In this document: positions 1 to 64,000 of the stretch, piece by piece
How the letters are laid out: the number at the start of each line of letters is the position of its first letter
Numbering within the stretch: the first letter of the stretch is position 1
Assembly: GCA_008632985.1 (NCBI GenBank)
Contig: QPGO01000022.1
Location: 558,001 to 622,000, forward strand
DNA from: Psammoneis japonica
Taxonomy: Eukaryota
Direction: 5' to 3'
Length of the DNA: 64,000 nucleotides
The notes under the pieces: generated by a model
The model's input: the letters and a program-made list of their open reading frames with translations, nothing else
What the model was told of the DNA's origin: nothing
The model's database searches: none
Program-made: the position numbers and the translations under genes

Positions 1-1682
1 CTCTTTCCGAATCCTACGCCAGATGTGTTTTCAGTCGGCTTCTGCTGTGATTCGACTGTGTCGGTATTTTCACTAGAGGTGATTGGTCCGTCGTCCTTGC
101 CTGGTATCGCGTTTAAGGAAGCCTGCATGTTGCTTGTTGATGGCAAATCATCGTAAGAGTCGAAACGTAATAAATCACTGGGCGCCTGTTTCTCCTTTTT
201 CATTGCGTTGATATTGTCCTGTATCATTTGCTCCAACGTGTACGCCTTGACAATACCTTTCAGATCTTTCGGGCAAACATCCCACTTCATTGCCGCGTTC
301 ACGAAATGTTCACAGTACAGTCCTTGTTCAGCTGGTGTTAGAAGACCGACACTGGCTGTGTGAAGAATTGGTCCAAATGCACGTGAATTAAGCGTTATCA
401 CCCTGCTCCAATCTGTTTCATTCTTTGCATGTTTGTAGGACAGCTCAATCGAACGCTGTGGTGGATCAGCGTTGACCGGCTCGCCTCCGATAAGCATTTC
501 CATTCCGCGACGGACCATCTTACGCCCTCTGCCCTTTCTCTTTCGCTTGCTACTGGACTTTCGTGAGGAGGCCACAGCTACCGAGGATGCCATTTGCTCC
601 ACGAGTTTGTCGTGCTTTTGAGATTTTGCTCGATTGCGACGAATCGTGACCTTGCCGTCGTCAATCATGAGCTGATCCGACTGTTCGGCAGAAAAGGGTA
701 GCTCTTCGTCATCCACGATATCTCCTCTTGATTTTCCTTCGGATAACTCCTCGGCTTCACTCTCATTCTCGTCTTGAGCCGATATCGCTTGCGACGATCT
801 GTAAAACAACTCGCTGACGGGCAAGACACCTTCAAGCGCTGTATTCTCCAGTCCTTCTGCTTCAGACGACGCGGGATCCGGAGGAAATAGATCCCTGATT
901 GAAGGCAGATAAGAGTCGACATCGTCTTTTAGATTGTCTGCACTGGTTTTTTTCTTTCTGTCGACTTTTGGAGAAGGAGACTTTTTCGTCGGTTTTTGTT
1001 TTCGCTTCTTCCTTTTTCGCGAAGCCTGTCCTCCCAGAAATTCTTCCCAGGAGGACAAGCCATTAGGTACTGCTGAGTCTTCTCCACTTCCTTTTTTTTC
1101 TGACCCTAAGCTTGGAAGAGGCGGAGGAAGTAGAGAGGAATAAGATGATGCCGATTTGCTTCGTGTGCTACCGCTAGAGGAGGATGTATTCCTGTCGGGT
1201 TTCGAATGGGGCGGTTGTTGGGCATACGGAAGATCAAAGTCCCCTGAAGATGGTGGCGGAAGCAACGATGAAGACCCCTTTTTTCTCTGCTTTTGTTTTC
1301 GACGCCCTTCTCTGTTGTCTTTGGTGGGTGTACTATCCTCACCTCCTTCGCTTTTGGGTTGTGAGAGTGCGGAGATTGCGAGATCTTTTGACACAGACAG
1401 GCGTTGCGCTATATCATCCTCTAAGTGGTGCTTCGACTCTTCGGCTTGCTTTTTTCTTTCTGATGGATTCTCCTCGTCGGACTCTGTGGCTGATCGGCTT
1501 GTCAATGGCACCGAAACTTGTGACGCATGTGTATCTCTTGCCGGTATGTAGCAACCGTGCCGAGCCCTTGAGAGTGGCAACCGACGTGGAAAGCGCGATC
1601 CAAAGGCGCGAACCTCCACCAAGAACGCTCCGAAGAAAAGTAGGAGTACCCGGTGGACCAATATCGATAACTGAAGACGCAT
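1..1682 (-). CDS. Hypothetical protein with bipartite (probably plastid) targeting presequence; 3' end lies outside the window
   Basis: Manual translation: ATG at 1682 gives MRLQLSILVHRVLLLFFGAFLVEVRA-FGSRFPRRL. The frame stays open to position 1 (…GRKMVRRGMEMLIGGEPVNADPP…YCEHFVNAAMKWDVCPKDL…). Absent from the ORF track because there is no stop in the window. Confidence 0.75.
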   Translation of the reverse strand, partial: MRLQLSILVHRVLLLFFGAFLVEVRAFGSRFPRRLPLSRARHGCYIPARDTHASQVSVPLTSRSATESDEENPSERKKQAEESKHHLEDDIAQRLSVSKDLAISALSQPKSEGGEDSTPTKDNREGRRKQKQRKKGSSSLLPPPSSGDFDLPYAQQPPHSKPDRNTSSSSGSTRSKSASSYSSLLPPPLPSLGSEKKGSGEDSAVPNGLSSWEEFLGGQASRKRKKRKQKPTKKSPSPKVDRKKKTSADNLKDDVDSYLPSIRDLFPPDPASSEAEGLENTALEGVLPVSELFYRSSQAISAQDENESEAEELSEGKSRGDIVDDEELPFSAEQSDQLMIDDGKVTIRRNRAKSQKHDKLVEQMASSVAVASSRKSSSKRKRKGRGRKMVRRGMEMLIGGEPVNADPPQRSIELSYKHAKNETDWSRVITLNSRAFGPILHTASVGLLTPAEQGLYCEHFVNAAMKWDVCPKDLKGIVKAYTLEQMIQDNINAMKKEKQAPSDLLRFDSYDDLPSTSNMQASLNAIPGKDDGPITSSENTDTVESQQKPTENTSGVGFGK

Positions 1683-1931
1683 CACCCTTATCTCCTTTAA
1701 TATTCTAAAGCTGAAGGAAACCGCATGGCCATTATTACTGTTTGGAGATTGTCGTCGGTCGTCGGCTGTTGTCACAGAAGAGAACAAAAAGAAGTGAGCA
1801 GGTGCGTCACTTCGCGCGCACTCTCCATCGTGAGTCTATGCGTCGACCGTTCTTCGCGCGCGCGCTCGCACGCACCCGAAGGTCTCCTCATAGACTCTCG
1901 CGGAAGTAAGACGGACGCTGGCTCAAAATTT

Positions 1932-4615
1932 AAGACTGGCCAGATAGAAAGGCACACCCGGAGCTCGAAATAGCTCGTATGGTCGATTTTGAGGTATGGA
2001 CACCGATCGAAAGCTCTTGATCTCCGCTTTCGTATGATGTATTCAACGCAAGCCAACAATGCTTTCTAAACGAATTATAAGCCATTCACAAAAATAACGG
2101 TCAAAAAATTTTATTATAATGGTTTTGACCGTTGAAGCTTGGCGGGAATTTATGTACGGGGAAAATCATGTAGCTGTATTCAATTATATATTAATATCTT
2201 AATTAAATATAAAAGTATGTTCTTTCTTAATACCTTTATTCTCAATTCAATTTTGAAATCCTTTACCTATCTCTCTTTCGAAAAAATCCGACAAAAAATG
2301 GCGCGGCGAGATGAATCGGCCGAAACTAACGAAAGACATCAAGGACGATGAAGCTGTAGAAAAGTTCTACGATTGGCTTTCAAGTCCCAATGATTCACCA
2401 ATATTTCATGAGCATTGCATTAATGTGAACAAAAAGAAACCATCGAAATGCGAGTGTCCAAAGAAGCTAAATTGCAGTTGATGGAGAGCAACGACGTCCG
2501 AACTGTAAAGATGCTTGGCAACTACCTGGTGTACTTTGAAAGGCTAAGCTACGAAGAAACTTACACTACTTTATCATCCTGGATCAAGCATTCTTGTTTT
2601 GTTAAGAAAAACAGTGGTGGCTGTTGCTGTTTTGTGTTGCCGCTGTTGCAATCTGACAACGAGAATGCAGTGACTGTCGAGAACAGTCTCATCTGCTCCC
2701 ATGCTCTCCTCGCATTACTCGGCAAAAACCACAAGTTTTGGAAGAGAGCGAAGTCTCATGCAGAGAACAACATGCTTCCATCACATGGTCTTAAAGGCAG
2801 GAAAGGTCAATCTGCCAACAAGACGTTGGCACCCGAAATTTGCGCGGCGATGCATTCGTTCTTTGAGGAAATAAAAGAGCTTTCAGAACCACGTGCAACA
2901 AGACTGGTTAGAGAAGAAACAGGAGTCGGCTTAAGAGATGAAGACACGTTCGATTTGCCTCCCACCACAAAAAAGCGCGGATTGTACAAACGACACGGAG
3001 AAGACAATGGATGGAGGCTCAAGTCAAACGACCGCGGCAAATTTCTCAAACCCGCACCAATTGCAGGTAAAACCCAACAAAAGACATGCTCCTGGGCACA
3101 GTTTTGTGCTTTTTGGAAGGACAAGCATCCCAACATCGTTGTGAGAAGACCAACTCGGGACATCTGCGATGACTGTTACAAATTCACGAACAGCTTCAAA
3201 ATGAAAGCGAGAAAGGAGAAAGAAAATGAGGGTGGTGAGAGTGACGATGAAGACAACAATGATGACGATGATGAAGATGACAATGAGGAATGCATGGCAG
3301 AGATTGAGGCCCAGGAAAAAGAGATGCTGGAAGCAGCTAAACATGTCGAGTGGGCTCAAAAGCAACGAAAACCAGCCAGCAAGTGCATTGTGGAAGCAAT
3401 GCAACACGCAATTGCAAACACGCCACACGGTCATTGGACTCGAGTGAGGATCGGTGACTGTTGTCAAAATGGGGGGTTGCCTCATTTTGGAGCCGATCAG
3501 CCAGGGGAGACATGCTGCTCCTCACCTTTGACTGTCAATTGCTTTGGAATGGCGGATCCTGCAGGGAAAAAGGAGACGGAAAGTGAGCACAAGGATTTGT
3601 TACACGCGTGCATCTACCACGAGGGTGCTGGCCAAAAGGGAGGTGACAATGTTGCATCCCTCACAATGAAACACTTGCACGATGGTGGGTTGTTGGATGT
3701 TGAAAAGGGTCCGGGTGGAAAGCTTGTGCTGATTTTTGACAACTGCATCGGGCAAAACAAGAACAACACAGTTTTGAAACTCGCTTCCCACCTGGTGGAA
3801 CAAGGATGCTACAAAGAAGTTTGCATCACATTTTCAGTGAAAGGGCACACCAAGAATGCATGTGACAGACTCTTCAACAGTCTGAAGCAAACTTGCCGTG
3901 ACAAGAACATTGGCACCTTCAGCAAACTGTTGAAAGCATTGGATGCTTCTGAGTGTGTCACTGTTGTTGAAGCAAAAGAGGAGGATTTTTTGGGACATGG
4001 AGCTCATTTTGATCAGAATTACAAGAAGTGCAGTGCAGCTGTGAAGCACCACTGCTTTGAAGTGAAAGACTCTTCGAATCCCACAGCAGTGACAATGAAA
4101 GCAGCGGACGGCGAGCCAGAAGTTAGTGAGGATCTCAAAAAGAGGAAGAGTGAATCAATGGATGATGGGAAAGCAAGACTTCAAACAACAAGACCACACA
4201 CCTTAACAGCTCCAGGGATCAAGGACATCAAGAAGGTGGAGCTTTACATGAAGTGTCGGCTGCTTCTGGACAAGGAAGACAAAGACGAGATGTGTCCTCA
4301 TCCTGGAGACGACGTGCTCAATCGAGTTGCAAAAAGCAAGAGAGAGAAGCGGAAGCAAAAGCAGTCGGAGAGCAACGAGCAGAAGGCACGGAACGCCAAG
4401 AAAAAGAAAACTGCTGAAGCAAGTGGGCCTCTTACAGACAGGAGTGCGAACATTGCGCAATGCTGTCTACAAAGCATCAGAACAATTTACAATGTCTCAT
4501 GTGTCCGCACTTGAAATGTCTGCATTTGGTCAAAATTCTTTTCAACGCGTTTTTCTCGAAACAAAGTTTGAGAGCTCGAGAGCGCGCGGGTGTGCCTTTC
4601 TATCTGGCCAGCCTC
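1932..4615 (+). mobile_element. Sola1-type DNA transposon nested in the MULE
   Basis: Perfect 25-bp TIR core CTGGCCAGATAGAAAGGCACACCCG (1936-1960 / 4587-4611). TSD ATTT at 1928-1931 and 4616-4619 matches the AWWT TSD of Sola1. Confidence 0.85.
2298..4514 (+). pseudogene. Sola1-like DDD transposase, degraded
   Basis: ORF 2448-4514 has the motifs DICDDC, LIFDNCIGQNKN and KGHTKNACDRLF. The N-terminus from about 2298 is broken by frameshifts. There are many apparent Tyr->Cys changes (e.g. GETCCSSPL). Confidence 0.8.
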
Positions 4616-6239
4616 ATTTGTTACCGTGCCTCCCTGGATTTGGCGAAACGCTCTACAGAGCTTTCTACACAAAACACACCAGAAAATGTGCTGTTCCGAC
4701 GATGATCGATTTCATCGGCGCATCGACAGCTGTGCCTTGCACCGTTCAGTGGTTGTTCGGGTGCTCGCTGTTGAAGCGCACCATGGTGTTGGAACGGAGA
4801 AAACTGGCAAATTTTTGATTGATTAATCCCCGAGACTGACCAAGTGCAAAATCATCACTTTTTCGGTGGGTGCTGACATGTGTCGTTGATTGTCGTCGCA
4901 TGTTCCGCTCCATTGCGCCCTGCAAGTTATGACATGGAAACTCATGCACATTTTCGTCATTGTCTTGCAATGGCATTGTCTTTCTTGCAGCACAACCGTT
5001 GTTTCTGTCATTTGTGGGAAATGGCTTTTTATTTTTTGCCAGAAATGTGCTCACTCACGGATTGGACTCTTCCTCGTCATCACGCAGGTTCTCAGTCCAT
5101 GCAACACCTTGGTGTTGTTCATTGGTGTCTGTGTGAGGCGTGGTTTGACCACAGCTCTGAGATTCGAGGCAAAGATAGTCTGGTGTCTCATTTTCGGTTG
5201 GGCATCGCTGTTTTATGACATTTTTGGAGATTTTTGGACGGTTGTGTCGATTTCTCACCGCTTGGGCAGATTTGAGTGCATTGACTGTGCTCATTTGGTG
5301 CCACTGAGTAAAGGAGGTAAGCTCCTGTGACAATGTTGTTGCTTGTTGGCATTCAAACTCACTCAATGGGGCTTGTGCTTCGTGCAGGATTTCATCAGTT
5401 CGCGACAGTGTGAATGTCTCCAGCAATGGCATGAGACAAACAGGGTCACAGCGACAAGCACATGCACACAGGAGACACGAAAGAATGTGTGCAAAGGTCA
5501 ATTGGTAAGTTGGTGTTATGATTTTGCTCACAATTGTTGACTTGTCTTGAAATCTGTGTCTCAGATGTTCTCACTGCTTGTGTCTTCCTCCCGCCTCTTT
5601 TCGGCTTCTACAGCAACTGGCTTGCGATCACCTGCCAGCATGGCAGTTCTTGGATTGATGAACTGTGGAACAAATGTTGGGTGTGTCACCCTGACCATAG
5701 AAACGAACGAGGAGAGCCAGCATTCCATGTGTGGCTGGCGCGATCGAGCCGAGAGAAAAGGACCAACACGTCCGATTGTGAAAGATGGAACGAGAAGCCA
5801 TGCAGCAGTTGTGCAACCACAGGGTTTTGTCATGTTACACTCGAAACGTCCCAATAAAAGATTCACTCTACAGTGCTAGATAGCCTTGGGAGTCGTTCAT
5901 GCCGATAACAGCAATGAGCTTGCGGCATGTACATGTACAGCATGTCCCGCCGGTGCGACGGAAAAACGGCACCGTAACAAACGGCCTACATACGACCCTG
6001 GTACATCGTCCGTCTTACTTCCGCGAGAGTCTATGAGGAGACCTTCGGGTGTGTGCGAGCGCGCGCGCGAAGAACGGACGACGCATAGACTCACGATGGA
6101 GAGTGCTTCGCGCGCTCGAATTTCTGGATCTTGTCCGTCCGTCGCTCGACATGCGATGACAAGTCGAAGATGTGCACGCAATCAACCGGCGTGATTTGAG
6201 ATTGATGCTTTTTCACTTTTTTCGTTCGCGTCGCCCACC

Positions 6240-7599
6240 ATGATGAGCAACACTGGCACAACTCCTTCGTCTTCCGCTGCATCGCCTTGTTCCGCTAGCA
6301 ATGTGTCAGCCCCTTGTCGCTATATATTCACTGAAGCAGACATGGAGTTCTTCAAGAAGTCTCCAGCCAAGATGGAATTGTTAAAAATGGTGAAAGCTAT
6401 GGGCAATTCTGTTGCGGGCTACAACAATTACACCTTTGATCCAAACAATCCTCTCGTAGCACTCAGTCCTGCCACGGCGAGTTTGCATGGATCGCTCCGA
6501 AACATGGCGACCTGGATTAAAGACATTCCTCCTAATGAAGGATTTCGACGCTTTGGAAACACAGCGTTTCGCGACTGGCATGCTCGATTGAAGCAAAGGA
6601 GTAGATCCATCGTCAAGTGTTTGCTGCAATGTCACAAGGAGCACGTCAGCAAAGACGACGTCTATGATATGAAACTATTGGAGCAGTGTTCTGAGGCTGG
6701 CTTTCATGCAGCGTCTACGAAGCGAACAGAGCAGGAAGACACGAAGCTCTCAGAGACGGACGAGGCGGTTCTTCTGGAGTTAAGAACATACTTGCATGAT
6801 TCCTTCGGTCACCAAACGCGTCTCGACTATGGCACGGGTCACGAGTCATCCTTCATGGTATTTCTGTATGCGCTTTGCAAGTTGGGATGCTTTGGAAGCG
6901 CCGGTGAAAACGACCCGCCGACGCCAACTCGTCTAAAGGCGATCGCTCTGAGCATCTTTACACAATACCTCGCTGTGACGAGAGGACTTCAAACCGACTA
7001 CATGTTGGAGCCCGCTGGATCGCATGGAGTGTGGGGCTTAGATGACTATCATTGTATTCCATTTTATTTCGGGGCATGCCAACTCATTTCCGAGGACGAA
7101 TACCCACCCAGCTCCATTCATGACAACTCAGCACTTGTTCAAATGTCTGGGAGTTACATGTACTTTGGATGCATTCAATACATCAAGGAGCTGAAGAAGG
7201 GGGTTCCTTTTTTCGAGTCGTCTCCAATTCTTAATGATATAAGCCAGCTGCCGACTTGGCATAAAGTTAGCACTGGTCTTCTGAGACTGTATGAAGGAGA
7301 AGTTCTGGACAAACGACAGGTGGTGCAGCATTTTGTTTTTGGGCAAATCTTCAAAGGTGAGTATAATTATTGTCTATATTATGCGTTTGCAAAGTTCCAG
7401 AGATCCGCAACCCTGACGTTCGTGGACCTCCTCGCTTTGATACACAGCAACTTGGACTCCCTCGGAGCAACCACGATCAGCGCCTTTGCATACATTTAAT
7501 GTCGTGCCCGGGGGAGATGAATGTATGGCGCCGTGGGCTACAGAAGAGTCAAGCGACACTGCACCGCCGACACCGACAAAAGCTCCGTGGGCAAAGTAG
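6240..7599 (+). CDS. PTPA: Serine/threonine phosphatase 2A activator (PTPA/Rrd1 family); intron 7357-7447
   Basis: Motifs RRFGNTAFRDWH, SFGHQTRLDYGTGHE and YMLEPAGSHGVWGLDDY. Splicing GTGAGT...CACAG restores a C-terminus ending TKAPWAK*. Confidence 0.93.
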
Positions 7600-7649
7600 A
7601 CACGGAATTACGTACTTCAGTAAATAGTACTCTCTATAGTTTCATTCTG

Positions 7650-9880
7650 TTACCCGTCGTTGTTATTTGGGATGCAAACTCCTTCCAGTCGCGGCAAGGA
7701 CGCTGGGTACGACTCGCACAACTTTGTGCACACAGCTACCCGACTACAGATCTGATTTTCCATCTTGTGAAGGCGACAGCACGCTGGGACTTCCACCAGC
7801 TCTCGCGATGGGATTAGAATGGCATTGTAAATACGAAGCTGAGTCCACTGCTGAATCTGCCTTTCGCGAGCAGTATCAAACGTGAAACATACCCATGCAT
7901 AAAATGGCCGGCCGCCGAAGGCACTATTGGTTGTTTGTGGGTCGTCGTTGCCAATAGAAGAGGTGGTTTCGGGACGATTAGCATCCTCCTTGACGACATG
8001 GGTGTGGACAAATGCAAGCACCGTCAACATTTGATACTTGCTGTCCCACGACACAGGCTTCCCAACAATTGTCACGTCCATGAAAGATCCAGCGCGGTTC
8101 CTTGGATCATTCATGTCAAAACGCCGCGACTCATCAAATGGATAGGTACCACTTCGAAAGCGAATACAGTCACCCTCCACATTTCCACGAATGGAACGCA
8201 ACAGCGACATCAAGGGACCAGCCTTGATTTTTCTCCTTCGGACACTGCGCTTCCTTCTCGGAGTTTCTGAATTAGATATCCCCCCACTGCTACCACCCGA
8301 AAAGACTGCGCTGCCTTCACTGTAGCCTTGATTAAGCGGAGTATGTATCTGGTCACGATCGCTGGGCATTGGCATTTCTACATCATCATGATCCGGGCCA
8401 AGAGGGTCGTTGGATGATTTGGAAGCGGAGAGAAAAACGGGTGTGAAGGATATATCCGCACCTTTTGCCATCGGCTGCCACGCTGTATGCTGCGGTCGCG
8501 GACTCCGATTACTTCGAGGTTCAACGTGTCCGATGATCGACCGACCAGTCCTTGGTGTCTGGGAAACCGCATTTCTCGGCGTGTTTGTATGTCTTGCACG
8601 AGGTCGGGTGGCTTGCGCAAGTTGTTGAGCACGTAAAAGCTTCGTTGCACCATTCCGACGACCCTGACGATTTTCCCCGCTTCGGTCAGCACGAGATGAC
8701 GACGACTCCCAATACTGTGGTCTACATATCTCCGTGGCAAAGACAGCACGCCGAGATTTAGTTTCAACTGCACACCTTCAGCGCAACAATTCAAAGCATA
8801 CGAGTCCTAAACTTACCGTAATTCATTGATCGATCCCGCACCCGTTTCTCCACGGTTCTTTCCATCCTTGGACTTGCTTGTTTGCATTGAACTCATTCGT
8901 TGTCCTCTGGCTGAGCTTCTTTGTTCTTTGGAATGCACTACTGGTTTCCATCTGTCTTTGTTTCCATGAAAGCGCTCCCTGGTTCTTTCAAGCTCCGCCG
9001 TAATGGATCGGCTTTGCTGGTGCTCATTAGCGTAAAGCAGGCTGAGTTCCTGAGGCCGTGCTGTTTCTTTCCTACTCTCCAGTTTTGATTGAATGAGGCG
9101 CTGACGATCAAATTCCTGTTCGATGCGTGCACCCATGGACGATGCCTCGAACAAAGAAAACGGTGAATAGGATTGGTCGGTGGTTGCCTGATGTTCTGGA
9201 TTAAAGCCATGCATTTTCCTCGCGTAAAGTGGATTCGTATCAGGTTCTTTCACCTTTTCTTCGTCGACAGGATCCTGTTTTTCTTGTTGAGCGACGACTT
9301 CTGTCATGGTGTCCGCATTTGCCACTTGAGAGTCCGGGACTGAGGAGGAAGCATCGTTAGTTGCATTTACTTCTGGTGTTGGAATTGCTCCCTTAGCGAC
9401 ACACGGTATGTCTGGAGCTTGTTGGTTTTTCAGAAACGACCTCACTGAAGCAAAAATATCTTCTTCCTCGTTACCAGAATAATCTTGGGCCTGCGAGTCG
9501 TCGTATTGGTTGTGACTCTGACGCGGTATGGGCTGCGCACGTTGCCGTTTTCTAGCCTGTCGCGGTTGCAATGAAGAAGCAGGCAGGTGCTGCTGGGATG
9601 CTTGAAAGTTACTGTGGTTGACGTCTTGACTGAGGTTCAATGACAACTTTTGTTCGTAGACACTCGTTTCGTTGTTTGTTGAACCGAGTTCCTCCGGATA
9701 AACTTGAAAGTTACAGTGGTTGACGTCTTGACTGAGGTTCAATGACAACTTACGTTCGTAGACATTCGTTTCGATCTTTGTCGCATCGAGTTCCTCCGCA
9801 TAAACAACCTCTTCCGCTTCTTCATCAGCCCCATACACGTAGTTGCGAGGATCAAAGTCATCATAGGGATCGTCCATCAT
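7650..9880 (-). CDS. Hypothetical protein, probably one gene joining ORFs 8813-9880 and 7650-8471; contains a 34-aa repeat
   Basis: GTAAGT donor at 8816. The frame of ORF 7650-8471 is open upstream to about 8775. The implied intron is unusually short, so the exon structure is uncertain. Confidence 0.55.
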
Positions 9881-10013
9881 CTTGCTTGTAGCAATGACAA
9901 CCGAGATAACACTCTACAGGTGCCATTTATTTCAGGTCAGACGGCCGGTCAGTGATGATGTGCGTCAGGGCGGATACGGTAGCGTAATAGGGGACTAGCA
10001 AGCGCGCCGGCAT

Positions 10014-10548
10014 GGTTCGGACAAATTGACCAGGAGTTTATGGTGGGGGTCGATTTGTCCACTATCGATTTAGAACACATAAACATGGGGTGGACAAATC
10101 TACCAGGAGTTTATGGTGGGGGTCGATTTGTCCACTATCGATTTTAAGACCACATAAACATGGGGTGGACAAATCTACCAGGAGTTTATGGTGGGGGTCG
10201 ATTTGTCCACTATCGATTTTAAGAACACATAAACATGGGGTGGACAAATCTACCAGGAGTTTATGGTGGGGGTCGATTTGTCCACTATCGATTTTAAGAA
10301 CAGATAAACATGGGGTGGACAAATCTACCAGGAGTTTATGGTAGGGGTCGATTTGTCCACTATCGATTTTAAGAACACATAAACATGGGGTGGACAAATC
10401 TACCAGGAGTTTATGGTGGGGGTCGATTTGTCCACTATCGATTTTAAGAACACATAAACATGGGGTGGACAAATCTACCAGGAGTTTATGGTGGGGGTCG
10501 ATTTGTCCACTATCGATTTTAAGAACACATAAACAAGGGGTCGAACCC
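10014..10548. repeat. Tandem array of 7 x ~75-bp palindromic units inside a MITE-like element (copy 1; right TIR partly deleted)
   Basis: Unit AAACATGGGGTGGACAAATCTACCAGGAGTTTATGGTGGGGGTCGATTTGTCCACTATCGATTTTAAGAACACAT. It carries the internal inverted repeat GTGGACAAATC/GATTTGTCCAC. Confidence 0.9.
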
Positions 10549-10656
10549 GGCCAGCCACGCACGTACATAACATTTCGCGCGTTCCATCCAAGCCAACAGC
10601 ATCTTTCGTGCGCTGCGCGAGCGTACCCGCCCGGTACAGCAGTTTGCGCTCTCACC

Positions 10657-12226
10657 ATGACCGACGTCGGCTCCCAAGGTTTTCCTGGTTATCGACATGG
10701 CTGGAGGAAGAGGACCTCATCGCCACGGCACATACTATTTGTACCGAGTTGGCGTCGAAATTTGGCCTGTTTGATTCGAGCGTTCGATCTGCGAGTATTC
10801 CTTTCGAGCGTTTGGCTAAAACTCAAGAACGAGCAGATGTGTGTGTGTACCTTGGCACTGCTTCGGAACAAGGTTCACGATTAATATCGGCGTTGGAGAA
10901 TGAAACTCCTGTACCAGTGTTGAAAATCAAAGAACCTTCTCACGACGCAGCGTTGGAAATCGCCAAATGGTGTGGGCTTGCGGATGAGCAGGTTCGACGG
11001 TGTCTACGCGAGTCTCTTGCAAAACGCAAGCAGAGCCGTCTGGTCGATGATGCTCAGCTGCAGACGAAATCTCCTAAGTACGCTCAAGCCATTGCACAGG
11101 CATACGATAGAAATGATCAAATCACCGGCGACAACATTGCTGGAGCAGCGTTGCCAGAGCGGATGAGGGGAAAGGTTCGTGATCGGTATGCTGGTGCTGG
11201 TGCAATGGTATTGGTGACGACGGACCGCCAATCAGGGTTCGATCGACACTTGGCATCCGTGCCTTACAAGGGAGCAGTGTTGAACTTGACTAGCGCCTTT
11301 TGGTTTGAAAAGACGAAGCACATTATTCCGAACCATCTCGTGGCGGTACCTCATTCCAACGTGAGCATTGTGAAACGGTGCAAGTAAGTTATTTCTTATT
11401 GGCTGGAAACAGTTTTTCATTGCCTACCACTCATTTCTTATCTCTCTTTTCGCATGGCATCAGTCCCTTTCCGATTGAATTTATAGTCCGGTAGGTTTCC
11501 TCATTGCTCGGCTCATCTCGCTTAGGAGTAAAAATCATTGTTGTTCGATTGCAACTCATACTAATGTTCTTACCTCTCTGTAGTTCTTACGTGACGGGAT
11601 CCACTTCGACCTCCATCTGGAAGAATTATCAGAATGGAGTGCGGAACTACTGCGGTCGTGAGTTGCCAGAGGGCTTGACGAAGAACGAAAAGCTGTGGGC
11701 GAACCTCCTGACACCCACAACAAAAGAGGAAGACCACGATCGCCCTATTTCTCCAGATGATTTCGTCGCAGAGGGATGGATGACACAAGAAGATTGGGAT
11801 GTTTGCGCGTCAGCCGCTCTAGAGGTATTTGCTCTCGGACAAGAAGTAGCTTCAGACCACGGTTTAATTCTCGTCGACACCAAATACGAGTTTGGGAAAG
11901 ACGAAAGTACTGGTGAGATCTTACTGATTGATGAGGTACACACACCGGATTCATCGCGTTATTGGCTAGCCAGTACATACGAACAACGCATGAGCGAGGG
12001 AAAGGAGCCGGATAATATCGACAAGGAATTTTTGCGGTTGTGGTTTCGAGACCATTGCAACCCATATGAGGACGAGACTCTGCCTGAAGCACCGCGTGAA
12101 TTAGTTCTCGAGTTGGCAAGAAGGTACATTTTACTGTATCAGTTGATAACATGGGAAGATTTTGATTTCGATGGTGTAACTGGGGAAGAGGATATCGCGA
12201 AAACCATTCAAGATTATATTATGTGA
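10657..12226 (+). CDS. purC: SAICAR synthetase with degenerate PurE-like N-terminal extension; introns 11384-11463 and 11491-11583 (27-bp micro-exon); start uncertain
   Basis: Motifs GKVRD, TDRQSGFD, spliced PFPIEFIVRSYVTGS, LVDTKYEFG, DEVHTPDSSRYW and IDKEFLR. The ATG at 10657 is not in frame with the N-terminal extension. Confidence 0.85.
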
Positions 12227-12313
12227 TTTGCTTGGTTTTCTGCCGCAAATCCAACTGTCATTTTAAAATTTGATTATGCGTCGACCTTTCCATGTCTCTG
12301 CAACCACAACTTC

Positions 12314-12880
12314 TTAATTATCCATTTCTCTAGACATACGAACTGTGCCTTCTGGTGATGCTGTTGAGCTTAGGGCAAAACAAATTGCAGATATCAAATA
12401 CCCTCCTACAACTCCTGTAGAGAGAAGATCCGACAAAGCGGAAGAAGAATCAGTATTAGATGATGTTGCCTGCCCGTAAAGAAATCCAAGTAAACTTGGT
12501 GCTAGATTTCCAATCGCTCCAGTGAGAGTAAAAAGACCTTGCGCAGTCCCACCGATGGTTGGACCGACTGTAGATTGCAGGACATTGATGGTAGGACCAA
12601 ACCATACCTCCGCGACGAGGTACTCTGCTGCTAACCAGATCATAGCAGTTTGAAACGATTCTACAGAATGAATTGACATGTACCAAGCTGGAGCGGCCAA
12701 AATAGACCCAACCACTGGGATCCACAACTTTTTTCCGGTGGGATCATCGCTATCGTCTGTAGCAGATGACACCCAGTCAGCCGCGACTCCTCCCAACAAA
12801 CCGCTAGTTATACCGAATGCAGAAGTGATGAAAGCTTGGGCAAATGCATAGTCGGACTCGTTGAAACGGAGGAGATGATG
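12314..12880 (-). pseudogene. C-terminal half of an MFS (spinster-like) transporter; 5' half missing
   Basis: About five TM segments (SGLLGGVAADW, AEVWFGPTINVLQ, GAIGNLAPSLLG). Only ~90 bp separate it from the upstream gene's stop at 12973. Confidence 0.55.
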
Positions 12881-12972
12881 GTGATGTCGAAAAGCTTTTG
12901 CTTTTAGATTATAAATTGTTATCGGTTGTATCAGAGAAAACGTGGCGCGGAATAATTTTGAAGTGGAATGTA

Positions 12973-14613
12973 TCATGTAATCTGAGGTCCGGAGTACTCG
13001 TATTCATGACCAGCTTCGATAGTCTTGTGACTTCGCCGGCTTCCGGTGCTTCTCCCTGTCCTGCTGCTTTTGCTCCTTACTCGGTGCCGTGACGGAGGCA
13101 GTAGGTGACTATGACTGAGAGACTTGATGAGAAGATTTGTGATGGAATGATGGAGGTAGCATGAATACACTCCCAGACATACGCACAACAAGATGCTCAG
13201 GGCCAACCCAACTTTTTGAGAAGTTGTTACTTCTGATTTGGTATACTCAGAGTGATCCGTGCTTACAATTTGACCTTTGTCACCATAGGTGCCGAATCGA
13301 ACGCTCTCAATAAACGAACACTCGGTTGAGTGATCTGCGTAGTCATTGAATTGATTGTATACCAAGCCTGAGGTGCACTTTGCGCTTGTGTGATGGACTT
13401 TGTTGCACATATAGCTGTTGGCGTTGTAGAACGGTGGGTAGTTCTGTGCGGATACCAAGGATTGTGAGTTTCAAGATACACTGATAAATTGTTTCAATCA
13501 TGCCTTGGCGCAACTTACGCTTTGCGAGCAATCAATACAGGAACTGCTGTGAAAGCTTTCAAAGGCACTGCTCTTAAAGGCAATCCCCGAAAACTGTTTG
13601 GCGCTCAAATCATCTCCACCATACTGTGAGCAATAAGGATCATAGAAGACACCCATTTTTATGGTACCGGCGGATGCGTCACATCGAGGTCGCAAGTACA
13701 TGACCGAACCTTCGTAGTTCCCTTGCCCTTCCACCTTGACGCAGTTAAGATAGTCAAGATAGTCTTCATAGCTGATTCCGTCTTCCTCTTCTCCAGAAGC
13801 TCCATCACCATCACATATTCCTTGGTAATCATAGCACAAGTCTTCGTATTTGTTGCAAAAGGAAGCAGCAGCGTCGTCGTCGTCGTCGTAGCCAGTAGAG
13901 TATGCATCATCTCCGACTTGGTCGTCGTCGCCTCCGTTTGCATCCGCATCTTCCAAATTACGGTCTTCGTAGTCACTGTTACATTCTGCACAAAAGCTGC
14001 ACAAATTGCTCCTTTTGTTCTGTGTATACTTAATCATGATTTGAAGATAATCGCCAAGTCCTATTGCATACTCCGCGTAGTTGTAGAGACATCCATACGT
14101 GGAGCTGCCACTACATTGTTTCTTTGGGCAGAGGCGCAGCATCACTACATCATTGGTAACCATGGCTGAGTACTCGCCATTCTTTATTGCGTCAACTGAG
14201 AATCGCTGAACTGGTTGGCATTTGACGTACTTCAGAGCCTGACCCGAGAAACTGGTTAAGTACTCGGTGTCCACAAAATAGTCATCATCGTCGTTGTCAT
14301 CATCATAATTTTCATCTTCTTCCGCTCGACGATTGGTTGGGATTCCCATAAAAGCAGGTTCTCGATCCAGTGGTTTCCCTCCTGCTGCTATCAGCTCGGC
14401 TTCGTATTGTTCGATAGGTATTGCTCTCGTCAACAAAGCTTCTTCGATTGACTTGCTATCTTCTCTCGGAGAAGGCATTCGCTCCTGCCGCCGCATAGTA
14501 TCTCTGTGAAAGAACTGCTGAGCATTTGTGTTGAAAAAGAGTAGCATTAGACTTGCAAGCAGCAACGCCGTCCGGGCAGAAAGCCACGAACTACTGATGC
14601 AAAGCGGCATCAT
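12973..14613 (-). CDS. Silicanin-like Cys-rich single-pass membrane protein (diatom family); intron 13444-13518
   Basis: Signal peptide, RXL-type motif (DRNLEDAD), acidic D/N tracts, motif pattern ALKYVKCQ...VVMLRLCP...YAEYAI, C-terminal TM (VGLALSILLCVCLGVYSCYL) and a basic cytosolic tail. Family assigned from memory of the Sin1 architecture. Confidence 0.7.
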
Positions 14614-15108
14614 TTCTCATTGTTCTGCGAACGCGATGATATGAAAATGAGGAGGAAGCGGTCTGTCTCCGTCGCCATGGGCGGCCGCGCGTATGCCTAG
14701 CGTTATTGACTTTATTCATGAAGATTATATATAAAATTTAAACATACAAATCTTTTTAAGTTTATTTTACAATCGTGGGATAAAAAACGGATATTCTAAA
14801 AAATACTTAGGTTCATTGTATCCGAAACGTCCAATGCGCTATCCAAGACCATGTACAAAAAGATAAATGAGAGAAACGGATAGTTTGCAAATAAAATACT
14901 CTAATAACATACAATACGTATGCTATATATATTTAAACTTGTTTAAAAATTAAATTGCAATTACAACGAACTCCAATCATTATATTCATTCACACATGAA
15001 TAATAATAATTTGAAGATGACGTCACTGAACAAAGCCGTTCACATTTTACTTACTTTTTTCTCTCCCATCAATCACATTTCCAGTCTGCATCAGAAACAC
15101 ATACAACC

Positions 15109-18045
15109 ATGTCGGACTCATTCCTTACCCCATCTTTCTCCGAGAGACGACTCTCTTTCATGAGACGGTGCTCATCGAGCCGTCGGAGCAGTACACCGGC
15201 AAGCGAAACGAGCAAAGGAAACGAAAGGAGCGGCACCGAATGCCGAAAGGAGATGTCAGGAGGGCGGAGACAGGAATACCAGGCTCAAGTTCTTGGTGAC
15301 AGTGGTATGAGCCGTACAGAACTCCTCGATCGGTTGGAAGAAAAGGAAAACGAAATACGAAAGAAAGAAAAGCAACTCCGTGATCATAATGACAAGTTTC
15401 ACCAAATCAACAACGGGTTGTCCTGCATCAACGAAGAAAGGGAGAAGTTGAAGAAAACTGTACAGCGAATCGAAAAGGAAAAGAAAGACTTGCAGCGTAG
15501 CTTGGATATGCGAGAGAAAGAAGTGTTGAGCCTTGTTCGGAGGTGTTCGTCTCAAGAGGAAAGGCTCAAGGGAAGTGCTTCTCTCCGTAATTCGACCAAG
15601 GAACTAACGAACGAGGTGGAGGAGCTCAGATCAAAGCTTGCGGAACGCGATGATGCCCTAGTTGAAATGGTAGATGTACGACGAAAGCTAAGCGAATGTC
15701 AAGATGAGAAGGAAGCTCTCTACGAGCGCTTTTCGAACCTAAAGAAGGATCACGACGCGGTGACCGACAATTTTAACGCGTCGCTGCTAAATATTCAGCG
15801 CTTGAGTGAAACACAGTCCGAGAACGAAGACAAAAGAAGACGAGAACAGCAACGGGCGCAATTGAAGCTAGAGCAACAACGGCTAAATAATTTACAGAAT
15901 TCGAACCTATTAAAGGAGGAACTGCAAGATTGTCAAAGCCGCATCGAACAACTCGAGAAAAGGGTTCAATGTCACGTTGAGAAGAACACAAAACTCCAGA
16001 ATCTTCTAGATGAGCAAGAAAAGATTCAAACCATCAAGTTAGATCAAATGCAAAAAGAATTCAAGGTAGAAAAGGCGAAGATGGCATCTCAGCATCGAGA
16101 GGAGTGCCGCAGACTCGAGGCCTCTCGAAAAGACGCCGTGACGCTTCTACATGGTGAGCTAGACGCAAAGGAGCGAGTTGTTTTGACTCTTGAGAATGAA
16201 ATATCAGGCTGCATGGAAAAGATGATGTCCCTATCAACCGATCTCCAAAGTGCCAAGGAGAGTACAGAAGCTCCCCAGCTTTCAGTGGCTATTGAAAAGC
16301 TCGAAGCGGAGCGGAGGAGTCTCAGGGATGAGTTGTCCGTGAAGGAAGCCGAAGTGATCGAGTTGACCGGTGCCCTCTGTCGTTTTGAAAGCGATAATAT
16401 ATTGATGCAACAAAAGATCTCCAGCCTTCAGGAAAGGGAAAAGAGTCTACAGGATGAAAGCGCGAGAGCCTTTGAATTGGATGTCGAGCTGCGTAAGACC
16501 ACGTCTTCCTTGAGTGAAGCCAATCGGCAGAAGAAGCTTGCGGTGGAAAAGAATGAGCGAGCTATCACCACAATAAGGCAGCATCTAGAGGAAGAGAGCC
16601 GTAGATGGCTCTCTACAGAGAAGGCGCTTTTGAGTAGGATATCGGAGTTGGAATCGGAAAAGATTGAAAGTGATCAAGAGCACGAAACTATGGTGAACGA
16701 GTTTTGCGAGCAGATAAACTTCATGAAACGAGAGTTGGAGACAAAAGAATATCTCATTTCTGAGACGCGAGAACAACTGCTACGAGTGGATAACGAAGCA
16801 GTCGACAAATCTCGTTCTATGGACGAAGAGATTCAGCATCTCAAACGAAGCCTCGACCAGACAAAGACTGAACTTGCTATGAAAGATGACGAGATTAGAG
16901 ATCTAAAACTGTTCGAGTTGAAAGACTCAGAAGAGACCATAGCTTTACTCCGACTAGAAGTCCGCACTTTGAAACAACACCAAGATGCTGCTAGATCAAG
17001 GGGATCTGAATCTGCTGCCTTGTTGGAGGCAGAGAACAAGAAGCTTGAGGAGAAATCATTACAGCTGGAGTACACACTAAGCGAGACCAAACGCCAGAAT
17101 GAGCACCTTGTAGAGCAACTGAAGCAGGAAAACTGTGGCCTTAAAGAAGCTTTTGTAGCTAGGGAAGCTGAAGCAAAATCAAACCTTTCAAAGCTGAAAG
17201 AATTACATCTGTCAAAATCGGCGTTGGCGAGGGACAGAAATCAGCTTGCGCAAAGAAATCAGTCGCTGTGCTCCGAACTTGAAGCGCTCAGGGCGGAAAA
17301 GGAAAACATCGTAGCAGATCAGGAAAAGCTCGTCAGGGCATTAAAACGAGAGATCCATGTCATTAGACTAAGCCAAGAAGAGGAAGATCTCGCCAATGAA
17401 ACCAAGCATGCCGAACTGCAAGACGAACTGTGTCGGATTAACGATATGATGGAATCAGAGAAGCAGCGAAGAAGTGAGATTGAAGAATTACTGAATACAC
17501 GCACTAAGCTTCTCGCAGACATGGTAGCGTACAATAAAGGTGTCGAGGAGGACATTGAAAAAGAGAAAGGCGGTAGGACCGAGCTTGAAACCGCCGTTCA
17601 GAACCTAAGTAGAGATCTTCTATCTTCGGAGGCCGAAGTCAATCGTTTGAGAGAGGAACTAAAATGCAAAGAAGAGCAGCTTCTAGAAGCGCTAGAGAGC
17701 GAGAGGCATCTTAGGGAAATAGCTGAGGACGATCTCGAAAAAGCAAACAGGCGCTTGAGTCGTTCAATTCGTGGAACGAAGGAGTTGACGGAATTAGAAA
17801 AAGAGAATATTGACCTCAAAGACAAGGTACGACGGCAGGAAGCGTATCTGAAGCGCAAGCTTAAAAAGGAGAAGGTGCTCAGAGACCGCTCTAATGCCCC
17901 AACAAAAACACCACTACAGACTTCTACTAGGCGACTGAAGCAGAAACTTACGAATGGCGAGTCGGTGTCCTGCAACAACTCGTTTTTATCGATTCCCGAA
18001 AGCGCAACGTTTCCAGCCGACTGGGAAAACGACTCACTCTATTAG
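15109..18045 (+). CDS. Long coiled-coil protein (978 aa)
   Basis: Intronless ORF rich in E/K/L/R heptads; no recognisable globular domain. Confidence 0.8.
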   Translation: MSDSFLTPSFSERRLSFMRRCSSSRRSSTPASETSKGNERSGTECRKEMSGGRRQEYQAQVLGDSGMSRTELLDRLEEKENEIRKKEKQLRDHNDKFHQINNGLSCINEEREKLKKTVQRIEKEKKDLQRSLDMREKEVLSLVRRCSSQEERLKGSASLRNSTKELTNEVEELRSKLAERDDALVEMVDVRRKLSECQDEKEALYERFSNLKKDHDAVTDNFNASLLNIQRLSETQSENEDKRRREQQRAQLKLEQQRLNNLQNSNLLKEELQDCQSRIEQLEKRVQCHVEKNTKLQNLLDEQEKIQTIKLDQMQKEFKVEKAKMASQHREECRRLEASRKDAVTLLHGELDAKERVVLTLENEISGCMEKMMSLSTDLQSAKESTEAPQLSVAIEKLEAERRSLRDELSVKEAEVIELTGALCRFESDNILMQQKISSLQEREKSLQDESARAFELDVELRKTTSSLSEANRQKKLAVEKNERAITTIRQHLEEESRRWLSTEKALLSRISELESEKIESDQEHETMVNEFCEQINFMKRELETKEYLISETREQLLRVDNEAVDKSRSMDEEIQHLKRSLDQTKTELAMKDDEIRDLKLFELKDSEETIALLRLEVRTLKQHQDAARSRGSESAALLEAENKKLEEKSLQLEYTLSETKRQNEHLVEQLKQENCGLKEAFVAREAEAKSNLSKLKELHLSKSALARDRNQLAQRNQSLCSELEALRAEKENIVADQEKLVRALKREIHVIRLSQEEEDLANETKHAELQDELCRINDMMESEKQRRSEIEELLNTRTKLLADMVAYNKGVEEDIEKEKGGRTELETAVQNLSRDLLSSEAEVNRLREELKCKEEQLLEALESERHLREIAEDDLEKANRRLSRSIRGTKELTELEKENIDLKDKVRRQEAYLKRKLKKEKVLRDRSNAPTKTPLQTSTRRLKQKLTNGESVSCNNSFLSIPESATFPADWENDSLY

Positions 18046-18226
18046 TAAACGGGAGAAGTACAATGCTGCATCGCACAGGGGGTAGGTGCCAAGCATTGGG
18101 CGTAGAAATGAGATAGCGAGATATTCGTACCCATGGATTGATACCGGTAGAAGCGTTTCCTGTTGTACATCAGTTAATCATTACACATTGGACTCTAGGT
18201 GTTCTTACGTATTGATAAATTTCTGT

Positions 18227-19732
18227 TCATTCCTCACCTTCGCACGGCCAAAGGTCGTCAAGTGCGTCGAAGCCACCAGCGTTCAACTCGTCAGTGTCAG
18301 GTCTTAGGGCCAATTGAACTTCGCGCACAAACCGACGTCTAAATCTCTTCACACCGCCTCCGAACAAGGAACAATGTGCTCGCAAGGCTTCTTCCGCGTG
18401 CTGTTTTGCAACTTGGCGGTTTCCTACACACCTCGCACAAAGTGCAGCCTGTACTCTCATGACAATTGCATTCTCATCCAACGGTGGGAGACGAGTCTCA
18501 GCGAATTCGACACATTCCTCCCACTGCGACAATGCCTCACTGGGATTACCAAGTCCATCATATGTGATTGCTCGAAGAATACGCAAGTTCTGTAAATCGC
18601 ATTGAAACCAAAGCGCACCGCTTTTGTCGATATCTATCATTTCGTCCTGTTCGTCTTCAGCAGGCTTCCCAGAGGCTTGCTCAAACAGTTCTGCAAGAGC
18701 TTCCAATCGTTCACTAGGGTCCATCGCCATAAGCTCGTTTTGAACCTCGTCATCAACTACCGGGAAGTCAGGTCCATCATCTTCATCATATTCGCTTACT
18801 CCAATGGCGCCGGGTTCTTGGAAATCCATTTGCAACATTGTCGTTCGTCTCGTGGGACTCTCACAGAGCACATCATGTTCGAGGTAGCTGATACAAATTT
18901 CGTCACCAGCATAAATATCCTGATTGGCCACAAACCACATAACGTCTCCCACAGCAAATCTTGAAGCATTCGGTTTACTATCGTGATTGAAATACGATGG
19001 CAAATGATAGAGTGCCGTTCCATCTAATGCAGCATGCCCTCCGGGACCTGGGTGAACCAGCATTTCTGGACACGTCTCCACAGACAAAGCATTGTATCGA
19101 ATCACTAGATGCAAGCGTTCTATAATGTCCTTGACGTGGTCATCTCTGACAAGGTCCGGCACCTCTAGTAACTTTGAAAGTCGATTTTCTACCTCCACAA
19201 AGACGGCATCATCTTGGCACACCCACTTTGGCAATTTCGCCGCAGTTTCATTGTCGCGAGGGAACAGGTCCGATAGTGTGTCGACCCACAAGGACGGATT
19301 CTCATAAATATCAGAAAGCAGTTTAAGCAACAAAAGCTCATTCGGCTTTGAGTCTTGCTCCTCTTCGTCTTCTTGATGGAACTCCTCCTCGTCCTGGTCC
19401 TCGTTCTCGTCCTCCTCGTCTCCAATGTCATTATCTAGTTCATGGTCGAGTTCCATTTCTTCTCGAGCCGTGAGTCCGTCATGACTTTCACTATCTATAA
19501 CGCATTCCCAGTTCATAACCATGGCGATCGGTTTGGCAACTAGCAAGACGGTTCCCGCCGAAATGTTCCGTCGTGCAAAATAACCTCTTCCGCTTTTCGA
19601 TTCCTCACGACACTCCATCAAATCTTTTGTGGACTGGCTGTCATAGTCTGTTGGAATCATGAAATTGGGACGAGTTGGATGATCTGGTTGACTAGCCACC
19701 AAGGCATCGGCCATGTCCAAGAGCGTCTCCAT
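18227..19732 (-). CDS. SET-domain (SMYD-like) lysine methyltransferase
   Basis: Motifs GRGYFARRNISAGTVLL and SYFNHDSKPNA...GDEICISY, followed by a helical TPR-like C-terminus. Confidence 0.9.
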   Translation of the reverse strand: METLLDMADALVASQPDHPTRPNFMIPTDYDSQSTKDLMECREESKSGRGYFARRNISAGTVLLVAKPIAMVMNWECVIDSESHDGLTAREEMELDHELDNDIGDEEDENEDQDEEEFHQEDEEEQDSKPNELLLLKLLSDIYENPSLWVDTLSDLFPRDNETAAKLPKWVCQDDAVFVEVENRLSKLLEVPDLVRDDHVKDIIERLHLVIRYNALSVETCPEMLVHPGPGGHAALDGTALYHLPSYFNHDSKPNASRFAVGDVMWFVANQDIYAGDEICISYLEHDVLCESPTRRTTMLQMDFQEPGAIGVSEYDEDDGPDFPVVDDEVQNELMAMDPSERLEALAELFEQASGKPAEDEQDEMIDIDKSGALWFQCDLQNLRILRAITYDGLGNPSEALSQWEECVEFAETRLPPLDENAIVMRVQAALCARCVGNRQVAKQHAEEALRAHCSLFGGGVKRFRRRFVREVQLALRPDTDELNAGGFDALDDLWPCEGEE

Positions 19733-21479
19733 GGTGGATTTCGCCTTGCCTCATTTTTTCTGTTTTATTCGTTCCTGCTTGCGTTTCCAGTTTTCAGCTT
19801 TGTGGCGGTAAGTTGAGTCGTCTCCCCGTCATACGTCAGTGCACCGTCCTTCCGCAGCGCCTGAGACGGGGGATGCCATGGATGAGGTTCCTGTGCCCGT
19901 CGGTCCTGGGTCTGAACTGCCGCAGAAGTGCATTTTTTTAAGTTGAAATCAACAATGTGAGATCTGAAAACTCCCCGTGTGCACACAAAGCATCCAAGCC
20001 CGGCTCCCCAGCATCTGCTGTTCCTTCCTGCCCCTTGCTTCTCAACCCCAGCAGGCCAGAACCCCCATTTTGAAACACTCCACAGAGCTTTGTGAACTGG
20101 CACTGGTTGGTCACTTGTTTGTCTTGTTTTGTGTTTTCATTCATGTGCAGGCCTCCAAAACAGCTTTCATCTTGCATGCTCTCATGATGCAAGAATCTGA
20201 CGAAGTGTCCAAGAGACACACCCAGCAGCCAATTTCTTGTTCTGAAGTGGCCTCAGTTTCATCAACTTGCACATGTCCATGTGTTGATTGTGGGCCTGAA
20301 TTTGATCTTTCCCTTGCACCAATCTTGACAACAGCCTCAGCTTGAATCCCATCATCTCAAACAAACCCTGCTCCTGCTTCTGTTTCAATCAGCCTCCAGC
20401 TCAAAGCCCTTGGCTGTGCTGCTGCTGGTGTTCGTGCACAAGAAAGCAAAAGTGTGTTGAGCAGATGAAATGCAATGTGGAAATGGCAAGGGGATCAACA
20501 CAATCATGCCAGCAACACATTTGCTCTGCATTGAGTCATCCTCTCAAATTCCTCACCACACTCCATCAAGTCTTTTGTGGACTGGCTGTGTCACAGTCTG
20601 TTGGAATCATGAAATTGGGGGGAGTTGGATGATCTGGTTGACCAGCCACCAAGGCATCGGCCATGTCCAAGAGCGTCTCCATGGTTGATTTTCTGTTTTG
20701 TTTGTTCCTGCTTGCATTTCCAGTTTTTTCAGTTTCGTGGCGGGAAGTTGAGTCATCTCCCTGTCATGCATCAGTGCACCGTCCTTCTGCGGCGCCCAAC
20801 TGACATGAGGGATGCCATGGATGAGGTTCCTGTGCCCGTCGGTCCTGGGTCTGAACTGCCTCAGAAGTGCATTTTTTAGAGTTGAAATCAACAATGTGAG
20901 ATCTGAAAACTCCCTGTGTGCACACAAAGCATCCAAGCCCGGCCCCCCAGCATCTGCTGTTCCTTCCTGCCCCTTGCTTCTCAACCCCAGCAGGCCAGAA
21001 CCCATTTTGAAACATTCCACAGAGCTTTGTGAACTGGCACTGGTTGGTCACTTGTTTGTCTTGTTTTGTGTTTTCATTCATGTGCATGCCTCCAAAACAG
21101 CTTTCATCTTGCATGCTCTCATGATGTGAGAATCTGACGAAATGTCCAAGAGACACACCCAGCAGCCAATTTCTTCTGAAGTGGCTTCAGTCTCATCAAC
21201 TTGCACATGTCCATGTGTTGATTGTGGGCCTGAATTTGATCTTTCCCTTGCACCAATCTTGGCAACAGCCTCAGCTTGAATCCCATCATCTCAAACAAAC
21301 CCTGCTCCTGCTTCTGTTTCAATCAGCCTCCAGCTCAAAGCCCTTGGCTGTGCTGCTGCCAGTGTTCGTGCACAAGAAAGCAAAAGTGTGTTGAGCAGAT
21401 GAAATGCAATGTGGAAATGGCAAGGGGATCAACACAATCATGCCAGCAACACATTTGCTCTGCATTGAGTTATCCTCTC
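19601..21479. repeat. ~935-bp tandem duplication that includes the 5' end and upstream region of the SET gene
   Basis: 19601-20545 aligns with 20549-21479. Confidence 0.9.
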
Positions 21480-24400
21480 ATGGTGTTTTTGTTTGTTGAG
21501 AGTTCATTGCCACACACAACAAACCAGCAGAGAGTCAGCAGCACAAGCAGATTTTTCTTGGTTGCAAGGAGAGTGTGTTTGATTTGCAGGTGCTGCAATG
21601 GGGCAGACTTGGTTCACAGGTGCTGTTGCTTCCACCATGGAGGAGAGAGTGGGCCTTTTTGGTGGTGTGATGCAGCAGGCAGCAGGCAGCTTCATGATGG
21701 TTGTTGTCATGGCAATGCTGAAAAATGGGTGCTGTTCTCACTTGACTTGTTTTCAGTTGTCATGGCAAGAACCAACTCAACAAAAGCACAAAGGCCATGT
21801 TGGCACTTGACATTCATGTCAAGATGAATGCAAGAATGAGACTGGCGCAGTGAGCTGGCCACAACTGCCCCATTGTCTTCACATGAGGAGAAGGGAAAGA
21901 CAAGCTTGCTTTGCACTGTGTTGTTGTTGTTCAAGTCTGCTGTCAGAACAGTGAGCAAATCAAAAGCAGAGCTGACCCCGGAACAGATTGCATCAAAAAT
22001 TCTGTGTGCCCAGAAAGCATGAAAAGTCCACATGAAGTGTCAATCTTTGGCCTTCTAGTGTGGCTGGTGTGCTCTCTTTGTCCCTGGCAGGTTTTGTCTC
22101 AACTGTCACAGCAGGCCAGATTTTTCCAAGCACAGCACATCTGGCATGGTGGACTTTCCAAATTCAAGTGGCAAACAACCAACACCACAATGTTGTGGCA
22201 TGGTGCACAAAGTCTCTGATGATTGTTGATGCTTGTGGTTGTGTGCTTGTCAGTTGGGCTCACATCTCACCCCAAGAAAGCTTGTGCCCATGTGTTTTTT
22301 CAACATTTTGAAGCTTTTGCATTGTTCTTTTCCATGTCAGCAAGTGAGACAGTTCAACATGCACAAAGCCAGCAAAACACAGCAATGAAAGTGTGGTTTT
22401 TGCAACATGGAAAGTGCCTGAATTCCATCTCCTCCATTCACAATTTTGGCTGCATGCACTCACACAAAATCTTGCCTTGTTGCTGCTTTCTTGAATTTTG
22501 TCAAGATGCAAAGGAGCCATTGGGGGGCTTTGTCAGAGCTCTGTTTTGCTCTTCTGTCAGACATGTTAAAAAAAACAAGTGGGCAGGAATTGTCTCTTTT
22601 GCTTTGCATCAATTCCAGCAGTCAGTGCATGATGCCTCCAGGCTTGGAGTTGAAGTCAACAATGTAAGATCCAAGAACTCCCTGCACATGCAAAGCATCT
22701 GAGAGCTTGATGCCCCCCACCTCTGTCTTTGCTCTGTTGCTGCTTCCCGTGCCCCTTTCTTCACACAGAAAGTGCCCCATGGCTTCACAAACTGCACTGA
22801 TCACTTGTTTCTTTTCCATGTGTTTTCACAGATGCAAGTGCTTCTGAAGCAGCTTTCATCTCACATGTTCATGAGGTGAGCCTGAAAGCCAAAGTGATGC
22901 ATTGCTGCACCAGCACCCAGTGTCATGCTGCTGGTGTGTGGGTGTGGCAGACGTTCCAAATGCAACAAGCAGAGATGATCAAACACAATGTCATGGTGTG
23001 GTGTCAAGTGTTTGAGCAGCCTTCAGAGCTTTGCAAGGAAGATCTTCCCATGCACTTGGTCACCACTTGGTGCCCCAGCAGGTCATTCACAACATCTTGT
23101 TAAAAAGGTGACAATCAATCTGGGGCAGATTTTTCAGGCCAGCCAAGAACCAATGTCACACCAAAATGCAAAATGCTTCAGCACCTGTGTGCAACTCTGT
23201 TGGGTGTGGTTGCAGTCATTTGCCATGCATCGTCTCAATCGTGTTTGGTTTCACCACATGCAAGCAAGGAAAACTGCAGTGGTTGTCTGTCTGTGTGATG
23301 GCTTCCATGCGCATCTTTTGTTCATTCCCACGATCTCCAGCCCAAACCCCCTTGCAAGTGGTGACACCCAATGTCTCATTGCCCATTCAATCATTTCTCT
23401 GTTCTGCCCCCCAAGGCTCTCTTGTTGAGGTGCTCTCTGAGCCATGCTGGTTGACAAAAAGGACAAAATGCTGCAGATTTGTTGGCTTGCTGCCTCTCAA
23501 TGTTGGCTTGCTGCCTCTTGAGGTCATTTGTTCACAGTGGAGGCTGGGCAAGCTGTGTGTGGAACTTGATCCACAACCTGCCTTGAAGTCAGGAAGGTTT
23601 GGCTGTTCAGGGGCCAGATTTGAGTGCAAGCATCATCTGAAGCTGGGGCAGAATGGAAGAGTTTTGGGAGTGAGCAGGCTTGTGCACATGCAACTCCTTG
23701 TTTTCCCCACTCTTGGGGTTCATCACTTTTGAGGCCCACTTTCTCATGTCCTGCATGACTGGTCTGTGTGCATGGTGGTTTGTCATGGTTGAATTTGCAA
23801 GCAGTCACGCACTGATCTTTCACATCCACCTCAGGGAGGAGCTTGACTTTAGGATCAAGTGATTTGCAGTGGCACTCATGTGCCTTTGTTTGAGTTTCCA
23901 GGCTGGTGCAGTGGCTTGCCCTGACTGGAAGCCTTGCTGCTTTTGCATTTGGGTGATGCATGTCATCCACACAATGAGTGACTGGTGTGTGCCTGGTGAA
24001 GTGCAAAGCTGATTAGAGAGTCATTCATGCCACTGTCAACATCTGCCAAGAGGGCCTTGGGCATGGATCTCACTCAATCTTTTGTCTGTTGGTCATCACA
24101 GGCATGTTTCTTGACATGACAGGCCCATGTGAGTGGGTTCTGAACAATCATGGAGTTTTTGCCTGTGACAATTGCTGGAAGAGGTGACTGACAAAGGAAT
24201 TTTGAAATTGGAAGGAGAGGGCACTGGCCCATTGGGCCATTGCAGCTTTTGTTCAATGACCTTCTTGACATTCTTGTCTGGTGAACTCTTGCCTTGTTCT
24301 TTTGCTTGCAAGTGCAGGCCAAGATGGCTGAAGCAGGGGCTGTTTTGCTTTCATTGTTTCTCTGGTGTGAGACAGGAAGAGGACAAGCAACAAAGGCCAT

Positions 24401-27400
24401 GTTGAAGTTGTTGTTTGGGGGATTGCATTGCCCCACAAGAATTCTCCAGTTTGCACACCATTGCCACCACTGCAGTGCACTGTTTGACTGCAAGTGGGCC
24501 CCACACTTGTTGTTCTTGAGGAAGTGATGCTCCTGTGCCCAGCTTTGATCCACTCTAGATGCACGTTGCTTGCAGAATTGGGAGGTGACATTTTGGAGAG
24601 TCTGGCAGGTGTCATGTGCCTCTTTTGACAAATGGCATGAAGAGGTCAGTGGTGTGTCGTTTGCCATGCACAGAGCTCTGGCATGTCCAAGAGCATCTCC
24701 ATGGTTGTTTGTTCCTGCTTGTTGCATTTCTGGCAGTTTTCAGTTTTGCAGTGGGAAAGTGAGTTGTCTCCCCATCATGTGTCAGTGCACTGTCTTCAGG
24801 GGCATCAGGGACAAGGCTCCTGTGCCCATTGGTCCTGGGCATGAACTGCTCCAGAAGTGCATTTGGAGCACTCCCAACTGGGAGGTCTGCAAGTGGTGCA
24901 GAAGATGATGACATTTGGAGTGAAAACAACAAGGTGAGATCTGAAAACTCCCATGTGCACACAAAGCATCCAAGCTTGCTCTGGTGTGGATGCCTCTTTT
25001 TTACAAAACCCAGCCCCCTGGCAACACTTGCCCAAACCCCCTTCTGCTGTTCCTTTCCACCCCTTGCTTCTCAACCCCAGTGGGCCAGAGCCTGTGAAAA
25101 TGTTCCAGGGCTGTGTGGACTGCAATGGTTGGTCAAGCCTTTGACAAAAGTGTGCAAGACACACCCAGCAGCCAATTTCTTCTAAAGCAGCAGCTTCTGT
25201 CTCAAAAATCTTGACAAACAGCTTCAACTTCAAGCTGGACAAAATTCCCATCTTGGACACACCATGTTGCTTCTTTTTCAAACAGCTGTCATTGCAAACC
25301 CCTTGTGCTGCTGCTGGTGCTCATGCACAAGAAAGCAGCAAAAAGTGTGTTGAGTGGATGAAATGTGATGTGGAAATGGTGAAGAGATCAACACAATCAT
25401 GCCGCTGACATGATTGCTGTGCATTGAGTCATCTCTTGGTGTTGTTTGTAAAAGCAGATTTTTCTTGGTTGCAGTGTGGAGCACATGTTTGACACACAGG
25501 TGCTGCACAGAGCACAGACTTGGTTCACAGGTGCTGTCACTTTAACCATGGAGGAGAGAGTGGGCCATTTTGGTGTGGCGCAGGTGGCAGCATGATTGTC
25601 ACGGCAATGCTGAAAAAAGATGATGTTCTCACTAAACTTGTTTTCAGTTGTCATGGCAAGAACCAGCTCAGCAAAAACACAAAGGTCATGCTGGCTCTCT
25701 TGACATTCACATCAAGATGCACCCAAGGACAAGGCTGGCATTGAGCAGAGTGGCTTTGGCACCACAGCACCCAAAGCCACCACAATTGGTGCCATTGTTT
25801 TTGCACAAGGAAAAGTGAAAGATGAGCAATGCTTGCTTTGCACTGTGTTGTTGTTGTTCATGCATGCTGTCAGAATTGTGAGCAAATCAAAAGCAGAGCT
25901 GACCCCACATTAGATTGCATCAAAAATTCTGTGTGTGCCAGAAAGCATGAAAAGTCCACATCAAGTGTCAATCTTCAGCCTTTTTGTGTGACTCTGGTGT
26001 TCTCTCTTTGTCCTGGGAGAAGGTTTTGTCTCAACTGTCACAGTGGGCTAGATTTTTTTACAATTGTCAGAGCCACCACACTGGCATGATGGACGATCCA
26101 AATGCAAGTGACAACCAACCAACCACAAATGTTGCACCCCAAGAAAGCTTGTGTGCTCACCAGACATGCTTTTCTCAACATTTTGGATCTTTTGCATTGT
26201 TCTTTTTCATGTCAGCAACTTCTGAGACAGTTCAACATGCACAAAGCCAGCAACACAGCAATGAACATGTGGTTTTTGCAACATGGAAAGCACCTGCATT
26301 GCATCCTCTCTGTCCAAAATTTTGGCTGTGTGCACTCACACAAAAATCTTGCCTTGTTGCTGCTTTCTTGAATTTTGTCAAGATGCAAAGGAGCTGTGGA
26401 GGGCTTTGTCAGAGCTCCATTTTGCTTCAAAACAAACAAGCAAGACATTGTTCTCTTTTGCTTTGCATTGATTCAAACAGTCAGTGCGCGACACCCCCGG
26501 GCTGAGAGTCACAAAAAAGCAAAAATGGGCTCCTGACAAACAGCGTGTGTTGAACATTTTCATTTGTCCTCATTTATTTGCTGCACATTGCTCTAATTTT
26601 TCAGCTCACTTTTGCTTTCTTGTTCCTTCTCATTGAAGTCAGAAATGCTCCATTTGCTGGATTGTGCACTTGGATTTGTTTGGCATGGCAAAAAACAAGC
26701 AAGCAGCTTTCAAAGCTTGGAAGGGAAAATGATTTTCATTGTCAGCATTTGATGTGCTTTTCAAAATGATGCACAGCAGGCATCTCTTGCACAGGAGCCA
26801 GCATCTCTGCCATCACATGGCTGCAATCTGAGCTCAAGAATGAGCTTGAAATTGATGGCTCCAGGTTGACCAAATGGCCAAAGATTGTTGGCTGCAGCCA
26901 CCTTGCTGTTTGTTTTCTAAACAAGAGGTTGACAGGCTTCCCAGTGCCCATGCCAGCACATGATGTGCTGGGGCAAGGCCTTGGACTGAACCAACATGTG
27001 GCTTGCCATTTCCCAACATTTTGTGTGTGATGTGATTGGAGTTGCGCTTGACTGTTGTCTCGGTGTTCCAGTGCTGTGGTCAATTTTTTTTTTTTGGGGG
27101 GGGGGGGGGGGGGTGCATCTTTTGTGTGCATCCCCTGTCCCCACGTGCAGCTGACAACAACAAAATGCCCTTCTGGCAACTCCGTCAATGCCCCTGCTTG
27201 CATGGAAAGGCTTTAAAAAGCACAAAGCCAGTGCAAAGATGTCCACCTGCAGCTGGGCTCTTGACGATGCTGCCGAAAGCAACAACCATGAACCCCACAT
27301 TCTTTGCCTTGTTTGACTTTCCTTGCTGGGACTGAATTGTTGTTTTTTAAGCCAGCTTGCCTTGACAAGAGGTTTTGTCACCTTTGTGTTTGGACCCTTG

Positions 27401-28490
27401 TTTGTCATCTGCAGAATGAGCAATCAGGAAGGCAGGCATCATCTGCCTGGCAAAATGTCAAAGTGCATCCTGTCTTTTGGGAGCTCCGCAAAGCCAATTG
27501 GAGAGTCATTGACATCATTGCAGACTTCAGTGTTGGCACAATTTTTTTGTGACCACAGCTGGGTGCACAACAATGTTTGCTGAGAGGACCTTGGCATTGA
27601 TCTCACTGAATCTTTTCTTGCTGGTTCTTGTCCCAGGTGATGAAATGTGTTTTTTGATCATGTGACAGACCCACAGGAGTGGGTTTGTGGAACAATCACA
27701 GATTTTTTTAATGTGGAAGGAGAGGGCACATTGGCCATGTTCCTGTTTGATGAGCCCTTGTTTTCTTTCACTTGCAAGTGCAGGTGAAGATGGCTGAAGA
27801 AGCAGGCACTGCTTTCTTCTCATTGTTTCCTGGTGAGATTGATGAATGAGCAACAAACAAGCAACGAAGTTGTTTGGAGATTGTGGCTGCCCCACAAGAA
27901 CTCTTCAGCTTGTGTTGCCACTGCAGTGCATTGTCCAAGTGCACATGGGCATGATCCAAAACTTGTTCTTGAGGACACACTCCTGTGCAAAGTTTTGATT
28001 TGCTCCAGATGTGGGTTGCTTGTAGATTGGGAGGCAAGATTTGAGAGTCTGGCAGGTGTGGCATCTCTGTCAATGGATGATGTGAACACGTCTGTGCAAT
28101 TTGCTTTGCATGGAGCCCCAGATTCTCAAAACTGTTTGTGCTTTGAAAGAAGTCATCAGCTTGGCAACAGATCATGGCATCAGTGGCAGAGCTCAGTTGT
28201 CACATTGGAAGCAATGAATTTGTCAAAGAGATTGACAAACAATTGCAGAATTTTGGTGTTGGCCACGGCTCTCAGGGAGACAGCTAAGATCTGTTTTTGT
28301 GAGCAACACCCACAAGAAAACGATGGTCCAAGGCAGTTCATCTGAGGCCTTGGGGTGCAACTTGTCTTCAGAGTGGGTTTGGTCATGATCATTGATGGCC
28401 AACAGGGTCCACTGTTAGAAAGCTTGCAGACCAGTCTTCCTCATCAAGGATCTTGCTGATGGCAAAAGGTAGAAGTGGGATGATTGGATG
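19760..28490. repeat. Degenerate repeat block strongly depleted in CpG and TpA, with internal diverged duplications
   Basis: Almost no CG or TA over ~8.5 kb. 20660-22630 resembles 24680-26490, and 24060-24620 resembles 27500-28070. Confidence 0.8.
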
Positions 28491-28743
28491 AAACGACCCC
28501 CCGCCCACCCCACGCCACACGTGCAAGACCCAATCGATTCGAAGACGTGAATTGTACATTGCATGGAGCTGACTTCGGAGTGAAGGGAACACAGGGGAAG
28601 TCGTTCTCGTTTCGATTTTGCCCAATGTGCGCTACCCTGAAGCAAAAGTCCCAACGTTGCGTTTAAGACTTTCGGAGCCAGTGCAACGACTGCATCGCCG
28701 ACCCCAATATAATAATTATGCAGCAAAAAGCAAATAACCTCTA

Positions 28744-30894
28744 TTATTTAGTTGCAGCAAGCCCTGCAAACGATTTTGCATGAAACACAGGATGCAGTTC
28801 CCGCGCAGGCTTAATGGCAGAATGATAGTCAGTCGGCCACTGCATCATGACTTTGCCGAGTAGTTTGCGCTGCAGCTGCCTCTCGTAATCCGCCATCAAC
28901 AAACTACCAGCGTAAGGAATCGCCTTCCGAATAATTTGGCTTTTCAAAAACTTGAACTTCTCCAATACGATTTCTTGTTTGGTTTCTCGTCCGACAGCTT
29001 CCAGTGGCATTTCGATCCAGTCACCAAAGTCGTTCTGCGTCAGAAAACGATGCTCGCCGTTTGATGTAGCATCATCCAGAATCGTCTCGACAACAGCATT
29101 GCTAAAATCACGCGGCAAATCTTGGTATGCAAAGTACAAGTCGGCCATGGCTGAGATTCGCTTTTGCCAACGAAGGCTGCCTGGATGAAAACTCAAAATC
29201 GAAGCATAGGCAGCAACCCGCGGTACGTTGAGGCGGTCCGATATCAAGATATCAAGCCTAGTGGGTTCCACTGCCTGTGATGACCCCAAAGATCTCTGGC
29301 TGCACTTGTTGGTAACGTTTGGAAACGGTGAAGCGGCAAAGGTCCCTGAACGGATATCAACGCCCCAAGACGAATTGTGCACACACGTTATCACTCCAAT
29401 CGCCAAAGAAAGAACAATCGCGTATATCCCACACAGTCCAAGGTACTGTTTGTAACCGTTTGACTGCTCCTTCTGGAGCTTGGTGTAACAGCGAACAGCA
29501 ACGGCGTTCAGAACCAACAAAATCCACCAACATCTTCGCAACGTACCCAAAAGAAAAGTTTGAAGTACAGACATGTGTTCATCTCCGTCTGTTACCGGGC
29601 CTTGAAGAGGCCATGGTATCCTACCCAGGAATCCGACTCGAAATCGGAGTCGCGTTTCCAGGGCCTCCCTATCGTAGCCTATCTCATGATTGACAGCATG
29701 AGAAAGCTCCATTTGAACATAATCCCATCCCCAGTTGGCGTCCTGCGGCTTGTACACGCCCAAACCTCTCAGTGCAGCCCACGGTTGTGATATGGTCGAG
29801 GGATTCCGTAAATCATTGAGGGTGTGTCCTGTCATGTCCCACCGGATCGCATACGTTGCTCCAAAGGGAAGTCTCCTTGAGAAGCGAGACGGCAAGCTAG
29901 GGTACTCTGGGCGCGAGGCAAAGGAAATCACCAGTACCACCCGATCTGGACCATTGTGATGCGCTGAGCCACGATGAATGGCATCCGAAGTGTACATGAG
30001 ACCGTCACCAGCCTTCCAAATGTCGTTTGTCGTTGTTACTTGAAACGCATGTTTGGCACACGCGTAGGAAATGGCACAACGATGCGACCCTGGACAGACT
30101 GTCGTGGCACCCATCTCGGTTGTCGTGTCTTGCAATGGAATTAAGATAGAGAAGAGGTTGACAAAGGTGCGACCATATTGGAAGGCGGACGCGCTCGCCT
30201 TTGTATCAGAATGCAAGTTTTGTGCCTTGGCTCCAACTTGGGATGTAATGGTGGATAGCTCGACAAGTGCAGGGTCGGGCCCTAATACGGCTTCCAGAGT
30301 CGGCCTTAACAATGGATGATTGCCTATCGATTCCAATACGGGGGGTATAGAGTCGTGTTCATTTGGTTTGAATGCAAAAGAGTAGCGATTCTGCCAGTTG
30401 AGAACTTGTATCTTGTCATCGTTCGTCAGATGATCGTTTTTCCATAACACCCAGTTTCTCAAGGCATCAGCATCTTTTGGATCTATGAGATTTTTGAATA
30501 TTCCCATGCCATGTCGTAGGAGGTTATCGACCGCTTGAGAAGTCGTATTCTTTGTGGGATCTAGGAGGAGCGGCCCAGGCTTGAACGCAGTGATGTCTGA
30601 CTCGTCACAACTCGCGTGGTAGTACGTCACCTCATGCTTGATCAAATTGGGGTTGGAAATCATGGATCGAGACAGCGGGTATAAGTAAGAGTCGTGAATA
30701 TGTTGGAGAACAGTCACAGTCACCAATGAGAAGGCCAAGAAAAACAGAACAAGCTTGAAAAAGAGTGCCAGAACCGCGTCGAGATCGATTGGAAAGTCGA
30801 GATCAGCACCATGCCTCGTCGTGGTTGTTGAGGTGGTTGAAACGACGCGTCGGGCCACTCTCCCATTCTCATGGACTTGCTCGTATTCCGACAT
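28744..30894 (-). CDS. Membrane-anchored PhyH-like 2-oxoglutarate/Fe(II) dioxygenase
   Basis: HxD motif (QNLHSD), IPLQDTTTEMGATTVCPGSH and GDGLMYTSDAIHRG. TM segments at the N-terminus and in the middle. Confidence 0.8.
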   Translation of the reverse strand: MSEYEQVHENGRVARRVVSTTSTTTTRHGADLDFPIDLDAVLALFFKLVLFFLAFSLVTVTVLQHIHDSYLYPLSRSMISNPNLIKHEVTYYHASCDESDITAFKPGPLLLDPTKNTTSQAVDNLLRHGMGIFKNLIDPKDADALRNWVLWKNDHLTNDDKIQVLNWQNRYSFAFKPNEHDSIPPVLESIGNHPLLRPTLEAVLGPDPALVELSTITSQVGAKAQNLHSDTKASASAFQYGRTFVNLFSILIPLQDTTTEMGATTVCPGSHRCAISYACAKHAFQVTTTNDIWKAGDGLMYTSDAIHRGSAHHNGPDRVVLVISFASRPEYPSLPSRFSRRLPFGATYAIRWDMTGHTLNDLRNPSTISQPWAALRGLGVYKPQDANWGWDYVQMELSHAVNHEIGYDREALETRLRFRVGFLGRIPWPLQGPVTDGDEHMSVLQTFLLGTLRRCWWILLVLNAVAVRCYTKLQKEQSNGYKQYLGLCGIYAIVLSLAIGVITCVHNSSWGVDIRSGTFAASPFPNVTNKCSQRSLGSSQAVEPTRLDILISDRLNVPRVAAYASILSFHPGSLRWQKRISAMADLYFAYQDLPRDFSNAVVETILDDATSNGEHRFLTQNDFGDWIEMPLEAVGRETKQEIVLEKFKFLKSQIIRKAIPYAGSLLMADYERQLQRKLLGKVMMQWPTDYHSAIKPARELHPVFHAKSFAGLAATK

Positions 30895-30993
30895 GACTAT
30901 CGTTTTTGCGTCCCCTCGTTCAAGTCGTTTGCTGCACTTTTGGTCCTTATTGGTTAGTGTAACTACCCACTGTGCAGTTCATGAAAAGAATCT

Positions 30994-31199
30994 TGGGGAA
31001 GTCTCCAGCCAGCTGCTGGCTGAAGAAATTTGTGTAGAAATTGTACTGAAAGAGTCTGTCAATCTGTGCGTTAGGGGGTTTTGGTGAACGCTGGACAGAC
31101 TCGTCTTCTTTTGCGTACGTAAAAATTGCACTTGCAAAACCCCCAAACGCACTGACGAGCAGACTTTTTTCAGCCAGCAGCTGGCTGGAGACTTCCCCC
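30994..31199. mobile_element. MITE (~206 bp) with ~34-bp TIRs and candidate 5-bp TSD AATCT
   Basis: GGGGAAGTCTCCAGCCAGCTGCTGGCTGAA at 30995 recurs in reverse complement, ending at 31198. AATCT lies at 30989-30993 and 31200-31204. Confidence 0.75.
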
Positions 31200-32349
31200 A
31201 ATCTGGAAAATCTGAATCGCAATCTCCAAATCACAAATCCACCAATGAATGGAATCCACTGCACCACACTTCGCATGTTTCACCGCGCAAAATTGGAAAT
31301 AGGAGTTCGGTGAACGCGAACTGCCGATGTGTGCGGCCTTCATCACAAGTCTCTCTCACATCTGTCACATTTTCCAATTTCGAGTTGGGTCGACCGCTGC
31401 CTTTTCCATTCAACATTGTCGATTGTCGCCACAGATGGAAGCCAAAGCTAAATCTTCATCTGCCAGCTGTGCTCAAGATGTCAGGTCCCAGGAAGCAAAA
31501 AAGGCAAGCGAAATCCCAAAGAACGGGTGCAAGGAGGAGGGGAAACAAAAGGTGGAAAAGCGCAGAAGAGTCGACAACGTGTTTGTGGCCCATGCACCTG
31601 CTCTGCTGGTGAACCACCAATCCATGAATGCTTTGATGGCTCAGAAGAGCCAGCTTGACTTTGAGAAATCTGCGAGTCTGGAAAAGAAGAAAGCACTGCC
31701 AATGATCAAGGAAGTCTGAAAGGTGGCTGCAGATGCTGTGCATGTGCAGACAAATTGCAGCAAGTCTGAACACATTGCACTGACCAAAACTCCCCATTGT
31801 CAGGTCATGGTGCTGCTTTGGCTGACCAAATTGGTGCCAACTCCTCTCTGCATCTGGCTGATGACATGAGCAGCTTTCTCCAATCCTGGCTCCCACGGCG
31901 CTCTCACCGCTCACCGCTGCTCAGAATCACCTTCAGCGTGTGCATCAGGATGTTCTCCATGGTTGTCTGCAACAGAGTGATGTCTTCTGCAGTCAACTGT
32001 TGGATGTTGCTGCAGGTTTTGAAGCAGAGAGTCATCTTCTTGCAAGTGTCATGGCGGCCAACACGTGTGGAAGCTGAAAGCTGAGCCCACACTTTTGACA
32101 GCTTGAGGACCAACGTCTGCAGAAGGAGTCGTGCGAGGTAGAGGCAGTGGTGAACACACCGAATCCTGCCTCTCTAGAGTTTGAATATCCGGTTTATCGA
32201 AATGTTGCCCGGGTGTTCTTCTACTGTAAACCCCATTCCTCTTTTGACCGTATCTTACTTCCACATGGATCATTGCCGACCAATACCGAAAAATGCCTAG
32301 TAGTATGACTTTTTAAATCACTAGATGAAATGCCACTGAGTTCCAGTTT

Positions 32350-33578
32350 TCAAAGTTCATCCTTCGACTCGTCCTCATGCAGAATCTTTCGAAGAGCAAC
32401 CTTTTGCTCCTCGGAGATGTGATCAGGAAAATCTACCTCGAATGTGATGTACAAGTCACCGTGTCCCCTACCGTTACGCCTCGGCATACCTTTTCCAGGA
32501 ACACGCATAACGTGGTCACACTCTGTTACTCCCGCAACGTTGACCGTAAACTCCTTACCATCCAAATGAGTCAGGGTGACGGAAAAGCCAGTCTATGAAA
32601 ATATCGAGAGAAGCCCAAGACGAGCCAAGTTAATAATTGTGAGCTCGGCATGAACGACGTAGAAATAAACAGATTCAAACGTACCAGAGCGTCAACCAGT
32701 GGAATTTCCATAGTTGTATAGAGATGGTCGCGATCCCGATGGAAAGTCTCGTGTTCCTGTTCATAAATGACAAAGTGCAGGTCCCCTGCCGTGTATCCCG
32801 GCTTCTCATCTGCGACCCCCTCGAACGTGATAATCTCGCCGGGACGCATGCCCGGCGAAACATCAATTGTAAGATCAATCTTTTCGGTCTCGGTTTTTCC
32901 CTTCGGACAGTCACGGCAATTACTTCTCCACATTTTCCCGCGAGAGACACATCGGTCGTCACGTTGCTGAACCTGCTGTACAAATCCCGGTGCAAGCTGC
33001 TGCATCCTAACCTTGATACCAGGCCCACTACACTCCTGGTTGGACTTGACACATTCCTGCCAGTTGACGCAGAGTACTTGTCGGACGTACTCAACATCAA
33101 ACGTATCACCAAGGTACAACTGTTTCATCGAGAGATGAAGTGGAATTTCTACGGAGGGTGTTTGTTGCTCTCCCTGTTCACGACGACGTCCGCCACCAAA
33201 GCCAAAGTGAGAGAAAATGTCCTCAAAGCCACCATCGAAACCTCCTCCACCGCCTCCACCGTTGCGTTGCTCGTGCTGTTTCAACCCATCTTCGCCGTAC
33301 CGGTCGTATACTTCCTTTTTCGATTCGTCGCTAAGCACTTCATAAGCACGAGCAATTTCGGCAAACTTGTCGGCCGCTCCTTCGTCCTTGTTCTTGTCGG
33401 GATGGAATTCTAGAGACTTTTGGCGATAAGCCTTTTTTATTTCCTTCACTGTGGCGTCTCGAGAAATACCGAGGAGTTTGTAGAAGTCTTCAGAACTAGC
33501 CACAGACACGAGGGCAAACAGATGCAAAAAGGTGAGCCACATGGCTCCCTGCCTCCGAGATCCTACTGTCGATCTCAT
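32350..33578 (-). CDS. DNAJB11: ER-luminal DnaJ co-chaperone (ERdj3-like); intron 32593-32684
   Basis: Signal peptide, J-domain with HPD, G/F region, DnaJ C-terminal domain and C-terminal KDEL. The start may instead be the ATG at 33543. Confidence 0.9.
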
Positions 33579-34046
33579 TCCGTTTGATCTCTGTATATAT
33601 ACTTTTCAATCTCGACTTGGGGTTGTGAATTGTGAAAGCTAAGGCCGTCAGCGTCTAAAAATAGTCTTTGTCGCTCTCAAAAATGGAGACGTGTTGCGTT
33701 GCAAAGCACTGGCACAAGCACAAAAATGCTGCAAACAAAAATGACTTCCCCAATAACTTTGACTTCCCAGCGCAGGAAGAACTTCCGGGTTTCATGCATG
33801 CCACGTGGAACATAAGCACGCTGCCGTTGAGTCCCGGGTATTGCTGCGTTCAGGTCACGAGTGACTCACAACTCTCCGGGTGACCACCTCCGCTTCCACG
33901 TGTTCAACGTGTTCCAACAACGTGGAAACGAGTCGAAGTCCGACAACAAGTTCAACTTGCATCAACCTGCACAATTTCGACATCTCACATCTCCCACACA
34001 ACCTTCACTTTAGTCAGTTTCAAATACAACTCTTGTATACTACACG

Positions 34047-34734
34047 ATGAAGTTCTTCAGTTCTTTTGCCACTGCCTGTGTCCTCCTTTTCTCCTCCGGA
34101 GCACTCGCGCAAAATGAGGAGCAAGACGCACTTCGTGATTTGCAATTGGGTATGGCCGGATTGAAGCAAGCAGCTGCCGATCCCGCGCTGTTGGCACAAT
34201 TGATGCAGGATATGCAGAACCCCGAACTCATGGCAGAGGCCAAGAAAATGATGGACAATCCCGAATTCAAGAAGCAAGCAGAAAAACTAACTGGGGATAA
34301 AGCGTTCAAGGATTCCGTGAAGAAAACCGCTGAAATGCTCAAGGATCCATCCAAGGCTGCCCAAATGGAAGCAAAAATGGAACACATGATGAAGGTCGGA
34401 GAGAAGGAGCTCCAGAAGAACGCAGGTGCGGCCATGGAAGAAGCCATGGCAGCAATGGCCAACCCTGAAGTTATGGCAGAAATGACAAAAATGATGAAGG
34501 ATCCACAATTCCAGCAGCAACTCGCAGCTATGACCAAGGACCCCTCCTTCGCCAACTACATGGGCGCTGTAAGTGTTTTGGTGGTTCTGATCCTGCAGCG
34601 AAGCTTTGTCGTCATTCTCACTTAAGTTTTGTCCATTTTGTTGTCGCTATTTCTAGATGCAAGATATGATGAAGGACCCAGCAACCAAGAAAAAAATGGA
34701 ACAAATGAGCGAGAGCTTCCGAGCCGCGTTGTAA
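34047..34734 (+). CDS. Signal-peptide protein with STI1/DP-type repeats; intron 34569-34656
   Basis: MKFFSSFATACVLLFSSGALA, then repeated MxNPE/MKDP motifs. The spliced product ends SFRAAL*. Confidence 0.85.
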
Positions 34735-35533
34735 GCTTAGACAGGCAACGATGAGCTTTGCAGTAGCGGATTTTTTATTCTCGTCATTACCTAGAAAATT
34801 TAAGAGTTTCATTCGTCGCCTGTACCTCTTTTAGAAAGGTTCTATATCAACTTTATCTGCACTCGGATTCCGATACTTCATTATGCATTATTCTCTAAGA
34901 TTAGGGCCACGTAGAGAACAGCAGGGGCCCTCTCTCTCTAATAAGTAGAAGCATGGAGAGAATGGACTCTAGAGAGCAAGCACTACTCTCTCTACCGTAG
35001 AGTAGCTAGCTCTATCTACTCTAGCGCTACCGGTAGCTCTAAAAGTAGCTCTTTCTACAGCAGGAGAATAGCTAAGAGTAGTAGATGAAAAGCATAGAGA
35101 CAGACGCGACTACTACTAGCCCTAGGACTAGCTAGAGTAGCTACTTCGTAGCTACTGTAGAGAAGTACCGACTAGCTAGTCTACAGCACATGTACGTAAC
35201 TACCAGTTGTTCATGACGTCAGTCCTTCCCGCGATGACGCACGACTGGCTGATGAACGACTGAATGTATGACGATGATGACCAAGCTGGGGGATCAACGT
35301 CACCTCCCAAAACACCGAGGAGCATCCCATTTCCATGAGCCTGCCTCGGAGCGAGTCGACATCCGCCCCACAACTCCGTTTTTGTTAGAAAACCTTCAAC
35401 CATTCCGATCCCAAGAAGGAAAACCACAGCCGGCAGATCATCGAGGAAAGATCATTCTGTTTCTCGTCAGCTTGCGATTACATGCATCTGCCTGTTGATT
35501 CCGTTGACCGTTGCCTACTATTGCGCGAACAAT

Positions 35534-36488
35534 ATGAGTCCTCCTTCTCTTGCTGATACCGATGCCGCGGCACATAACGCTGTAACCTTGGAACTTGCCA
35601 AAAAAGAAAGCGCTGAGCATATGCACGGGATGAAAGAAGTCTATGCCGAAATGCAGAAGAGACCACTCCTGGTTCGCGCCTACGCTTTAGACAATCCCGA
35701 TGCTCCGGCGGAAGACAATCCAGGGGTTAAAACAGTTCACTTTTTACGTCATGGACAGGGCTTTCATAATCTCATGGCTGATTTGGCGCGAGCAGAAGGC
35801 CGTGAATGGGAACAGGTAAGAATTCAACTCTAGTACGCGAAATCTCTTCCATAAAGACTTGAAAACAAAGCTCGTCCTAATCGTGTGGTTTGTATTGCAT
35901 TACTTTTACGTACTGTAGTACACGAACACTCCTGAAAACCCATATATCATGCCGGAGATTTTGGATGCACCATTGACGGAAAAGGGACGACAGCAGGCTT
36001 ATATGGTTCAGCCAGTTGTGCGGGCAATGCATCACCAGCCAGAAATGATAGCGCTGTCTCCCAACTGCCGTGCCCTACAGACTGGTGTCATTGCGTTTGA
36101 ACATTTGCTGGGAAAAGTCCCGTTTGTGGCTCATGAAATGGCCAGAGAAGAGAACGGAGTGCATGTTTGTGACAAACGTCGTCCAACGTCAAGACAGGCA
36201 AAAGAGTTCCCTATGGTTGATTTTGATTTATTGGAGACGGAGGAGGATGTGATATTTCGAAACGACAGGCGGGAAACCAAAATGGAACTTGGTGAACGCA
36301 TTTATGCCTTTATGGAATGGCTTGAAGCTCGTCCAGAGAAGCATGTTGCAGTTTCATCGCACTCCGGATGGCTCCTGACGGTCTTCAATGGCATCTGCGA
36401 ATGCGACGACAGCCTGAAGGCGTGGTTTCAAACTGGAGAACTAAGGAGTGTCAAGCTTCAATTCAAAAGGCGTAGCGGCCAAACGTAG
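35534..36488 (+). CDS. Histidine phosphatase / phosphoglycerate-mutase-like protein; intron 35816-35918
   Basis: Motifs FLRHGQGFHN, DAPLTEKGRQQA, SPNCRALQT and VSSHSGWL. The GTAAG...TGTAG intron joins the two ORFs in frame. Confidence 0.88.
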
Positions 36489-36614
36489 CCATAAGAAAAT
36501 AGCTCTCAACCCATGAACTACAGTAGATATTTAGCGTGTTGGTAGCTCTCTGTTGTACTTGTAGTGCTCTTTATACCTCCGCTTGTTGTGACCCAAACGG
36601 CAAACGGACATTGA

Positions 36615-37658
36615 CTAGTGGTGACTAGTGATCGAATAGGACAGGGCGCCGAGGAGTGCTAGTGCGATACCCATTAGGTTCGTACCGGTGAAAGGATGAC
36701 CACCAAACATATAGTGGCCTGATACGATAATACCCAGCCTCCTGATCGCATCGCATGCACCGTAGGTAATCGGAGCAACGAGTCCAACGAACATGAACGA
36801 CAAAACGTATTCTACATGGTAGGCAACCACAGCCATGTATGACAACCACAGAGGCGGATCCCTATATTTTGGGTCCATTGACTTTGATCCGCTGTATTTC
36901 TCTCGAACCGAATGACTCACGGCCATCATACTTGTAATGACAAAACCAACAAAGACCATCGCACGTTGCGCTTCCGGTCCAGCAATTCCTGTTTTGCTCA
37001 TTATACGTTTGCTGCTTACATTTAAAGCGCTTTGGGCTGCCATTGAGGCGATTGAAGCAAGAAATCCGACCTTTTCAAAGTGCGGGTGATCCCAGGACGC
37101 AGCCGCAATCCCTAGTGCAATTGGTATCAACGAAAGCAGAACTGGGATCTTTGGTAACGCCTTTTGACCATCGAGCAACAAAGTTAAAAGAACTGTCACT
37201 AGCGGAATGCCACATTTGGTTGTATAAGTCAAGGAAATTCCAATTCGGTCAAGACTGACCGAATTGGAGTAGTTGGCAAGAAAAAGAAATGAAGCCGGGA
37301 TTATAAAATCTGGAACGGCGGCAATCGTGTCACTGAGTCTTCCGATTACGTCAAAGTCTTTATGAGCTAGCAAACCCAACAAAAGAGATCCCCTGAATCG
37401 CCTCAGCGTCAGAAGGTTAGGGCGGGACAAGGAAGTAGCGACTGAAACCTCTTGTGTGGATTCAGAGCCAGGTAGCGGTGGTTGCCATTTCAGGAACTTT
37501 GTAGTGGAGTATGTTGTGAGGAGCGCAGACGATGCAATCCAAAGCCCGCCAACAACGTTCACATTATTCGCAACAGAAGTCAGTACTCCCGGTGCTGCAC
37601 CCACAATCTCAGGAGCAGCGGATGACATCGTTTGGAAGGCCGGTGCAGTAGGTGTCAT
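36615..37658 (-). CDS. Triose-phosphate/phosphate-translocator family (DMT superfamily) transporter
   Basis: 8-10 TM segments. Motifs SLTYTTKCGIP and VAPITYGACDAIRR. Confidence 0.75.
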   Translation of the reverse strand: MTPTAPAFQTMSSAAPEIVGAAPGVLTSVANNVNVVGGLWIASSALLTTYSTTKFLKWQPPLPGSESTQEVSVATSLSRPNLLTLRRFRGSLLLGLLAHKDFDVIGRLSDTIAAVPDFIIPASFLFLANYSNSVSLDRIGISLTYTTKCGIPLVTVLLTLLLDGQKALPKIPVLLSLIPIALGIAAASWDHPHFEKVGFLASIASMAAQSALNVSSKRIMSKTGIAGPEAQRAMVFVGFVITSMMAVSHSVREKYSGSKSMDPKYRDPPLWLSYMAVVAYHVEYVLSFMFVGLVAPITYGACDAIRRLGIIVSGHYMFGGHPFTGTNLMGIALALLGALSYSITSHH

Positions 37659-38038
37659 TGATCATGTCACGGCGCGGCGACCGGCGACCAACCAAAGATT
37701 TCGACTGACGATTGAGAATTTGAGAGGCATGACACAACATCACACACGCGCGCGACGCGATGTTGATGTTCGAGTTCTCTTTGTTTGATGTCATGACCAG
37801 ACCTAAGCTCATTACCCATTAGGTCTGTTCCAGAAAATCAATTCGAATGAAGGGAAACAACTGCGTACTACAAGAGCACAATCAGAAAAGGTAGAACAAG
37901 TAGCTACAACGTAGGGTGTTTAATTGCAGCGCGGAAATAACTGGACTGGAAACGAAAGGCAGCGACAAACTTGTGGGAAATCAACGAGTTGTCAACTCTC
38001 GGAACCCCCAAGCTCTCAGCCATCTACTGGATATCACG

Positions 38039-41000
38039 TCACTTTTTGCCACGGCGACGAATTCTAGAAATGGCACCACTCCCGGGCTTCCCTGAATCCC
38101 GTTTTGGACTCTTACTCACAGCGCTACCCGTCGAAGATGTAGTCCGGTGGCTTTCACTCCGCACCATGGTTTGTTGAAGGTTATCGAGAGTCTCTGTTGA
38201 ATCAGCTTCCACTTTTGCATACTCTGGCTCAGGTGGCCAGTCATAGAACCGTTGATACATCAAAGGAGAGTATGGCACAACAATGTGGTGAACCTTTGTT
38301 GGGTCGATCTGTCGGTATGCTGCTTGGCTGTTGCCCGACACGTTACTCTGGAAAAACGGCTCTTCTTCTGGCTCCTTCTCACAAGCACTTTTCTTAACCC
38401 GTTCGGGCTTTGGCCTGTTTACAAAGCGACGGATCCGATTACCAAGGGCTAACCTAATAACGAGGTTCTGGATATCGGACGAAGTGATTGGTTAGAGCTG
38501 GGTGTCAACGCTTACAACGAAGGGCTTACGGAAGGTTCGTACACACTCGAACTTACCTGCGGTCCAACGAGGACCAACCCAACAACGAAGAGAACCGGTC
38601 GCCAAGGGAATAGATGCAGAACGACAGCCACTAAAGGAACGAAAATGCTTATCCAAAATGAAAGGATTGGATCTTTCCAAGTAAAGATGTTGTACAAAGC
38701 GCGAATACCTTGAAGAAAAATCAAGGCTATGCCAACAATCGGTTCAAGGAACAAACCAACTTTCGCCACAGCTTTGTTTGAATGCGAAAATTGTCCGCAC
38801 TGCAGGCTTCTATCAAGCTGTGTCTTGGCATCCTCCTTCACCTGCCGCTTTTTGACCTTTCGACGTGAAATAGTCCTGGAAAATCTAGCGTTTGGGTACT
38901 TTATGTCGTAGACTTTGTCGTTAAACCAATGAAGTAGAATTGCATTCAGCCGTCCCTTAACCTTTTGCAACTCATCTGTTAGCTTCTTTTCCGATTTTCG
39001 CACGATGTCCATGTTCTGTGGGGGTGGCGGCCTTTGTGATGGCGGCACAGCCGTCTCCAACACGTCTACGTCGTTCTCTGAATAGGCAAAATTCTCGGAA
39101 GACGATTTATTCAGTCCACTAAATTGGTTGTGGGGAACACTGAATTCGTCAAGGACCGAAGAACCGTCTCCAAGTTGTTCGATCGCGTCAATCTCCCCAT
39201 CATCATCATCTTCGTCACTCTCCAACAAATCTACTTGAAGGGCACTCATCCTCCGCATCTTCTTTTCCGAAGATAAACGGGAAACCAGTGATTCCTTAAC
39301 AGTAGATTTTGGATAATCATCGACAAAGTCTGAAAAAGGGAACTCAAGATGACCATGGTTTACCACACCGGAGACGTAGCTGTCGTCGTATAGTCCAAGC
39401 ATTCTCAACAACTCTTTGCCTTTGGGTTGATTAGTTGTGAACACGTATTTCTCTAACGACACATCAAGAAATCTGTAGAACAGCTTCTCATCTTTGAAAG
39501 AATGCTCTTTCTTAACGTGCTCGAAAAGCTTGTATGACTTAACAAGCGCACGTCCAATTCGAACTGCATCCTTCCTTGACTTGGCAATGTTTGAGTTCAC
39601 GAGAAAATCAACTCCGTCTGTACCGGTGAACACATTCTTGTAGGACCTCAATCGATGTTTGTAGGTTCGAACAGGAACACCCGTCCTCATTCGCTCGGCG
39701 ATCTCCCGAAGAGTCAAGCTAGTTTCAGTTTGTGAGGTAGGATCATCCTGTGAGCCCATTGAACGAGCTGAACCTTCTGGAGATATCAACGTGCTGGAAC
39801 TGCCATCGAACACCGGGTTGTAAACCTGCATACCGATTGGTGCAATACATGGCGGCTTTTGATCAGGACCACCAAACATTACCGCGTGCATCATTTGTTC
39901 CCATGTCGGCGGTTGGAATCCCCTCTGCCCCGGGCCGTCCATGCCGTATCTTGCATAATTTTTCCAAAGGTAAAGGAGCAGGAAAGTCAAAAAGTGTCCA
40001 GGGAGATATGCGACGGAGTTTTGATAAACGCAGTGCATCCATGCAGCAAAGACAAACAAAGAAATGATCGGATTCTCCCAAACAACAATTTTCTTGGATT
40101 CTGGCCTCAAAATCATCCGGATTATCATGATTCGGGTAAAATTGATCTCTCGCATTGTCGCCTTTAGTTGCTTGAAAGAAAAGTGTCCTTGCATGTGTTT
40201 TCCATGGACGGTCTTTGCAACATTCTGAAAGGCCGTTTCATCATAGCAGCGAACTGTCGTACTTCGATTGGGCTGGATCTTGGGTACCTTTTTAGGCAGA
40301 TATGATAACATGGCAGATCTTTCACTTTTCCAGTCGAGACGGAATCTCAACCGTACCGAGCCTCTCTGTCGACGTGCGTAAACGTGAGCTGATTCTCGAA
40401 GTGGCAGCGTCACATCATAAGTCGAGCTATGTCGAAGCCTGGCGATGTCCACAACTACCCTACCAGCAAAATCGTCCCTCTCCTTCTCTCCGTCGTTGTC
40501 GAAGACACCGACGTAGAGCCGAGCATAAGCGTGAAAAAGCGGAAAGATACAGGCACGGCGCATTTTGCAAAGCCACATTGGGTTTGCCACATCGGGAATC
40601 GTGTCTGTTGAAAATGCGTGCGCACCGCAGACAATGTAAACGACAGGATCAGTTTCTCCGACCACATCTAACTTTGGGAGCCCGAGGCACTGTAACACCT
40701 CAACTCGGAGCGTCCCAATTTCTTCACCCATCCTCGAAGGTACTCTGAGGTCGTGGAAATGAGAGGAAGGCTTCTTCATTTCCAGTCGCAGTTCATCTCG
40801 ATTGAACCGCACATTCGGGTAAGCGTAGCTTGGCTGCACAGTAAACTCTACGTCATCACCTTTCACCTTGCGCGCAATATCTTCAGCTTCAGTGAGAGCG
40901 GTTGCCATACTGGCCCTGCCCTGTCCCTTCAAGTTCATCTTTTCCCGAGCCATTTTCGATGCTAGAGCACTGCGTTCTCTCCCTGAAATCCGATTTCTCG

Positions 41001-41655
41001 AGAAGCGACCGGGACTCTCTTTGGTTGCGGAAGCTCCTGGATTCGACGACATGAGCCTACCCAATTTGACGAATGCTTCAACCCATAGGGACTTTTCGAC
41101 CGAGCCTCGCGGACAACGGAAGACAAAGCTCACTCTGGAATCAGAGCCAGCCTTTGAAAGGTACTTATCGAGTCCAACAGAGCTATTGAGTACGGAAGCA
41201 ACAGACTCTTCGTCGTCATCATCGTCCCCCATCTCCTTTACACCAACATTATGTGCGTCCACATCAACGATAAACGACGGAGAATTCTCAACATCACGAG
41301 CAGTCCAATCAACAGTCGCGGGAAAATGTATAGTAAGGGTCTTCGAATCGAGCGAGTACCCACTGTTGTCAATACCTGAACTATCGTGAAAGCTGCTAAG
41401 AGCCTTTTTGTCCTTGCCTATGGCGTGATGACACGAAAAGCTCCCGTCAGAAATGTTTAGTATAACATATCGCCGTTTCCAGCCACCCATACCACGTTGC
41501 TTCTTTTGGTAGAGGGAACCCTCCAAGGATTCTCGCGAAGACTCAGATCTCTGCGGTCTCCGAAACGAGTCGTTGTGGTCAAGGCTGTAATCTTCTTCAT
41601 GTTCTTCCGAGACTGACGGAATTTGTGACTTGCTGGAAGAAGGTCGAGCTAGCAT
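38039..41655 (-). CDS. PH-like/C2/DEP-domain membrane protein, copy 1; intron 38468-38556
   Basis: PH-like LEGSLYQKK..WKRRYVIL, C2 GTLRVEVLQCLGLPKLD, DEP FTGTDGVDFL..FKDEKLFYRF, and an MCTP-like TM end (FTWKDPILSFW..VGPQ|N). Confidence 0.85.
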
Positions 41656-41876
41656 GTTGCTTTTTCTTTTCAACGGGGACTAATGCCTTGCAGATAGGAA
41701 ATAAAGGTGAGGGCGGAAGCGACGGGTTGATGCAACGGGAAAAGTGTATACCAGTGCTGAGAACTACTTTGGAATTGTATCTTTTTTGGTACCGGTATCT
41801 CGATCCTCTCGTGTTGGTGTTGACCTCGTCCCACGTTGTTGCTTTCAAGCAGTAGCAAAGTCGTCTCCATGGTGCT

Positions 41877-43090
41877 TCAACGATCTCCAAAACGAGCAAG
41901 CGCTCGGCCATGCTCGTCTTTATTGCTGATAAAAAGTTCAATGTACCTCGATCCCATTGAGCTCTTATGCAGTCCCATCGCACGTTTCGATTCATCGGGA
42001 TCCATAAAAGCAACGTACCCTTCCCCAGTTGCTCTTCCATCACTTCGGTATGTGAGGACAATGGATTCCTCAATAATATTGTAGTCCTTGAAGAAGTCCT
42101 CAATATCTTTCTTCGTTGAACTAAATGGTAGGCCTCTCATTCGAAGATAGCCAGTGTGCTCCCCGACCTGGATACCACCCCCAGTTCTACGGGTCCCGAC
42201 CCCGCCGCCACCGCGGCCGCTCCTAATTGTTTGCTGTGGCACAGCCCCTTTGCCTCGAGTACCAGTGTTCCCCATACCGGTATTGCTAGTGCTGGCACCT
42301 GTGTACCCCTCCGTTTCTCCCACCATCTGGGTGGCGCTTGGAAGCCCTGCCCATGACTGTGGGACCACTTCTGAGGGTGCTAGTAGCGATTCTCCCATAC
42401 CGGCCTCTCCAGCTTGTTGCTGTTCTTGCGAGTGTTGATGCCAATGTTGCTGAAAGAAACGCAGAACATCGGAAATTGAAAGAAAAGCGTCAGCCACGAA
42501 TAATAGAGTGAGTCGTACTCACGAGTGGAGCGTGGAACACTCACCGCTGCAATCGCCGCATAGTAGTCAGAACGTTTCCCCTGTAGATAGCACTTCGATA
42601 AAGCGACGACCAATGCTTTGGCGGTCCCTGTGCATGAAAGAAGCGCGCAGAAGCAAGGTGTTTGAGACCGGCAGGCGTTTCCACGTCCAAAGATGCGACG
42701 TGACGTTCCTAAACGTACCGTTGCAGCGCCATCTGAAAATCCATTGGATTTGCAAAGACAAGAAAAGCCTCACCACCAACATGAAGAACAACATCAATAA
42801 CAACGAGGCCTTGGAAAAATACAAGTACGTCCTCGAGAGTTACTTCAAACGGCAGACCACGCAGCCTCGCACAAGGGAATGGCCCAAGAACGGACTCCAG
42901 CGGATCCGTCGACGACCCGAGCCCCGGAAGACCAGGCGGCAATGGAATTCCGTCCATCATCGCGCCGTGGAGGTGGAGATACCTGCGGTATAAACACAAA
43001 CACAACGCAGACTATCGAAAGTCACGGTAGACTTCCAGCACGCAGACTTGATGTGTCCTCGCCTGCCGTGCTACCTGCCGCCCGGCCCAT
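41877..43090 (-). pseudogene. hnRNP F/H-ESRP-type two-qRRM RNA-binding protein with a 4-bp frameshift
   Basis: Motifs ARLRGLPF, LRMRGLPF and MGSRYIELF. Introns at about 42634-42718 and 42450-42544. An extra 4 bp at 42587-42590 breaks IEVL-QGKRSDYY. The 5' end is uncertain. Confidence 0.65.
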
Positions 43091-43212
43091 TGACAAGCTT
43101 GCCAAAGGGAGCTTGCGTTGATATGACTTCAGTAGATTCGAGATTTGCATTGCGATAATAACAACTACCTGAAGCCTCACAGTACAGTAAAATGATAAGG
43201 CGGTCGGTCGCT

Positions 43213-44012
43213 GTTGCTTGATGTTCTGGATTAAAGCCATGCATTTTCCTCGCGTAAAGTGGATTCGTATCAGGTTCTTTCACCTTTTCTTCGTCGACAG
43301 GATCCTGTTTTTCTTGTTGAGCGACGACTTCTGTCATGGTGTCCGCATTTGCCACTTGAGAGTCCGGGACTGAGGAGGAAGCATCGTTAGTTGCATTTAC
43401 TTCTGGTGTTGGAATTGCTCCCTTAGCGACACACAGTATGTCTGGAGCTTGTTGGTTTTTCAGAAACGACCTCACTGAAGCAAAAATATCTTCTTCCTCG
43501 TTACCAGAATAATCTTGGGCCTGCGAGTCGTCGTATTGGTTGTGACTCTGACGCGGTATGGGCTGCGCACGTTGCCGTTTTCTAGCCCGTCGCGGTTGCA
43601 ATGAAGAAGCAGGCAGGTGCTGCTGGGATGCTTGAAAGTTACTGTGGTTGACGTCTTGACTGAGGTTCAATGACAACTTTTGTTCGTAGACACTCGTTTC
43701 GTTGTTTGTTGAACCGAGTTCCTCCGGATAAACTTGAAAGTTACTGTGGTTGACGTCTTGACTGAGGTTCAATGACAACTTTTGTTCGTAGACACTCGTT
43801 TCGTTGTTTGTTGAACCGAGTTCCTCCGGATAAACTTGAAAGTTACAGTGGTTGACGTCTTGACTGAGGTTCAATGACAACTTACGTTCGTAGACATTCG
43901 TTTCGATCTTTGTCGCATCGAGTTCCTCCGGATAAACAACTTCTTACGCTTCTTCATCAGCCCCATACACGTAGTTGCGAGGATCAAAGTCATCATAGGG
44001 ATCGTCCATCAT
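43213..44012 (-). pseudogene. Truncated duplicate of the gene at 7650-9880
   Basis: Near-identical to about 9185-9880. Codon 23 is GAA->TAA (43944-43946), there is one extra 102-bp repeat unit, and the 3' part is absent. Confidence 0.85.
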
Positions 44013-44148
44013 CTTGCTTGTAGCAATGACAACCGAGATAACACTCTACAGGTGCCATTTCAGGTCAGACGGCCGGTCAGTGATGATGTGCGTCAGGGCG
44101 GGTACATACGGTACAGTAGCGAATAGGGGACTAGCAAGCGCGCCGGTC

Positions 44149-44672
44149 GGGTTCGAACAAATTGACCAGGAGTTAATGTAGGGGGTCGATTTGTCCACTA
44201 TCGATTTTAAGAACACATAAACATGGGGTGGACAAATCTACCAGGAGTTTATGGTGGGGGTCGATTTGTCCACTATCGATTTTAAGAACAAATAGACATG
44301 GGGTGGACAAATCTACCAGGAGTTTTGGTGGGGGTCGATTTGTCCACTATCGATTTTAAGAACACATAAACATAGGGTGGACAAATCTACCAGGAGTTTA
44401 TGGTGGGGGTCGATTTGTCCACTATCGATTTTAAGAACACATAAACAGGGGGTGGACAAATTGACCAGGAGTATATGTATGGGGTCGATTTGTCCACTAT
44501 CGATTTTAAGAACACATAAACATGGGGTGGACAAATCTACCAGGAGTTTATGGTGGGGGTCGATTTGTCCACTATCGATTTTAAGAACACATAAACATGG
44601 GGTCGAGTTGTCCACTGTGGAATTTTCTTAAGTACGAATACACACAAATTCCTGGTCGATTTGTCCGAACCC
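44149..44672. mobile_element. MITE/foldback-like element: ~23-bp TIRs enclosing 6 x 75-bp palindromic units (copy 2)
   Basis: Left end GGGTTCGAACAAATTGACCAGGA, right end TCCTGGTCGATTTGTCCGAACCC. Same unit as 10014-10548. No clear TSD. Confidence 0.8.
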
Positions 44673-45208
44673 GGCCAGCCACGCACGTACATAACATTTC
44701 GCGCGTTCCATCCATCCAAGCCAACAGCAATCTTTCGTGCGCTGCTCGAGCGTACCCGGTACCGGTACAGCAGTTTGCGCTCTCACCATGACGGATGACA
44801 TCGTTTGGAAGGCCGGTGTAGTGGGTGTCATGTCACGGCGACCGGCGACCAAAAGATTTCGACTGACGATTTGCATCAATCATCACATCCGAGTGTCATC
44901 ACATACCGTACCACGCGATGTTGGATCTTGATGTTCGAGTTCTCTTTGTGATGTCATGGCCAGACCTAAGCTCATTACCCATTAGGTCTGTTCCAGAAAA
45001 TCAATTCGAATGAAGGATGAAGGGAAACAACTGCATACTACAAGAGCACAAGCAGCAAAGGTAGAACAAGTAGCTACAACGTAGGGTGTTTAATTGCAGC
45101 GCGGAAATAACTGGACTGGAAACGAAAGGCAGCGACAAACTTGTGGGAAATCAACGAGTTGTCAACTCTCGGAACCCCCAAGCTCTCAGCCATCTACTGG
45201 GTGTCACG

Positions 45209-48200
45209 TCACTTTTTGCCACGGCGACGAATTCTAGAAATGGCACCACTCCCGGGCTTCCCTGAATCCCGTTTTGGACTCTTGCTCACAGCGCTACCCG
45301 TCGAAGATGTAGTCCGGTGGCTTTCACTCCGCACCATGGTTTGTTGAAGGTTATCGAGAGTCTCTGTTGAATCAGCTTCCACTTTTGCATACTCTGGCTC
45401 AGGTGGCCAGTCATAGAACCGTTGATACATCAAAGGAGAGTATGGCACAACAATGTGGTGAACCTTTGTTGGGTCGATCTGTCGGTACGCTGCTTGGCTG
45501 TTGCCCGACACGTTACTCTGGAAAAACGGCTCTTCTTCTGGCTCCTTCTCACTAGCACTTTTCTTAACCCGTTCGGGCTTTGGCCTGTTTACAAAGCGAC
45601 GGATCCGATCACCAAGGGCTAACCTAATAACGAGGTTCTGGATATCGGACGAAGTGATTGGTTAGAGCTGGGTGTCAACGCTTACAACGAAGGGCTTACG
45701 GAAGGTCCGTACACACTCGAACTTACCTGCGGTCCAACGAGGACCAACCCAACAACGAAGAGAACCGGTCGCCAAGGGAATAGATGCAGAACGACAGCCA
45801 CTAAAGGAACGAAAATGCTTATCCAAAATGAAAGGATTGGATCTTTCCAAGTAAAGATGTTGTACAAAGCGCGAATACCTTGAAGAAAAATCAAGGCTAT
45901 GCCAACAATAGGTTCAAGGAACAAACCAACTTTCGCCACAGCTTTGTTTGAATGCGAAAATTGTCCGCACTGCAGGCTTCTATCAAGCTGTGTCTTGGTA
46001 TCCTCCTTCACCTGCCGCTTTTTGACCTTTCGACGTGAAATAGTCCTGGAAAATCTAGCGTTTGGGTACTTTATGTCGTAGACTTTGTCGTTAAACCAAT
46101 GAAGTAGAATTGCATTCAGCCGTCCCTTAACCTTTTGCAACTCATCTGTTAGCTTCTTTTCCGATTTTCGCACGATGTCCATGTTCTGTGGGGGTGGCGG
46201 CCTTTGTGATGGCGGCACAGCCGTCTCCAACACGTCTACGTCGTTCTCTGAATAGGCAAAATTCTCGGAAGACGATTTATTCAGTCCACTAAATTGGTTG
46301 TGGGGAACACTGAATTCGTCAAGGACCGAAGAACCGTCTCCAAGTTGTTCGATCGCGTCAATCTCCCCATCATCATCATCTTCGTCACTCTCCAACAAAT
46401 CTACTTGAAGGGCACTCATCCTCCGCATCTTCTTTTCCGAAGATAAACGGGAAACCAGTGATTCCTTAACAGTAAATTTTGGATAATCATCGACAAAGTC
46501 TGAAAAAGGGAACTCAAGATGACCATGGTTTACCACACCGGAGACGTAGCTGTCGTCGTATAGTCCAAGCATTCTCAACAACTCTTTGCCTTTGGGTTGA
46601 TGAGTTGTGAAGACGTATTTCTCTAACGACACATCAAGAAATCTGTAGAACAGCTTCTCATCTTTGAAAGAATGCTCTTTCTTAACGTGCTCGAAAAGCT
46701 TGTATGACTTAACAAGCGCACGTCCAATTCGAACTGCATCCTTCCTTGACTTGGCAATGTTTGAGTTCACGAGAAAATCAACTCCGTCTGTACCGGTGAA
46801 CACATTCTTGTAGGACCTCAATCGATGTTTGTAGGTTCGAACAGGAACACCCGTCCTCATTCGCTCGGCGATCTCCCGAAGAGTCAAGCTAGTTTCAGTT
46901 TGTGAGGTAGGATCATCCTGTGAGCCCATTGAACGAGCTGAACCTTCTGGAGACATCAACGTGCTGGAACTGCCATCGAACACCGGGTTGTAAACCTGCA
47001 TACCGATTGGTGCAATACATGGCGGCTTTTGATCAGGACCACCAAACATTACCGCGTGCATCATTTCTTCCCATGTCGGCGGTTGGAATCCCCTCTGCCC
47101 CGGGCCGTCCATGCCGTATCTTGCATAATTTTTCCAAAGGTAAAGGAGCAGGAAAGACAAAAAGTGTCCAGGGAGATATGCGACGGAGTTTTGATAAACG
47201 CAGTGCATCCATGCAGCAAAGACAAACAAAGAAATGATCGGATTCTCCCACACAACAATTTTCTTGGCTTCTGGCCTCAAAATCATCCGGATTATCATGA
47301 TTCGGGTAAAATTGATCTCTCGCATTGTCGCCTTTAGTTGCTTGAAAGAAAAGTGTCCTTGCATGTGTTTTCCATGGACGGTCTTTGCAACATTCTGAAA
47401 GGCCGTTTCATCGTAGCAGCGAACTGTCGTACTTCGATTGGGCTGGATCTTGGGTACCTTTTTAGGCAGATATGATAACATGGCAGATCTTTCACTTTTC
47501 CAGTCGAGACGGAATCTCAACCGTACCGAGCCTCTCTGTCGACGTGCGTAAACGTGAGCTGATTCTCGAAGTGGCAGCGTCACATCATAAGTCGAGCTAT
47601 GTCGAAGCCTGGCGATGTCCACAACTACCCTACCAGCAAAATCGTCCCTCTCCTTCTCTCCGTCGTTGTCGAAGACACCGACGTAGAGCCGAGCATAAGC
47701 GTGAAAAAGCGGAAAGATACAGGCACGGCGCATTTTGCAAAGCCACATTGGGTTTGCCACATCGGGAATCGTGTCTGTTGAAAATGCGTACGCACCGCAG
47801 ACAAGGTAAACGACAGGATCAGTTTCTCCGACCACATCTAACTTTGGAAGCCCGAGGCACTGTAACACCTCAACTCGGAGCGTCCCAATTTCTTCACCCA
47901 TCCTCGAAGGTACTCTGAGGTCGTGGAAATGAGAGGAAGGCTTCTTCATTTCCAGTCGCAGTTCATCTCGATTGAACCTCACATTCGGGTAAGCGTAGCT
48001 TGGCTGCACAGTAAACTCCACGTCATCACCTTTCACCTTGCGCGCAATATCTTCAGCTTCAGTGAGAGCGGTTGCCATACTGGCCCTGCCCTGTCCCTTC
48101 AAGTTCATCTTTTCCCGAGCCATTTTCGATGCTAGAGCACTGCGTTCTCTCCCTGAAATCCGATTTCTCGAGAAGCGACCGGGACTCTCTTTGGTTGCGG

Positions 48201-48941
48201 AAGCTCCTGGATTCGACGACATGAGCCTACCCAATTTGACGAATGCTTCAACCCATAGGGACTTTTCGACTGAGCCTCGCGGACAACGGAAGACAAAGCT
48301 CACTCTGGAATCAGAGCCAGCGTTTGAAAGGTACTTATCGAGTCCAACAGAGCTATTGAGTACGGAAGCAACAGACTCTTCGTCGTCATCATCGTCCCCC
48401 ATCTCCTTTACATCAACATCATGTGCGTCCACATCAACGATAAACGACGGAGAATTCTCAACATCACGAGCAGTCCAATCAACAGTCGCAGGAAAATGTA
48501 TAGTGAGGGTCTTTGAATCGAGCGAGTACCCGCTGTTGTCAATACCTGAACTATCGTGAAAGCTGCTAAGAGCCTTTTTGTCCTTGCCTATGGCGTGATG
48601 ACACGAAAAGCTCCCGTCAGAAATGTTTAGTATAACGTATCGCCGTTTCCAGCCACCCATACCACGTTGCTTCTTTTGGTAGAGGGAACCCTCCAAGGAT
48701 TCTCGCGAAGACTCAGATCTCTGCGGTCTCCGAAACGAGTCGTTGTGGTCAAGGCTGTAATCTTCTTCATGTTCTTCTGAGATTGACGGAATTTGTGACT
48801 TGCTGGAAGAAGGTCGAACTAGCATGTTGCTTTTTCTTTTCAGCGGGGACTAATGCCTTGCAGATAGGAAAGGTGAGGGCGGAAGCGACGGGTTGATGCA
48901 ACGGGAAAAGTGCATACCAGTGCTCTATCTTCAATTCTCAT
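45209..48941 (-). CDS. PH-like/C2/DEP-domain membrane protein, copy 2; introns 48850-48917 and 45638-45726
   Basis: Near-identical to copy 1. It has an extra in-frame 8-codon first exon (MRIEDRAL). Confidence 0.85.
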
Positions 48942-49170
48942 TTTTGGCACCGGTATCTCGATCCTCGATCCAGATCCTCGTGTGACCTCGCGAAGCCACA
49001 ATCTTTTTTAAGGGTCGCGCGACGATGATTGCAGATACCAAGGTTCGCACGTAGGATCCTACTTACGAAGAATCCACATACTTGCGCACGCACTGGGGAA
49101 GTTCGTACTTGTACGTTAGAAAGGAGCGAGCTCGTACGGTACCGCCCGGTACTTTTTTGACGCTGCAACG

Positions 49171-49455
49171 ATGATGCGACCCGTCTCCAAACAGGCGCTT
49201 CGCCAGGCCACGAGGGCATCACAACGACGCAGTATGGCTGGTGGACCCTTTCCCTCTGGACTCAACGTGAAGAAGAACAAGTTTGTGGAGGAATGGAACG
49301 GACGTCGTGAAATTACAGAGAAGACATTTTTCGTCACCCCGAACAAAGTGCCGTCCGTCCTCATGTCGTGCATTCTTTTCCCCTACGCGATCTATGCATA
49401 CACTCGGGCTGAGTTTGTGAGTCAAGGCGACCGTCGATACAAAGAAATGTGCTAA
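49171..49455 (+). CDS. NDUFB4: Mitochondrial complex I subunit B15/NDUFB4-like
   Basis: Arg-rich presequence. KNKFVEEWNGRREITEKTF followed by one TM resembles the plant B15 motif KNKFIEDW..ARENLE. Confidence 0.7.
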   Translation: MMRPVSKQALRQATRASQRRSMAGGPFPSGLNVKKNKFVEEWNGRREITEKTFFVTPNKVPSVLMSCILFPYAIYAYTRAEFVSQGDRRYKEMC

Positions 49456-49688
49456 GAACCCCGTGGAGAGAGTTACAGTTCTTTCTTGGTCAAATCGTGG
49501 CGTACATGACGACTCGATAGCAGAAAGTACTGTCTACCTGTCTACCCGAAACGTTGTGGCACGGAAGTATGATCATGGCGTGTGGCGTAGCCGATATCCT
49601 AAGATTATTCTAGTGCAGGATAAGCTGCTTAATCATTTCTTGTTAATGAGTCTGTGAGTTCTGTAGCTATTGGAAGTCGGCAGAGAAA

Positions 49689-50924
49689 TCAACTTCTCTC
49701 TTTGCGTTCGAGCTTGCGGAGGTCTTCCACAACGTCGTCCATTGCTTTTCGAAGTTTAAATATAGTATCCAGAGAGTTTTGGTTGAACTTGTAGAGCCCA
49801 TAAAATAACTCAAAGCTGTCGGCTGCAGTGGTGCCAACCAATTTTAGAACGGACTCGAAACCCCGTGTGTCGATCGGCGTTGGCGACAACCCCTGTGCAC
49901 TCAAAATGCGACCCATCAAATGTGTTATGAACTGTGAGTTTGCGGCATACGCGTCGTGTTCCCTACAACTCATGGGAACCATACGGCATCCCTCCTCTTC
50001 CCAGATGGACAAGAAGCGTTCCAACCTATCCATCCCCTCAACGTGAGATTCGCTGTCCTCGTGAACCGAATGGGTCTTGCCATCCAAATCGACAAATTGT
50101 TCACTCCCTTCTGTCTGATGATCCTGTGGATCTAGAACTACCCTGTCCACACGGGTTCGTTCATAGACAAAGTTGAGACCATGCCAACCGTCCTTACCAG
50201 AATCCGGACCAAACATTGGATGGGTGCATAAGATGTCGCATTCCGCTGGAAGCGATTGCAACATGACCTCCCGTGCGTGCTCTTTGACGCTCAACACGTC
50301 AACAAACAAAGGTCCGTGTTTCACGCCGTTCTCGGCGCGTTTCTCAATATCTTTTTGAATCCAAGGGAGCAACTTCTTCACGGTGGGTTCAAAGCTCATA
50401 ATTGAAACAGCCAAAACTACAACATCAACACCTTCGTCAAAGAATGAGGCAGGGTCCGACAGTGGAACATACGTGACCCCCATGCCGTTTGCAATTTCCG
50501 TGTAATCTGACCTAGACGTCACAACGACACGTCCGTATTTGGCAAAAGTCCGTGCAATGAATTGTCCGAATCGACCAAAGCCTACGACACCAATTGTCAA
50601 CGGGCGAGATCGAATCGCATCAAGCTTTTCCTTGCGAACGGCGGCTAGCATTTCAGCCAGCTCCGCCTCCCTCTGTTTGAGTTCTTTCAGTCTTCCAGCC
50701 TTTTCTCCACCTCCATTTTCAGTACTTTCTCGATCTGAAGGAGCTTGACGCATTGGTGAAACGTGGGATAGTTTCGTCCTTTTCGCGTTCAGCGCGGATG
50801 ATTCATCCATTGGCAATCTTTCCAAAGGTTTACTTGTCACAAGTGCGTCACTACGACCACTCGATACGATAATATCACACGACAAGGCTAAGAACAGAAC
50901 CAGTGGCAGCGAGCACGGTCTCAT
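49689..50924 (-). CDS. tyrA: Arogenate/prephenate dehydrogenase with N-terminal signal peptide
   Basis: Motifs IGVVGFGRFGQF, DVLSVKEH, CTHPMFGPDSG and HDAYAANSQFITH. Confidence 0.9.
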   Translation of the reverse strand: MRPCSLPLVLFLALSCDIIVSSGRSDALVTSKPLERLPMDESSALNAKRTKLSHVSPMRQAPSDRESTENGGGEKAGRLKELKQREAELAEMLAAVRKEKLDAIRSRPLTIGVVGFGRFGQFIARTFAKYGRVVVTSRSDYTEIANGMGVTYVPLSDPASFFDEGVDVVVLAVSIMSFEPTVKKLLPWIQKDIEKRAENGVKHGPLFVDVLSVKEHAREVMLQSLPAECDILCTHPMFGPDSGKDGWHGLNFVYERTRVDRVVLDPQDHQTEGSEQFVDLDGKTHSVHEDSESHVEGMDRLERFLSIWEEEGCRMVPMSCREHDAYAANSQFITHLMGRILSAQGLSPTPIDTRGFESVLKLVGTTAADSFELFYGLYKFNQNSLDTIFKLRKAMDDVVEDLRKLERKERS

Positions 50925-51056
50925 AAGGAAAGTCCTTTGATTCCAGTCACTAGAGTCTTTGTTGAGTACGACTTGCGGTTTATTTTGTTGATTCAGATTG
51001 CTTTGCTTCCTTCTGGTTGTTTTTGTCCTTGATTTTTTGTGAGCGTTGTTTTGAGT

Positions 51057-54000
51057 TTAAAATAGAAGATTAAGGAAGCCTATGTAGAGCGGAAGGTAAC
51101 AGCAGAGGGAGGCACGGAGGTAGCTGTAGAGACGGTAGAGTAAAAGGGTCGATGGACGCAAGACGAAGGGCGTTTTGTGGAAGGTATGGGTGAGGAGGGG
51201 GCAGGGAGAGAGGAGGTGAATCGGAGGATGTGCGTAGAAAGGTGAAGAACAACGTTGTAGCCAAGAGTTTGGGTGGCCCACTGGGATGGGGTGGCTGTAC
51301 GGTAGGTGCTTCCAAAGCGATCGGCGGACAGGCGACGCCATGCGGAGTCAGCAGAGGGAAGGATTGCAGACGGAGACGATAAAGCGTAGAGGAAGGCGGA
51401 GTAGGAGGCATCGGAGTGACGAAGGTCAGAGGAAGAGGACCAGGGTGGCTTGGGCTGAGAGCAGACGGGGGGGGATGTAGAACCAAAGAGCAAGCGGTGG
51501 GCAAAGTAGCCGAGACCACCAAGGTGATCGACAGTGAAGGGGAGCAGGAAGATGCCATTGTTGTTGAGCGAAGAAACAACAAGGGATCCATCGGCAGAGG
51601 AAGTAGAGGGGCCAAGAAACTTCAATCTCGCACTCGAGTGGTGTGCCTCAGTTAAGATAGGAGAAGAGGGGGCAGGCAGACCTGGAGGAGGGCAAGAGGA
51701 AGCTTGAGGGACGGTGACGTCCACTGCAATGTAGTGATGGCGGGAGGGAGCGGAAAGGGAGGCGGGAGGGGGGACAGAAATGCCGACATCGGCGGGACGG
51801 AGAAGCGGGCGGGTGGGGAGCAGGTTGGTGGGTTCAAGATGAACGTCATTGGGGGATCGACAGAACTCTGCAAGAGGACCCAAAGTTTGGGCTAGGATGA
51901 AAACAGTGTCACGGAGACCATTGGAAAGCTTGGACTTGTGAGCACGGCGGCAAGAAAAGGCATGATCACCACAGGCGTCCAGAATGGCATGGCCACAGGG
52001 ACAGGGAGTGTTGACAAGGGACGGAGGAAGGATGGGGAGACAAGCTTACGAAGGGCGGCGACAGCGCAGGCGTCCGAAGAAAGGCGGGAGCTTGGAAAGC
52101 GACGAGAGAAGGAATGAAGAGGAAGGCTTGCAAGCGGAGACAGCAATGAAGGGAGTGAAGATTGCACGTCGTAAGATGAGTTAGCAAGGATGGAGGTCAC
52201 TGCTTGTTGCTGATGTTCGTGGTAGAGACGACGGGCCAGGCCGGGGAGAGTGGCCGATTTAACCAGGGCAGCCAAGGAAGAAGAGGAAAGGGTAGAGGCG
52301 GAAGCCAGACGGGAGCACAACGGCGGAAGAGCGCATGGAGTCGCAGGGAAGAGCGAGGGTTGGACCAGGAAGACAGGGAGAGCCGAAAGCAGCGCGGAAG
52401 GGAAACAGAAGCGCCAGATGGCAGGCTGACACCGTGCGAAGCAAAGCGGAACGAGCGGAGAAGCGACACCAAGAAGGAAGGAATGGCGGCAGCTGTTGGG
52501 TCCCGGAGACCAAACCCGCCTGAGGAGGCAGGAAGGAAGGCGATGGCAATAGAGTGGTCGGGAAAAGGAGCGGTGAAGGAAGTGACGTAGTGTAGAAAGC
52601 GGCGAGCAACGGTGAGGAGGAAATCTTGAAACGGAGAGGTCCAGAGAAAGGGGTCGGAAGGATTGTCGGGGTCGAAGTTGCAGTGGAAGTCAGCTCCAAG
52701 AAGGTGAGCAGAGGATGGAACAAAACAGTGCTTGAAGAGTTGAGCCTGGGTTTGTTCATCATGGAGACGGGTGAGAAGCACATCAACTTTGTCGGAGAGA
52801 GCAGAGGAGGTGTCGGAAAGGAAGGAGGTGGCGAAGTCGTGGGAGCCGAGGGGCTGTCCAAGGAAGCGAACACCAGAGGTGAGTTCGGGGTTGCAAGAGG
52901 GGTCATTGGTGGGGTTTAAGAAGGAAAGTGCAGCACGGAGAGAATCGGCGCGGGAAGGGGGAAGAGCAGGGATGGGGCTGACACTGGCAATGGAGGTGAG
53001 GATCTTGGTTTTACGGGAGGTTGAGGGAGATTCCGCAGGGAGCACCGAGGGCGGAGAAGCGTTCAAGGAACCATGGGAGTGCAGAATGGGGAAGGAAAGC
53101 ATGAGCATCATCAATGCAGGAGCCAACTGAGACAGAGGAACGGCCAGGGATGCGTTCTTGAAGTTCTTGGTTAATCGGACGAAGAACCAGAGAGAGGACT
53201 GGGCTGGCGAAGACAGGGCCGAGAGGGCATCCTTGGGCAAATCCCTCTTCTTGAAGAAAGGAGCCCCAGGAAGAATCGGGTCGGCGACACCAACATGTGT
53301 TGGAACTTTGACACAGAAGGTCAAAAAAAGGAAGCAGAGGATGAAAGGCAGGGGTGGAAGTGAGAACGTGTCGACAGGCATCTCGAGATGCTTCGTTGAA
53401 CATGTTGACGAGGTCAAGAAGAAGAAGAGCCTTGGCAGAGTCGGCAGAAGAAAGATGTCGTTCAATGTTGGCAAGAGCAGAGTGCATGAGATGATCGAGG
53501 CCACCTTTGACACCAATGCCAAATTGGCCATCTGGGAGGAGGCATTCGGCAAATGCAGAACCAAAGAGAGTCATGACGACGGAGCCGGCGATGCGACGAA
53601 GAGCAGCACCGACGCCAATGGGGCGAAGCTTGTTGAGGTCGCTGGCATCTTCATGCAAAGCGACAAAGTGGTTCGAAGCAAACAAGGAATGGACGGAGGA
53701 AGGAATGGAGCCATGGAGCAGAAGAAGGACAAGCTCACGAAAGGATGACAAGCAGGGGCGTTGAGCAACACCTGTTGGGGTTTTGGTGGAATGGAGGGCG
53801 CAGGACTTGAAAAGGTCGGCAGAATCAGCAAAAACACCGGCAGCAGTCCCAGGCTTACATTTGGAGAGAGCGGAAAGAAGAGCATTGGAGGAGAGCTCAA
53901 CAGGCTCATTGTGAAGGGAGGAGGCCGAGCGAGTTGAAGGAGGATTGGGCAGGTCGGAGGGGTGCAGGCGAGGAGGGTAGAGCTTGAGGATGGCAGGAAG

Positions 54001-56050
54001 GCGCTCAGGAGTGACGGCAGCAACAGGAAGCGCAGAGGTGAGCTTGGAGCAGGCCGAGTGAAAGTCATCTTCGTCGGCGCAAACATGAGCAGAGTGGCAA
54101 CAGGTGGAAGCAGAAAAGTCGGGGGAAGATGAGGAGAGGCGTGGCGTGTGGGAGTGGGCTTCGTGGTAGAGTTGGCGAATGCAGCCACGGCGGAAGAGGG
54201 ACAAGCGGGAGGCAATGGTGGGGCCAAACTTGGAGCGTGGCGGGACAGGAGCAAGAATGAGAGCTTCAAAGAGTAAGAGCAGCTTCCAGAAGGGAGTGGA
54301 GTCACGTTGCCACATAGGAATGAGGTGGGAGGGGTCAGAGAGAGGCTGGGAGGCGGCCAACACCCAGCTTGTCACATGATGGAGAGCAGAGCAGAGTTCC
54401 TTGCGGGCGGAGGACGAGAGCTTGTGGCGGCAGGAAGCTCGGAAAGGCGGAGGCTCGAGTGCAAGAGCATGGAGCCATTGTAGCGAGGGGCCCCAGTCAC
54501 CTAGATTGTGGAAGGACGAGAGAACAATGTCAGTGTCAAGGGAAGAGCGAGGAGCGAAGTGCTTGTTCTGCAAGTGATTGCAAAGGTGGGTGGCAGATGG
54601 GCAGGTGCATTGGCTGTGATTGCAATGCCTGCAGACATGCAAACCAGCGGCATCGAAGAAGGACGTAGGTGCATGAGAAAGCGAGAGACGGGGATGCTCC
54701 TGGCGAAGATGGCTGTGCACAGAAGTGGGAAGGGATGATGCATCAATGGAAGGAGGGGACCAGGAGCAGAAGGGGCAAGTTGGCGGGGCACGGGCTTCGG
54801 TGGGTTCCACGAGGCGATGAGATCGCGGAGGGAGTCGATGTCAGGGGCTGCAGCCCGGATGGCTTCTTCGTAGAAAGGTTGCCAGGTAGAAAGGCGGGCC
54901 GGGCAGCAAGTGCCTGTGAAGGCATCAAGGACATCCAAGAGTTCCATCTCGCGCTGGGACTGCTGGGGATAAACCGAGTCATCAGATTCGGTCTGCACAA
55001 TTGCATCGGGAGCGGTGGGGGGCGGAGAGGTCTGCAAAACTACGGCAGGAATGGCGGGGGGCGGAGAGAGAGTGTCGGGAGAAGAGTGGGGACGTTTGGA
55101 GGGAGGAGGCTCGGTGGTGAGGGAGCGGGCTTGGGGAGGATGGGAGGAAGGAGATGCAGTGGCAGGGAGCGGATCTTGGGGCTTGGGGAGCTGCCAGTCT
55201 TGAGCAAGCAGCTCAAGGGCACGACACGAGAAAGAATCTCGAGAGGGAGCGGGCGGTTGAAGAGCAGCAGAGGCGTGGGATGGGGAAGTCACACTGTCGT
55301 CATGGGCAGATTCCGCCACAGAGGTGAGGAGATCCAAGGGAAAGCCGGGACAGTTGTGTGGGTTGGCATCCACAAGAGCAATTGTGCACGGAGACGGGAA
55401 AAAGAGCAGCTTGTACTTGATTGGGAGGGAGTCATGAGCAGAGAAGATGGGGGTGAGGGAGTGAAGATTGGTTGTGGCAAGGAGACGACTGATGCCAGGT
55501 TGGGTGAGAGGAAGAAGAAGACGGTCAGAGATGACCACTTTCATGTTGCTCTGACGTGAAATGAGCTCGGAGAGGGCGTTGTAGGTGGAAGCAAAGTTGG
55601 CCGGGGCTGGGAAGGGAATGATGGCAGTGGAGGTCCCCAGGATGGAGAAGGAGGCAGGTGGCGCATTGGATGGATTGGTGACATGAAGCAGGGTGTTCCA
55701 GACGGCATCGGAGGCAGTAGAAATGTAAAAAACTGGAAGAGAGCGGCGTCGCGCCTGGGCCGAGTTAGTGGGGTATTGCGAAGGACGAATTCCAACGAGA
55801 TTAAGAAAGGTGGGATGGTCTCGGAAGGATTGAAGGATGGGATTGGTCGCAGTGCTGGAGATCTTGCCAACAAGGAAGGAATAAAGGCGGGATAGAAGAA
55901 ACTCAGAAGTACGTCGAGAAGAACCGTAGAGGGTTGGAGAGGGGCCAGCAAGGACACCATGAGCCTTTTCTTCGAAAGAGTTGCAGGCCGGGATCATAAA
56001 GGTACAGTGCCGAGCCCAAGGATTATCGGTTTTCGCGCTTCAGCTCTTAT
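51057..56050 (-). mobile_element. Decayed CRE-clade non-LTR retrotransposon (zinc fingers, RT, restriction-like endonuclease); ends approximate
   Basis: C2H2-like CPFC..HLRQEH. RT motifs LRPIGVG, QFGIG, DLVNMFN, GFAQGCPLGP, SCIDD, FLGQPLG and LPASSGGFGL. RLE motifs RPADV..AVDVTV. Several frameshifts and stops. Upstream ORF 54501-55997. Confidence 0.85.
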
Positions 56051-56325
56051 GCATGCGCGCCTGACCTACAGACCACGCACTTCATCCCAGCCGTCCGATT
56101 TTCTGTCGGTGGACAGGCGGAAACAAAAATTTAAAAATGACAAAAATGAGCTCATTCCGCCAATTTCCAAATTTTAAAATTCCAGAATGACCCTCACAAC
56201 ATATTCAACATTCCCCACAAAATGATGCTCGAGATAGATAGACAGCGTAGACAGCTCTCGAAAACAGTCACAGTCGCTCCAAGAAGTTAGTATACTTTTT
56301 ATATTGACTGCAAAGGGACACGAAC

Positions 56326-56991
56326 ATGTCTGAAGAAAACGTTGCCGCTGGAAATGGTCCGAAAGAGAGAGAGAAGAGCACCAACATCCAATGGCATCCG
56401 CATGCTGTGACTCGCGCCGATCGGTGGAAGCTATCTGGTCATAGCGGGGCTGTGGTTTGGTTCACCGGATTGAGCGGTAGTGGCAAGAGTTCCGTTGCGA
56501 ACGAGGTTGATTACATGCTCAACAGTAGTGGGAAAAGGACTTATCTGTTAGACGGGGATAATGTCCGTCATGGGCTCTGTAGCGACCTGGGTTTTTCGGC
56601 GGAAGACCGCACCGAAAACATACGTAGAGTGGGAGAGGTAGCGAAGCTCATGGCGGATGCTGGTGTTATAGTTTTGATAGCTTTCATTTCGCCCTATCGC
56701 TCGGACCGCGATGCAGTTCGAAAAAAGTGCTGCCAAGACGCAAAGCAGAAAGTTCCCTTTGTTGAGATTTACGTCGAAGCCAGTTTGGAAACTTGTGAAG
56801 GGCGCGACCCCAAAGGACTGTACAAAAAAGCACGAGCAGGTTTGATTCCAAACTTTACGGGAATAAATGATCCTTATGAAGCCCCAGAGAATCCTGAGAT
56901 TCGCCTCAATTCGAATGAAAGATCCATTCAGCAACTTGCGGAGGACGTGACTTCGTGGATGGAGAGAGAAGATCTGTTAGGGAGTTCTTAA
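56326..56991 (+). CDS. cysC: Adenylyl-sulfate (APS) kinase
   Basis: Motifs [38 protein letters not shown] and [11 protein letters not shown]. Confidence 0.95.
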
Positions 56992-57733
56992 CCACCGTTA
57001 ATTCCCCAAACAATGTACTGGTGCAGGAAATCCAATCGTCTATCGCTTCTTTCTTTTAGCTTAATTGCTTCTTTAGTTGGTTGATCGCGTGCTTGCGACA
57101 AACAGGAAGAGCACCCGCCTGTTGTTTCGGTCAGACAAGTGTGCCCTAAATTATACATAGCACGGTAGATGATCAAGTTCAAAGTGCAACTCATGATACA
57201 GCTAGCATCTCTCCAATGCTGATCAATTGTAAAAGATGCTCCCTTGCAGCAGTTCTGCGGGTCAAGGGGTGCTGGGGTCAGAGCATGCAGCACTCCTGTT
57301 TCCAACAGTCACCGTAACTTCGTTTGATGACGTCGCCTCGTTCAACAAGGGAAAATCCTCTTCAGAGCCATAACGTAGCTTCCGTTTCGCTTGAATGTGC
57401 TTTCTTTCGTTTCTTCCAACCTCTCGCGATTATTTTGCCTCCGACAGCGACACGGCTGCATGCTAACTGTAGTGTCGACCGACCAAGTCTACTGGTAACC
57501 ATTCAGAGTACGGTGGACAAACAAAGCATGCACCTCACCTTTTTGTTGTTGGCGCGAATCATAGCCATCTTGCTGGTCAGATTGGAGGAGTAGACGAAGC
57601 TACTAAAAGTATCGACTGAGTGGTGCCTGCCCGACAATAAATAGAGAATCTGTTGGCACTGAAAACGACGGACCTCTCATCGACGTTAACGAAGGAGCAA
57701 TCGCAGGAAAGTAACTCGGTACTTTAAGAAGTC

Positions 57734-58357
57734 CTAAGCTGGATTAATCATGGATCCTCCGGGCCGCAATCCACCAACCCCCGAAGGAAAAGGTCCCCGC
57801 ATATCTGGATCAATCCCTTGATACTCCATGGTTCCTCGATCTCCGTTAAAGTCCGGCGCTCTTTTGTCTTTTGTGTAAAGCACTTCACCCGTAAGCTCAT
57901 CTTGCACATCCACAAAGTCCTCTAGTTGTTGTGGATCTGGCACGTTGACTGATAGAATTTCTGGCATGCGTGCATTGAGCCACATGGCTGCCCGTCCCAA
58001 CACAAAGGATCGTTTATGCCAGAATTTCCCGTGCAGTTCCAAGATCACCTCTGGCCCCTGAAGCTCGACAAATCCAATCCAGCCGGTAATGCCGTAAGAG
58101 GAAGGAAGATCGTGACATCCAAACATTTGCTTTCCATAGTCAGAATCAACTAATTCCTTCAAGCACTGTTTAACATTATCCTCATCCAGATGCATCGTAT
58201 CCACTACCGCGTCGGATCGCCAGTCATCGTAAACGTTGGAAAACAGCGGTTCGCAACAGCTTTCTATTCTCGTTGTCGACGCGGGTTTGACAAGTACAAA
58301 GGCATGAGATACATCGAGGAGAAAACTCGAAAAGAACAGCAAAAGCAGACACAACAT
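57734..58357 (-). CDS. Probable plastid-targeted protein with NifU-C-like fold
   Basis: MLCLLLLFFSSFLLDVSHA-F presequence. GITG..FVELQGPEVILELHGKFWH..ARMPEI resembles a NifU C-terminal fold but lacks CxxC. Confidence 0.65.
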   Translation of the reverse strand: MLCLLLLFFSSFLLDVSHAFVLVKPASTTRIESCCEPLFSNVYDDWRSDAVVDTMHLDEDNVKQCLKELVDSDYGKQMFGCHDLPSSYGITGWIGFVELQGPEVILELHGKFWHKRSFVLGRAAMWLNARMPEILSVNVPDPQQLEDFVDVQDELTGEVLYTKDKRAPDFNGDRGTMEYQGIDPDMRGPFPSGVGGLRPGGSMINPA

Positions 58358-58654
58358 TATTCCAAAAAAGAAACAAACATCAACGACAACAACAACAGCG
58401 GTGCGGCAAAACCAACAGCAACGCGAGTGTGAAATCAAATCGTAATAGCGAGCAGCGAGCGCGCGCTCATAATGAGGACTCAGGACGAGCAACTGACTCG
58501 CTCCAGACTTGGAACTCAACTTCAAACAACTTTTCGTCGGTGTCTTAGGTTCGCTGTTGTTGTTGCTTCCAGAAGCAGTTGTTTGGTGTTTGTTTGCTTT
58601 AGCTCTGTCACCACATCGACGAACGATTGTAAAGGGATACTGAATGAACTCGAC

Positions 58655-60775
58655 ATGAATTTTACAGCAAAAGCCTGTTTTTCATTTTTGGCTATTGATT
58701 TCGGCGTTGCGCTCGGATACTTACCAATAGACACATGTCGGCTCAGGCGTTTCCGTGGATCAGCGGTCCAGACAATAGTTCCGAGATCAGCCTCAGGTGC
58801 TGATATCGAACAGCCACCAGCCGGTGATGAGTTGATCCCTGAGGCATCCGGCGCTGTGTCACCATTGATCTCCGGCGACGGACCATCGCGCGGAAAGGTG
58901 AACGAGATTGATTTTTGCATTGCACCAGCCGATGTTTCGCTGTCAAGGTCTTATGCAGCATCTGCCGCGGTCGACTCGTCCGCAGCGGCGTCGCCCAGAC
59001 TGTTTTCATTAACGAGAGCGCTGAACAATGCTTCGAACCGAGCTGTCCGACGCATCCTTTTGGCACGCTCCTGGCCTTCTGCGGAAGCATTGAATCTGAG
59101 TTTGCGGCAAGTTCTAGCGGCCGACAAGCAAAGAAAGGAACAAGAAATGAGAATGCAAGAAGAAGGAGCAACAGACTCGTCATCGTCGGCCAAGTGTCCG
59201 GTACCGCGACCAATTCTAAACATCCTGGTTGGACAGAAGAACAAGGACTCGCAACCCATCCCACGTGGCAGGACCGACGAAGAATATGTTGCAGACCAAC
59301 TTACATCTTTTCGAGACAAATATAGCGCCATCCCCGGATTTCCTTTCGCTGAAGCATACTTGGAATGCATTCTGAGTCTAGCGACCAGTGGCGTTGAATC
59401 GCCTCGTGTCTCCGAAGTCATGGCTGCTGGTGTGTATGATGAGTCCTATAGACGTGTTGTTGCTGTATTGAAAACTGTCGGTGCTGTATTTGAAGATGGA
59501 GGTGAAGGTAACCAAAAGATCGCCGCCAAACTAGTTGATCAGGATTTTTGTCTCTCGATGTTAGACAAGATCTCTCTGAAGCAAGAACTCACACAGCCAA
59601 GTGCGCCCGAGAACAACGAAACTACGACTTCACAACCAGAAACTGCACTCTTAAAAACAGAGAAGGTACACGAGCTTCCATTACCAGAAGAGGTCGACGA
59701 TAAAGAGGAGAGCCGTTCCAGGCGACGCAAGCTCAAATTTTGGCGAAATAATGACAACAACTCGGAGAGCGGAGGGCAAAAAGCACCACTTGTACGCGAC
59801 AAAGAATGCAGTGACGGATCATCAACAAACGAGGACGAAGAGGATGATACTAGTAATGGGCTTACAGACGAGGATCTAGGTGGTGTTCTCTTGAGTGCAG
59901 AGGAACCAAGCATGACTCGACAGCTCAACGTCTTGTCCAACATTGTCCAACGGGCACTACTATTCGGCGGCGACCAAGAGCTCCTTGTCTTGTCCGAAAC
60001 CCTTGCCGCCGATACCCCGGCATTCATTCAACGTTGGTATCGTGGTACTTCACTTTCCCGTGAAGAAGGCGAAGTCGAAACACGCCCTGGTGTACAGTAT
60101 CTCAACTGTCTTGTTCAACTGCTCCGAGATTGCTACAACAATGGTGTTGTAACTACGATGGCCCCTCCTTTGAAGCTCATTCCCAGTTACGATAACGCGT
60201 ATGAGCGTCTTATTGCGTCACTAGTAGAATTAGGGAGTGGCTACATTCGACTCATCAGTGGGTCGCAAAAAATGCCGGTTCCAAGAACTGCACAAGAGGA
60301 ACTAGGCCGATTTGCTGTGTGGGAGTCAAACTTTCGGAAGACCACACCTGATATTTCATCCTACCCCGAGGACCTAGAAGGCTCGTGGCAAGTCATGGAC
60401 GAAATTGGTGGCGAGATGATCGGTAGTTCAACTGTTGTATTAAAGAGTCAGGGACGAGTGGATGTTGCTCCTCCAATGGAGGGTTTGCGATGGCGACTTG
60501 ATCCAGGGCCGACTCACCTCGATACCTGCACGTTTCAAGTCTTGGGAGAAGATGGAACAATTTTGCAATACCGTGGCTTCATTGACCGTGGTGCCCGATT
60601 GGAAGCGCGTTTTTCGAAAAGGCCAATTACAATTCGCGGCTCGGTGATGTTTCAAATGCGGGATGGTGAATCTGCCTTAATGGGCGAAGGCTATTGGAAA
60701 GACATGTTACCGGTTAATTACAAGACGGGCACGACAAAATTTGTAATGACAAAGACTACAGAAGCAAAACAATAA
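58655..60775 (+). CDS. Hypothetical protein (706 aa), possible signal peptide
   Basis: Long intronless ORF, head-to-head with the previous gene. The ATG at 58655 precedes a hydrophobic segment. Confidence 0.75.
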   Translation: MNFTAKACFSFLAIDFGVALGYLPIDTCRLRRFRGSAVQTIVPRSASGADIEQPPAGDELIPEASGAVSPLISGDGPSRGKVNEIDFCIAPADVSLSRSYAASAAVDSSAAASPRLFSLTRALNNASNRAVRRILLARSWPSAEALNLSLRQVLAADKQRKEQEMRMQEEGATDSSSSAKCPVPRPILNILVGQKNKDSQPIPRGRTDEEYVADQLTSFRDKYSAIPGFPFAEAYLECILSLATSGVESPRVSEVMAAGVYDESYRRVVAVLKTVGAVFEDGGEGNQKIAAKLVDQDFCLSMLDKISLKQELTQPSAPENNETTTSQPETALLKTEKVHELPLPEEVDDKEESRSRRRKLKFWRNNDNNSESGGQKAPLVRDKECSDGSSTNEDEEDDTSNGLTDEDLGGVLLSAEEPSMTRQLNVLSNIVQRALLFGGDQELLVLSETLAADTPAFIQRWYRGTSLSREEGEVETRPGVQYLNCLVQLLRDCYNNGVVTTMAPPLKLIPSYDNAYERLIASLVELGSGYIRLISGSQKMPVPRTAQEELGRFAVWESNFRKTTPDISSYPEDLEGSWQVMDEIGGEMIGSSTVVLKSQGRVDVAPPMEGLRWRLDPGPTHLDTCTFQVLGEDGTILQYRGFIDRGARLEARFSKRPITIRGSVMFQMRDGESALMGEGYWKDMLPVNYKTGTTKFVMTKTTEAKQ

Positions 60776-61170
60776 GCATTTATTCTTCCTGCTCGGTCAT
60801 TTTCATAGAATCTAGCACCATTGTCTATTTGATGAATCACCGAAGGATTTTTCACATCCTCGGGTTTGTTGACGTCTATTGCGACCACTTGTTACTTTTT
60901 GTAGTCGCTTCTTAATGCGGCCGCCAAAGAATGTGTTCTTTTTTAACTGGATCCGACTTGTAAACTATAGAAGCAAACAAAAAAGCACACCATTCTTCCT
61001 CCTCGGTCATTTTCATAGAATCTAGAACCACTGTCTTTTTGATGAATCGCCAAAGGATTTTTCACATCCTCGGGTTTGTTGACGTCCATTGCGACCACTT
61101 GTTACTTTTTGTAGTCGCTCCTTATGCGGACGCGATGTAATGTGCTCTTTTAACTGGATTGGACTCGTAA
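60760..61170. repeat. ~210-bp diverged tandem duplication of the shared 3' region of two convergent genes
   Basis: 60782-60960 aligns with 60992-61167. Confidence 0.8.
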
Positions 61171-62068
61171 ACTGTTTGCGACATAATCGACAGAATGAGG
61201 CTTTGCGCTCCATATCAACCGCCACCTTGTGGAACTGAGACCGTTTATGTGCAAGAAACTCGGGCTCGTTTGGCAGCTGTACAGCACATACGCGACAGTA
61301 AAACGGAAGTCGTTCCGACGAACGTGCCACATACCCATTCAAAACTTCCTTGACAGCTTCTCTAAGTCCATCGCTCACTTGAGCAGCCGTTTTCTTCTTC
61401 TTTGCCTGGGGATCGGCAGCGTCGATACCTTTGAGTGTTCTCTTTTTGTTCTGAGGCAAGCACGCGGATGGTAGAGGCGCAATTCTGTCATGAGAAAGCG
61501 CAGATAGCGACACAACACCCGCTTTAGCCGTATTCTGTTCTCTGTCTCTGCCAGGTGGATGTTGTTTGGTCGAATCTATTCTGAAAGAAACTCTTGGATT
61601 ATGAACCTCATTCGTTTCGTCAAAGGAGGAAGCATCAGAAGAGTGAGATTCTTGTTCTCCCATTTCTAATTCCGCTTCCAGTCTTCTAATTTTTTCATCG
61701 ACATCATCACTTTCTTTGTTCCTATGTTGCGACTCGCCTTTCACGTCCGCTTTTTCGCCGTGGGTTCTCCTTCGTAGCATTTCTGCAAAAGGGACGTCAC
61801 CTTGTGCAGAAGTTTCACCAACGAAAGAACTTGAGTGCTGTGATATCGACGTACTAAAGCGATATTGTTCTCCATCTTTCGACAGAACAACTCGACCATC
61901 CTGTGCTAATTTCGCCAGCGCCTTCTTCACGTGCTTTTTCTTCACATCAACGCAAGCACATTTCGCTTTCGTCTCCTTCAGTAGCTCCTTCCTCGACCAG
62001 TATTTTTCCGATGAATTATTCTTTTTTAACTTCAAAAGAGCTTGTTCCGCTTGATGCACTGGCTTCAT
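61022..62068 (-). CDS. Zinc-finger protein (two matrin/U1-type C2H2 fingers)
   Basis: FYCRVC..HKRSQFH and SFCRLC..HITSRPH, with a basic N-terminus. Confidence 0.8.
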   Translation of the reverse strand: MKPVHQAEQALLKLKKNNSSEKYWSRKELLKETKAKCACVDVKKKHVKKALAKLAQDGRVVLSKDGEQYRFSTSISQHSSSFVGETSAQGDVPFAEMLRRRTHGEKADVKGESQHRNKESDDVDEKIRRLEAELEMGEQESHSSDASSFDETNEVHNPRVSFRIDSTKQHPPGRDREQNTAKAGVVSLSALSHDRIAPLPSACLPQNKKRTLKGIDAADPQAKKKKTAAQVSDGLREAVKEVLNGYVARSSERLPFYCRVCAVQLPNEPEFLAHKRSQFHKVAVDMERKASFCRLCRKQFTSPIQLKEHITSRPHKERLQKVTSGRNGRQQTRGCEKSFGDSSKRQWF

Positions 62069-62229
62069 ATCTCTAGCGACTCCCACTTCCCACTCTCGAA
62101 CCTCTCTCTAAGACTCTTTCTGCTGTACCAAACAGAATAAGAGCGACGAACGTCGAGCGTCAGCGTCTTTGTTCGTTCGCGATGATGGGTTGCCGTTCGT
62201 TTGGTGAAAGGGCGAGAGACAGACGGAAC

Positions 62230-64000
62230 ACCGATGTGTCGAGCGAGCGCTCGCGAGCGAGCGAGCGAGCGCTCGCGAGCGAGCGATCCATCCACAGGAT
62301 CTGTCTCGCTTCTGCCTGCGGTTCACCAGCAAACTGGGTGAAGCAGGGACCTTCGTGGACTGGACTGGTGTGTTGATGGACACGTGCACGAGCCTTGCAT
62401 CGTCCAATCCCAAGCTGGACGGCTGGGCCAGAGGGGTGGGCAAGGTGGGGGTGTTTGGGGCTGTCTCTCTCTGTTTCACTCTCTGCTGTGATGATGATCA
62501 GCTGCTGTTGTTGCCGCGCTGCTTTTTGGAAGAGCTGCAAACGGAAAGCAACGAGGTGTGAGTTGCTCTCTGCTGAACACAAGCAGTCAATTGCTTGTGG
62601 TGGTTGGAATGACTGCAATGGTTGGAGGAGCATTTCAATGGTCACGAGAGGGCTCCACCTCACCTTGTCGAGCTGCTTGAGGCAGAGCTGGGGCGGTGCC
62701 ACACCCTCCGTTCACCTGTGTGGTTCACTGGCAAACTGGGGAAAACAAGAGTCTTCTTGGACAGGCCTGGTTTTGTCAGTCAGACACCACATGAAGTGTG
62801 TGAGAGACTCTGACTCGGGACCCGTGCCATGCACACACACTGGGAGGAGTTGGCCTGGTGGGTGAGGGTGCAACTGGAGAAGGATGTGGCATCATGGCCC
62901 GCCAGCAGGCATGGGGACATTGGCATTGGCTAAGATGGAGGTTGAAGTCACTGGCAAGCATTTCTTGGGCAAAGTTGTGCATGGTGGGCTCTGCTTGGTG
63001 GGGTGATGGCATCGCAACATTCAGTCAGAATGCTGCCTGCCCAAGAGGAGTCATGCCAGATCAGCATCCACATGGGCACAGAAAACAATGCCATGGTGCC
63101 TGCTGTGGCATGACAACACTGAGCAGAAATGTCAGAGATCATGTGGCCAAAGTTGGCTGGGTCAAGAGCAACAACAGTGCTGTGCAGAAGAATGCGGGCA
63201 ATGTTGGCTGGCCCTGAGAGACATGACACCAGGCATCAATGTGAAAACATGTGCCAAGGGGCATGTGTCAGAATGTGCTCCATGGGTGCTGCACAAGCAT
63301 TTGGTGCAACAGACTGGAGCATGGGTGGGGCACAAATTGTGGTGGCCTAAAAAGCCTGGGCTCCAATTGCTTCCCCACGCATGCTGTTTTTCTGGGCTGT
63401 GAAAGCAAAGGCAGAGAAGAAAGCAGCGGCATGATCAAGTTGTGCATCAGGAACTTGGAACAAGTCCACACAGTGGCCACCTGTGGTCAGGCAAACACTG
63501 TCAAGGTGGAAAAGTGTCACATTGGATGGGGTGGTGGCACACTCTCTGCGACATGGCAGGGAAAAAAATGTGATGGCTGTCATGTCACCATCACAGCTTG
63601 GGCACCTGGTTGTTTGCTGGTGGCTGCTGCACACACGACATCCGCAAGAGGATGGCAATGGGGGGCTGGCTTTACCCAGCGTGGCAGTGGATCCTCTTTT
63701 TCTTTTGCAAAATGAACTTGGCGGGAAAGCCACAAATCCATCTTGCCCAACTTTTCTCAACTTTCTGCCAACACAAATGACAGCAACATGTGCAGCAATT
63801 CATTGTTGCTGACAATGTGAGCCTGTCAAGCTGCTCCAAGTGTGTGGGTGGGTTGTTGTCATGAACAGTGCATTTTGAGTTGATCACCTTTGCTCAAACT
63901 TGATTTCTTTCAACTCCAAGAAATCATGGTTGCTCTTCTCACATGAGAGTTTTGAACTGCAGAGACGGAGGAACAGCTTTGTCCACTCACTGGGGGGAAC
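62230..64000. repeat. CpG/TpA-depleted degenerate block, probably a transposon remnant, running off the window; begins with a GAGC-repeat palindrome
   Basis: Abrupt compositional switch at about 62300 to TG/CA-rich sequence with almost no TA. Internal ~60-bp repeat at 62311 and 62711. Confidence 0.6.

Follow-up and report, generated by a model that had tools for sequence, protein, structure and literature searches.

Loss of TpA and of most CpG from a duplicate of the 5′ end of a diatom SET gene inside a gene-free domain

In this study, the 5′ end of a SET-domain gene was compared with its tandem duplicate in one 64-kb window, the whole stretch of DNA that was analysed, which was assigned to a raphid pennate diatom. 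The duplicate, copy B, was stripped of TA and of most of its CG, and copy A was not. This observation, made in an earlier sequence-only reading, was confirmed as a whole by direct reading and alignment. The results suggested that silent, gene-free DNA probably undergoes accelerated, context-specific transitions that purge TpA and CpG, and that copy B was hit by them and copy A spared. With the same sequence present inside and outside the domain, the SET duplicate is a rare, internally controlled measurement.

A tandem duplication would have copied the SET 5′ end and, with it, a portion of the gene-free domain next to the gene. A second copy of normal host sequence would thereby have been placed inside that domain. 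In such domains and in nearby dead transposons, TpA would be converted to TpG or CpA, and CpG likewise to TpG or CpA, at a rate of roughly 40–100 fold the local background (tens to ~100x). Confinement of the process to such domains would account for copy B being without TA and most CG while copy A retains them. The features of the window are listed in Table 1.

Table 1. Positions of the features in the window
Feature	Position	Strand	Description
DUF7869 element relic	2250..5750	+	TA o/e 0.05-0.3, CG o/e 0.2-1.2; ORF studied 2424-4511
SET-domain/TPR gene, intact	18227..19732	-	501 aa; ATG 19732-19730; no intron needed
Copy A	19600..20546		tandem partner of copy B (20548-21480)
Copy A, gene-proximal part	19600..19875	.	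133 bp SET coding start and 5′ UTR/promoter; 5 TA, 15 CG
Copy A, distal part	19876..20546	.	1 TA, 7 CG
Gene-free purged domain	19940..28285	.	8346 bp; 24 TA (o/e 0.04), 45 CG (o/e 0.10)
Copy B, SET 5′ end	20548..20814	.	0 TA (267 bp), 7 CG
Copy B, distal part	20815..21480	.	98.8% identical to copy A after purine/pyrimidine recoding
Copy C, older and more diverged	24682..24864	.	SET start (~first 7 codons) and upstream; opens unit 2
Short intergenic stretch	31000..32250	.	TA o/e 0-0.4, CG o/e 0.3-0.9
Control duplicate D1, intact DEP/C2 gene	37619..41808	.	partner D2 44792-48966
Reverse-transcriptase element relic	51800..55550	-	TA o/e 0-0.3, CG o/e 0.4-0.9; ORF studied 53014-54840
Further purged domain	62300..64000	.	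continues past window end

The SET gene and its tandem copies

The host gene encodes a SET-domain protein, for which both the SET domain and full-length orthologs were found. The product matched Pfam SET at 2.3e-11, above the cut-off, and had 199 homologs, the best of which was 66% identical, with a coverage of 99% of the length. Named sources of the homologs were Nitzschia, Pseudo-nitzschia, and Cylindrotheca. The N-terminus "ME.LLD.ADALVA" was common to the product and its orthologs.

Copies A and B showed 92.9% identity across 955 columns of a pairwise alignment. The duplicated unit consisted of 133 bp from the start of the SET coding sequence, the upstream region, and 670 bp beyond. The gene-proximal part of copy A is the "before" state, and the SET 5′ end of copy B is the "after" state. 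The coding-derived part of copy B lay at 20548–20682, with the equivalent of the ATG at 20682–20680; a 2-bp insertion breaks the frame, and translation against SET gave the changes Y30C, S14G, and R21P. The distal part of copy A already had hardly any TA or CG when it was duplicated. Between the distal parts of A and B, 16 of 666 aligned positions differed (2.4%), two CA<->TG doublets (20190-1 and 20426-7) among them.

All five TA of copy A were gone from copy B by direct reading and by alignment alike, as had been claimed. The changes from A to B were 19644 T>C, 19693 T>C, 19767 A>G, 19833 A>G, and 19809 T>G. The first reading had given 19644, 19693, and 19809 correctly, whereas its 19766 and 19832 should read 19767 and 19833; position 19766 is the T of the TA site whose A (19767) changed. 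Its count of transitions at four of the five lost sites was right, the remaining change (19809 T>G) being a transversion. For CG, the sites it had named were right, but its list was incomplete. The 15 CG of A at 19600–19875 included one inside a 17-bp stretch found in A alone, which left 14 aligned sites, and nine of these were lost in B. Seven CG were converted to TG or CA by transition (19770, 19783, 19820, 19827, 19835, 19853, and 19867), two were lost by transversion (19609 and 19671), and five were retained (19708, 19724, 19806, 19846, and 19858). Two CG of B (20736 and 20790-1) were absent from A. The remaining positions were mostly identical, again in agreement with that reading, with four indels of 2, 17, 2, and 4 bp as the exceptions.

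The distribution of the substitutions was investigated over 259 aligned columns. The 38 TA/CG-dinucleotide positions of A held 14 of the 22 substitutions (hypergeometric P=2.9e-8), and the direction was from the A state to a non-A state in 14/16 (P=0.002). Off-target substitutions in the gene-proximal part amounted to 8/221 (3.6%), compared with 16/666 (2.4%) elsewhere in the unit (P=0.34). Off-target divergence between A and B equals background.

It is highly improbable that the pattern is an artefact, whether of heavy DNA modification misleading base-calling or polishing, or of chance in a small sample. The TA sites were few (n=5), but chance was ruled out (P=3e-8), and a protein-level signature recurred in two other elements. 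Read-derived contigs of run X1 (word depth ~65) covered 20809–30000 with 0–2 differences per piece, and the X1 contig at 17001–19723, which ended at a 42-bp stretch common to A and B, was an exact match. X1 is possibly the assembly's own sample, and its support is therefore not independent. On the side of an artefact, the distal part of copy A had a low X1 contig depth (3.5), and one X1 contig across B carried A letters at 21087 and 21262, which was read as bubble-popping between near-identical copies. Inside the domain, the assembly and X1 differed at 23808, 27215, 27232, and 27275, all of them TA/CG<->CA/TG and unpolarised. About 46% of random transitions fall in that class (P ~0.05), and the four differences are a hint only.

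Ancestral state of the changed sites

The sequence-only reading had taken the intact SET ORF to fix the ancestral state of the two TA sites inside it. The ORF alone is insufficient, since neither of its two TA changes involves a stop and both alter an amino acid, but the two sites do polarise with 40 orthologous diatom SET proteins as the outgroup. Tyr30 (TAT, 19644) was Y in 20/40 orthologs and C in 0/40. Ser14 (19693) was S in 5/40, the closest ortholog included, and G in 1/40. Arg21 (CGT, 19670-1) was R in 37/40 and P in 0/40; Arg42 (CGT, 19609) was R in 18, K in 12, and G in 1 of the 40. These orthologs supported the TA side at 19644 and 19693 and the CG side at 19609 and 19670-1.

Copy C was used for the upstream sites. 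At the CG of A at 19770, 19819-20, 19827-8, and 19834-5, one of B and C had TG and the other had CA. These are the two opposite products of CG, which is therefore ancestral at all four sites. At the three upstream TA sites (19767, 19809, and 19833), the letter of copy C equalled that of copy B. Copy C is no clean outgroup for TA, since it lies inside the purged domain and is unable to retain TA. At 19809, B and C share the T/G transversion, and it is more likely that G is ancestral and that the TA was gained in A. Securely polarised were 2 TA and 6 CG sites, of which the orthologs gave 2 TA and 2 CG and copy C gave 4 CG. The direction of change is away from TA and CG.

Metagenome SET loci (n=29, 162 kb) reached a best protein identity of 56%, too distant for alignment of upstream DNA. 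Purged domains were absent from these 29 related diatom loci, which were nearly all genic, and a single 500-bp bin had a TA o/e < 0.15.

Purged DNA, a control duplicate, and transposon relics

Copy B is located inside the 8.3-kb gene-free domain. The purged DNA ranged over TA o/e 0.01–0.08, CG o/e 0.03–0.15, and CA/TG o/e 1.6–2.1, and its GC stayed at ~47–48%. The architecture of the domain was one of nested tandem duplications, with unit 1 at ~20548–24680, unit 2 at ~24641–28200, and a partial copy at 22643–22870. The joints 20311>25207 and 20519>25877 had sides of 20–22 letters. Purine/pyrimidine-recoded BLAST across the window, run to locate where the domain came from, gave internal copies alone; matches of 24–55 bp were set aside as meaningless in a two-letter alphabet. 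Among 81 ORFs of >=70 aa in three purged domains, no credible Pfam match was found, the sole weak chance match being HPS3_C (0.0078).

Units 1 and 2 differed by 43 CA<->TG doublets against 2 AC<->GT control doublets over 1671 aligned columns (P=1.5e-6), and their identity increased from 63–80% to 83–94% upon purine/pyrimidine recoding. The excess of CA<->TG doublets between the units shows that TA and CG were converted in place, after duplication. The same doublets bear on selection or inborn composition, by which the domain would have been kept or born without TA and CG, for example in avoiding a nuclease or an RNA sensor. Some RNA viruses reportedly avoid CpG and UpA jointly, which would favour such an account. 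It is nevertheless hardly credible: the doublets represent independent conversion in each copy, the domain is non-coding, has no Pfam match, and derives from ordinary host sequence, and invariant residues of transposon proteins were destroyed. Positive selection on every one among hundreds of sites is implausible.

The 4.2-kb gene duplicate D1/D2, similar in age to A/B, was used as the control and was without TA/CG decay. Its 4157 aligned positions contained 73 substitutions (1.8%; 98% identical) and 0 CA<->TG doublets. TA differed at 18/157 and CG at 18/251; in the non-coding parts, where divergence was 3.9–7.8%, the values were 10/45 for TA and 8/61 for CG. TA loss was 5/5 in the A/B pair compared with 18/157 TA differing in D1/D2 (Fisher P=3.9e-5). 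The first reading had proposed that host-derived DNA is hit once it lies inside the repeat domain. The effect of the domain holds, but duplication as the trigger fails, with D1/D2 and proximal A spared. The change is limited to gene-free and transposon DNA. Its target would be silent chromatin, probably heterochromatic and methylated, and not duplications as such.

The order of loss was then read from partly purged stretches. In window bins, all of them had TA near 0 with a CG o/e of 0.3–0.9, and the reverse was never seen. TA is lost first. The claim that TpA loss is no slower than CpG loss thus holds window-wide, whereas in the A/B pair alone the difference was not significant (5/5 vs. 9/14, P=0.17). 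TA flanked by Y..R survives: of the TA remaining in the 8.3-kb domain, 17/24 were YTAR, compared with 23% expected (P=1e-6), so the target is probably 5′-TAY. The ratio of YTGY+RCAR to YCAY+RTGR was 714:486 in purged and 1581:1380 in normal DNA (P=3e-4), and Tyr>Cys to Tyr>His was 12:2. The TA at 19693 was lost despite its supposedly refractory CTAG context. A transcription-strand bias behind the Tyr>Cys excess was rejected; the T-A-Y motif accounts for the surviving TA contexts too.

Two transposon relics carried the signature at the protein level. The reverse-transcriptase relic had a weak RVT_1 match (2.7e-4) and 1601 HMMER hits, the best at 1.2e-114; a word-indexed protein search gave no match at 1e-5, its relatives surfacing solely in the full HMMER scan. 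Against 30 homologs, its 8 Tyr-consensus columns had become 1 Y, 5 C, and 2 H. The other relic matched Pfam DUF7869 at 1.8e-18 and had 60 homologs, in a family that is multi-copy in diatoms. Against 32 homologs, its 12 Tyr-consensus columns had become 4 Y, 6 C, 1 M, and 1 G, and two Tyr invariant in 32/32 homologs now read TGC TGC. In both relics together, conserved Tyr was lost at 15/20, with Cys or His in its place in 13 cases, and conserved Arg at 7/28. Retention was 27/29 for Phe, 61/71 for Leu, and 21/28 for Arg. Two N>D changes, one K>E, and two T>A in the relic alignments were all preceded by a T.

An account by repair, with no active mutator, is unlikely: TA and CG would suffer lesions or mismatches everywhere, epigenome-targeted repair would fix the genic ones, and silent domains would stay unrepaired. 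It would likewise restrict the effect to gene-free and transposon DNA, and the TA o/e of the genic DNA of the window is itself already just ~0.5–0.6. The available part of bioRxiv 10.1101/2024.10.15.618488 describes MSH6-Tudor fusions in some stramenopiles. The effect size would be hard to reach in this way (o/e 0.04; 5/5 TA at ~2.4% background; roughly 40–100 fold), off-target sites in the domain were not faster (8/221 vs. 16/666), and the tight T-A-Y specificity resembles a sequence-reading activity.

Far less probable is an RNA route, in which double-stranded transcripts would be hyperedited from A to I in the ADAR style and then reverse-transcribed, with ordinary CpG decay beside it. A>G with a 5′ T/U on both strands suits the neighbour preference attributed to RNA adenosine deaminases, and one of the relics is that of a reverse-transcriptase element. 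However, conversion continued in place after duplication, and the DUF7869 element showed no reverse transcriptase. Nor are copy B and units 1 and 2 retrocopies, since they are tandem duplications of DNA with flanks and order preserved. From the A/B pair, it is likely that purged domains gain new TA>TG changes with neither transposition nor retrocopying. The earlier interpretation, context-specific mutation of DNA inside the domain, was supported overall and on wider grounds (orthologs, copy C, units 1 and 2, D1/D2, and the relics), with the caveats given above.

Possible chemistry and comparison with known systems

The CG half of the process would be 5-methylcytosine deamination. The TA half would need a separate activity that changes A to G where the A sits in 5′-T-A-Y. 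The most economical reading, offered tentatively, is that the TA step is adenine-to-inosine deamination on DNA. This diatom, and perhaps pennate diatoms in general, might possess a genome-defence hypermutation unlike any described system, in which DNA adenine-to-inosine conversion at 5′-T-A-Y in silent chromatin erases TpA from transposons and from whatever other DNA ends up there. This erasure would proceed beside 5mC-driven CpG decay, faster than it and independently of it. No deaminase was found among the 29 large ORFs of the window that were scanned. A route through 6mA was set aside: for P. tricornutum, the available part of PMC12695648 reports 5mC as present and 6mA as absent, which removes one easy route to adenine-specific damage.

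The process resembles fungal RIP in its strongly accelerated or burst-like transitions in non-genic, transposon, and duplicated DNA, in its dinucleotide signature, and in the ruin of coding capacity. RIP changes C:G>T:A, mostly at CpA, and therefore creates TpA and lowers GC. It strikes both copies of any sizeable duplication, and it requires a RID/DNMT-like enzyme and the sexual cycle. In contrast, the TA half here is A:T>G:C (4/4 TA transitions in the pair; 13/15 lost Tyr to Cys/His), and only the CG half is C:G>T:A. TpA falls (TA o/e 0.01–0.08), CA/TG rises (1.6–2.1), and GC stays at ~47–48%, the reverse of the RIP pattern. D1/D2 (4.2 kb, 98% identical) and the duplicated 276 bp of A were spared; for A, selection on its promoter may contribute. 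Diatom DNMT4 enzymes are related to fungal RID in the available part of PMC9998398.

The likeness to 5mC CpG decay lies in the CG-to-TG/CA transitions in silent DNA, with 7/9 CG losses in B and opposite B/C products at 4 sites. Transposon methylation by DNMT5 is documented for the diatom P. tricornutum, again in the available part of PMC9998398. This decay covers the slower half only, and the TpA loss that precedes CpG loss is left unexplained. In methylated plant and animal repeats, the CG o/e is not known to be as low as the 0.03–0.15 seen here.

Adenosine deaminases with a 5′-U preference are known from ADAR hyperediting, fungal ADAT2/3-type A-to-I editing, and TadA (natural site U-A-C-G). 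They are similar in that A is read as G and a 5′ T/U is preferred, the changes here being at TA only; the TadA/ADAT type also has a pyrimidine after the A, matching the T-A-Y proposed here. ADAR, ADAT, and TadA act on RNA, where fixation of a change needs an RNA intermediate, and on single-stranded DNA only once engineered, whereas the substrate here must be chromosomal DNA, tandem duplicates having been converted in place. APOBEC/AID hypermutation of retroelements offers a further likeness, reportedly being a host-driven, context-specific mutation of mobile DNA. The base attacked by APOBEC/AID is C, with G>A/C>T changes in TC, CC, or WRC contexts that arise during reverse transcription or transcription. 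TpA is left alone by APOBEC/AID and is destroyed here.

To our knowledge, the described host-driven DNA hypermutation systems (RIP and AID/APOBEC) all deaminate cytosine. In the literature covered, subscription journals aside, hypermutation directed at TpA was not found described for diatoms or for any other organism. If true, the adenine reading would give fungal RIP and APOBEC-type cytosine deamination their first natural A:T>G:C counterpart. It would be a new chemistry in genome defence, the chromatin-restricted removal of TpA via A:T>G:C, and would imply that DNA adenine editing occurs in nature, with a defined preference for T-A-Y. Such a process would also account for the failure of similarity searches to recognise old diatom transposons, and gene prediction in purged DNA would be biased by spurious long ORFs. 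Such ORFs arise because purged DNA is nearly without TAA/TAG stops. The further purged domain at the end of the window begins directly upstream of a zinc-finger gene at 61025–62107.

The duplicated 5′ end of the SET gene

The window had a GC content of 44–58% and long, intron-free ORFs, and it was gene-dense in a Pfam scan of 29 ORFs. The genes named by Pfam included PTPA, PhyH-type dioxygenase, DnaJ, triose-phosphate transporter, two copies of a DEP/C2 protein, prephenate-dehydrogenase-like, APS kinase and C2H2 zinc-finger. The SET protein had 199 homologs, with a top identity of 66% and coverage of 99% of its length; their named sources were pennate diatoms (Nitzschia, Pseudo-nitzschia, Cylindrotheca, and Bacillariaceae). 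On this basis the window was taken to be nuclear and to come from a raphid pennate diatom.

Features of the window, in window positions
Feature	Position	Strand	Remarks
SET gene	18227-19732	minus	501-aa ORF; Pfam SET 2.3e-11; TPR matches weak
Copy A	19600-20546		SET 5′ end and upstream region, gene-attached
Copy B	20548-21480		tandem copy of A
Copy C	24682-24864		older, diverged copy of SET start and upstream region
Purged domain	19940-28285		gene-free, TA- and CG-poor
Unit 1	~20548-24680		nested tandem duplication of purged domain
Unit 2	~24641-28200		nested tandem duplication of purged domain
Partial copy	22643-22870		nested tandem duplication of purged domain
Further depleted stretches	2250-5750; 31000-32250; 51800-55550; 62300-64000
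DUF7869 relic ORF	2424-4511	plus	DUF7869 1.8e-18
RT relic ORF	53014-54840	minus	weak reverse-transcriptase match
D1	37619-41808		control duplicate
D2	44792-48966		control duplicate
102-bp repeat arrays	9601-9805; 43631-43937		in second duplicated block
75-bp repeat arrays	10019-10541; 44157-44603		in second duplicated block

Copies A and B were arranged head-to-tail with an identity of 92.9%. The unit started 133 bp within the SET coding sequence and continued past the start codon (19732–19730) into the upstream region. The sequence-only reading had reported the loss in B of all five TA sites and some CG sites of A, and the A/B alignment confirmed this: no TA site was retained, with four transitions and one transversion. 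Its list of CG sites was correct but incomplete, with nine of 14 aligned CG sites lost in B (seven to TG or CA, two by transversion) and five retained; two CG sites were private to B. Divergence was 8.5% in the proximal part (19600–19875; 22 substitutions in 259 aligned columns) and 2.4% in the distal part (19876–20546; 16 in 666 columns). Fourteen of the 22 proximal substitutions fell in the 38 TA/CG positions of A (P = 2.9e-8). The other proximal sites carried 8 substitutions in 221 positions, not significantly different from the distal part (P = 0.34). The surplus proximal divergence is explained by the TA/CG positions of A.

The intact ORF alone did not fix the ancestral state, because the changes inside it were amino-acid replacements. 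For polarity, the N-termini of the best 40 of 120 listed SET orthologs were aligned. Of these 40, 20 had Y and none had C at Tyr30 (TAT, 19644), and 37 had R and none had P at Arg21 (CGT, 19670-1). At Arg42 (CGT, 19609), 18 had R, 12 had K, and one had G. Ser14 (19693) was variable, with S in 5 and G in 1. The closest listed ortholog had the residue of A at all four positions (S at 14). The sole outgroup for the upstream part was copy C, with which an older unit begins. A had CG at 19770, 19819-20, 19827-8, and 19834-5, where B and C carried opposite products, one TG and the other CA; therefore, their common ancestor had CG at these four sites. At the three upstream TA sites of A, the letter in C was that in B. 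C told little about 19767 and 19833 because it sits in the purged domain and cannot retain TA; with the flanks of 19767, the T-A-Y motif rule described below predicts TG in both B and C. At 19809, a T/G transversion was common to B and C, and the site was probably an ancestral G with TA gained in A. Two TA and six CG changes in B can be regarded as securely polarised. The claimed direction of TA loss was thus secured by orthologs at two of five sites, but 19809 probably ran in reverse. Three other changes in the upstream part were private to A: 19736, 19798, and a 17-bp stretch just 5′ of the SET start codon (19738–19754), absent from B and, for 15 of 17 bases, from C. Either the 5′ UTR of the functional gene gained this stretch after the duplication, or it was lost in parallel.

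Control duplicate and conversion in place

D1 and D2 form a 4.2-kb segmental duplication with 97–98% identity, each with an intact 1055-aa DEP/C2 ORF. Its age was similar to that of A/B, with substitutions at 73 of 4157 aligned columns (1.8%). The pair differed at 18 of 157 TA sites (11 in one direction, 7 in the opposite), 18 of 251 CG sites, and 7–9% of other dinucleotides; no CA<->TG doublet occurred in the 4157 columns. In the non-coding parts (875 and 116 aligned bases, divergence 3.9% and 7.8%), 10 of 45 TA and 8 of 61 CG sites differed. Against this control, the 5/5 TA loss and 9/14 CG loss in B gave P = 3.9e-5 and P = 4e-7, respectively. Duplication as the trigger and general neutral decay were ruled out, since D1/D2 retained TA and CG without doublets. 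The duplicated proximal part of A was likewise spared, to which promoter selection could contribute. The interpretation that host DNA is hit inside the repeat domain was supported, with corrections on polarity and on trigger, which is not repetition but probably location in silent DNA. A second duplicated block (9175–10664 and 43206–44795) adjoined the D1/D2 block and had normal TA and CG content.

Units 1 and 2 of the purged domain were aligned, and only columns within windows (41 columns) that reached 65% identity were kept (1769, of which 1671 ungapped). The 294 substitutions included 43 CA<->TG doublets, versus 2 of the control doublet AC<->GT, which takes the same two transitions in reversed order (P = 1.5e-6). 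A CA<->TG doublet is expected if each copy resolved an ancestral TA or CG separately. Recoding to purine/pyrimidine lifted identity from 63–80% to 83–94%. The distal A/B part held two such doublets, so it was almost, not completely, purged at the time of duplication. The doublets indicate that TA/CG conversion took place in situ. RNA editing followed by retrocopying cannot explain the pattern, as it leaves tandem DNA duplicates unexplained.

Depleted domains, transposon relics and target motif

The purged domain, in which copy B lies, spans the entire gap from the SET promoter to the 3′ end of the next gene. Its 8346 bp contained 24 TA and 45 CG, against composition-based expectations of ~576 and ~465 (observed/expected 0.04 and 0.10), and CA and TG reached 1.6–2.1 times expectation. 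A Pfam scan of 81 ORFs of at least 70 aa in three purged domains found no credible protein family (1 chance-level match). In all four further depleted stretches, TA was zero or near zero with CG observed/expected still at 0.3–0.9; the reverse pattern (CG <0.5 with TA >0.2) occurred in no 1-kb bin of the window. TA is lost faster than CG, and the two losses can be told apart. Assuming the big domain near equilibrium, with 1916 CA/TG sites each one transition from TA and another from CG, TA loss would be ~80 times and CG loss ~43 times the ordinary transition rate. The A/B pair gave the same order of magnitude, with its CG and TA losses accrued at 2.4% non-target divergence. On the border between the zinc-finger gene 5′ end and a purged domain is a CG-rich microsatellite of the CGAGCG type with periods of 18 and 22 (62240–62286).

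Two of the four further stretches were transposon relics. The RT relic ORF had no match by word-indexed search; a full HMMER scan gave 1601 matches (top 1.2e-114). It contained 0.3% Tyr, 6.2% His, and 4.1% Cys, with Tyr at 0.8–4.9% in homologs. It was aligned with 30 of 150 listed homologs (ranks 1–24 and six further long ones, short fragments excluded). At the eight consensus Tyr columns (Tyr in at least half of these homologs) it had 1 Tyr, 5 Cys, and 2 His, and the polymerase motif Y-x-D-D had become C-I-D-D. Phe was retained at 16/17, Leu at 38/46, Trp at 4/4, and Arg at 11/15. Codons at lost Tyr were TGY and CAY. N>D (twice), K>E (once), and T>A (twice) always followed a codon ending in T, that is, a junction TA>TG. 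The family of the DUF7869 relic is present in several copies in Pseudo-nitzschia. Against the best 32 of 60 homologs, the 12 consensus Tyr of this relic comprised 4 retained, 6 Cys, 1 Met, and 1 Gly; two of the Tyr>Cys changes hit Tyr invariant in 32/32. Phe was retained at 11/12, Leu at 23/25, and Arg at 10/13. In both relics together, 15 of 20 consensus Tyr were lost, 13 to Cys or His (products of TA>TG or TA>CA), and 7 of 28 consensus Arg. Selection cannot explain the pattern, given the destroyed invariant residues and the independent doublets. The plus strand of the RT relic region (52000–56000) had a GC skew of ~+0.4 and an AT skew of +0.25 to +0.37, so the sense strand is pyrimidine-rich and its ORFs Pro/Ser/Leu-rich; these skews are not accounted for by the TA/CG process.

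An artefact is contradicted by the protein-level records of the two relics and by agreement of the sequence with read contigs of the public sequencing run X1. These contigs (word depth ~65) matched 20809–30000 with 0–2 differences per piece and were identical to 17001–19723, with a break at a 42-bp stretch common to A and B. They are read support, not independent, as X1 may be the assembly's own sample. X1 depth was halved at 28805–28906, where the PhyH-type gene has its 3′ end and ~100 bp contained ten differences and a 1-bp insertion; this is either a second, divergent haplotype or a close paralog. At 24866–24905, C carried an insertion of 49 bp that A and B lack. The core of this insertion (~37–40 bases) had an X1 word depth of ~790 versus ~65 elsewhere, with many, varied flanks; it is a short sequence with a dozen or more genome copies and may be one end of a small mobile element, or its footprint.

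The surviving TAs pointed to a motif. In the big domain, 17 of 24 had Y..R flanks, with T-A-pyrimidine on neither strand, versus 23% of CA/TG sites able to yield a new TA and 20% of genic TAs (P = 1e-6). Over the five depleted stretches the count was 26/58 (P = 2e-4). Tyr codons are T-A-Y by definition; Tyr->Cys (A>G, same strand) occurred 12 times, including Y30C in copy B, and Tyr->His twice. With A>G at T-A-Y as the rule, products are expected as YTGY and RCAR; the ratio of these to YCAY and RTGR was 714:486 in purged DNA and 1581:1380 in normal DNA (odds ratio 1.28, P = 3e-4). Copy B had four TA transitions, three of which fitted the rule; the exception was 19693 (CTAG).

Mechanism and known systems

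The results show a context-specific transition process, chromatin- or location-restricted, acting on DNA in place. The CG half would most simply be 5-methylcytosine deamination; DNMT5 transposon methylation is documented in a model diatom (PMC9998398). For the TA half, the favoured but tentative reading is adenine deamination on DNA at 5′-T-A-Y, because A>G falls on the strand bearing the motif. It also agrees with the neighbour preference of TadA/ADAT-type RNA adenosine deaminases, which matches T-A-Y. A further reason is that a 6mA route is unlikely, given that P. tricornutum is reported to have 5mC only (PMC12695648). The main rival is that targeted repair was lost in silent chromatin. MSH6-Tudor fusions, described in some stramenopiles (bioRxiv 10.1101/2024.10.15.618488), would suit it, but the effect size, the motif specificity and the normal rate at non-target sites speak against it.

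Fungal RIP is the closest functional analogue of the process, but its defining base change, dinucleotide target and duplication dependence all fail here. Methylation-driven CpG decay accounts for just half of the signature. Full-text searches of literature outside subscription journals turned up no account of hypermutation directed at TpA, whether in diatoms or in other organisms. The wider TA-purging phenomenon appears new, and the full assembly already allows it to be tested. TAA, TAG and their complements were nearly absent from purged DNA (19940–28285 and 62300–64000), which leads to many spurious ORFs of 100–220 aa, rich in Cys, His, Gln, and Trp, that gene finders could annotate as proteins.

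Follow-up and report, generated by a model that had tools for sequence, protein, structure and literature searches.

Introduction

The closest described counterpart of the mutagenesis considered here comes from mutation-accumulation lines of the chlorarachniophyte Bigelowiella natans, in which integrated viral DNA undergoes TpA->TpG/CpA hypermutation (Mettrop et al., 2026, bioRxiv 10.64898/2026.01.13.699255). In the available part of that preprint, 230 of the 231 mutations in two viral regions are de novo TpA->TpG/CpA changes, which arise in culture at 1e-7 to 1e-6 per site per generation; diatoms go unmentioned there. Host-driven, locally saturating transitions in transposons are also known from fungal RIP (Neurospora etc.), and APOBEC3 (retroelement DNA) and ADAR (dsRNA) inactivate invaders by base editing.

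Here we analyze a 64,000-nucleotide stretch of the diatom Psammoneis japonica (the window). End states alone indicate that near-saturating TpA->TpG/CpA transitions have very probably struck discrete domains of the diatom nuclear genome, among them a single-copy intergenic block of 8.7 kb, the interiors of two transposons and no fewer than two further domains, where this confidence applies to the hypermutation process and not to an enzyme. An initial annotation, which correctly took the host for a diatom, had put the process forward as undescribed, a label that the B. natans preprint removes. That is to say, targeted TA erasure, reported so far only in an unrelated alga as far as the available text of the preprint goes, would now extend to a diatom.

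Results

Inspection of dinucleotide content (observed/expected ratio, o/e) reveals six TA-poor blocks, the edges of which are sharp, with composition shifting within 100-300 bp.

19851-28550, no strand assigned: main block; TA 28 (o/e 0.047), CG 59 (o/e 0.12), TG 1053 (o/e 1.75), CA 926 (o/e 1.92)
2651-6300: block; TA 50 (o/e 0.21), CG o/e 0.81
30701-32150, no strand assigned: block; TA 14 (o/e 0.15), CG o/e 0.61
33801-34500: additional weak block; TA 12 (o/e 0.28), CG o/e 0.77
51751-55700: block; TA 27 (o/e 0.17), CG o/e 0.74
62151-64000, no strand assigned: block continuing past the window end; TA 3 (o/e 0.03), CG o/e 0.41

When measured against the TA frequency of the window background (0.040 per step), approximately 348 TA are expected in the main block where 28 are present (P = 9.3e-113), and the deficits of the other four blocks, the weak one aside, have P values of 1.9e-21, 2.4e-12, 6.8e-39 and 1.3e-28 in coordinate order. 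The longest TA-free run of the window (938 bp) lies at 19939-20877. The initial annotation had described TA-poor, TG/CA-rich blocks that retain AA, TT and AT and are bordered by genes of normal TA and CG content. Every block is present close to where it had been placed, main-block percentages stay near background for AA (7.5% versus 8.1%), AT (5.5% versus 6.2%) and TT (10.1% versus 7.9%), and flanking genes have a TA o/e of ~0.45-0.75 and a CG o/e of ~0.9-1.2. GC content in the main block is 0.44-0.50, the same as in its flanks.

The compositional change in the main block is a pure interconversion of pyrimidine-purine steps, the total of which is 0.237 in the main block and 0.235 in the background. 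Per step, TA drops to 0.003 (background 0.040) and CG to 0.005 (background 0.058), and TG+CA reaches 0.229 (background 0.136), such that the gain of 0.093 approximates the combined loss of 0.090.

A sequencing or base-calling artefact from heavily modified DNA is barely credible as the source of this signal. The platform is unrecorded for the assembly and for sequencing run X1, and X1 is possibly the sample behind the window assembly, so its agreement is not independent proof; nevertheless, k-mer assembly of X1 at a depth of ~62-66 reproduces the bases of the main block with 0-1 differences per contig. The four differences in the single-copy part (23808, 27215, 27232 and 27275) all fall on CG or TA, and two are at half depth, with site 27215 read as TA/TG. 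The same signature also occurs in the separate metagenome assemblies of L056 and L061 described below, amino acid replacements of Tyr by Cys or His obey the codon table, and the B. natans mutation-accumulation data, obtained with Illumina sequencing according to the part of the preprint available, carry it as well (10.64898/2026.01.13.699255).

The main block occupies the intergenic space from the 5' end of a SET-domain gene to the 3' end of a PhyH-domain gene, and is itself non-coding or degraded. Its 54 ORFs of >=75 aa include none with a Pfam match at the curated cutoff, and the single match, HPS3_C (E=0.0078), falls below it. Within and around the block we distinguish the following features.

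18227-19750, minus strand: SET-domain gene (Pfam SET 2.4e-11), normal composition; its first codons preserve the ancestral form of A2 and A3
28744-30978, minus strand: PhyH-domain gene (Pfam PhyH 5.4e-07), normal composition; adjoins the block on the right
19600-20546, no strand assigned: repeat copy A1; the left ~270-340 bp, normal in TA and CG, are 5' coding sequence and promoter of the functional SET gene, and the remainder is TA-free
20548-21480, no strand assigned: repeat copy A2, duplicated from A1 and including a dead SET gene start; 92.9% identity over 955 bp
24682-25433, no strand assigned: repeat copy A3, 64-79% identical to A1/A2 and older than these, with TG/CA at the TA/CG sites of A1
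21309-24650, no strand assigned: repeat unit B1, ~70-84% identity to B2
25268-28500, no strand assigned: repeat unit B2, in alignment with B1

Comparison of A1 with A2 captures the fate of a host gene fragment. Once copied into the block, the SET fragment lost all of its TA, whereas the parent copy ~950 bp away retains them. In this small comparison of only six TA sites in the gene-derived part, none is kept (two became CA, two TG and two GA/AG), and CG is kept at 7 of 18 sites; elsewhere the two copies diverge by ~2-3% (9 of ~280 and 12 of 601 sites). Between B1 and B2, 31 aligned dinucleotides are discordant as CA versus TG, which implies that each copy was mutated independently from an ancestral CG or TA.

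Two of the other blocks contain recognizable transposons, while the main block, 30701-32150 and 62151-64000 contain no recognizable gene; neither of the latter two has a Pfam match. Block 30701-32150 includes a 690-bp TA-free run (31449-32139) and a ~170-bp high-copy repeat at ~31026-31200 (depth 2220-2578 versus ~62).

1818-6106, plus strand: DNA transposon; 103-nt TIRs at 1818-1920 and 6004-6106, ORF for a DUF7869 transposase of 696 aa at 2424-4514 (Pfam 1.8e-18)
51080-56039, minus strand: degenerate non-LTR retroelement in four overlapping frames (RVT_1 at E=2.7e-4, short of the curated cutoff)

The interior of the DNA transposon (~2718-5717) has a TA o/e of 0.05-0.26, and neither TA nor CG is unusual at its ends. 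Destruction of Tyr codons and damage to transposon genes, both anticipated by the initial annotation, are evident when the transposase is aligned with 95 homologs: 7 of 10 consensus-Tyr columns have lost Tyr, five of them to Cys (four, TGY) or His (one, CAT), and a YY pair conserved in 94% of homologs reads CC. Non-Tyr conserved columns are kept at 143 of 179 positions, versus 3 of 10 for Tyr (Fisher P=0.0014). The core of the retroelement (~51800-55700) is likewise TA-poor with CpG mostly retained, and its reverse transcriptase ORF has 2 Tyr among 609 residues, with His at 6.2% and Cys at 4.1%; its 'CIDD' motif was placed by a weak alignment (E=2.1). Since TA->TG/CA cannot make stop codons, the affected transposon genes stay open, yet lose Tyr and other TA codons.

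These replacements bear on whether any mutagenesis need be invoked, given that foreign or transposon DNA might have been TA-poor on arrival or under selection against TA (UpA). We know of no selection-driven bias that approaches a TA o/e of 0.03-0.05. The transposon family is not TA-poor, with TA normal in 79 of 80 loci (o/e 0.48-0.90), and conserved Tyr, including the nearly invariant YY, has been replaced; moreover, a host gene fragment became TA-less after copying into the block, and local copies carry CA/TG discordant pairs. Although avoidance of UpA and CpG is described for many viruses and mRNAs in the portions available of two reports (PMC3829696, PMC8420353), such an origin is highly improbable here.

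Three environmental loci (L056, L061 and L077) extend the comparison, with L077 and L061 forming an element pair. Aligned with L077 (80% identity, 1,071 bp), L061 keeps none of 64 TA, of which 31 became TG, 29 CA and 4 other, and keeps 8 of 15 CG. Conversion of A to G depends strongly on the preceding base, at 61 of 129 sites after T as opposed to 10 of 189 after A, 10 of 140 after G and 23 of 173 after C; TA is thus in excess over the other A:T->G:C contexts. Together, A1->A2, the transposase Tyr losses, the B1/B2 discordances and L077->L061 establish the direction as TA->TG/CA.

Both strands are hit about equally, as judged from TG 31 versus CA 29 in L077->L061 and TG 1053 versus CA 926 in the main block. 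This symmetry argues against A-to-I (ADAR-like) hyper-editing of retrotransposon RNA fixed via reverse transcription, as do the involvement of a cut-and-paste DNA transposon and of a single-copy intergenic block and the mutation of a gene fragment in place. ADARs do favour U before the edited A, according to the available part of the B. natans preprint (10.64898/2026.01.13.699255), but we place the probability of this route next to nil.

TA loss is separable from, and faster than, CpG->TpG/CpA decay in the same domains. The separation follows from blocks 2651-6300 and 51751-55700 and from L056, where TA is lost and CG kept, and from L077, where the reverse holds: L056 has a TA o/e of 0.04-0.15 with a CG o/e of 0.39-0.86 in two TA-poor blocks with 2.5 kb of normal DNA between them, while L077 has 0.60-0.90 for TA and 0.21-0.61 for CG. 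CpG decay was rejected as sole cause, given the fall of TA from 0.040 to 0.003 per step and a CG o/e of 0.74-0.81 where TA o/e is 0.17-0.21. The claim of the initial annotation that a second process besides 5mC deamination makes TA->TG/CA is upheld by this fall together with the Tyr losses, A1->A2 and L077->L061.

One candidate that had been proposed for the second process, Pol-eta-like error-prone patch repair (WA->WG) triggered by 5mC deamination mismatches in methylated DNA, is very unlikely. The Pol eta hotspot includes TA, and TA-poor zones overlap zones of partial CpG decay. However, the motif is WA, such that AA should drop and AG/GA climb. Neither a depletion of AA (7.5% versus 8.1%) nor an enrichment of AG (6.3% in the main block versus 6.2% in background; GA is lower, 5.4% versus 7.3%) is seen, which disfavours the candidate. 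The A>G counts after A and after T given above, and the loss of TA in L056 with CpG largely intact, also oppose it.

Surviving TA reveal a graded context preference, where RTAY (ATAT, GTAT/ATAC, GTAC) is lost first, then mixed contexts, and YTAR (TTAA, CTAA/TTAG, CTAG) last. Pooled blocks retain 4 RTAY, 63 mixed and 37 YTAR sites, as compared to 474, 880 and 320 in the background (RTAY versus YTAR, Fisher P=1.5e-10), with survival of 0 for GTAT/ATAC/ATAT, 0.07 for GTAC and 0.30 for TTAA. YTAR is not absolutely resistant, as 8 of 8 such sites are lost in L061. A model in which the A of TAY is converted predicts gains of 33.9 YTGY and 13.7 RTGR per kb, against observed gains of 33.4 and 13.4, by hand arithmetic on class counts that takes the ancestral main block to resemble the window background. 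L077->L061 favours the same model 24 to 10 (P=0.024), and the products are thus compatible with A conversion in 5'-T-A-Y-3'.

Whether duplication triggers the process can be judged from a control in the same window.

37619-41808 (copy 1) and 44792-48966 (copy 2), no strand assigned: 4.2-kb segmental duplication with normal TA and CG

The copies share 97.3% identity by BLAST and 98.8% over filtered columns, with no CA/TG discordant pairs. The k-mer depth of the main block equals that of its flanks, as for single-copy DNA. Because a single-copy block is hit and a 98.8% duplication spared, the process is not duplication-triggered, and targeting looks domain-based or positional, as the contrast between the SET fragment and its spared parent also indicates; the qualifier 'repeat-restricted' in the initial annotation is not borne out. 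Fungal RIP was rejected on the same grounds, and TpA is not created here.

Discussion

The process in the diatom is probably the same in kind as the TpA hypermutation of B. natans, and would serve as a host defence aimed at silenced or foreign chromatin. For the main block, which lacks a recognizable foreign or transposon gene, defence against invaders is no more than a candidate role. A putative deaminase-fold enzyme (TadA/ADAT2-like or other) would be recruited to silent, CpG-methylated chromatin, where it would convert adenine to hypoxanthine in DNA, and the following round of replication would read the hypoxanthine as G. TadA prefers UAC, and the preference for a 5'-T and a 3'-pyrimidine appears compatible with adenine deamination of the TadA/ADAT2 type. 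Enzymatic adenine deamination in DNA is our favoured chemistry, albeit as a guess that falls just short of an even chance.

Chemistry on thymine would leave an identical end state, since A->G at TAY equals T->C at RTA on the opposite strand. The T of 5'-R-T-A-3' would be oxidized or hypermodified (5-hydroxymethyl- or 5-formyl-uracil, base-J-like) in silent chromatin, and the altered T would pair with G at replication or be mis-repaired, giving T->C. Dinoflagellate 5hmU and kinetoplastid base J, both marks of silent DNA, lie preferentially at a T followed by A, and mispairing with G is known for 5-formyluracil. We know of no such modification in diatoms or chlorarachniophytes, however, and the short-read contigs give plain C/G at these sites, which means that the change is fixed sequence and not a standing modification. 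We regard thymine chemistry as unlikely, and retain adenine deamination as the working proposal.

Set against the available text of the B. natans preprint, the diatom shares the conversion of TpA to TpG/CpA (60 of 64 sites in L077->L061; 4 of 6 in A1->A2), by transitions only, with other A:T contexts spared (A>G context counts; AA, AT and TT near background) and with discrete regions beside a normal genome. Also shared are TpA-depleted, CpA+TpG-enriched clusters as a long-term footprint, enriched in reverse-transcriptase and DDE-transposase domains, and a proposed, unproven adenine deaminase. The hosts differ, a stramenopile here and a rhizarian there, and the diatom offers end states only where live mutations were seen in B. 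natans. Mere hints of fresh mutation in the diatom are the half-depth TA/TG site 27215 and the loss of all six TA in A2 set against ~2-3% divergence elsewhere. Erasure is far fuller in the diatom (TA o/e 0.03-0.05 versus a Rho of 0.45 in the B. natans NCLDV region) and is accompanied by CpG decay; the extended context (RTAY > mixed > YTAR; A of TAY) has no counterpart in the main text of the preprint, as far as available.

Fungal RIP shares sharp edges and dinucleotide specificity with the diatom process, but makes TpA from CpA where the latter destroys TpA, the opposite direction that the initial annotation had recognized. RIP is duplication-triggered, creates stop codons and lowers GC, whereas the diatom process spares the 4.2-kb duplication and hits a single-copy block, cannot create stops and leaves GC unchanged. 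Deamination of 5mC likewise ends in TG and CA and operates in these blocks too (CG o/e 0.12-0.81), but it cannot remove TA and is slower than the TA loss. As with APOBEC3 and ADAR, a short sequence context guides the change; APOBEC acts on C in TC/CC of single-stranded cDNA with strand bias and ADAR edits RNA, in contrast to the diatom process, which alters A:T pairs of chromosomal DNA in place and on both strands.

Composition of the TA-poor blocks

Segmentation of the window, which as a whole has observed/expected ratios (o/e) of 0.45 for TA and 0.82 for CG, resolved six TA-poor blocks. The block coordinates and description in the initial annotation were borne out by this segmentation and by tests of the TA deficit. 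The main block holds 28 TA steps versus 348 expected from the window's own TA frequency (P=9.3e-113), and the four other blocks tested against that frequency gave P between 2e-12 and 7e-39.

TA-poor blocks from segmentation
2651-6300: TA o/e 0.21, CG o/e 0.81
19851-28550 (main block): TA o/e 0.047, CG o/e 0.12
30701-32150: TA o/e 0.15, CG o/e 0.61
33801-34500: TA o/e 0.28, CG o/e 0.77
51751-55700: TA o/e 0.17, CG o/e 0.74
62151-64000: TA o/e 0.03, CG o/e 0.41

Inspection of 1-kb windows across 20001-28000 reveals o/e values of 0.01-0.08 for TA, 0.02-0.21 for CG, 1.60-1.98 for TG and 1.72-2.18 for CA. GC content is unchanged in these windows (0.44-0.50). Per dinucleotide step, the background and main block values are 0.040 and 0.003 for TA, 0.058 and 0.005 for CG, and 0.136 and 0.229 for TG+CA. 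The sum of the four pyrimidine-purine (YR) steps is constant (0.235 in the background versus 0.237 in the main block), such that the loss of TA and CG (0.090) matches the gain of TG and CA (0.093), and AA, AT, AG and GG are close to background. The change in the main block is therefore explained by transitions within YR steps alone, with no general drift from A:T to G:C, and this also accounts for the constant GC content.

The mutated domain does not match element boundaries. In the transposon at 1818-6106, bounded by terminal inverted repeats, only the interior is TA-depleted: the first ~900 bp (1818-2717) and last ~390 bp (5718-6106) have normal TA (o/e 0.49-0.77), and CpG is high at the termini (o/e 1.1-1.6, with 0.72 in the bin 2418-2717). 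The retroelement is likewise depleted in its core only. The plus strand of the retroelement (52001-56000) also has a very strong skew (GC +0.39 to +0.41, AT +0.25 to +0.37), which makes its coding strand pyrimidine-rich; this skew is unrelated to TA loss.

Anatomy of the main block and support for its bases

The main block occupies the gap between two genes, a SET-domain gene whose 5' end faces it and a PhyH-domain gene whose 3' end does.

Features of the main block and its neighbours
18227-19750, minus strand: SET-domain gene, left neighbour
28744-30978, minus strand: PhyH-domain gene, right neighbour
19600-20546: local repeat A1
20548-21480: local repeat A2, 92.9% identity to A1
near 24682-25433: local repeat A3, older
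21309-24650: repeat unit B1, ~70-84% identity to B2
25268-28500: repeat unit B2, ~70-84% identity to B1

None of the 54 ORFs of at least 75 aa in the main block reached the Pfam cutoff, nor did any of the 84 such ORFs from the main block, 30600-32300, 33700-34600 and 62100-64000 reach the curated cutoff. Sub-threshold matches among these 84 were HPS3_C (0.0078) and, in one ORF, GerD (5.2e-05), STI1-HOP_DP and CO_dh. The main block is single-copy, k-mer depths being ~62-108 in the block and 61-66 beside it; a short high-copy piece near 24869-24905 accounts for one bin of 579. Both this piece and ~31026-31200 (depth ~2200-2600, compared with ~62 elsewhere) show numerous loose contig ends and are dispersed high-copy repeats inside two TA-poor blocks.

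Elsewhere in the window, a minus-strand C2H2 zinc-finger gene of the dsRNA-binding 'jaz' type at 61022-62107 (zf-met 7.7e-11, zf-C2H2_jaz 4.3e-10) adjoins the TA-free block starting at 62151; we claim no link between them. For the neighbouring PTPA gene, every named homolog comes from a diatom (46-59% identity), the sources being Mayamaea, Epithemia, Fistulifera, Odontella and truncated labels beginning 'Helico' and 'Cosc'; the best match overall, at 64%, is not among them.

One DNA run (X1), whose platform is not on record and which is possibly the assembly's own sample, holds 91% of the sampled words of the main block. Two other runs (X2, X3) cover the block little or not at all, and no RNA run is among those listed as containing it.

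Contig cover in run X1
21441-22374: 0 differences
22488-24897: 1 difference
24876-26252: 0 differences
26365-27076: 0 differences
27233-31023: 1 difference

The single-copy part has four single-base differences (23808 CG/TG, 27215 TA/TG, 27232 TG/CG and 27275 CG/CA), two at half depth and all on hypermutable TA or CG steps, and differences at 21087 and 21262 reflect cross-mapping of A1 and A2. Independent support for the bases comes from the separate assemblies of L056 and L061, metagenome loci encoding relatives of the window's DUF7869 transposase, and from the Tyr to Cys/His replacements, which obey the codon table.

Direction of the change

Four independent lines of evidence address the direction of TA loss. 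The left part of A1 forms the functional beginning of the SET gene, where TA and CG are kept. In its duplicate A2, none of those six TA remains (2 CA, 2 TG, 2 other), 7 of 18 CG are kept from the gene-derived part, and a Tyr codon of the SET gene has changed from TAT to TGT. Other sites differ at 9 of ~280 positions in the gene-derived part and at 12 of 601 in the rest, which was TA-free beforehand. That is to say, host sequence, once in the domain, lost every TA during 2-3% change elsewhere. Alignment of B1 with B2 gives 31 CA-versus-TG pairs and 236 concordant ones, while a control duplication of normal TA and CG (37619-41808 and 44792-48966) gives no CA-versus-TG pairs. Such double differences are the expected outcome when an ancestral CG or TA, each a palindrome, has mutated separately in the two copies.

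Among 80 metagenome loci encoding transposase relatives, 79 have TA o/e of 0.48-0.90. The transposon family is thus normal in TA, and not inherently TA-poor, a counter-explanation that the initial annotation had raised. Locus L061 (o/e TA 0.02, CG 0.27, TG/CA 1.84) shares 80% identity across 1,071 bp with L077, whose TA is normal. From L077 to L061, 0 of 64 aligned TA are kept (31 TG, 29 CA, 4 other), with both strands equally affected, and 8 of 15 CG are kept. Changes of A to G occur at 61 of 129 adenines after T versus 10 of 189 after A, 10 of 140 after G and 23 of 173 after C, the last class being inflated by CA-versus-TG double differences. In locus L056, 2.5 kb of normal DNA carrying low-complexity ORFs only lies between two TA-poor blocks (o/e 0.04-0.15).

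The same direction was read from the window's own transposase.

Transposase ORF
2424-4514: DUF7869 transposase, inside transposon 1818-6106 with 103-nt inverted ends

Ten consensus-Tyr columns were defined against 95 homologs (those of at least 450 aa among 150 listed; 55 shorter ones left out). Three are kept in the window's copy, four are Cys (TGT/TGC), and one each is His (CAT), Asn and Gly, including a YY to CC change at two columns conserved in 94% of the homologs. Other residues are kept (Phe 11/12, Gly 19/20, Asn 10/11), and all other conserved columns together at 143/179 (Fisher P=0.0014 versus Tyr). The sole homolog among the 95 with the same loss is P0190, encoded at 352-2202 of L056 (Y 0.5%, C 4.9%, H 4.7%), in which 0 of 10 columns are kept, six being Cys and three His. 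The reverse transcriptase (RT) ORF has two Tyr in 609 residues, with 6.2% His and 4.1% Cys. A near-length search found no homologs of it at E<=1e-5, and against solved structures its 'SCIDD' lies opposite 'LFADD' of 8c8j_A at E=2.1 only, which is suggestive and not used as evidence.

By the codon table, TA to TG/CA makes no new stop, and TAA or TAG becomes TGA, CAA, CAG or TGG; the plus strand of the main block has 14 TAA, 10 TAG and 219 TGA. Because stops cannot be created, genes that are hit remain open and lose Tyr. Transposon frames therefore stay long, and gene callers deposit mutated transposase genes (P0190; window 2424-4514) in public sets as Tyr-free, Cys/His-rich 'proteins'.

Sequence context of TA loss

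Surviving TA steps in the pooled blocks (18.6 kb) comprise 4 RTAY, 63 mixed and 37 YTAR, versus 474, 880 and 320 in the background (Fisher RTAY versus YTAR P=1.5e-10; RTAY versus mixed P=8e-8). The 28 survivors in the main block are 0 RTAY, 8 mixed and 20 YTAR, and both remaining TA of L061 are CTAG.

Survival of TA relative to background
GTAT/ATAC, ATAT: 0
GTAC: 0.07
ATAG/CTAT, ATAA/TTAT: 0.08
CTAG: 0.16
CTAC/GTAG: 0.20
GTAA/TTAC, TTAG/CTAA, TTAA: 0.28-0.30

A product model was built by hand arithmetic on class counts, assuming a main-block ancestor of background-like composition. Conversion of the A of 5'-TAY-3' predicts gains of +33.9/kb for YTGY and +13.7/kb for RTGR, and the main block gains +33.4 and +13.4, respectively. 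The alternative, in which a purine at -2 decides, predicts the opposite YTGY and RTGR gains. In the comparison of L077 with L061, which shows the ancestral state directly, 24 mixed sites agree with the TAY model and 10 do not (P=0.024). Loss at RTAY exceeds the prediction of two independent TAY strands, indicating that both flanks contribute.

Relation to CpG decay and to duplication

Every TA-poor block shows some CpG loss, and in both transposons the TA-poor and CG-reduced zones overlap, with element ends normal for both. The two processes are separable. Blocks 2651-6300 and 51751-55700 and locus L056 have lost most TA with CpG mostly retained, and L077 presents the reverse pattern (CG 0.21-0.61, TA 0.60-0.90). 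L077, L063, L080 and L066 combine CG o/e of 0.0-0.36 with near-normal TA (0.48-0.73), so CpG decay without TA loss is common in this family. Where both can be timed, TA loss precedes CpG loss (kept 0/6 versus 7/18 from A1 to A2, and 0/64 versus 8/15 from L077 to L061).

The initial annotation described the process as repeat-restricted. As a duplication trigger this does not hold: there is no RIP-like triggering by repeats, since the main block is single-copy and the control duplication (4.2 kb, copies 7 kb apart, 98.8% identical) has normal TA and 0 discordant pairs.

The ~49 differences between the control copies include 13-14 TA/TG-or-CA and 9-12 CG/TG-or-CA differences (lower counts from filtered columns, higher from all columns). 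Their TA alleles are RTAY in 7 of 14 cases and YTAR in none; ten of the 14 lie in copy 1 and four in copy 2, an imbalance that on its own falls short of significance. These unpolarised differences may represent the same process at low level outside the blocks. A second duplicated segment (9175-10664 and 43206-44795, 91-98% identity) carries 75-bp tandem arrays of 6-7 units (9961-10619 and 44024-44756) and a 102-bp repeat, and its composition is normal except for low GC-step and high AC-step ratios.

Candidate mechanisms

The process is positional and strand-symmetric, consists of TpA-specific transitions with an RTAY/TAY preference, and is faster than CpG decay, in support of the TA-specific second process proposed initially. 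It appears to be host-driven and directed at silent chromatin. In the chemistry we tentatively favour, with slightly less than even confidence, adenine would be deaminated to hypoxanthine in DNA. The strict 5'-T requirement and 3'-pyrimidine preference seen here resemble the U-A-C target of TadA-type enzymes. Modification of thymine at R-T-A would reach an identical end state, and we consider it unlikely. The untouched AA steps argue against Pol-eta-type repair, an earlier candidate. The strand symmetry, the effect on a DNA transposon and a gene fragment mutated in place exclude ADAR-type RNA editing.

Significance and comparison with known systems

Dinucleotide-based methods may mistake TA-poor blocks for foreign DNA, and a natural A-to-G editor of DNA with a defined context is of interest to base-editing research. 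To our knowledge, no cellular process that rewrites TpA specifically in chromosomal DNA was known before a 2026 preprint on Bigelowiella natans. No diatom report of TpA to TpG/CpA change was found in the literature searched, that outside subscription journals.

In that preprint, 231 of 302 nuclear point mutations in 15 mutation-accumulation lines fell in two integrated viral regions, 230 of these 231 were A to G or T to C, and the GC-biased mutations were all on TpA according to its authors (bioRxiv 10.64898/2026.01.13.699255). The B. natans genome contains 124 clusters depleted in TpA and enriched in CpA+TpG, reverse-transcriptase and DDE domains are over-represented among its low-TpA genes, and an ADAT2-like deaminase is proposed (bioRxiv 10.64898/2026.01.13.699255). 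TpA hypermutation is thus already reported, and the initial term 'undescribed' no longer applies. The preprint's main text does not use the words 'diatom', 'stramenopile', 'trinucleotide' or 'flanking' (bioRxiv 10.64898/2026.01.13.699255). Beyond that main text, the present data add the order RTAY > mixed > YTAR with conversion of the A of TAY, equal action on both strands, the occurrence of TA loss and CpG decay each without the other, a rate above that of CpG decay, and domain-based positional targeting, from the copied gene fragment that lost all TA.

It is possible, if on balance doubtful, that diatoms have a defence which edits adenine in DNA, guided by chromatin domains and with an RTAY/TAY preference. 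Such a defence would not depend on cytosine methylation, would run ahead of CpG decay, would fossilise transposons silently without stops and would share ancestry with the Bigelowiella system. Were that ancestry common, TpA editing would be an ancient genome immunity of stramenopiles and rhizarians. The saturated footprint in a diatom, on another supergroup branch and among major ocean primary producers, suggests a widespread process, not a one-alga curiosity. The diatom case is best filed with the TpA hypermutation just reported in a chlorarachniophyte, to which it brings fresh information about context, rate and targeting.

Follow-up and report, generated by a model that had tools for sequence, protein, structure and literature searches.

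The window analysed here, the whole stretch of 64,000 nucleotides, contains a retrotransposon copy whose reverse transcriptase (RT) ORF has lost most of its TpA and kept its CpG. We propose, with a probability of roughly 0.6, that a TpA-directed transition hypermutation left its footprint on this copy and spared CpG, and that a host-driven process at the DNA level would lie behind it. The A of 5'-TA-3' would be converted to G on either DNA strand, possibly by adenine deamination, turning TpA into TpG or CpA and leaving CpG and other sites nearly intact. Since TAY always contains the target TA, Tyr codons would become TGY (Cys) or CAY (His), including the Tyr codon of the RT motif YxDD (TAC>TGC, yielding CIDD).

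The retrotransposon and its reading frames

Judged from motifs and profile matches, the unit at about 51057-56024 is a non-LTR retrotransposon of R2-like type that encodes a restriction-like endonuclease and belongs to a multi-copy family. We assign the following features.

51057..56024 (about), minus strand: whole non-LTR retrotransposon repeat unit, 5' end at about 56024, 3' end at about 51057
54870..56039, minus strand: ORF1-like frame upstream of the RT ORF, open at 54501-56039, ATG at 55997
53011..54840, minus strand: ORF with zinc fingers and RT fingers/palm, 609 codons from stop to stop, core of the finding
53015..53017, minus strand: extra C in a C run, closing the RT ORF at the TAA 53013-53011
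52309..53014, minus strand: predicted RT thumb region in the frame of ORF 52197-53570; '...KTKILTS...GVRFLGQPLGS...' fits the consensus of the relatives
52042..52308, minus strand: linker in the third frame (ORF 51892-52689), bounded on either side by a 1-base gap with respect to some of the other copies
51080..52041, minus strand: putative C-terminal CCHC and restriction-like endonuclease region (ORF 51080-52045), by motifs only

The extent of the unit follows from the contigs of a public sequencing run, whose depth rises from 59-66 in the flanks to 540-7124 within 51057-56024, and which have loose ends with differing flanks at 51052-51057 and 56024. No poly(A) tail is present at the 3' end. 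Skews of the plus strand (GC +0.39/+0.41, AT +0.25/+0.37) are limited to 52-56 kb of the window. Of the 1196 contig pieces that represent the family, 306 are alike to at least 99 %, and the copy with the RT ORF at 53011-54840 sits between two ordinary genes.

For the RT ORF, the Pfam family RVT_1 scored with E = 2.7e-4, under the Pfam cut-off, and a profile built from the family matched the R2 proteins 9nl3 and 9dou (E = 4e-10) and 8gh6 (E = 2.5e-5), its best relatives of solved structure. Among 1601 relatives the best reached E = 1e-114 at 43 % identity, which is also the maximum to any of 1.84 billion representative proteins; the annotation of the ten best says 'hypothetical protein' and nothing more. 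A word-based protein search with the whole ORF gave zero matches, and the collection so searched contained no copy of the same family as a protein, whereas residues 470-609 found two distant matches among shorter proteins (50 % and 38 % identity). The parts of the diatom and plankton literature that were covered contain nothing on this retrotransposon family. The invariant RT residues D476 and D577-D578 are present in the window copy. Its N-terminal finger positions are also kept among relatives (C70 in 27/28, C73 in 27/27, H89 in 33/33, H94 in 27/30, H44 in 21/24 and H49 in 23/27). The thumb piece retains 58 of 69 conserved columns. Pfam gives no match to the C-terminal endonuclease region; its motif 'CPCG..D..GDH.F.C...LRD...RPADV...DVT' consists of columns nearly invariant across 24 relatives.

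Three 1-base length differences interrupt the frame in the window copy. The base at 53015 is absent from all four contigs covering it (depth 2335.6 of 2335.6; phase 0>1), and part of the contigs have one base more than the window copy after 52308 (2597.8 of a depth of 4876.5) and after 52041 (756 of 2593.1), with phase 1>0>2. In the ORF1-like frame, third-position pyrimidine periodicity continues until about 54870, where a -1 change follows; no family matched this frame, which is less TpA-poor than the RT ORF and has 8 Tyr codons left.

C2H2 fingers at the N-terminus, an RT of the non-LTR type and, by motifs only, a CCHC finger followed by a PD-(D/E)XK-like 'RPADV' endonuclease downstream of the RT are likewise the parts of the R2, CRE, NeSL, R4 and Hero group, joined in one reading frame of roughly 1250 codons. 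The upstream ORF1-like frame and the pyrimidine-rich sense strand set the element apart from this group. R2 targets rDNA, and CRE1, SLACS and CZAR target spliced-leader genes, whereas insertions of the window family have differing flanks; a single insertion target, as in the CRE clade, was not seen among contigs leaving the element at 51052-51057 (flank agreement 0.47-0.65). The CRE label given in the initial annotation is putative at most.

Loss of TpA and direction of the changes

The initial annotation had described an RT ORF of 599 aa (53011-54810) with two Tyr and many Cys and His. This is the same frame with its start counted from an in-frame GTG; from stop to stop it comprises 609 codons with 2 Tyr, 25 Cys and 38 His. 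Its statement that TpA was lost and CpG kept was borne out as well, since the observed/expected ratio (o/e) is 0.13 for TA (10 TA) and 0.71 for CG, against 0.45-0.46 and 0.83-0.87 in the rest of the window, and the segment 53521-53640, said to be TA-free and rich in CG, has 0 TA and 10 CG. All three codon phases are poor in TA (o/e 0.06, 0.18 and 0.15). Shuffling synonymous codons with protein and codon usage held gave 32.8 +/- 3.8 TA against 9 observed, a count reached by 0 of 2000 shuffles; the observed/shuffled ratio is 0.27 for the RT ORF versus 0.73-0.78 for four host ORFs. By this measure, the depletion goes far past what chance, amino-acid composition and codon usage can account for.

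Related elements are not depleted to this degree. In 80 of them from metagenomes, TA o/e is 0.44-0.83, Tyr 1.4-4.2 % and Cys 0.7-2.5 %, and the window copy falls outside all three ranges. Its RT ORF has a sense strand that is 67 % pyrimidine; the 11 closest relatives have the same pyrimidine-rich composition, yet their TA o/e is 0.44-0.63. With these relatives and the synonymous shuffle, a pyrimidine-rich strand or codon usage is excluded as the cause of low TpA.

At 15 alignment columns that are mostly Tyr in relatives, the window copy has six Cys, three His, three Phe, one Leu and two Tyr. One of them concerns the YxDD motif:

53116..53118, minus strand: TGC (Cys575) of GSCIDD, at the Tyr place of YxDD (alignment column)

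The sequence GSCIDD is thus present as had been noted, and its reading as a former YxDD agrees with the column, which is Tyr in 41 of 56 relatives. The accompanying assumption of a strict (Y/F)xDD motif does not hold, as the other relatives include seven with Ile and two with Val besides five with Phe, some of the non-Tyr residues being in full-length ORFs.

At RT columns with 50 % conservation or more among relatives, the window copy has 29 replacements, 20 of them one-step changes, and nine of these 20 are TA>TG/CA transitions; the nine include K397E, where the Lys is conserved to 100 %, as well as two N>D, one T>A and one L>P. Two further one-step replacements are TA-losing transversions. 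In the four frame pieces together, TA transitions make up 11 of 50 one-step replacements, compared with 67 of 2485 in the ORFs of 41 relatives (Fisher p = 1.6e-7), with 9 of 24 in the RT piece and 0 of 11 replacements in the thumb piece. CpG transitions account for none of the 50, versus 129 of 2485 in the relatives. The proposals that TpA was lost by TA>TG/CA transitions, and that this loss is separable from that of CpG, are thereby supported, and as read from the alignments the TpA loss is directional and TpA-specific. Both strands appear to be affected: the sense strand of the RT ORF has 143 TG and 135 CA, and Tyr>Cys occurs beside Tyr>His. A>G outnumbers T>C at conserved columns by 7 to 2 on the sense strand, a count that is biased because third-position T>C is silent.

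Otherwise the protein is well preserved. The window copy retains 159 of 188 conserved columns (85 %), more than any of the 76 relatives tested (61-83 %), with one of five Tyr retained in this test; a test of Tyr alone is weak (2/5 vs 150/197, p = 0.10). In columns conserved to at least 90 %, 4 of 43 are violated, the median of the relatives being 4.9 % and most full-length ones having 0-3 %.

Copies of the family and the rest of the window

Copies were compared through the contigs of the public run, for which 40 of 436 variable places are listed. Among the places listed, the window copy differs from every covering contig at only 13 between 51100 and 54800. Two sites are of particular interest.

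54154..54168, minus strand: codons 225 and 229, TAC (Tyr) and CAC (His) in the window copy, TGC (Cys) at both in two contigs of other copies
53200..53202, minus strand: codon 547, CCA (Pro) in the window copy, CTA (Leu) in 9 of 9 covering contigs

The differences at codons 225 and 229 lie at places 54155, 54156 and 54167; in relatives, column 225 is Tyr in 34 of 53 sequences and column 229 in 11 of 37. At codon 547 (place 53201), Leu is found in 71 % of relatives, and CCA arose by a TA>CA change that the window copy alone carries. A silent T|A>C|A change at 54148 is a further difference between copies. The listed places that set the window copy apart from every contig include 15 transitions, six of which gain or lose TA, against about 16 % expected by our own arithmetic from the dinucleotide counts of the RT ORF.

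Because contigs differ from the window copy at only 13 listed places, most of the TpA loss is probably common to its sub-family and seems to predate the spread of that sub-family, so that a TpA-poor master must have spread. Some of the loss is copy-specific, and the process would thus have acted repeatedly. The suggestion that the element captures an early stage is therefore correct only in part, most of the loss probably being sub-family-wide. Divergence between copies does not exclude copy-specific loss, for which a change of 1.4-2 % would suffice.

Within this one 64-kb window, TpA loss is limited to mobile DNA and ordinary ORFs are spared: 15 of the latter have TA o/e 0.43-0.70 and CG o/e 0.90-1.16, and a DUF7869 ORF, mobile like the RT ORF (0.13), has TA o/e 0.21. 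TA o/e is about 0.1 or less in the non-coding blocks 20001-28500 and 62501-64000, which show no strand skew. CpG as well as TpA has been lost from these older blocks; Pfam assigned no family to 12 ORFs of the block free of both. When the window was divided into 128 bins of 500 bp, nine had lost TpA and kept CpG, 22 had lost both and none had lost CpG alone, and TpA correlated with TpG+CpA at r = -0.81. The bin counts fit a loss of TpA that came first or ran independently of CpG loss; the claim that TpA loss can precede CpG loss is consistent with them. Differences between host duplicates (YpA 19/1168, YpG 24/1417, YpC 9/1423, YpT 12/1608) give a weak, unpolarised signal.

Comparison with Bigelowiella natans and competing explanations

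A process converting TpA to TpG or CpA is already known: it was demonstrated experimentally in Bigelowiella natans, where, according to the preprint text, two integrated viral regions yielded 231 de novo mutations, 230 of them A>G or T>C and all of these at TpA, and where TpA-poor CDS are enriched in RT and DDE domains (10.64898/2026.01.13.699255). The literature searched reports TpA-directed hypermutation for B. natans only. Going by that text, the signature in the window matches: in both cases the only changes are TpA>TpG and TpA>CpA, mobile or foreign DNA is affected with ordinary genes spared, and the footprint left over time is a shortage of TpA with an excess of TpG+CpA. In the window, the A>G and T>C changes at TpA appear as a footprint only, in contrast to the observed de novo mutations of B. 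natans, and what is hit is a non-LTR retrotransposon with many copies, where B. natans has giant-virus or virophage inserts present as single copies. The older window blocks are also CpG-poor, a loss that is mentioned 0 times in the preprint text covered. Of the dinucleotides in ordinary window DNA, 3.9 % are TpA, versus 6.0 % reported for B. natans. Depletion, direction, context, absence from host genes and copy differences are all observations made in the window, and by analogy with B. natans we infer that a host-driven process acting on DNA may have produced them.

The host of the window seems to be a different organism from B. natans, judging by this TpA content and by long uninterrupted ORFs in contrast to the intron-rich genome of B. 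natans. Fungal RIP and APOBEC3 are likewise context-specific transition hypermutation of repeated or foreign DNA that leaves a dinucleotide footprint. Both deaminate C, giving CpA>TpA in RIP and sense-strand G>A with APOBEC, and both raise TpA or A and create stop codons; in the window, by contrast, TpA is destroyed, GC content goes up and stop codons are impossible.

Against a simple mutator, TpA was lost most heavily in the RT, the segment with the highest conservation; a mutator acting evenly and without selection would not predict this. The spread of a TpA-poor master would also fit an active or recently active lineage that purged TpA (UpA in its RNA) under selection, thereby evading either a host mutator aimed at TpA or an RNase that cuts UpA, with a functional, Tyr-poor CIDD protein. 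We regard this as rather unlikely, even though the family is multi-copy with many near-identical pieces, other copies lack the frameshift at 53015, the window copy keeps more conserved columns than any relative, 14 of 56 relatives have Ile, Val or Phe at the YxDD column, and the thumb piece is low in TA yet free of TA-type amino-acid replacements. Such purging selection is hard to reconcile with the replacement of a fully conserved Lys (K397E), with the 4 of 43 violations at the most conserved columns, with Cys, the transition product, outnumbering the conservative Phe at Tyr columns, and with copies that show different outcomes at one codon. The relic blocks are even more TpA-free, and since they are non-coding, selection on RNA cannot account for them. 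Quite unlikely is the fuller scenario in which the mutator would defend the genome of a second microbial eukaryote, unrelated to the first, and the lineage would have kept spreading by shedding TpA and so escaping it, keeping a working, nearly Tyr-free CIDD RT, with CpG loss following later in silenced relics.

New copies might alternatively be born with TA>TG through A-to-I editing of the RNA before reverse transcription, by an ADAR- or ADAT-like enzyme with a 5' U preference. An A following U is indeed the context of known adenosine deaminases, according to the preprint (10.64898/2026.01.13.699255), and the biased sense-strand count of 7 A>G to 2 T>C points the same way. We hold RNA editing to be very doubtful, as T>C also occurs on the sense strand (three Tyr>His, L547P and the synonymous change at 54148), TG and CA are nearly equal in number, L547P is private to a copy already inserted, and strand skew is absent from the TpA-free blocks. 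Base-calling errors at modified bases of a long-read assembly would be compatible with the three 1-base frame breaks, one of them in a C run as is typical of such errors, and a pyrimidine-rich strand together with codon usage could be invoked for the composition. Both are highly improbable: contigs of the public run (platform unrecorded) reproduce the element in the 306 closely similar pieces and match a flank with 0 differences, and composition is countered by the equally pyrimidine-rich relatives and the synonymous shuffle.

TpA-directed hypermutation thus remains our preferred reading, and a clear footprint in an apparently different organism, on a multi-copy retrotransposon, would mean that the process is not peculiar to one alga or to viral inserts. 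The window also offers a natural series, from untouched host genes through an element that lost TpA but not CpG to relics that lost both, in which the order of decay routes is testable. Because TA>TG/CA makes no stop codon and removes TAA and TAG, the RT ORF would stay open, and since such a mutator cannot create stop codons, heavily mutated mobile genes would keep long frames and could be mistaken for intact ones, a point to be kept in mind in annotation. The RT frame is long because TA and purines are lacking. Long open frames occur in all three sense phases, and the open 609-codon frame was rejected as a sign of function.

Identity and architecture of the element

The retrotransposon copy on the minus strand at about 51057-56024, bounds that were taken from loose contig ends, is a member of a multi-copy family. 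Depth of the matched contigs, assembled from a public sequencing run, was 59-66 in its flanks versus 540-7124 within (a measure of depth, not of copy number). Of 1196 matched contig pieces, 306 were at least 99 % alike, 380 fell at 95-99 %, 319 at 90-95 % and 191 below 90 %. HMMER against 1.84 billion representative proteins retrieved 1601 relatives of the RT ORF, 90 of them with E <= 1e-30 and the top one with 43 % identity across 548 residues. Full-length relatives consist of one ORF of about 1230-1310 aa that runs from N-terminal Cys2His2 fingers through an RT to a CCHC plus 'RPADV...DVT' endonuclease region at the C-terminus. The family profile matched R2 retrotransposon proteins best among solved structures (9nl3 and 9dou; E 4e-10), and Pfam returned RVT_1 alone for the RT ORF, below threshold. 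The initial annotation had assigned the element to CRE. Since contigs exit the 3' junction into differing flanks, the family lacks the single insertion target that is a CRE trait, and R2-like non-LTR retrotransposon with a restriction-like endonuclease would be the safe label.

Judged by third-position pyrimidine periodicity, the coding frame shifts at ~54870, at ~53015 and then in two steps within 52308-52041.

Frame changes along the element
near 54870, minus strand: ORF1-like to finger-RT frame, from third-position pyrimidine periodicity
53015, minus strand: frame break; 4 of 4 contigs here lack one base of the window's C run
52308, minus strand: frame break; one extra base behind it in part of the contigs (depth 2597.8 of 4876.5)
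52041, minus strand: frame break; one extra base behind it in part of the contigs (depth 756 of 2593.1)

The signs of the three indel differences (53015, 52308, 52041) agree with the phase changes, and overlapping ORFs span each junction. By frame arithmetic this suggests that other copies would read through from ~54840 to 51080, an open frame of roughly 1250 codons as in the relatives. The window's 1-base gaps also occur in about half (52308) and about two thirds (52041) of the contig depth, so a sub-family with these frameshifts seems to have spread, perhaps through mobilisation in trans. At 54840-54900 (minus strand) a shift of -1 leads from the upstream ORF1-like frame (ATG 55997) into the finger-RT frame, whose first ATG lies only at 54315. 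No copy indels were found here among the listed variable places, and the frame change could reflect an ORF1/ORF2 overlap with frameshifting or another non-standard start.

TpA depletion and residue replacements in the RT ORF

The RT ORF (53011-54840, minus strand) spans 609 codons from stop to stop; the 599-aa ORF described initially is the same frame, with the start taken at the in-frame GTG at 54810. Counting confirmed what had been noticed there: 2 Tyr, 25 Cys and 38 His residues, the motif ...SVGSCIDD... with its Cys codon TGC at 53116-53118 (minus strand), and no TA and 10 CG in 53521-53640. The sense strand contains 14.9 % A, 18.0 % G, 28.7 % T and 38.4 % C. Observed/expected (o/e) ratios are 0.13 for TA (10 TA), 0.71 for CG, 1.51 for TG and 1.29 for CA; the remainder of the window has 0.45-0.46 for TA and 0.83-0.87 for CG. 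By codon phase, TA o/e is 0.06/0.18/0.15 versus 0.43/0.55/0.53 in 14 host ORFs.

We aligned the RT ORF with 80 relatives. Tyr is the commonest residue of the relatives in 15 columns, and there the window carries Cys six times, His and Phe three times each, Leu once and Tyr twice; examples are His (CAC) where 50/73 relatives have Tyr, and Cys (TGT) where 59/71 do. The YxDD column, Cys in the window, is Y in 41 of 56 relatives, I in 7, F in 5 and V in 2. Of 188 columns where at least 50 % of relatives agree, 159 (85 %) are unchanged in the window, a higher share than in any of 76 relatives scored alike (61-83 %); Tyr is retained at only 1/5 of such columns. A single nucleotide step separates 20 of the 29 replacements from the consensus residue; two of these 20 are TA-destroying transversions and nine are TA-destroying transitions, scored using the window's own neighbouring base.

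TA-destroying transitions
RT ORF, minus strand: nine, namely four Tyr replacements, two N>D (T/AAC>T/GAC), K397E (Lys in 100 % of relatives), one T>A and one L>P (CTA>CCA)

We then extended the count to the four frame pieces together, judged against 35 long relatives, and took ORFs of 41 relatives as controls. TA transitions make up 11/50 of the one-step replacements versus 67/2485 in controls, where no element has more than 4 (Fisher p 1.6e-7); for the RT piece alone the figure is 9/24. CpG-type transitions numbered 0/50 versus 129/2485. The Tyr count alone is weak (kept 2/5 versus 150/197, p 0.10).

Differences between copies were read from 40 listed places out of 436 variable ones, and at each of these 40 no contig agrees with the window. 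The window encodes His at codon 229 (CAC) and two contigs encode Cys (TGC); both codons lie one transition from TAC, and Tyr is the residue that relatives most often have (11/37). The two contigs also carry TGC at codon 225, for which the window has TAC (Tyr in 34/53 relatives). At codon 547, 9/9 contigs read CTA (Leu, as in 71 % of relatives) and the window CCA (Pro). Of the listed places, 18 lie within the element or on its edge; 15 of these are transitions, six changing a TA and six a CG; random transitions, by our own arithmetic from the element's dinucleotide counts, would give about 16 % and 24 %. Together with the three codons, the TA-changing transitions indicate that TpA sites were still mutating after the copies split, by differing routes. 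The listed places include only 13 in 51100-54800 where every contig differs from the window, and variants confined to a single copy seem to drop out of such contigs, so most of the window's TG/CA states at former TA sites are probably common to other copies. The loss is therefore no evidence for the initial reading of one copy caught at an early stage.

A probable TpA-directed process and its alternatives

We put a probability of about 60 % on a host process acting at the DNA level, TpA-directed and of A>G type, that struck the element's family repeatedly. Tyr codons are obligate TpA targets, which would account for the Tyr>Cys/His pattern and CIDD. Under the genetic code, TA>TG/CA removes TAA and TAG, although TAA>TGA leaves a stop in place, and no sense codon can become a stop in this way. 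As such mutations make no stops and the strand is purine-poor, all frames would stay open; all are open here, and we reject the 609-codon RT ORF as a sign of function. A mutator fits poorly with a TpA loss that peaks in the RT segment and is weak towards either end, with the absence of TA-type replacements from the thumb piece, and with the evident spread of a TpA-poor master.

Selection in an active lineage, to evade either the mutator or UpA-cutting RNases, is an unlikely source of the pattern; at columns conserved in at least 90 % of relatives the window breaks 4/43 (P>H, K>E, G>S, D>A), against a median of 4.9 % in relatives and 0-3 % in most full-length ones, so this copy's protein is somewhat damaged at critical sites. 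RNA editing ahead of reverse transcription we regard as less probable still. Least credible is an artefact or plain composition: permuting synonymous codons among identical residues in 2000 rounds gave an expected 32.8 +/- 3.8 TA versus 9 observed, with 0/2000 shuffles as low, which rules out amino-acid composition or codon usage as the source. A clade-wide trait is likewise rejected, as ORFs of 80 related metagenome loci have TA o/e 0.44-0.83 (median 0.70), with 1.4-4.2 % Tyr and 0.7-2.5 % Cys. The sense strand is G-poor and C-rich throughout the clade (all 80 loci G-poor). The element's pyrimidine-rich composition recurs in the 11 nearest loci (A 0.17-0.22, C 0.36-0.45, third positions 76-89 % pyrimidine), whose TA o/e is nevertheless 0.44-0.63. 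Strand composition is hence inherited, and the extreme TpA loss is particular to the element's family or host. The pyrimidine-rich loci are the element and survey loci L001, L003-L005, L008, L009, L013, L015-L017 and L029 (A 0.15-0.22, G 0.10-0.18); relatives further off have an A- and C-rich sense strand.

The footprint is of the same kind as the TpA hypermutation of Bigelowiella natans (bioRxiv 10.64898/2026.01.13.699255), the only relevant precedent that a full-text literature search returned. According to the available preprint text, two integrated viral regions mutate ~1000x faster than the remaining genome in mutation-accumulation lines, 230/231 mutations there are A>G or T>C, all at TpA -> TpG/CpA, RT, endonuclease-RT, DDE and zinc-finger domains are over-represented among TpA-poor CDS, and an ADAT2-like adenine deaminase is proposed (10.64898/2026.01.13.699255). 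That text makes no mention of CpG, which we examined in the element and the window's blocks; both add information on how TpA hypermutation relates to CpG decay. TpA makes up 3.9 % of dinucleotides in the window's ordinary DNA versus a reported 6.0 % for B. natans, and Pfam-complete genes in the window are single long ORFs. The B. natans genome is intron-rich. From these two differences, the window's host is probably not B. natans, and the element is a fresh example of this very recently described hypermutation, probably in a new host.

TpA and CpG in the surroundings

Scored in 500-bp bins, ordinary genes show a TA o/e of about 0.4-0.9 and CG of about 1. Other blocks are nearly free of both TpA and CpG (TA 0.00-0.11, CG 0.00-0.31), with TG and CA about twofold and without strand skew.

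TpA/CpG-poor blocks
20001-28500: 27 TA and 46 CG per 8.5 kb
62501-64000: from 500-bp bins
part of 31001-32000: from 500-bp bins

The large block contains internal repeats (19600-20546 versus 20548-21480, 92.9 %; 21309-22195 versus 25268-26134, 72.7 %), and 12 ORFs from 20001-28500 gave no Pfam family match. These blocks are probably relics of old mobile or foreign DNA mutated to saturation.

Among 128 bins, nine combine TA < 0.25 with CG >= 0.6 (six in the element, the rest starting at 3001, 4501 and 31001), 22 combine TA < 0.25 with CG < 0.4, and none shows CpG loss without TpA loss (TA >= 0.4, CG < 0.4). This supports the initial proposal that TpA loss is separable from CpG loss; that it precedes CpG loss fits what is seen in this one 64-kb window. 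The initial interpretation as a whole is partly supported. TA and TG/CA are anticorrelated over the 128 bins (r = -0.81). For 15 host ORFs, TA o/e ranges over 0.43-0.70 and CG over 0.90-1.16. A second mobile-looking gene, the 688-aa DUF7869 ORF at 2448-4514 (plus strand; E 1.8e-18), carries the element's footprint (TA 0.21, CG 0.63, Tyr 1.6 %, Cys 4.5 %).

Comparison of the host duplicates yields a weak hint without direction (transitions at YpA 19/1168 and YpG 24/1417 versus YpC 9/1423 and YpT 12/1608). A 4.2-kb segmental duplication (37619-41808 and 44792-48966; 97.3 % identity, 60 mismatches) encodes a 1047-aa ORF with C2 and DEP domains in both copies, and is flanked by shared tandem repeats of 75-bp and 102-bp period that are also present at 9175-10664.
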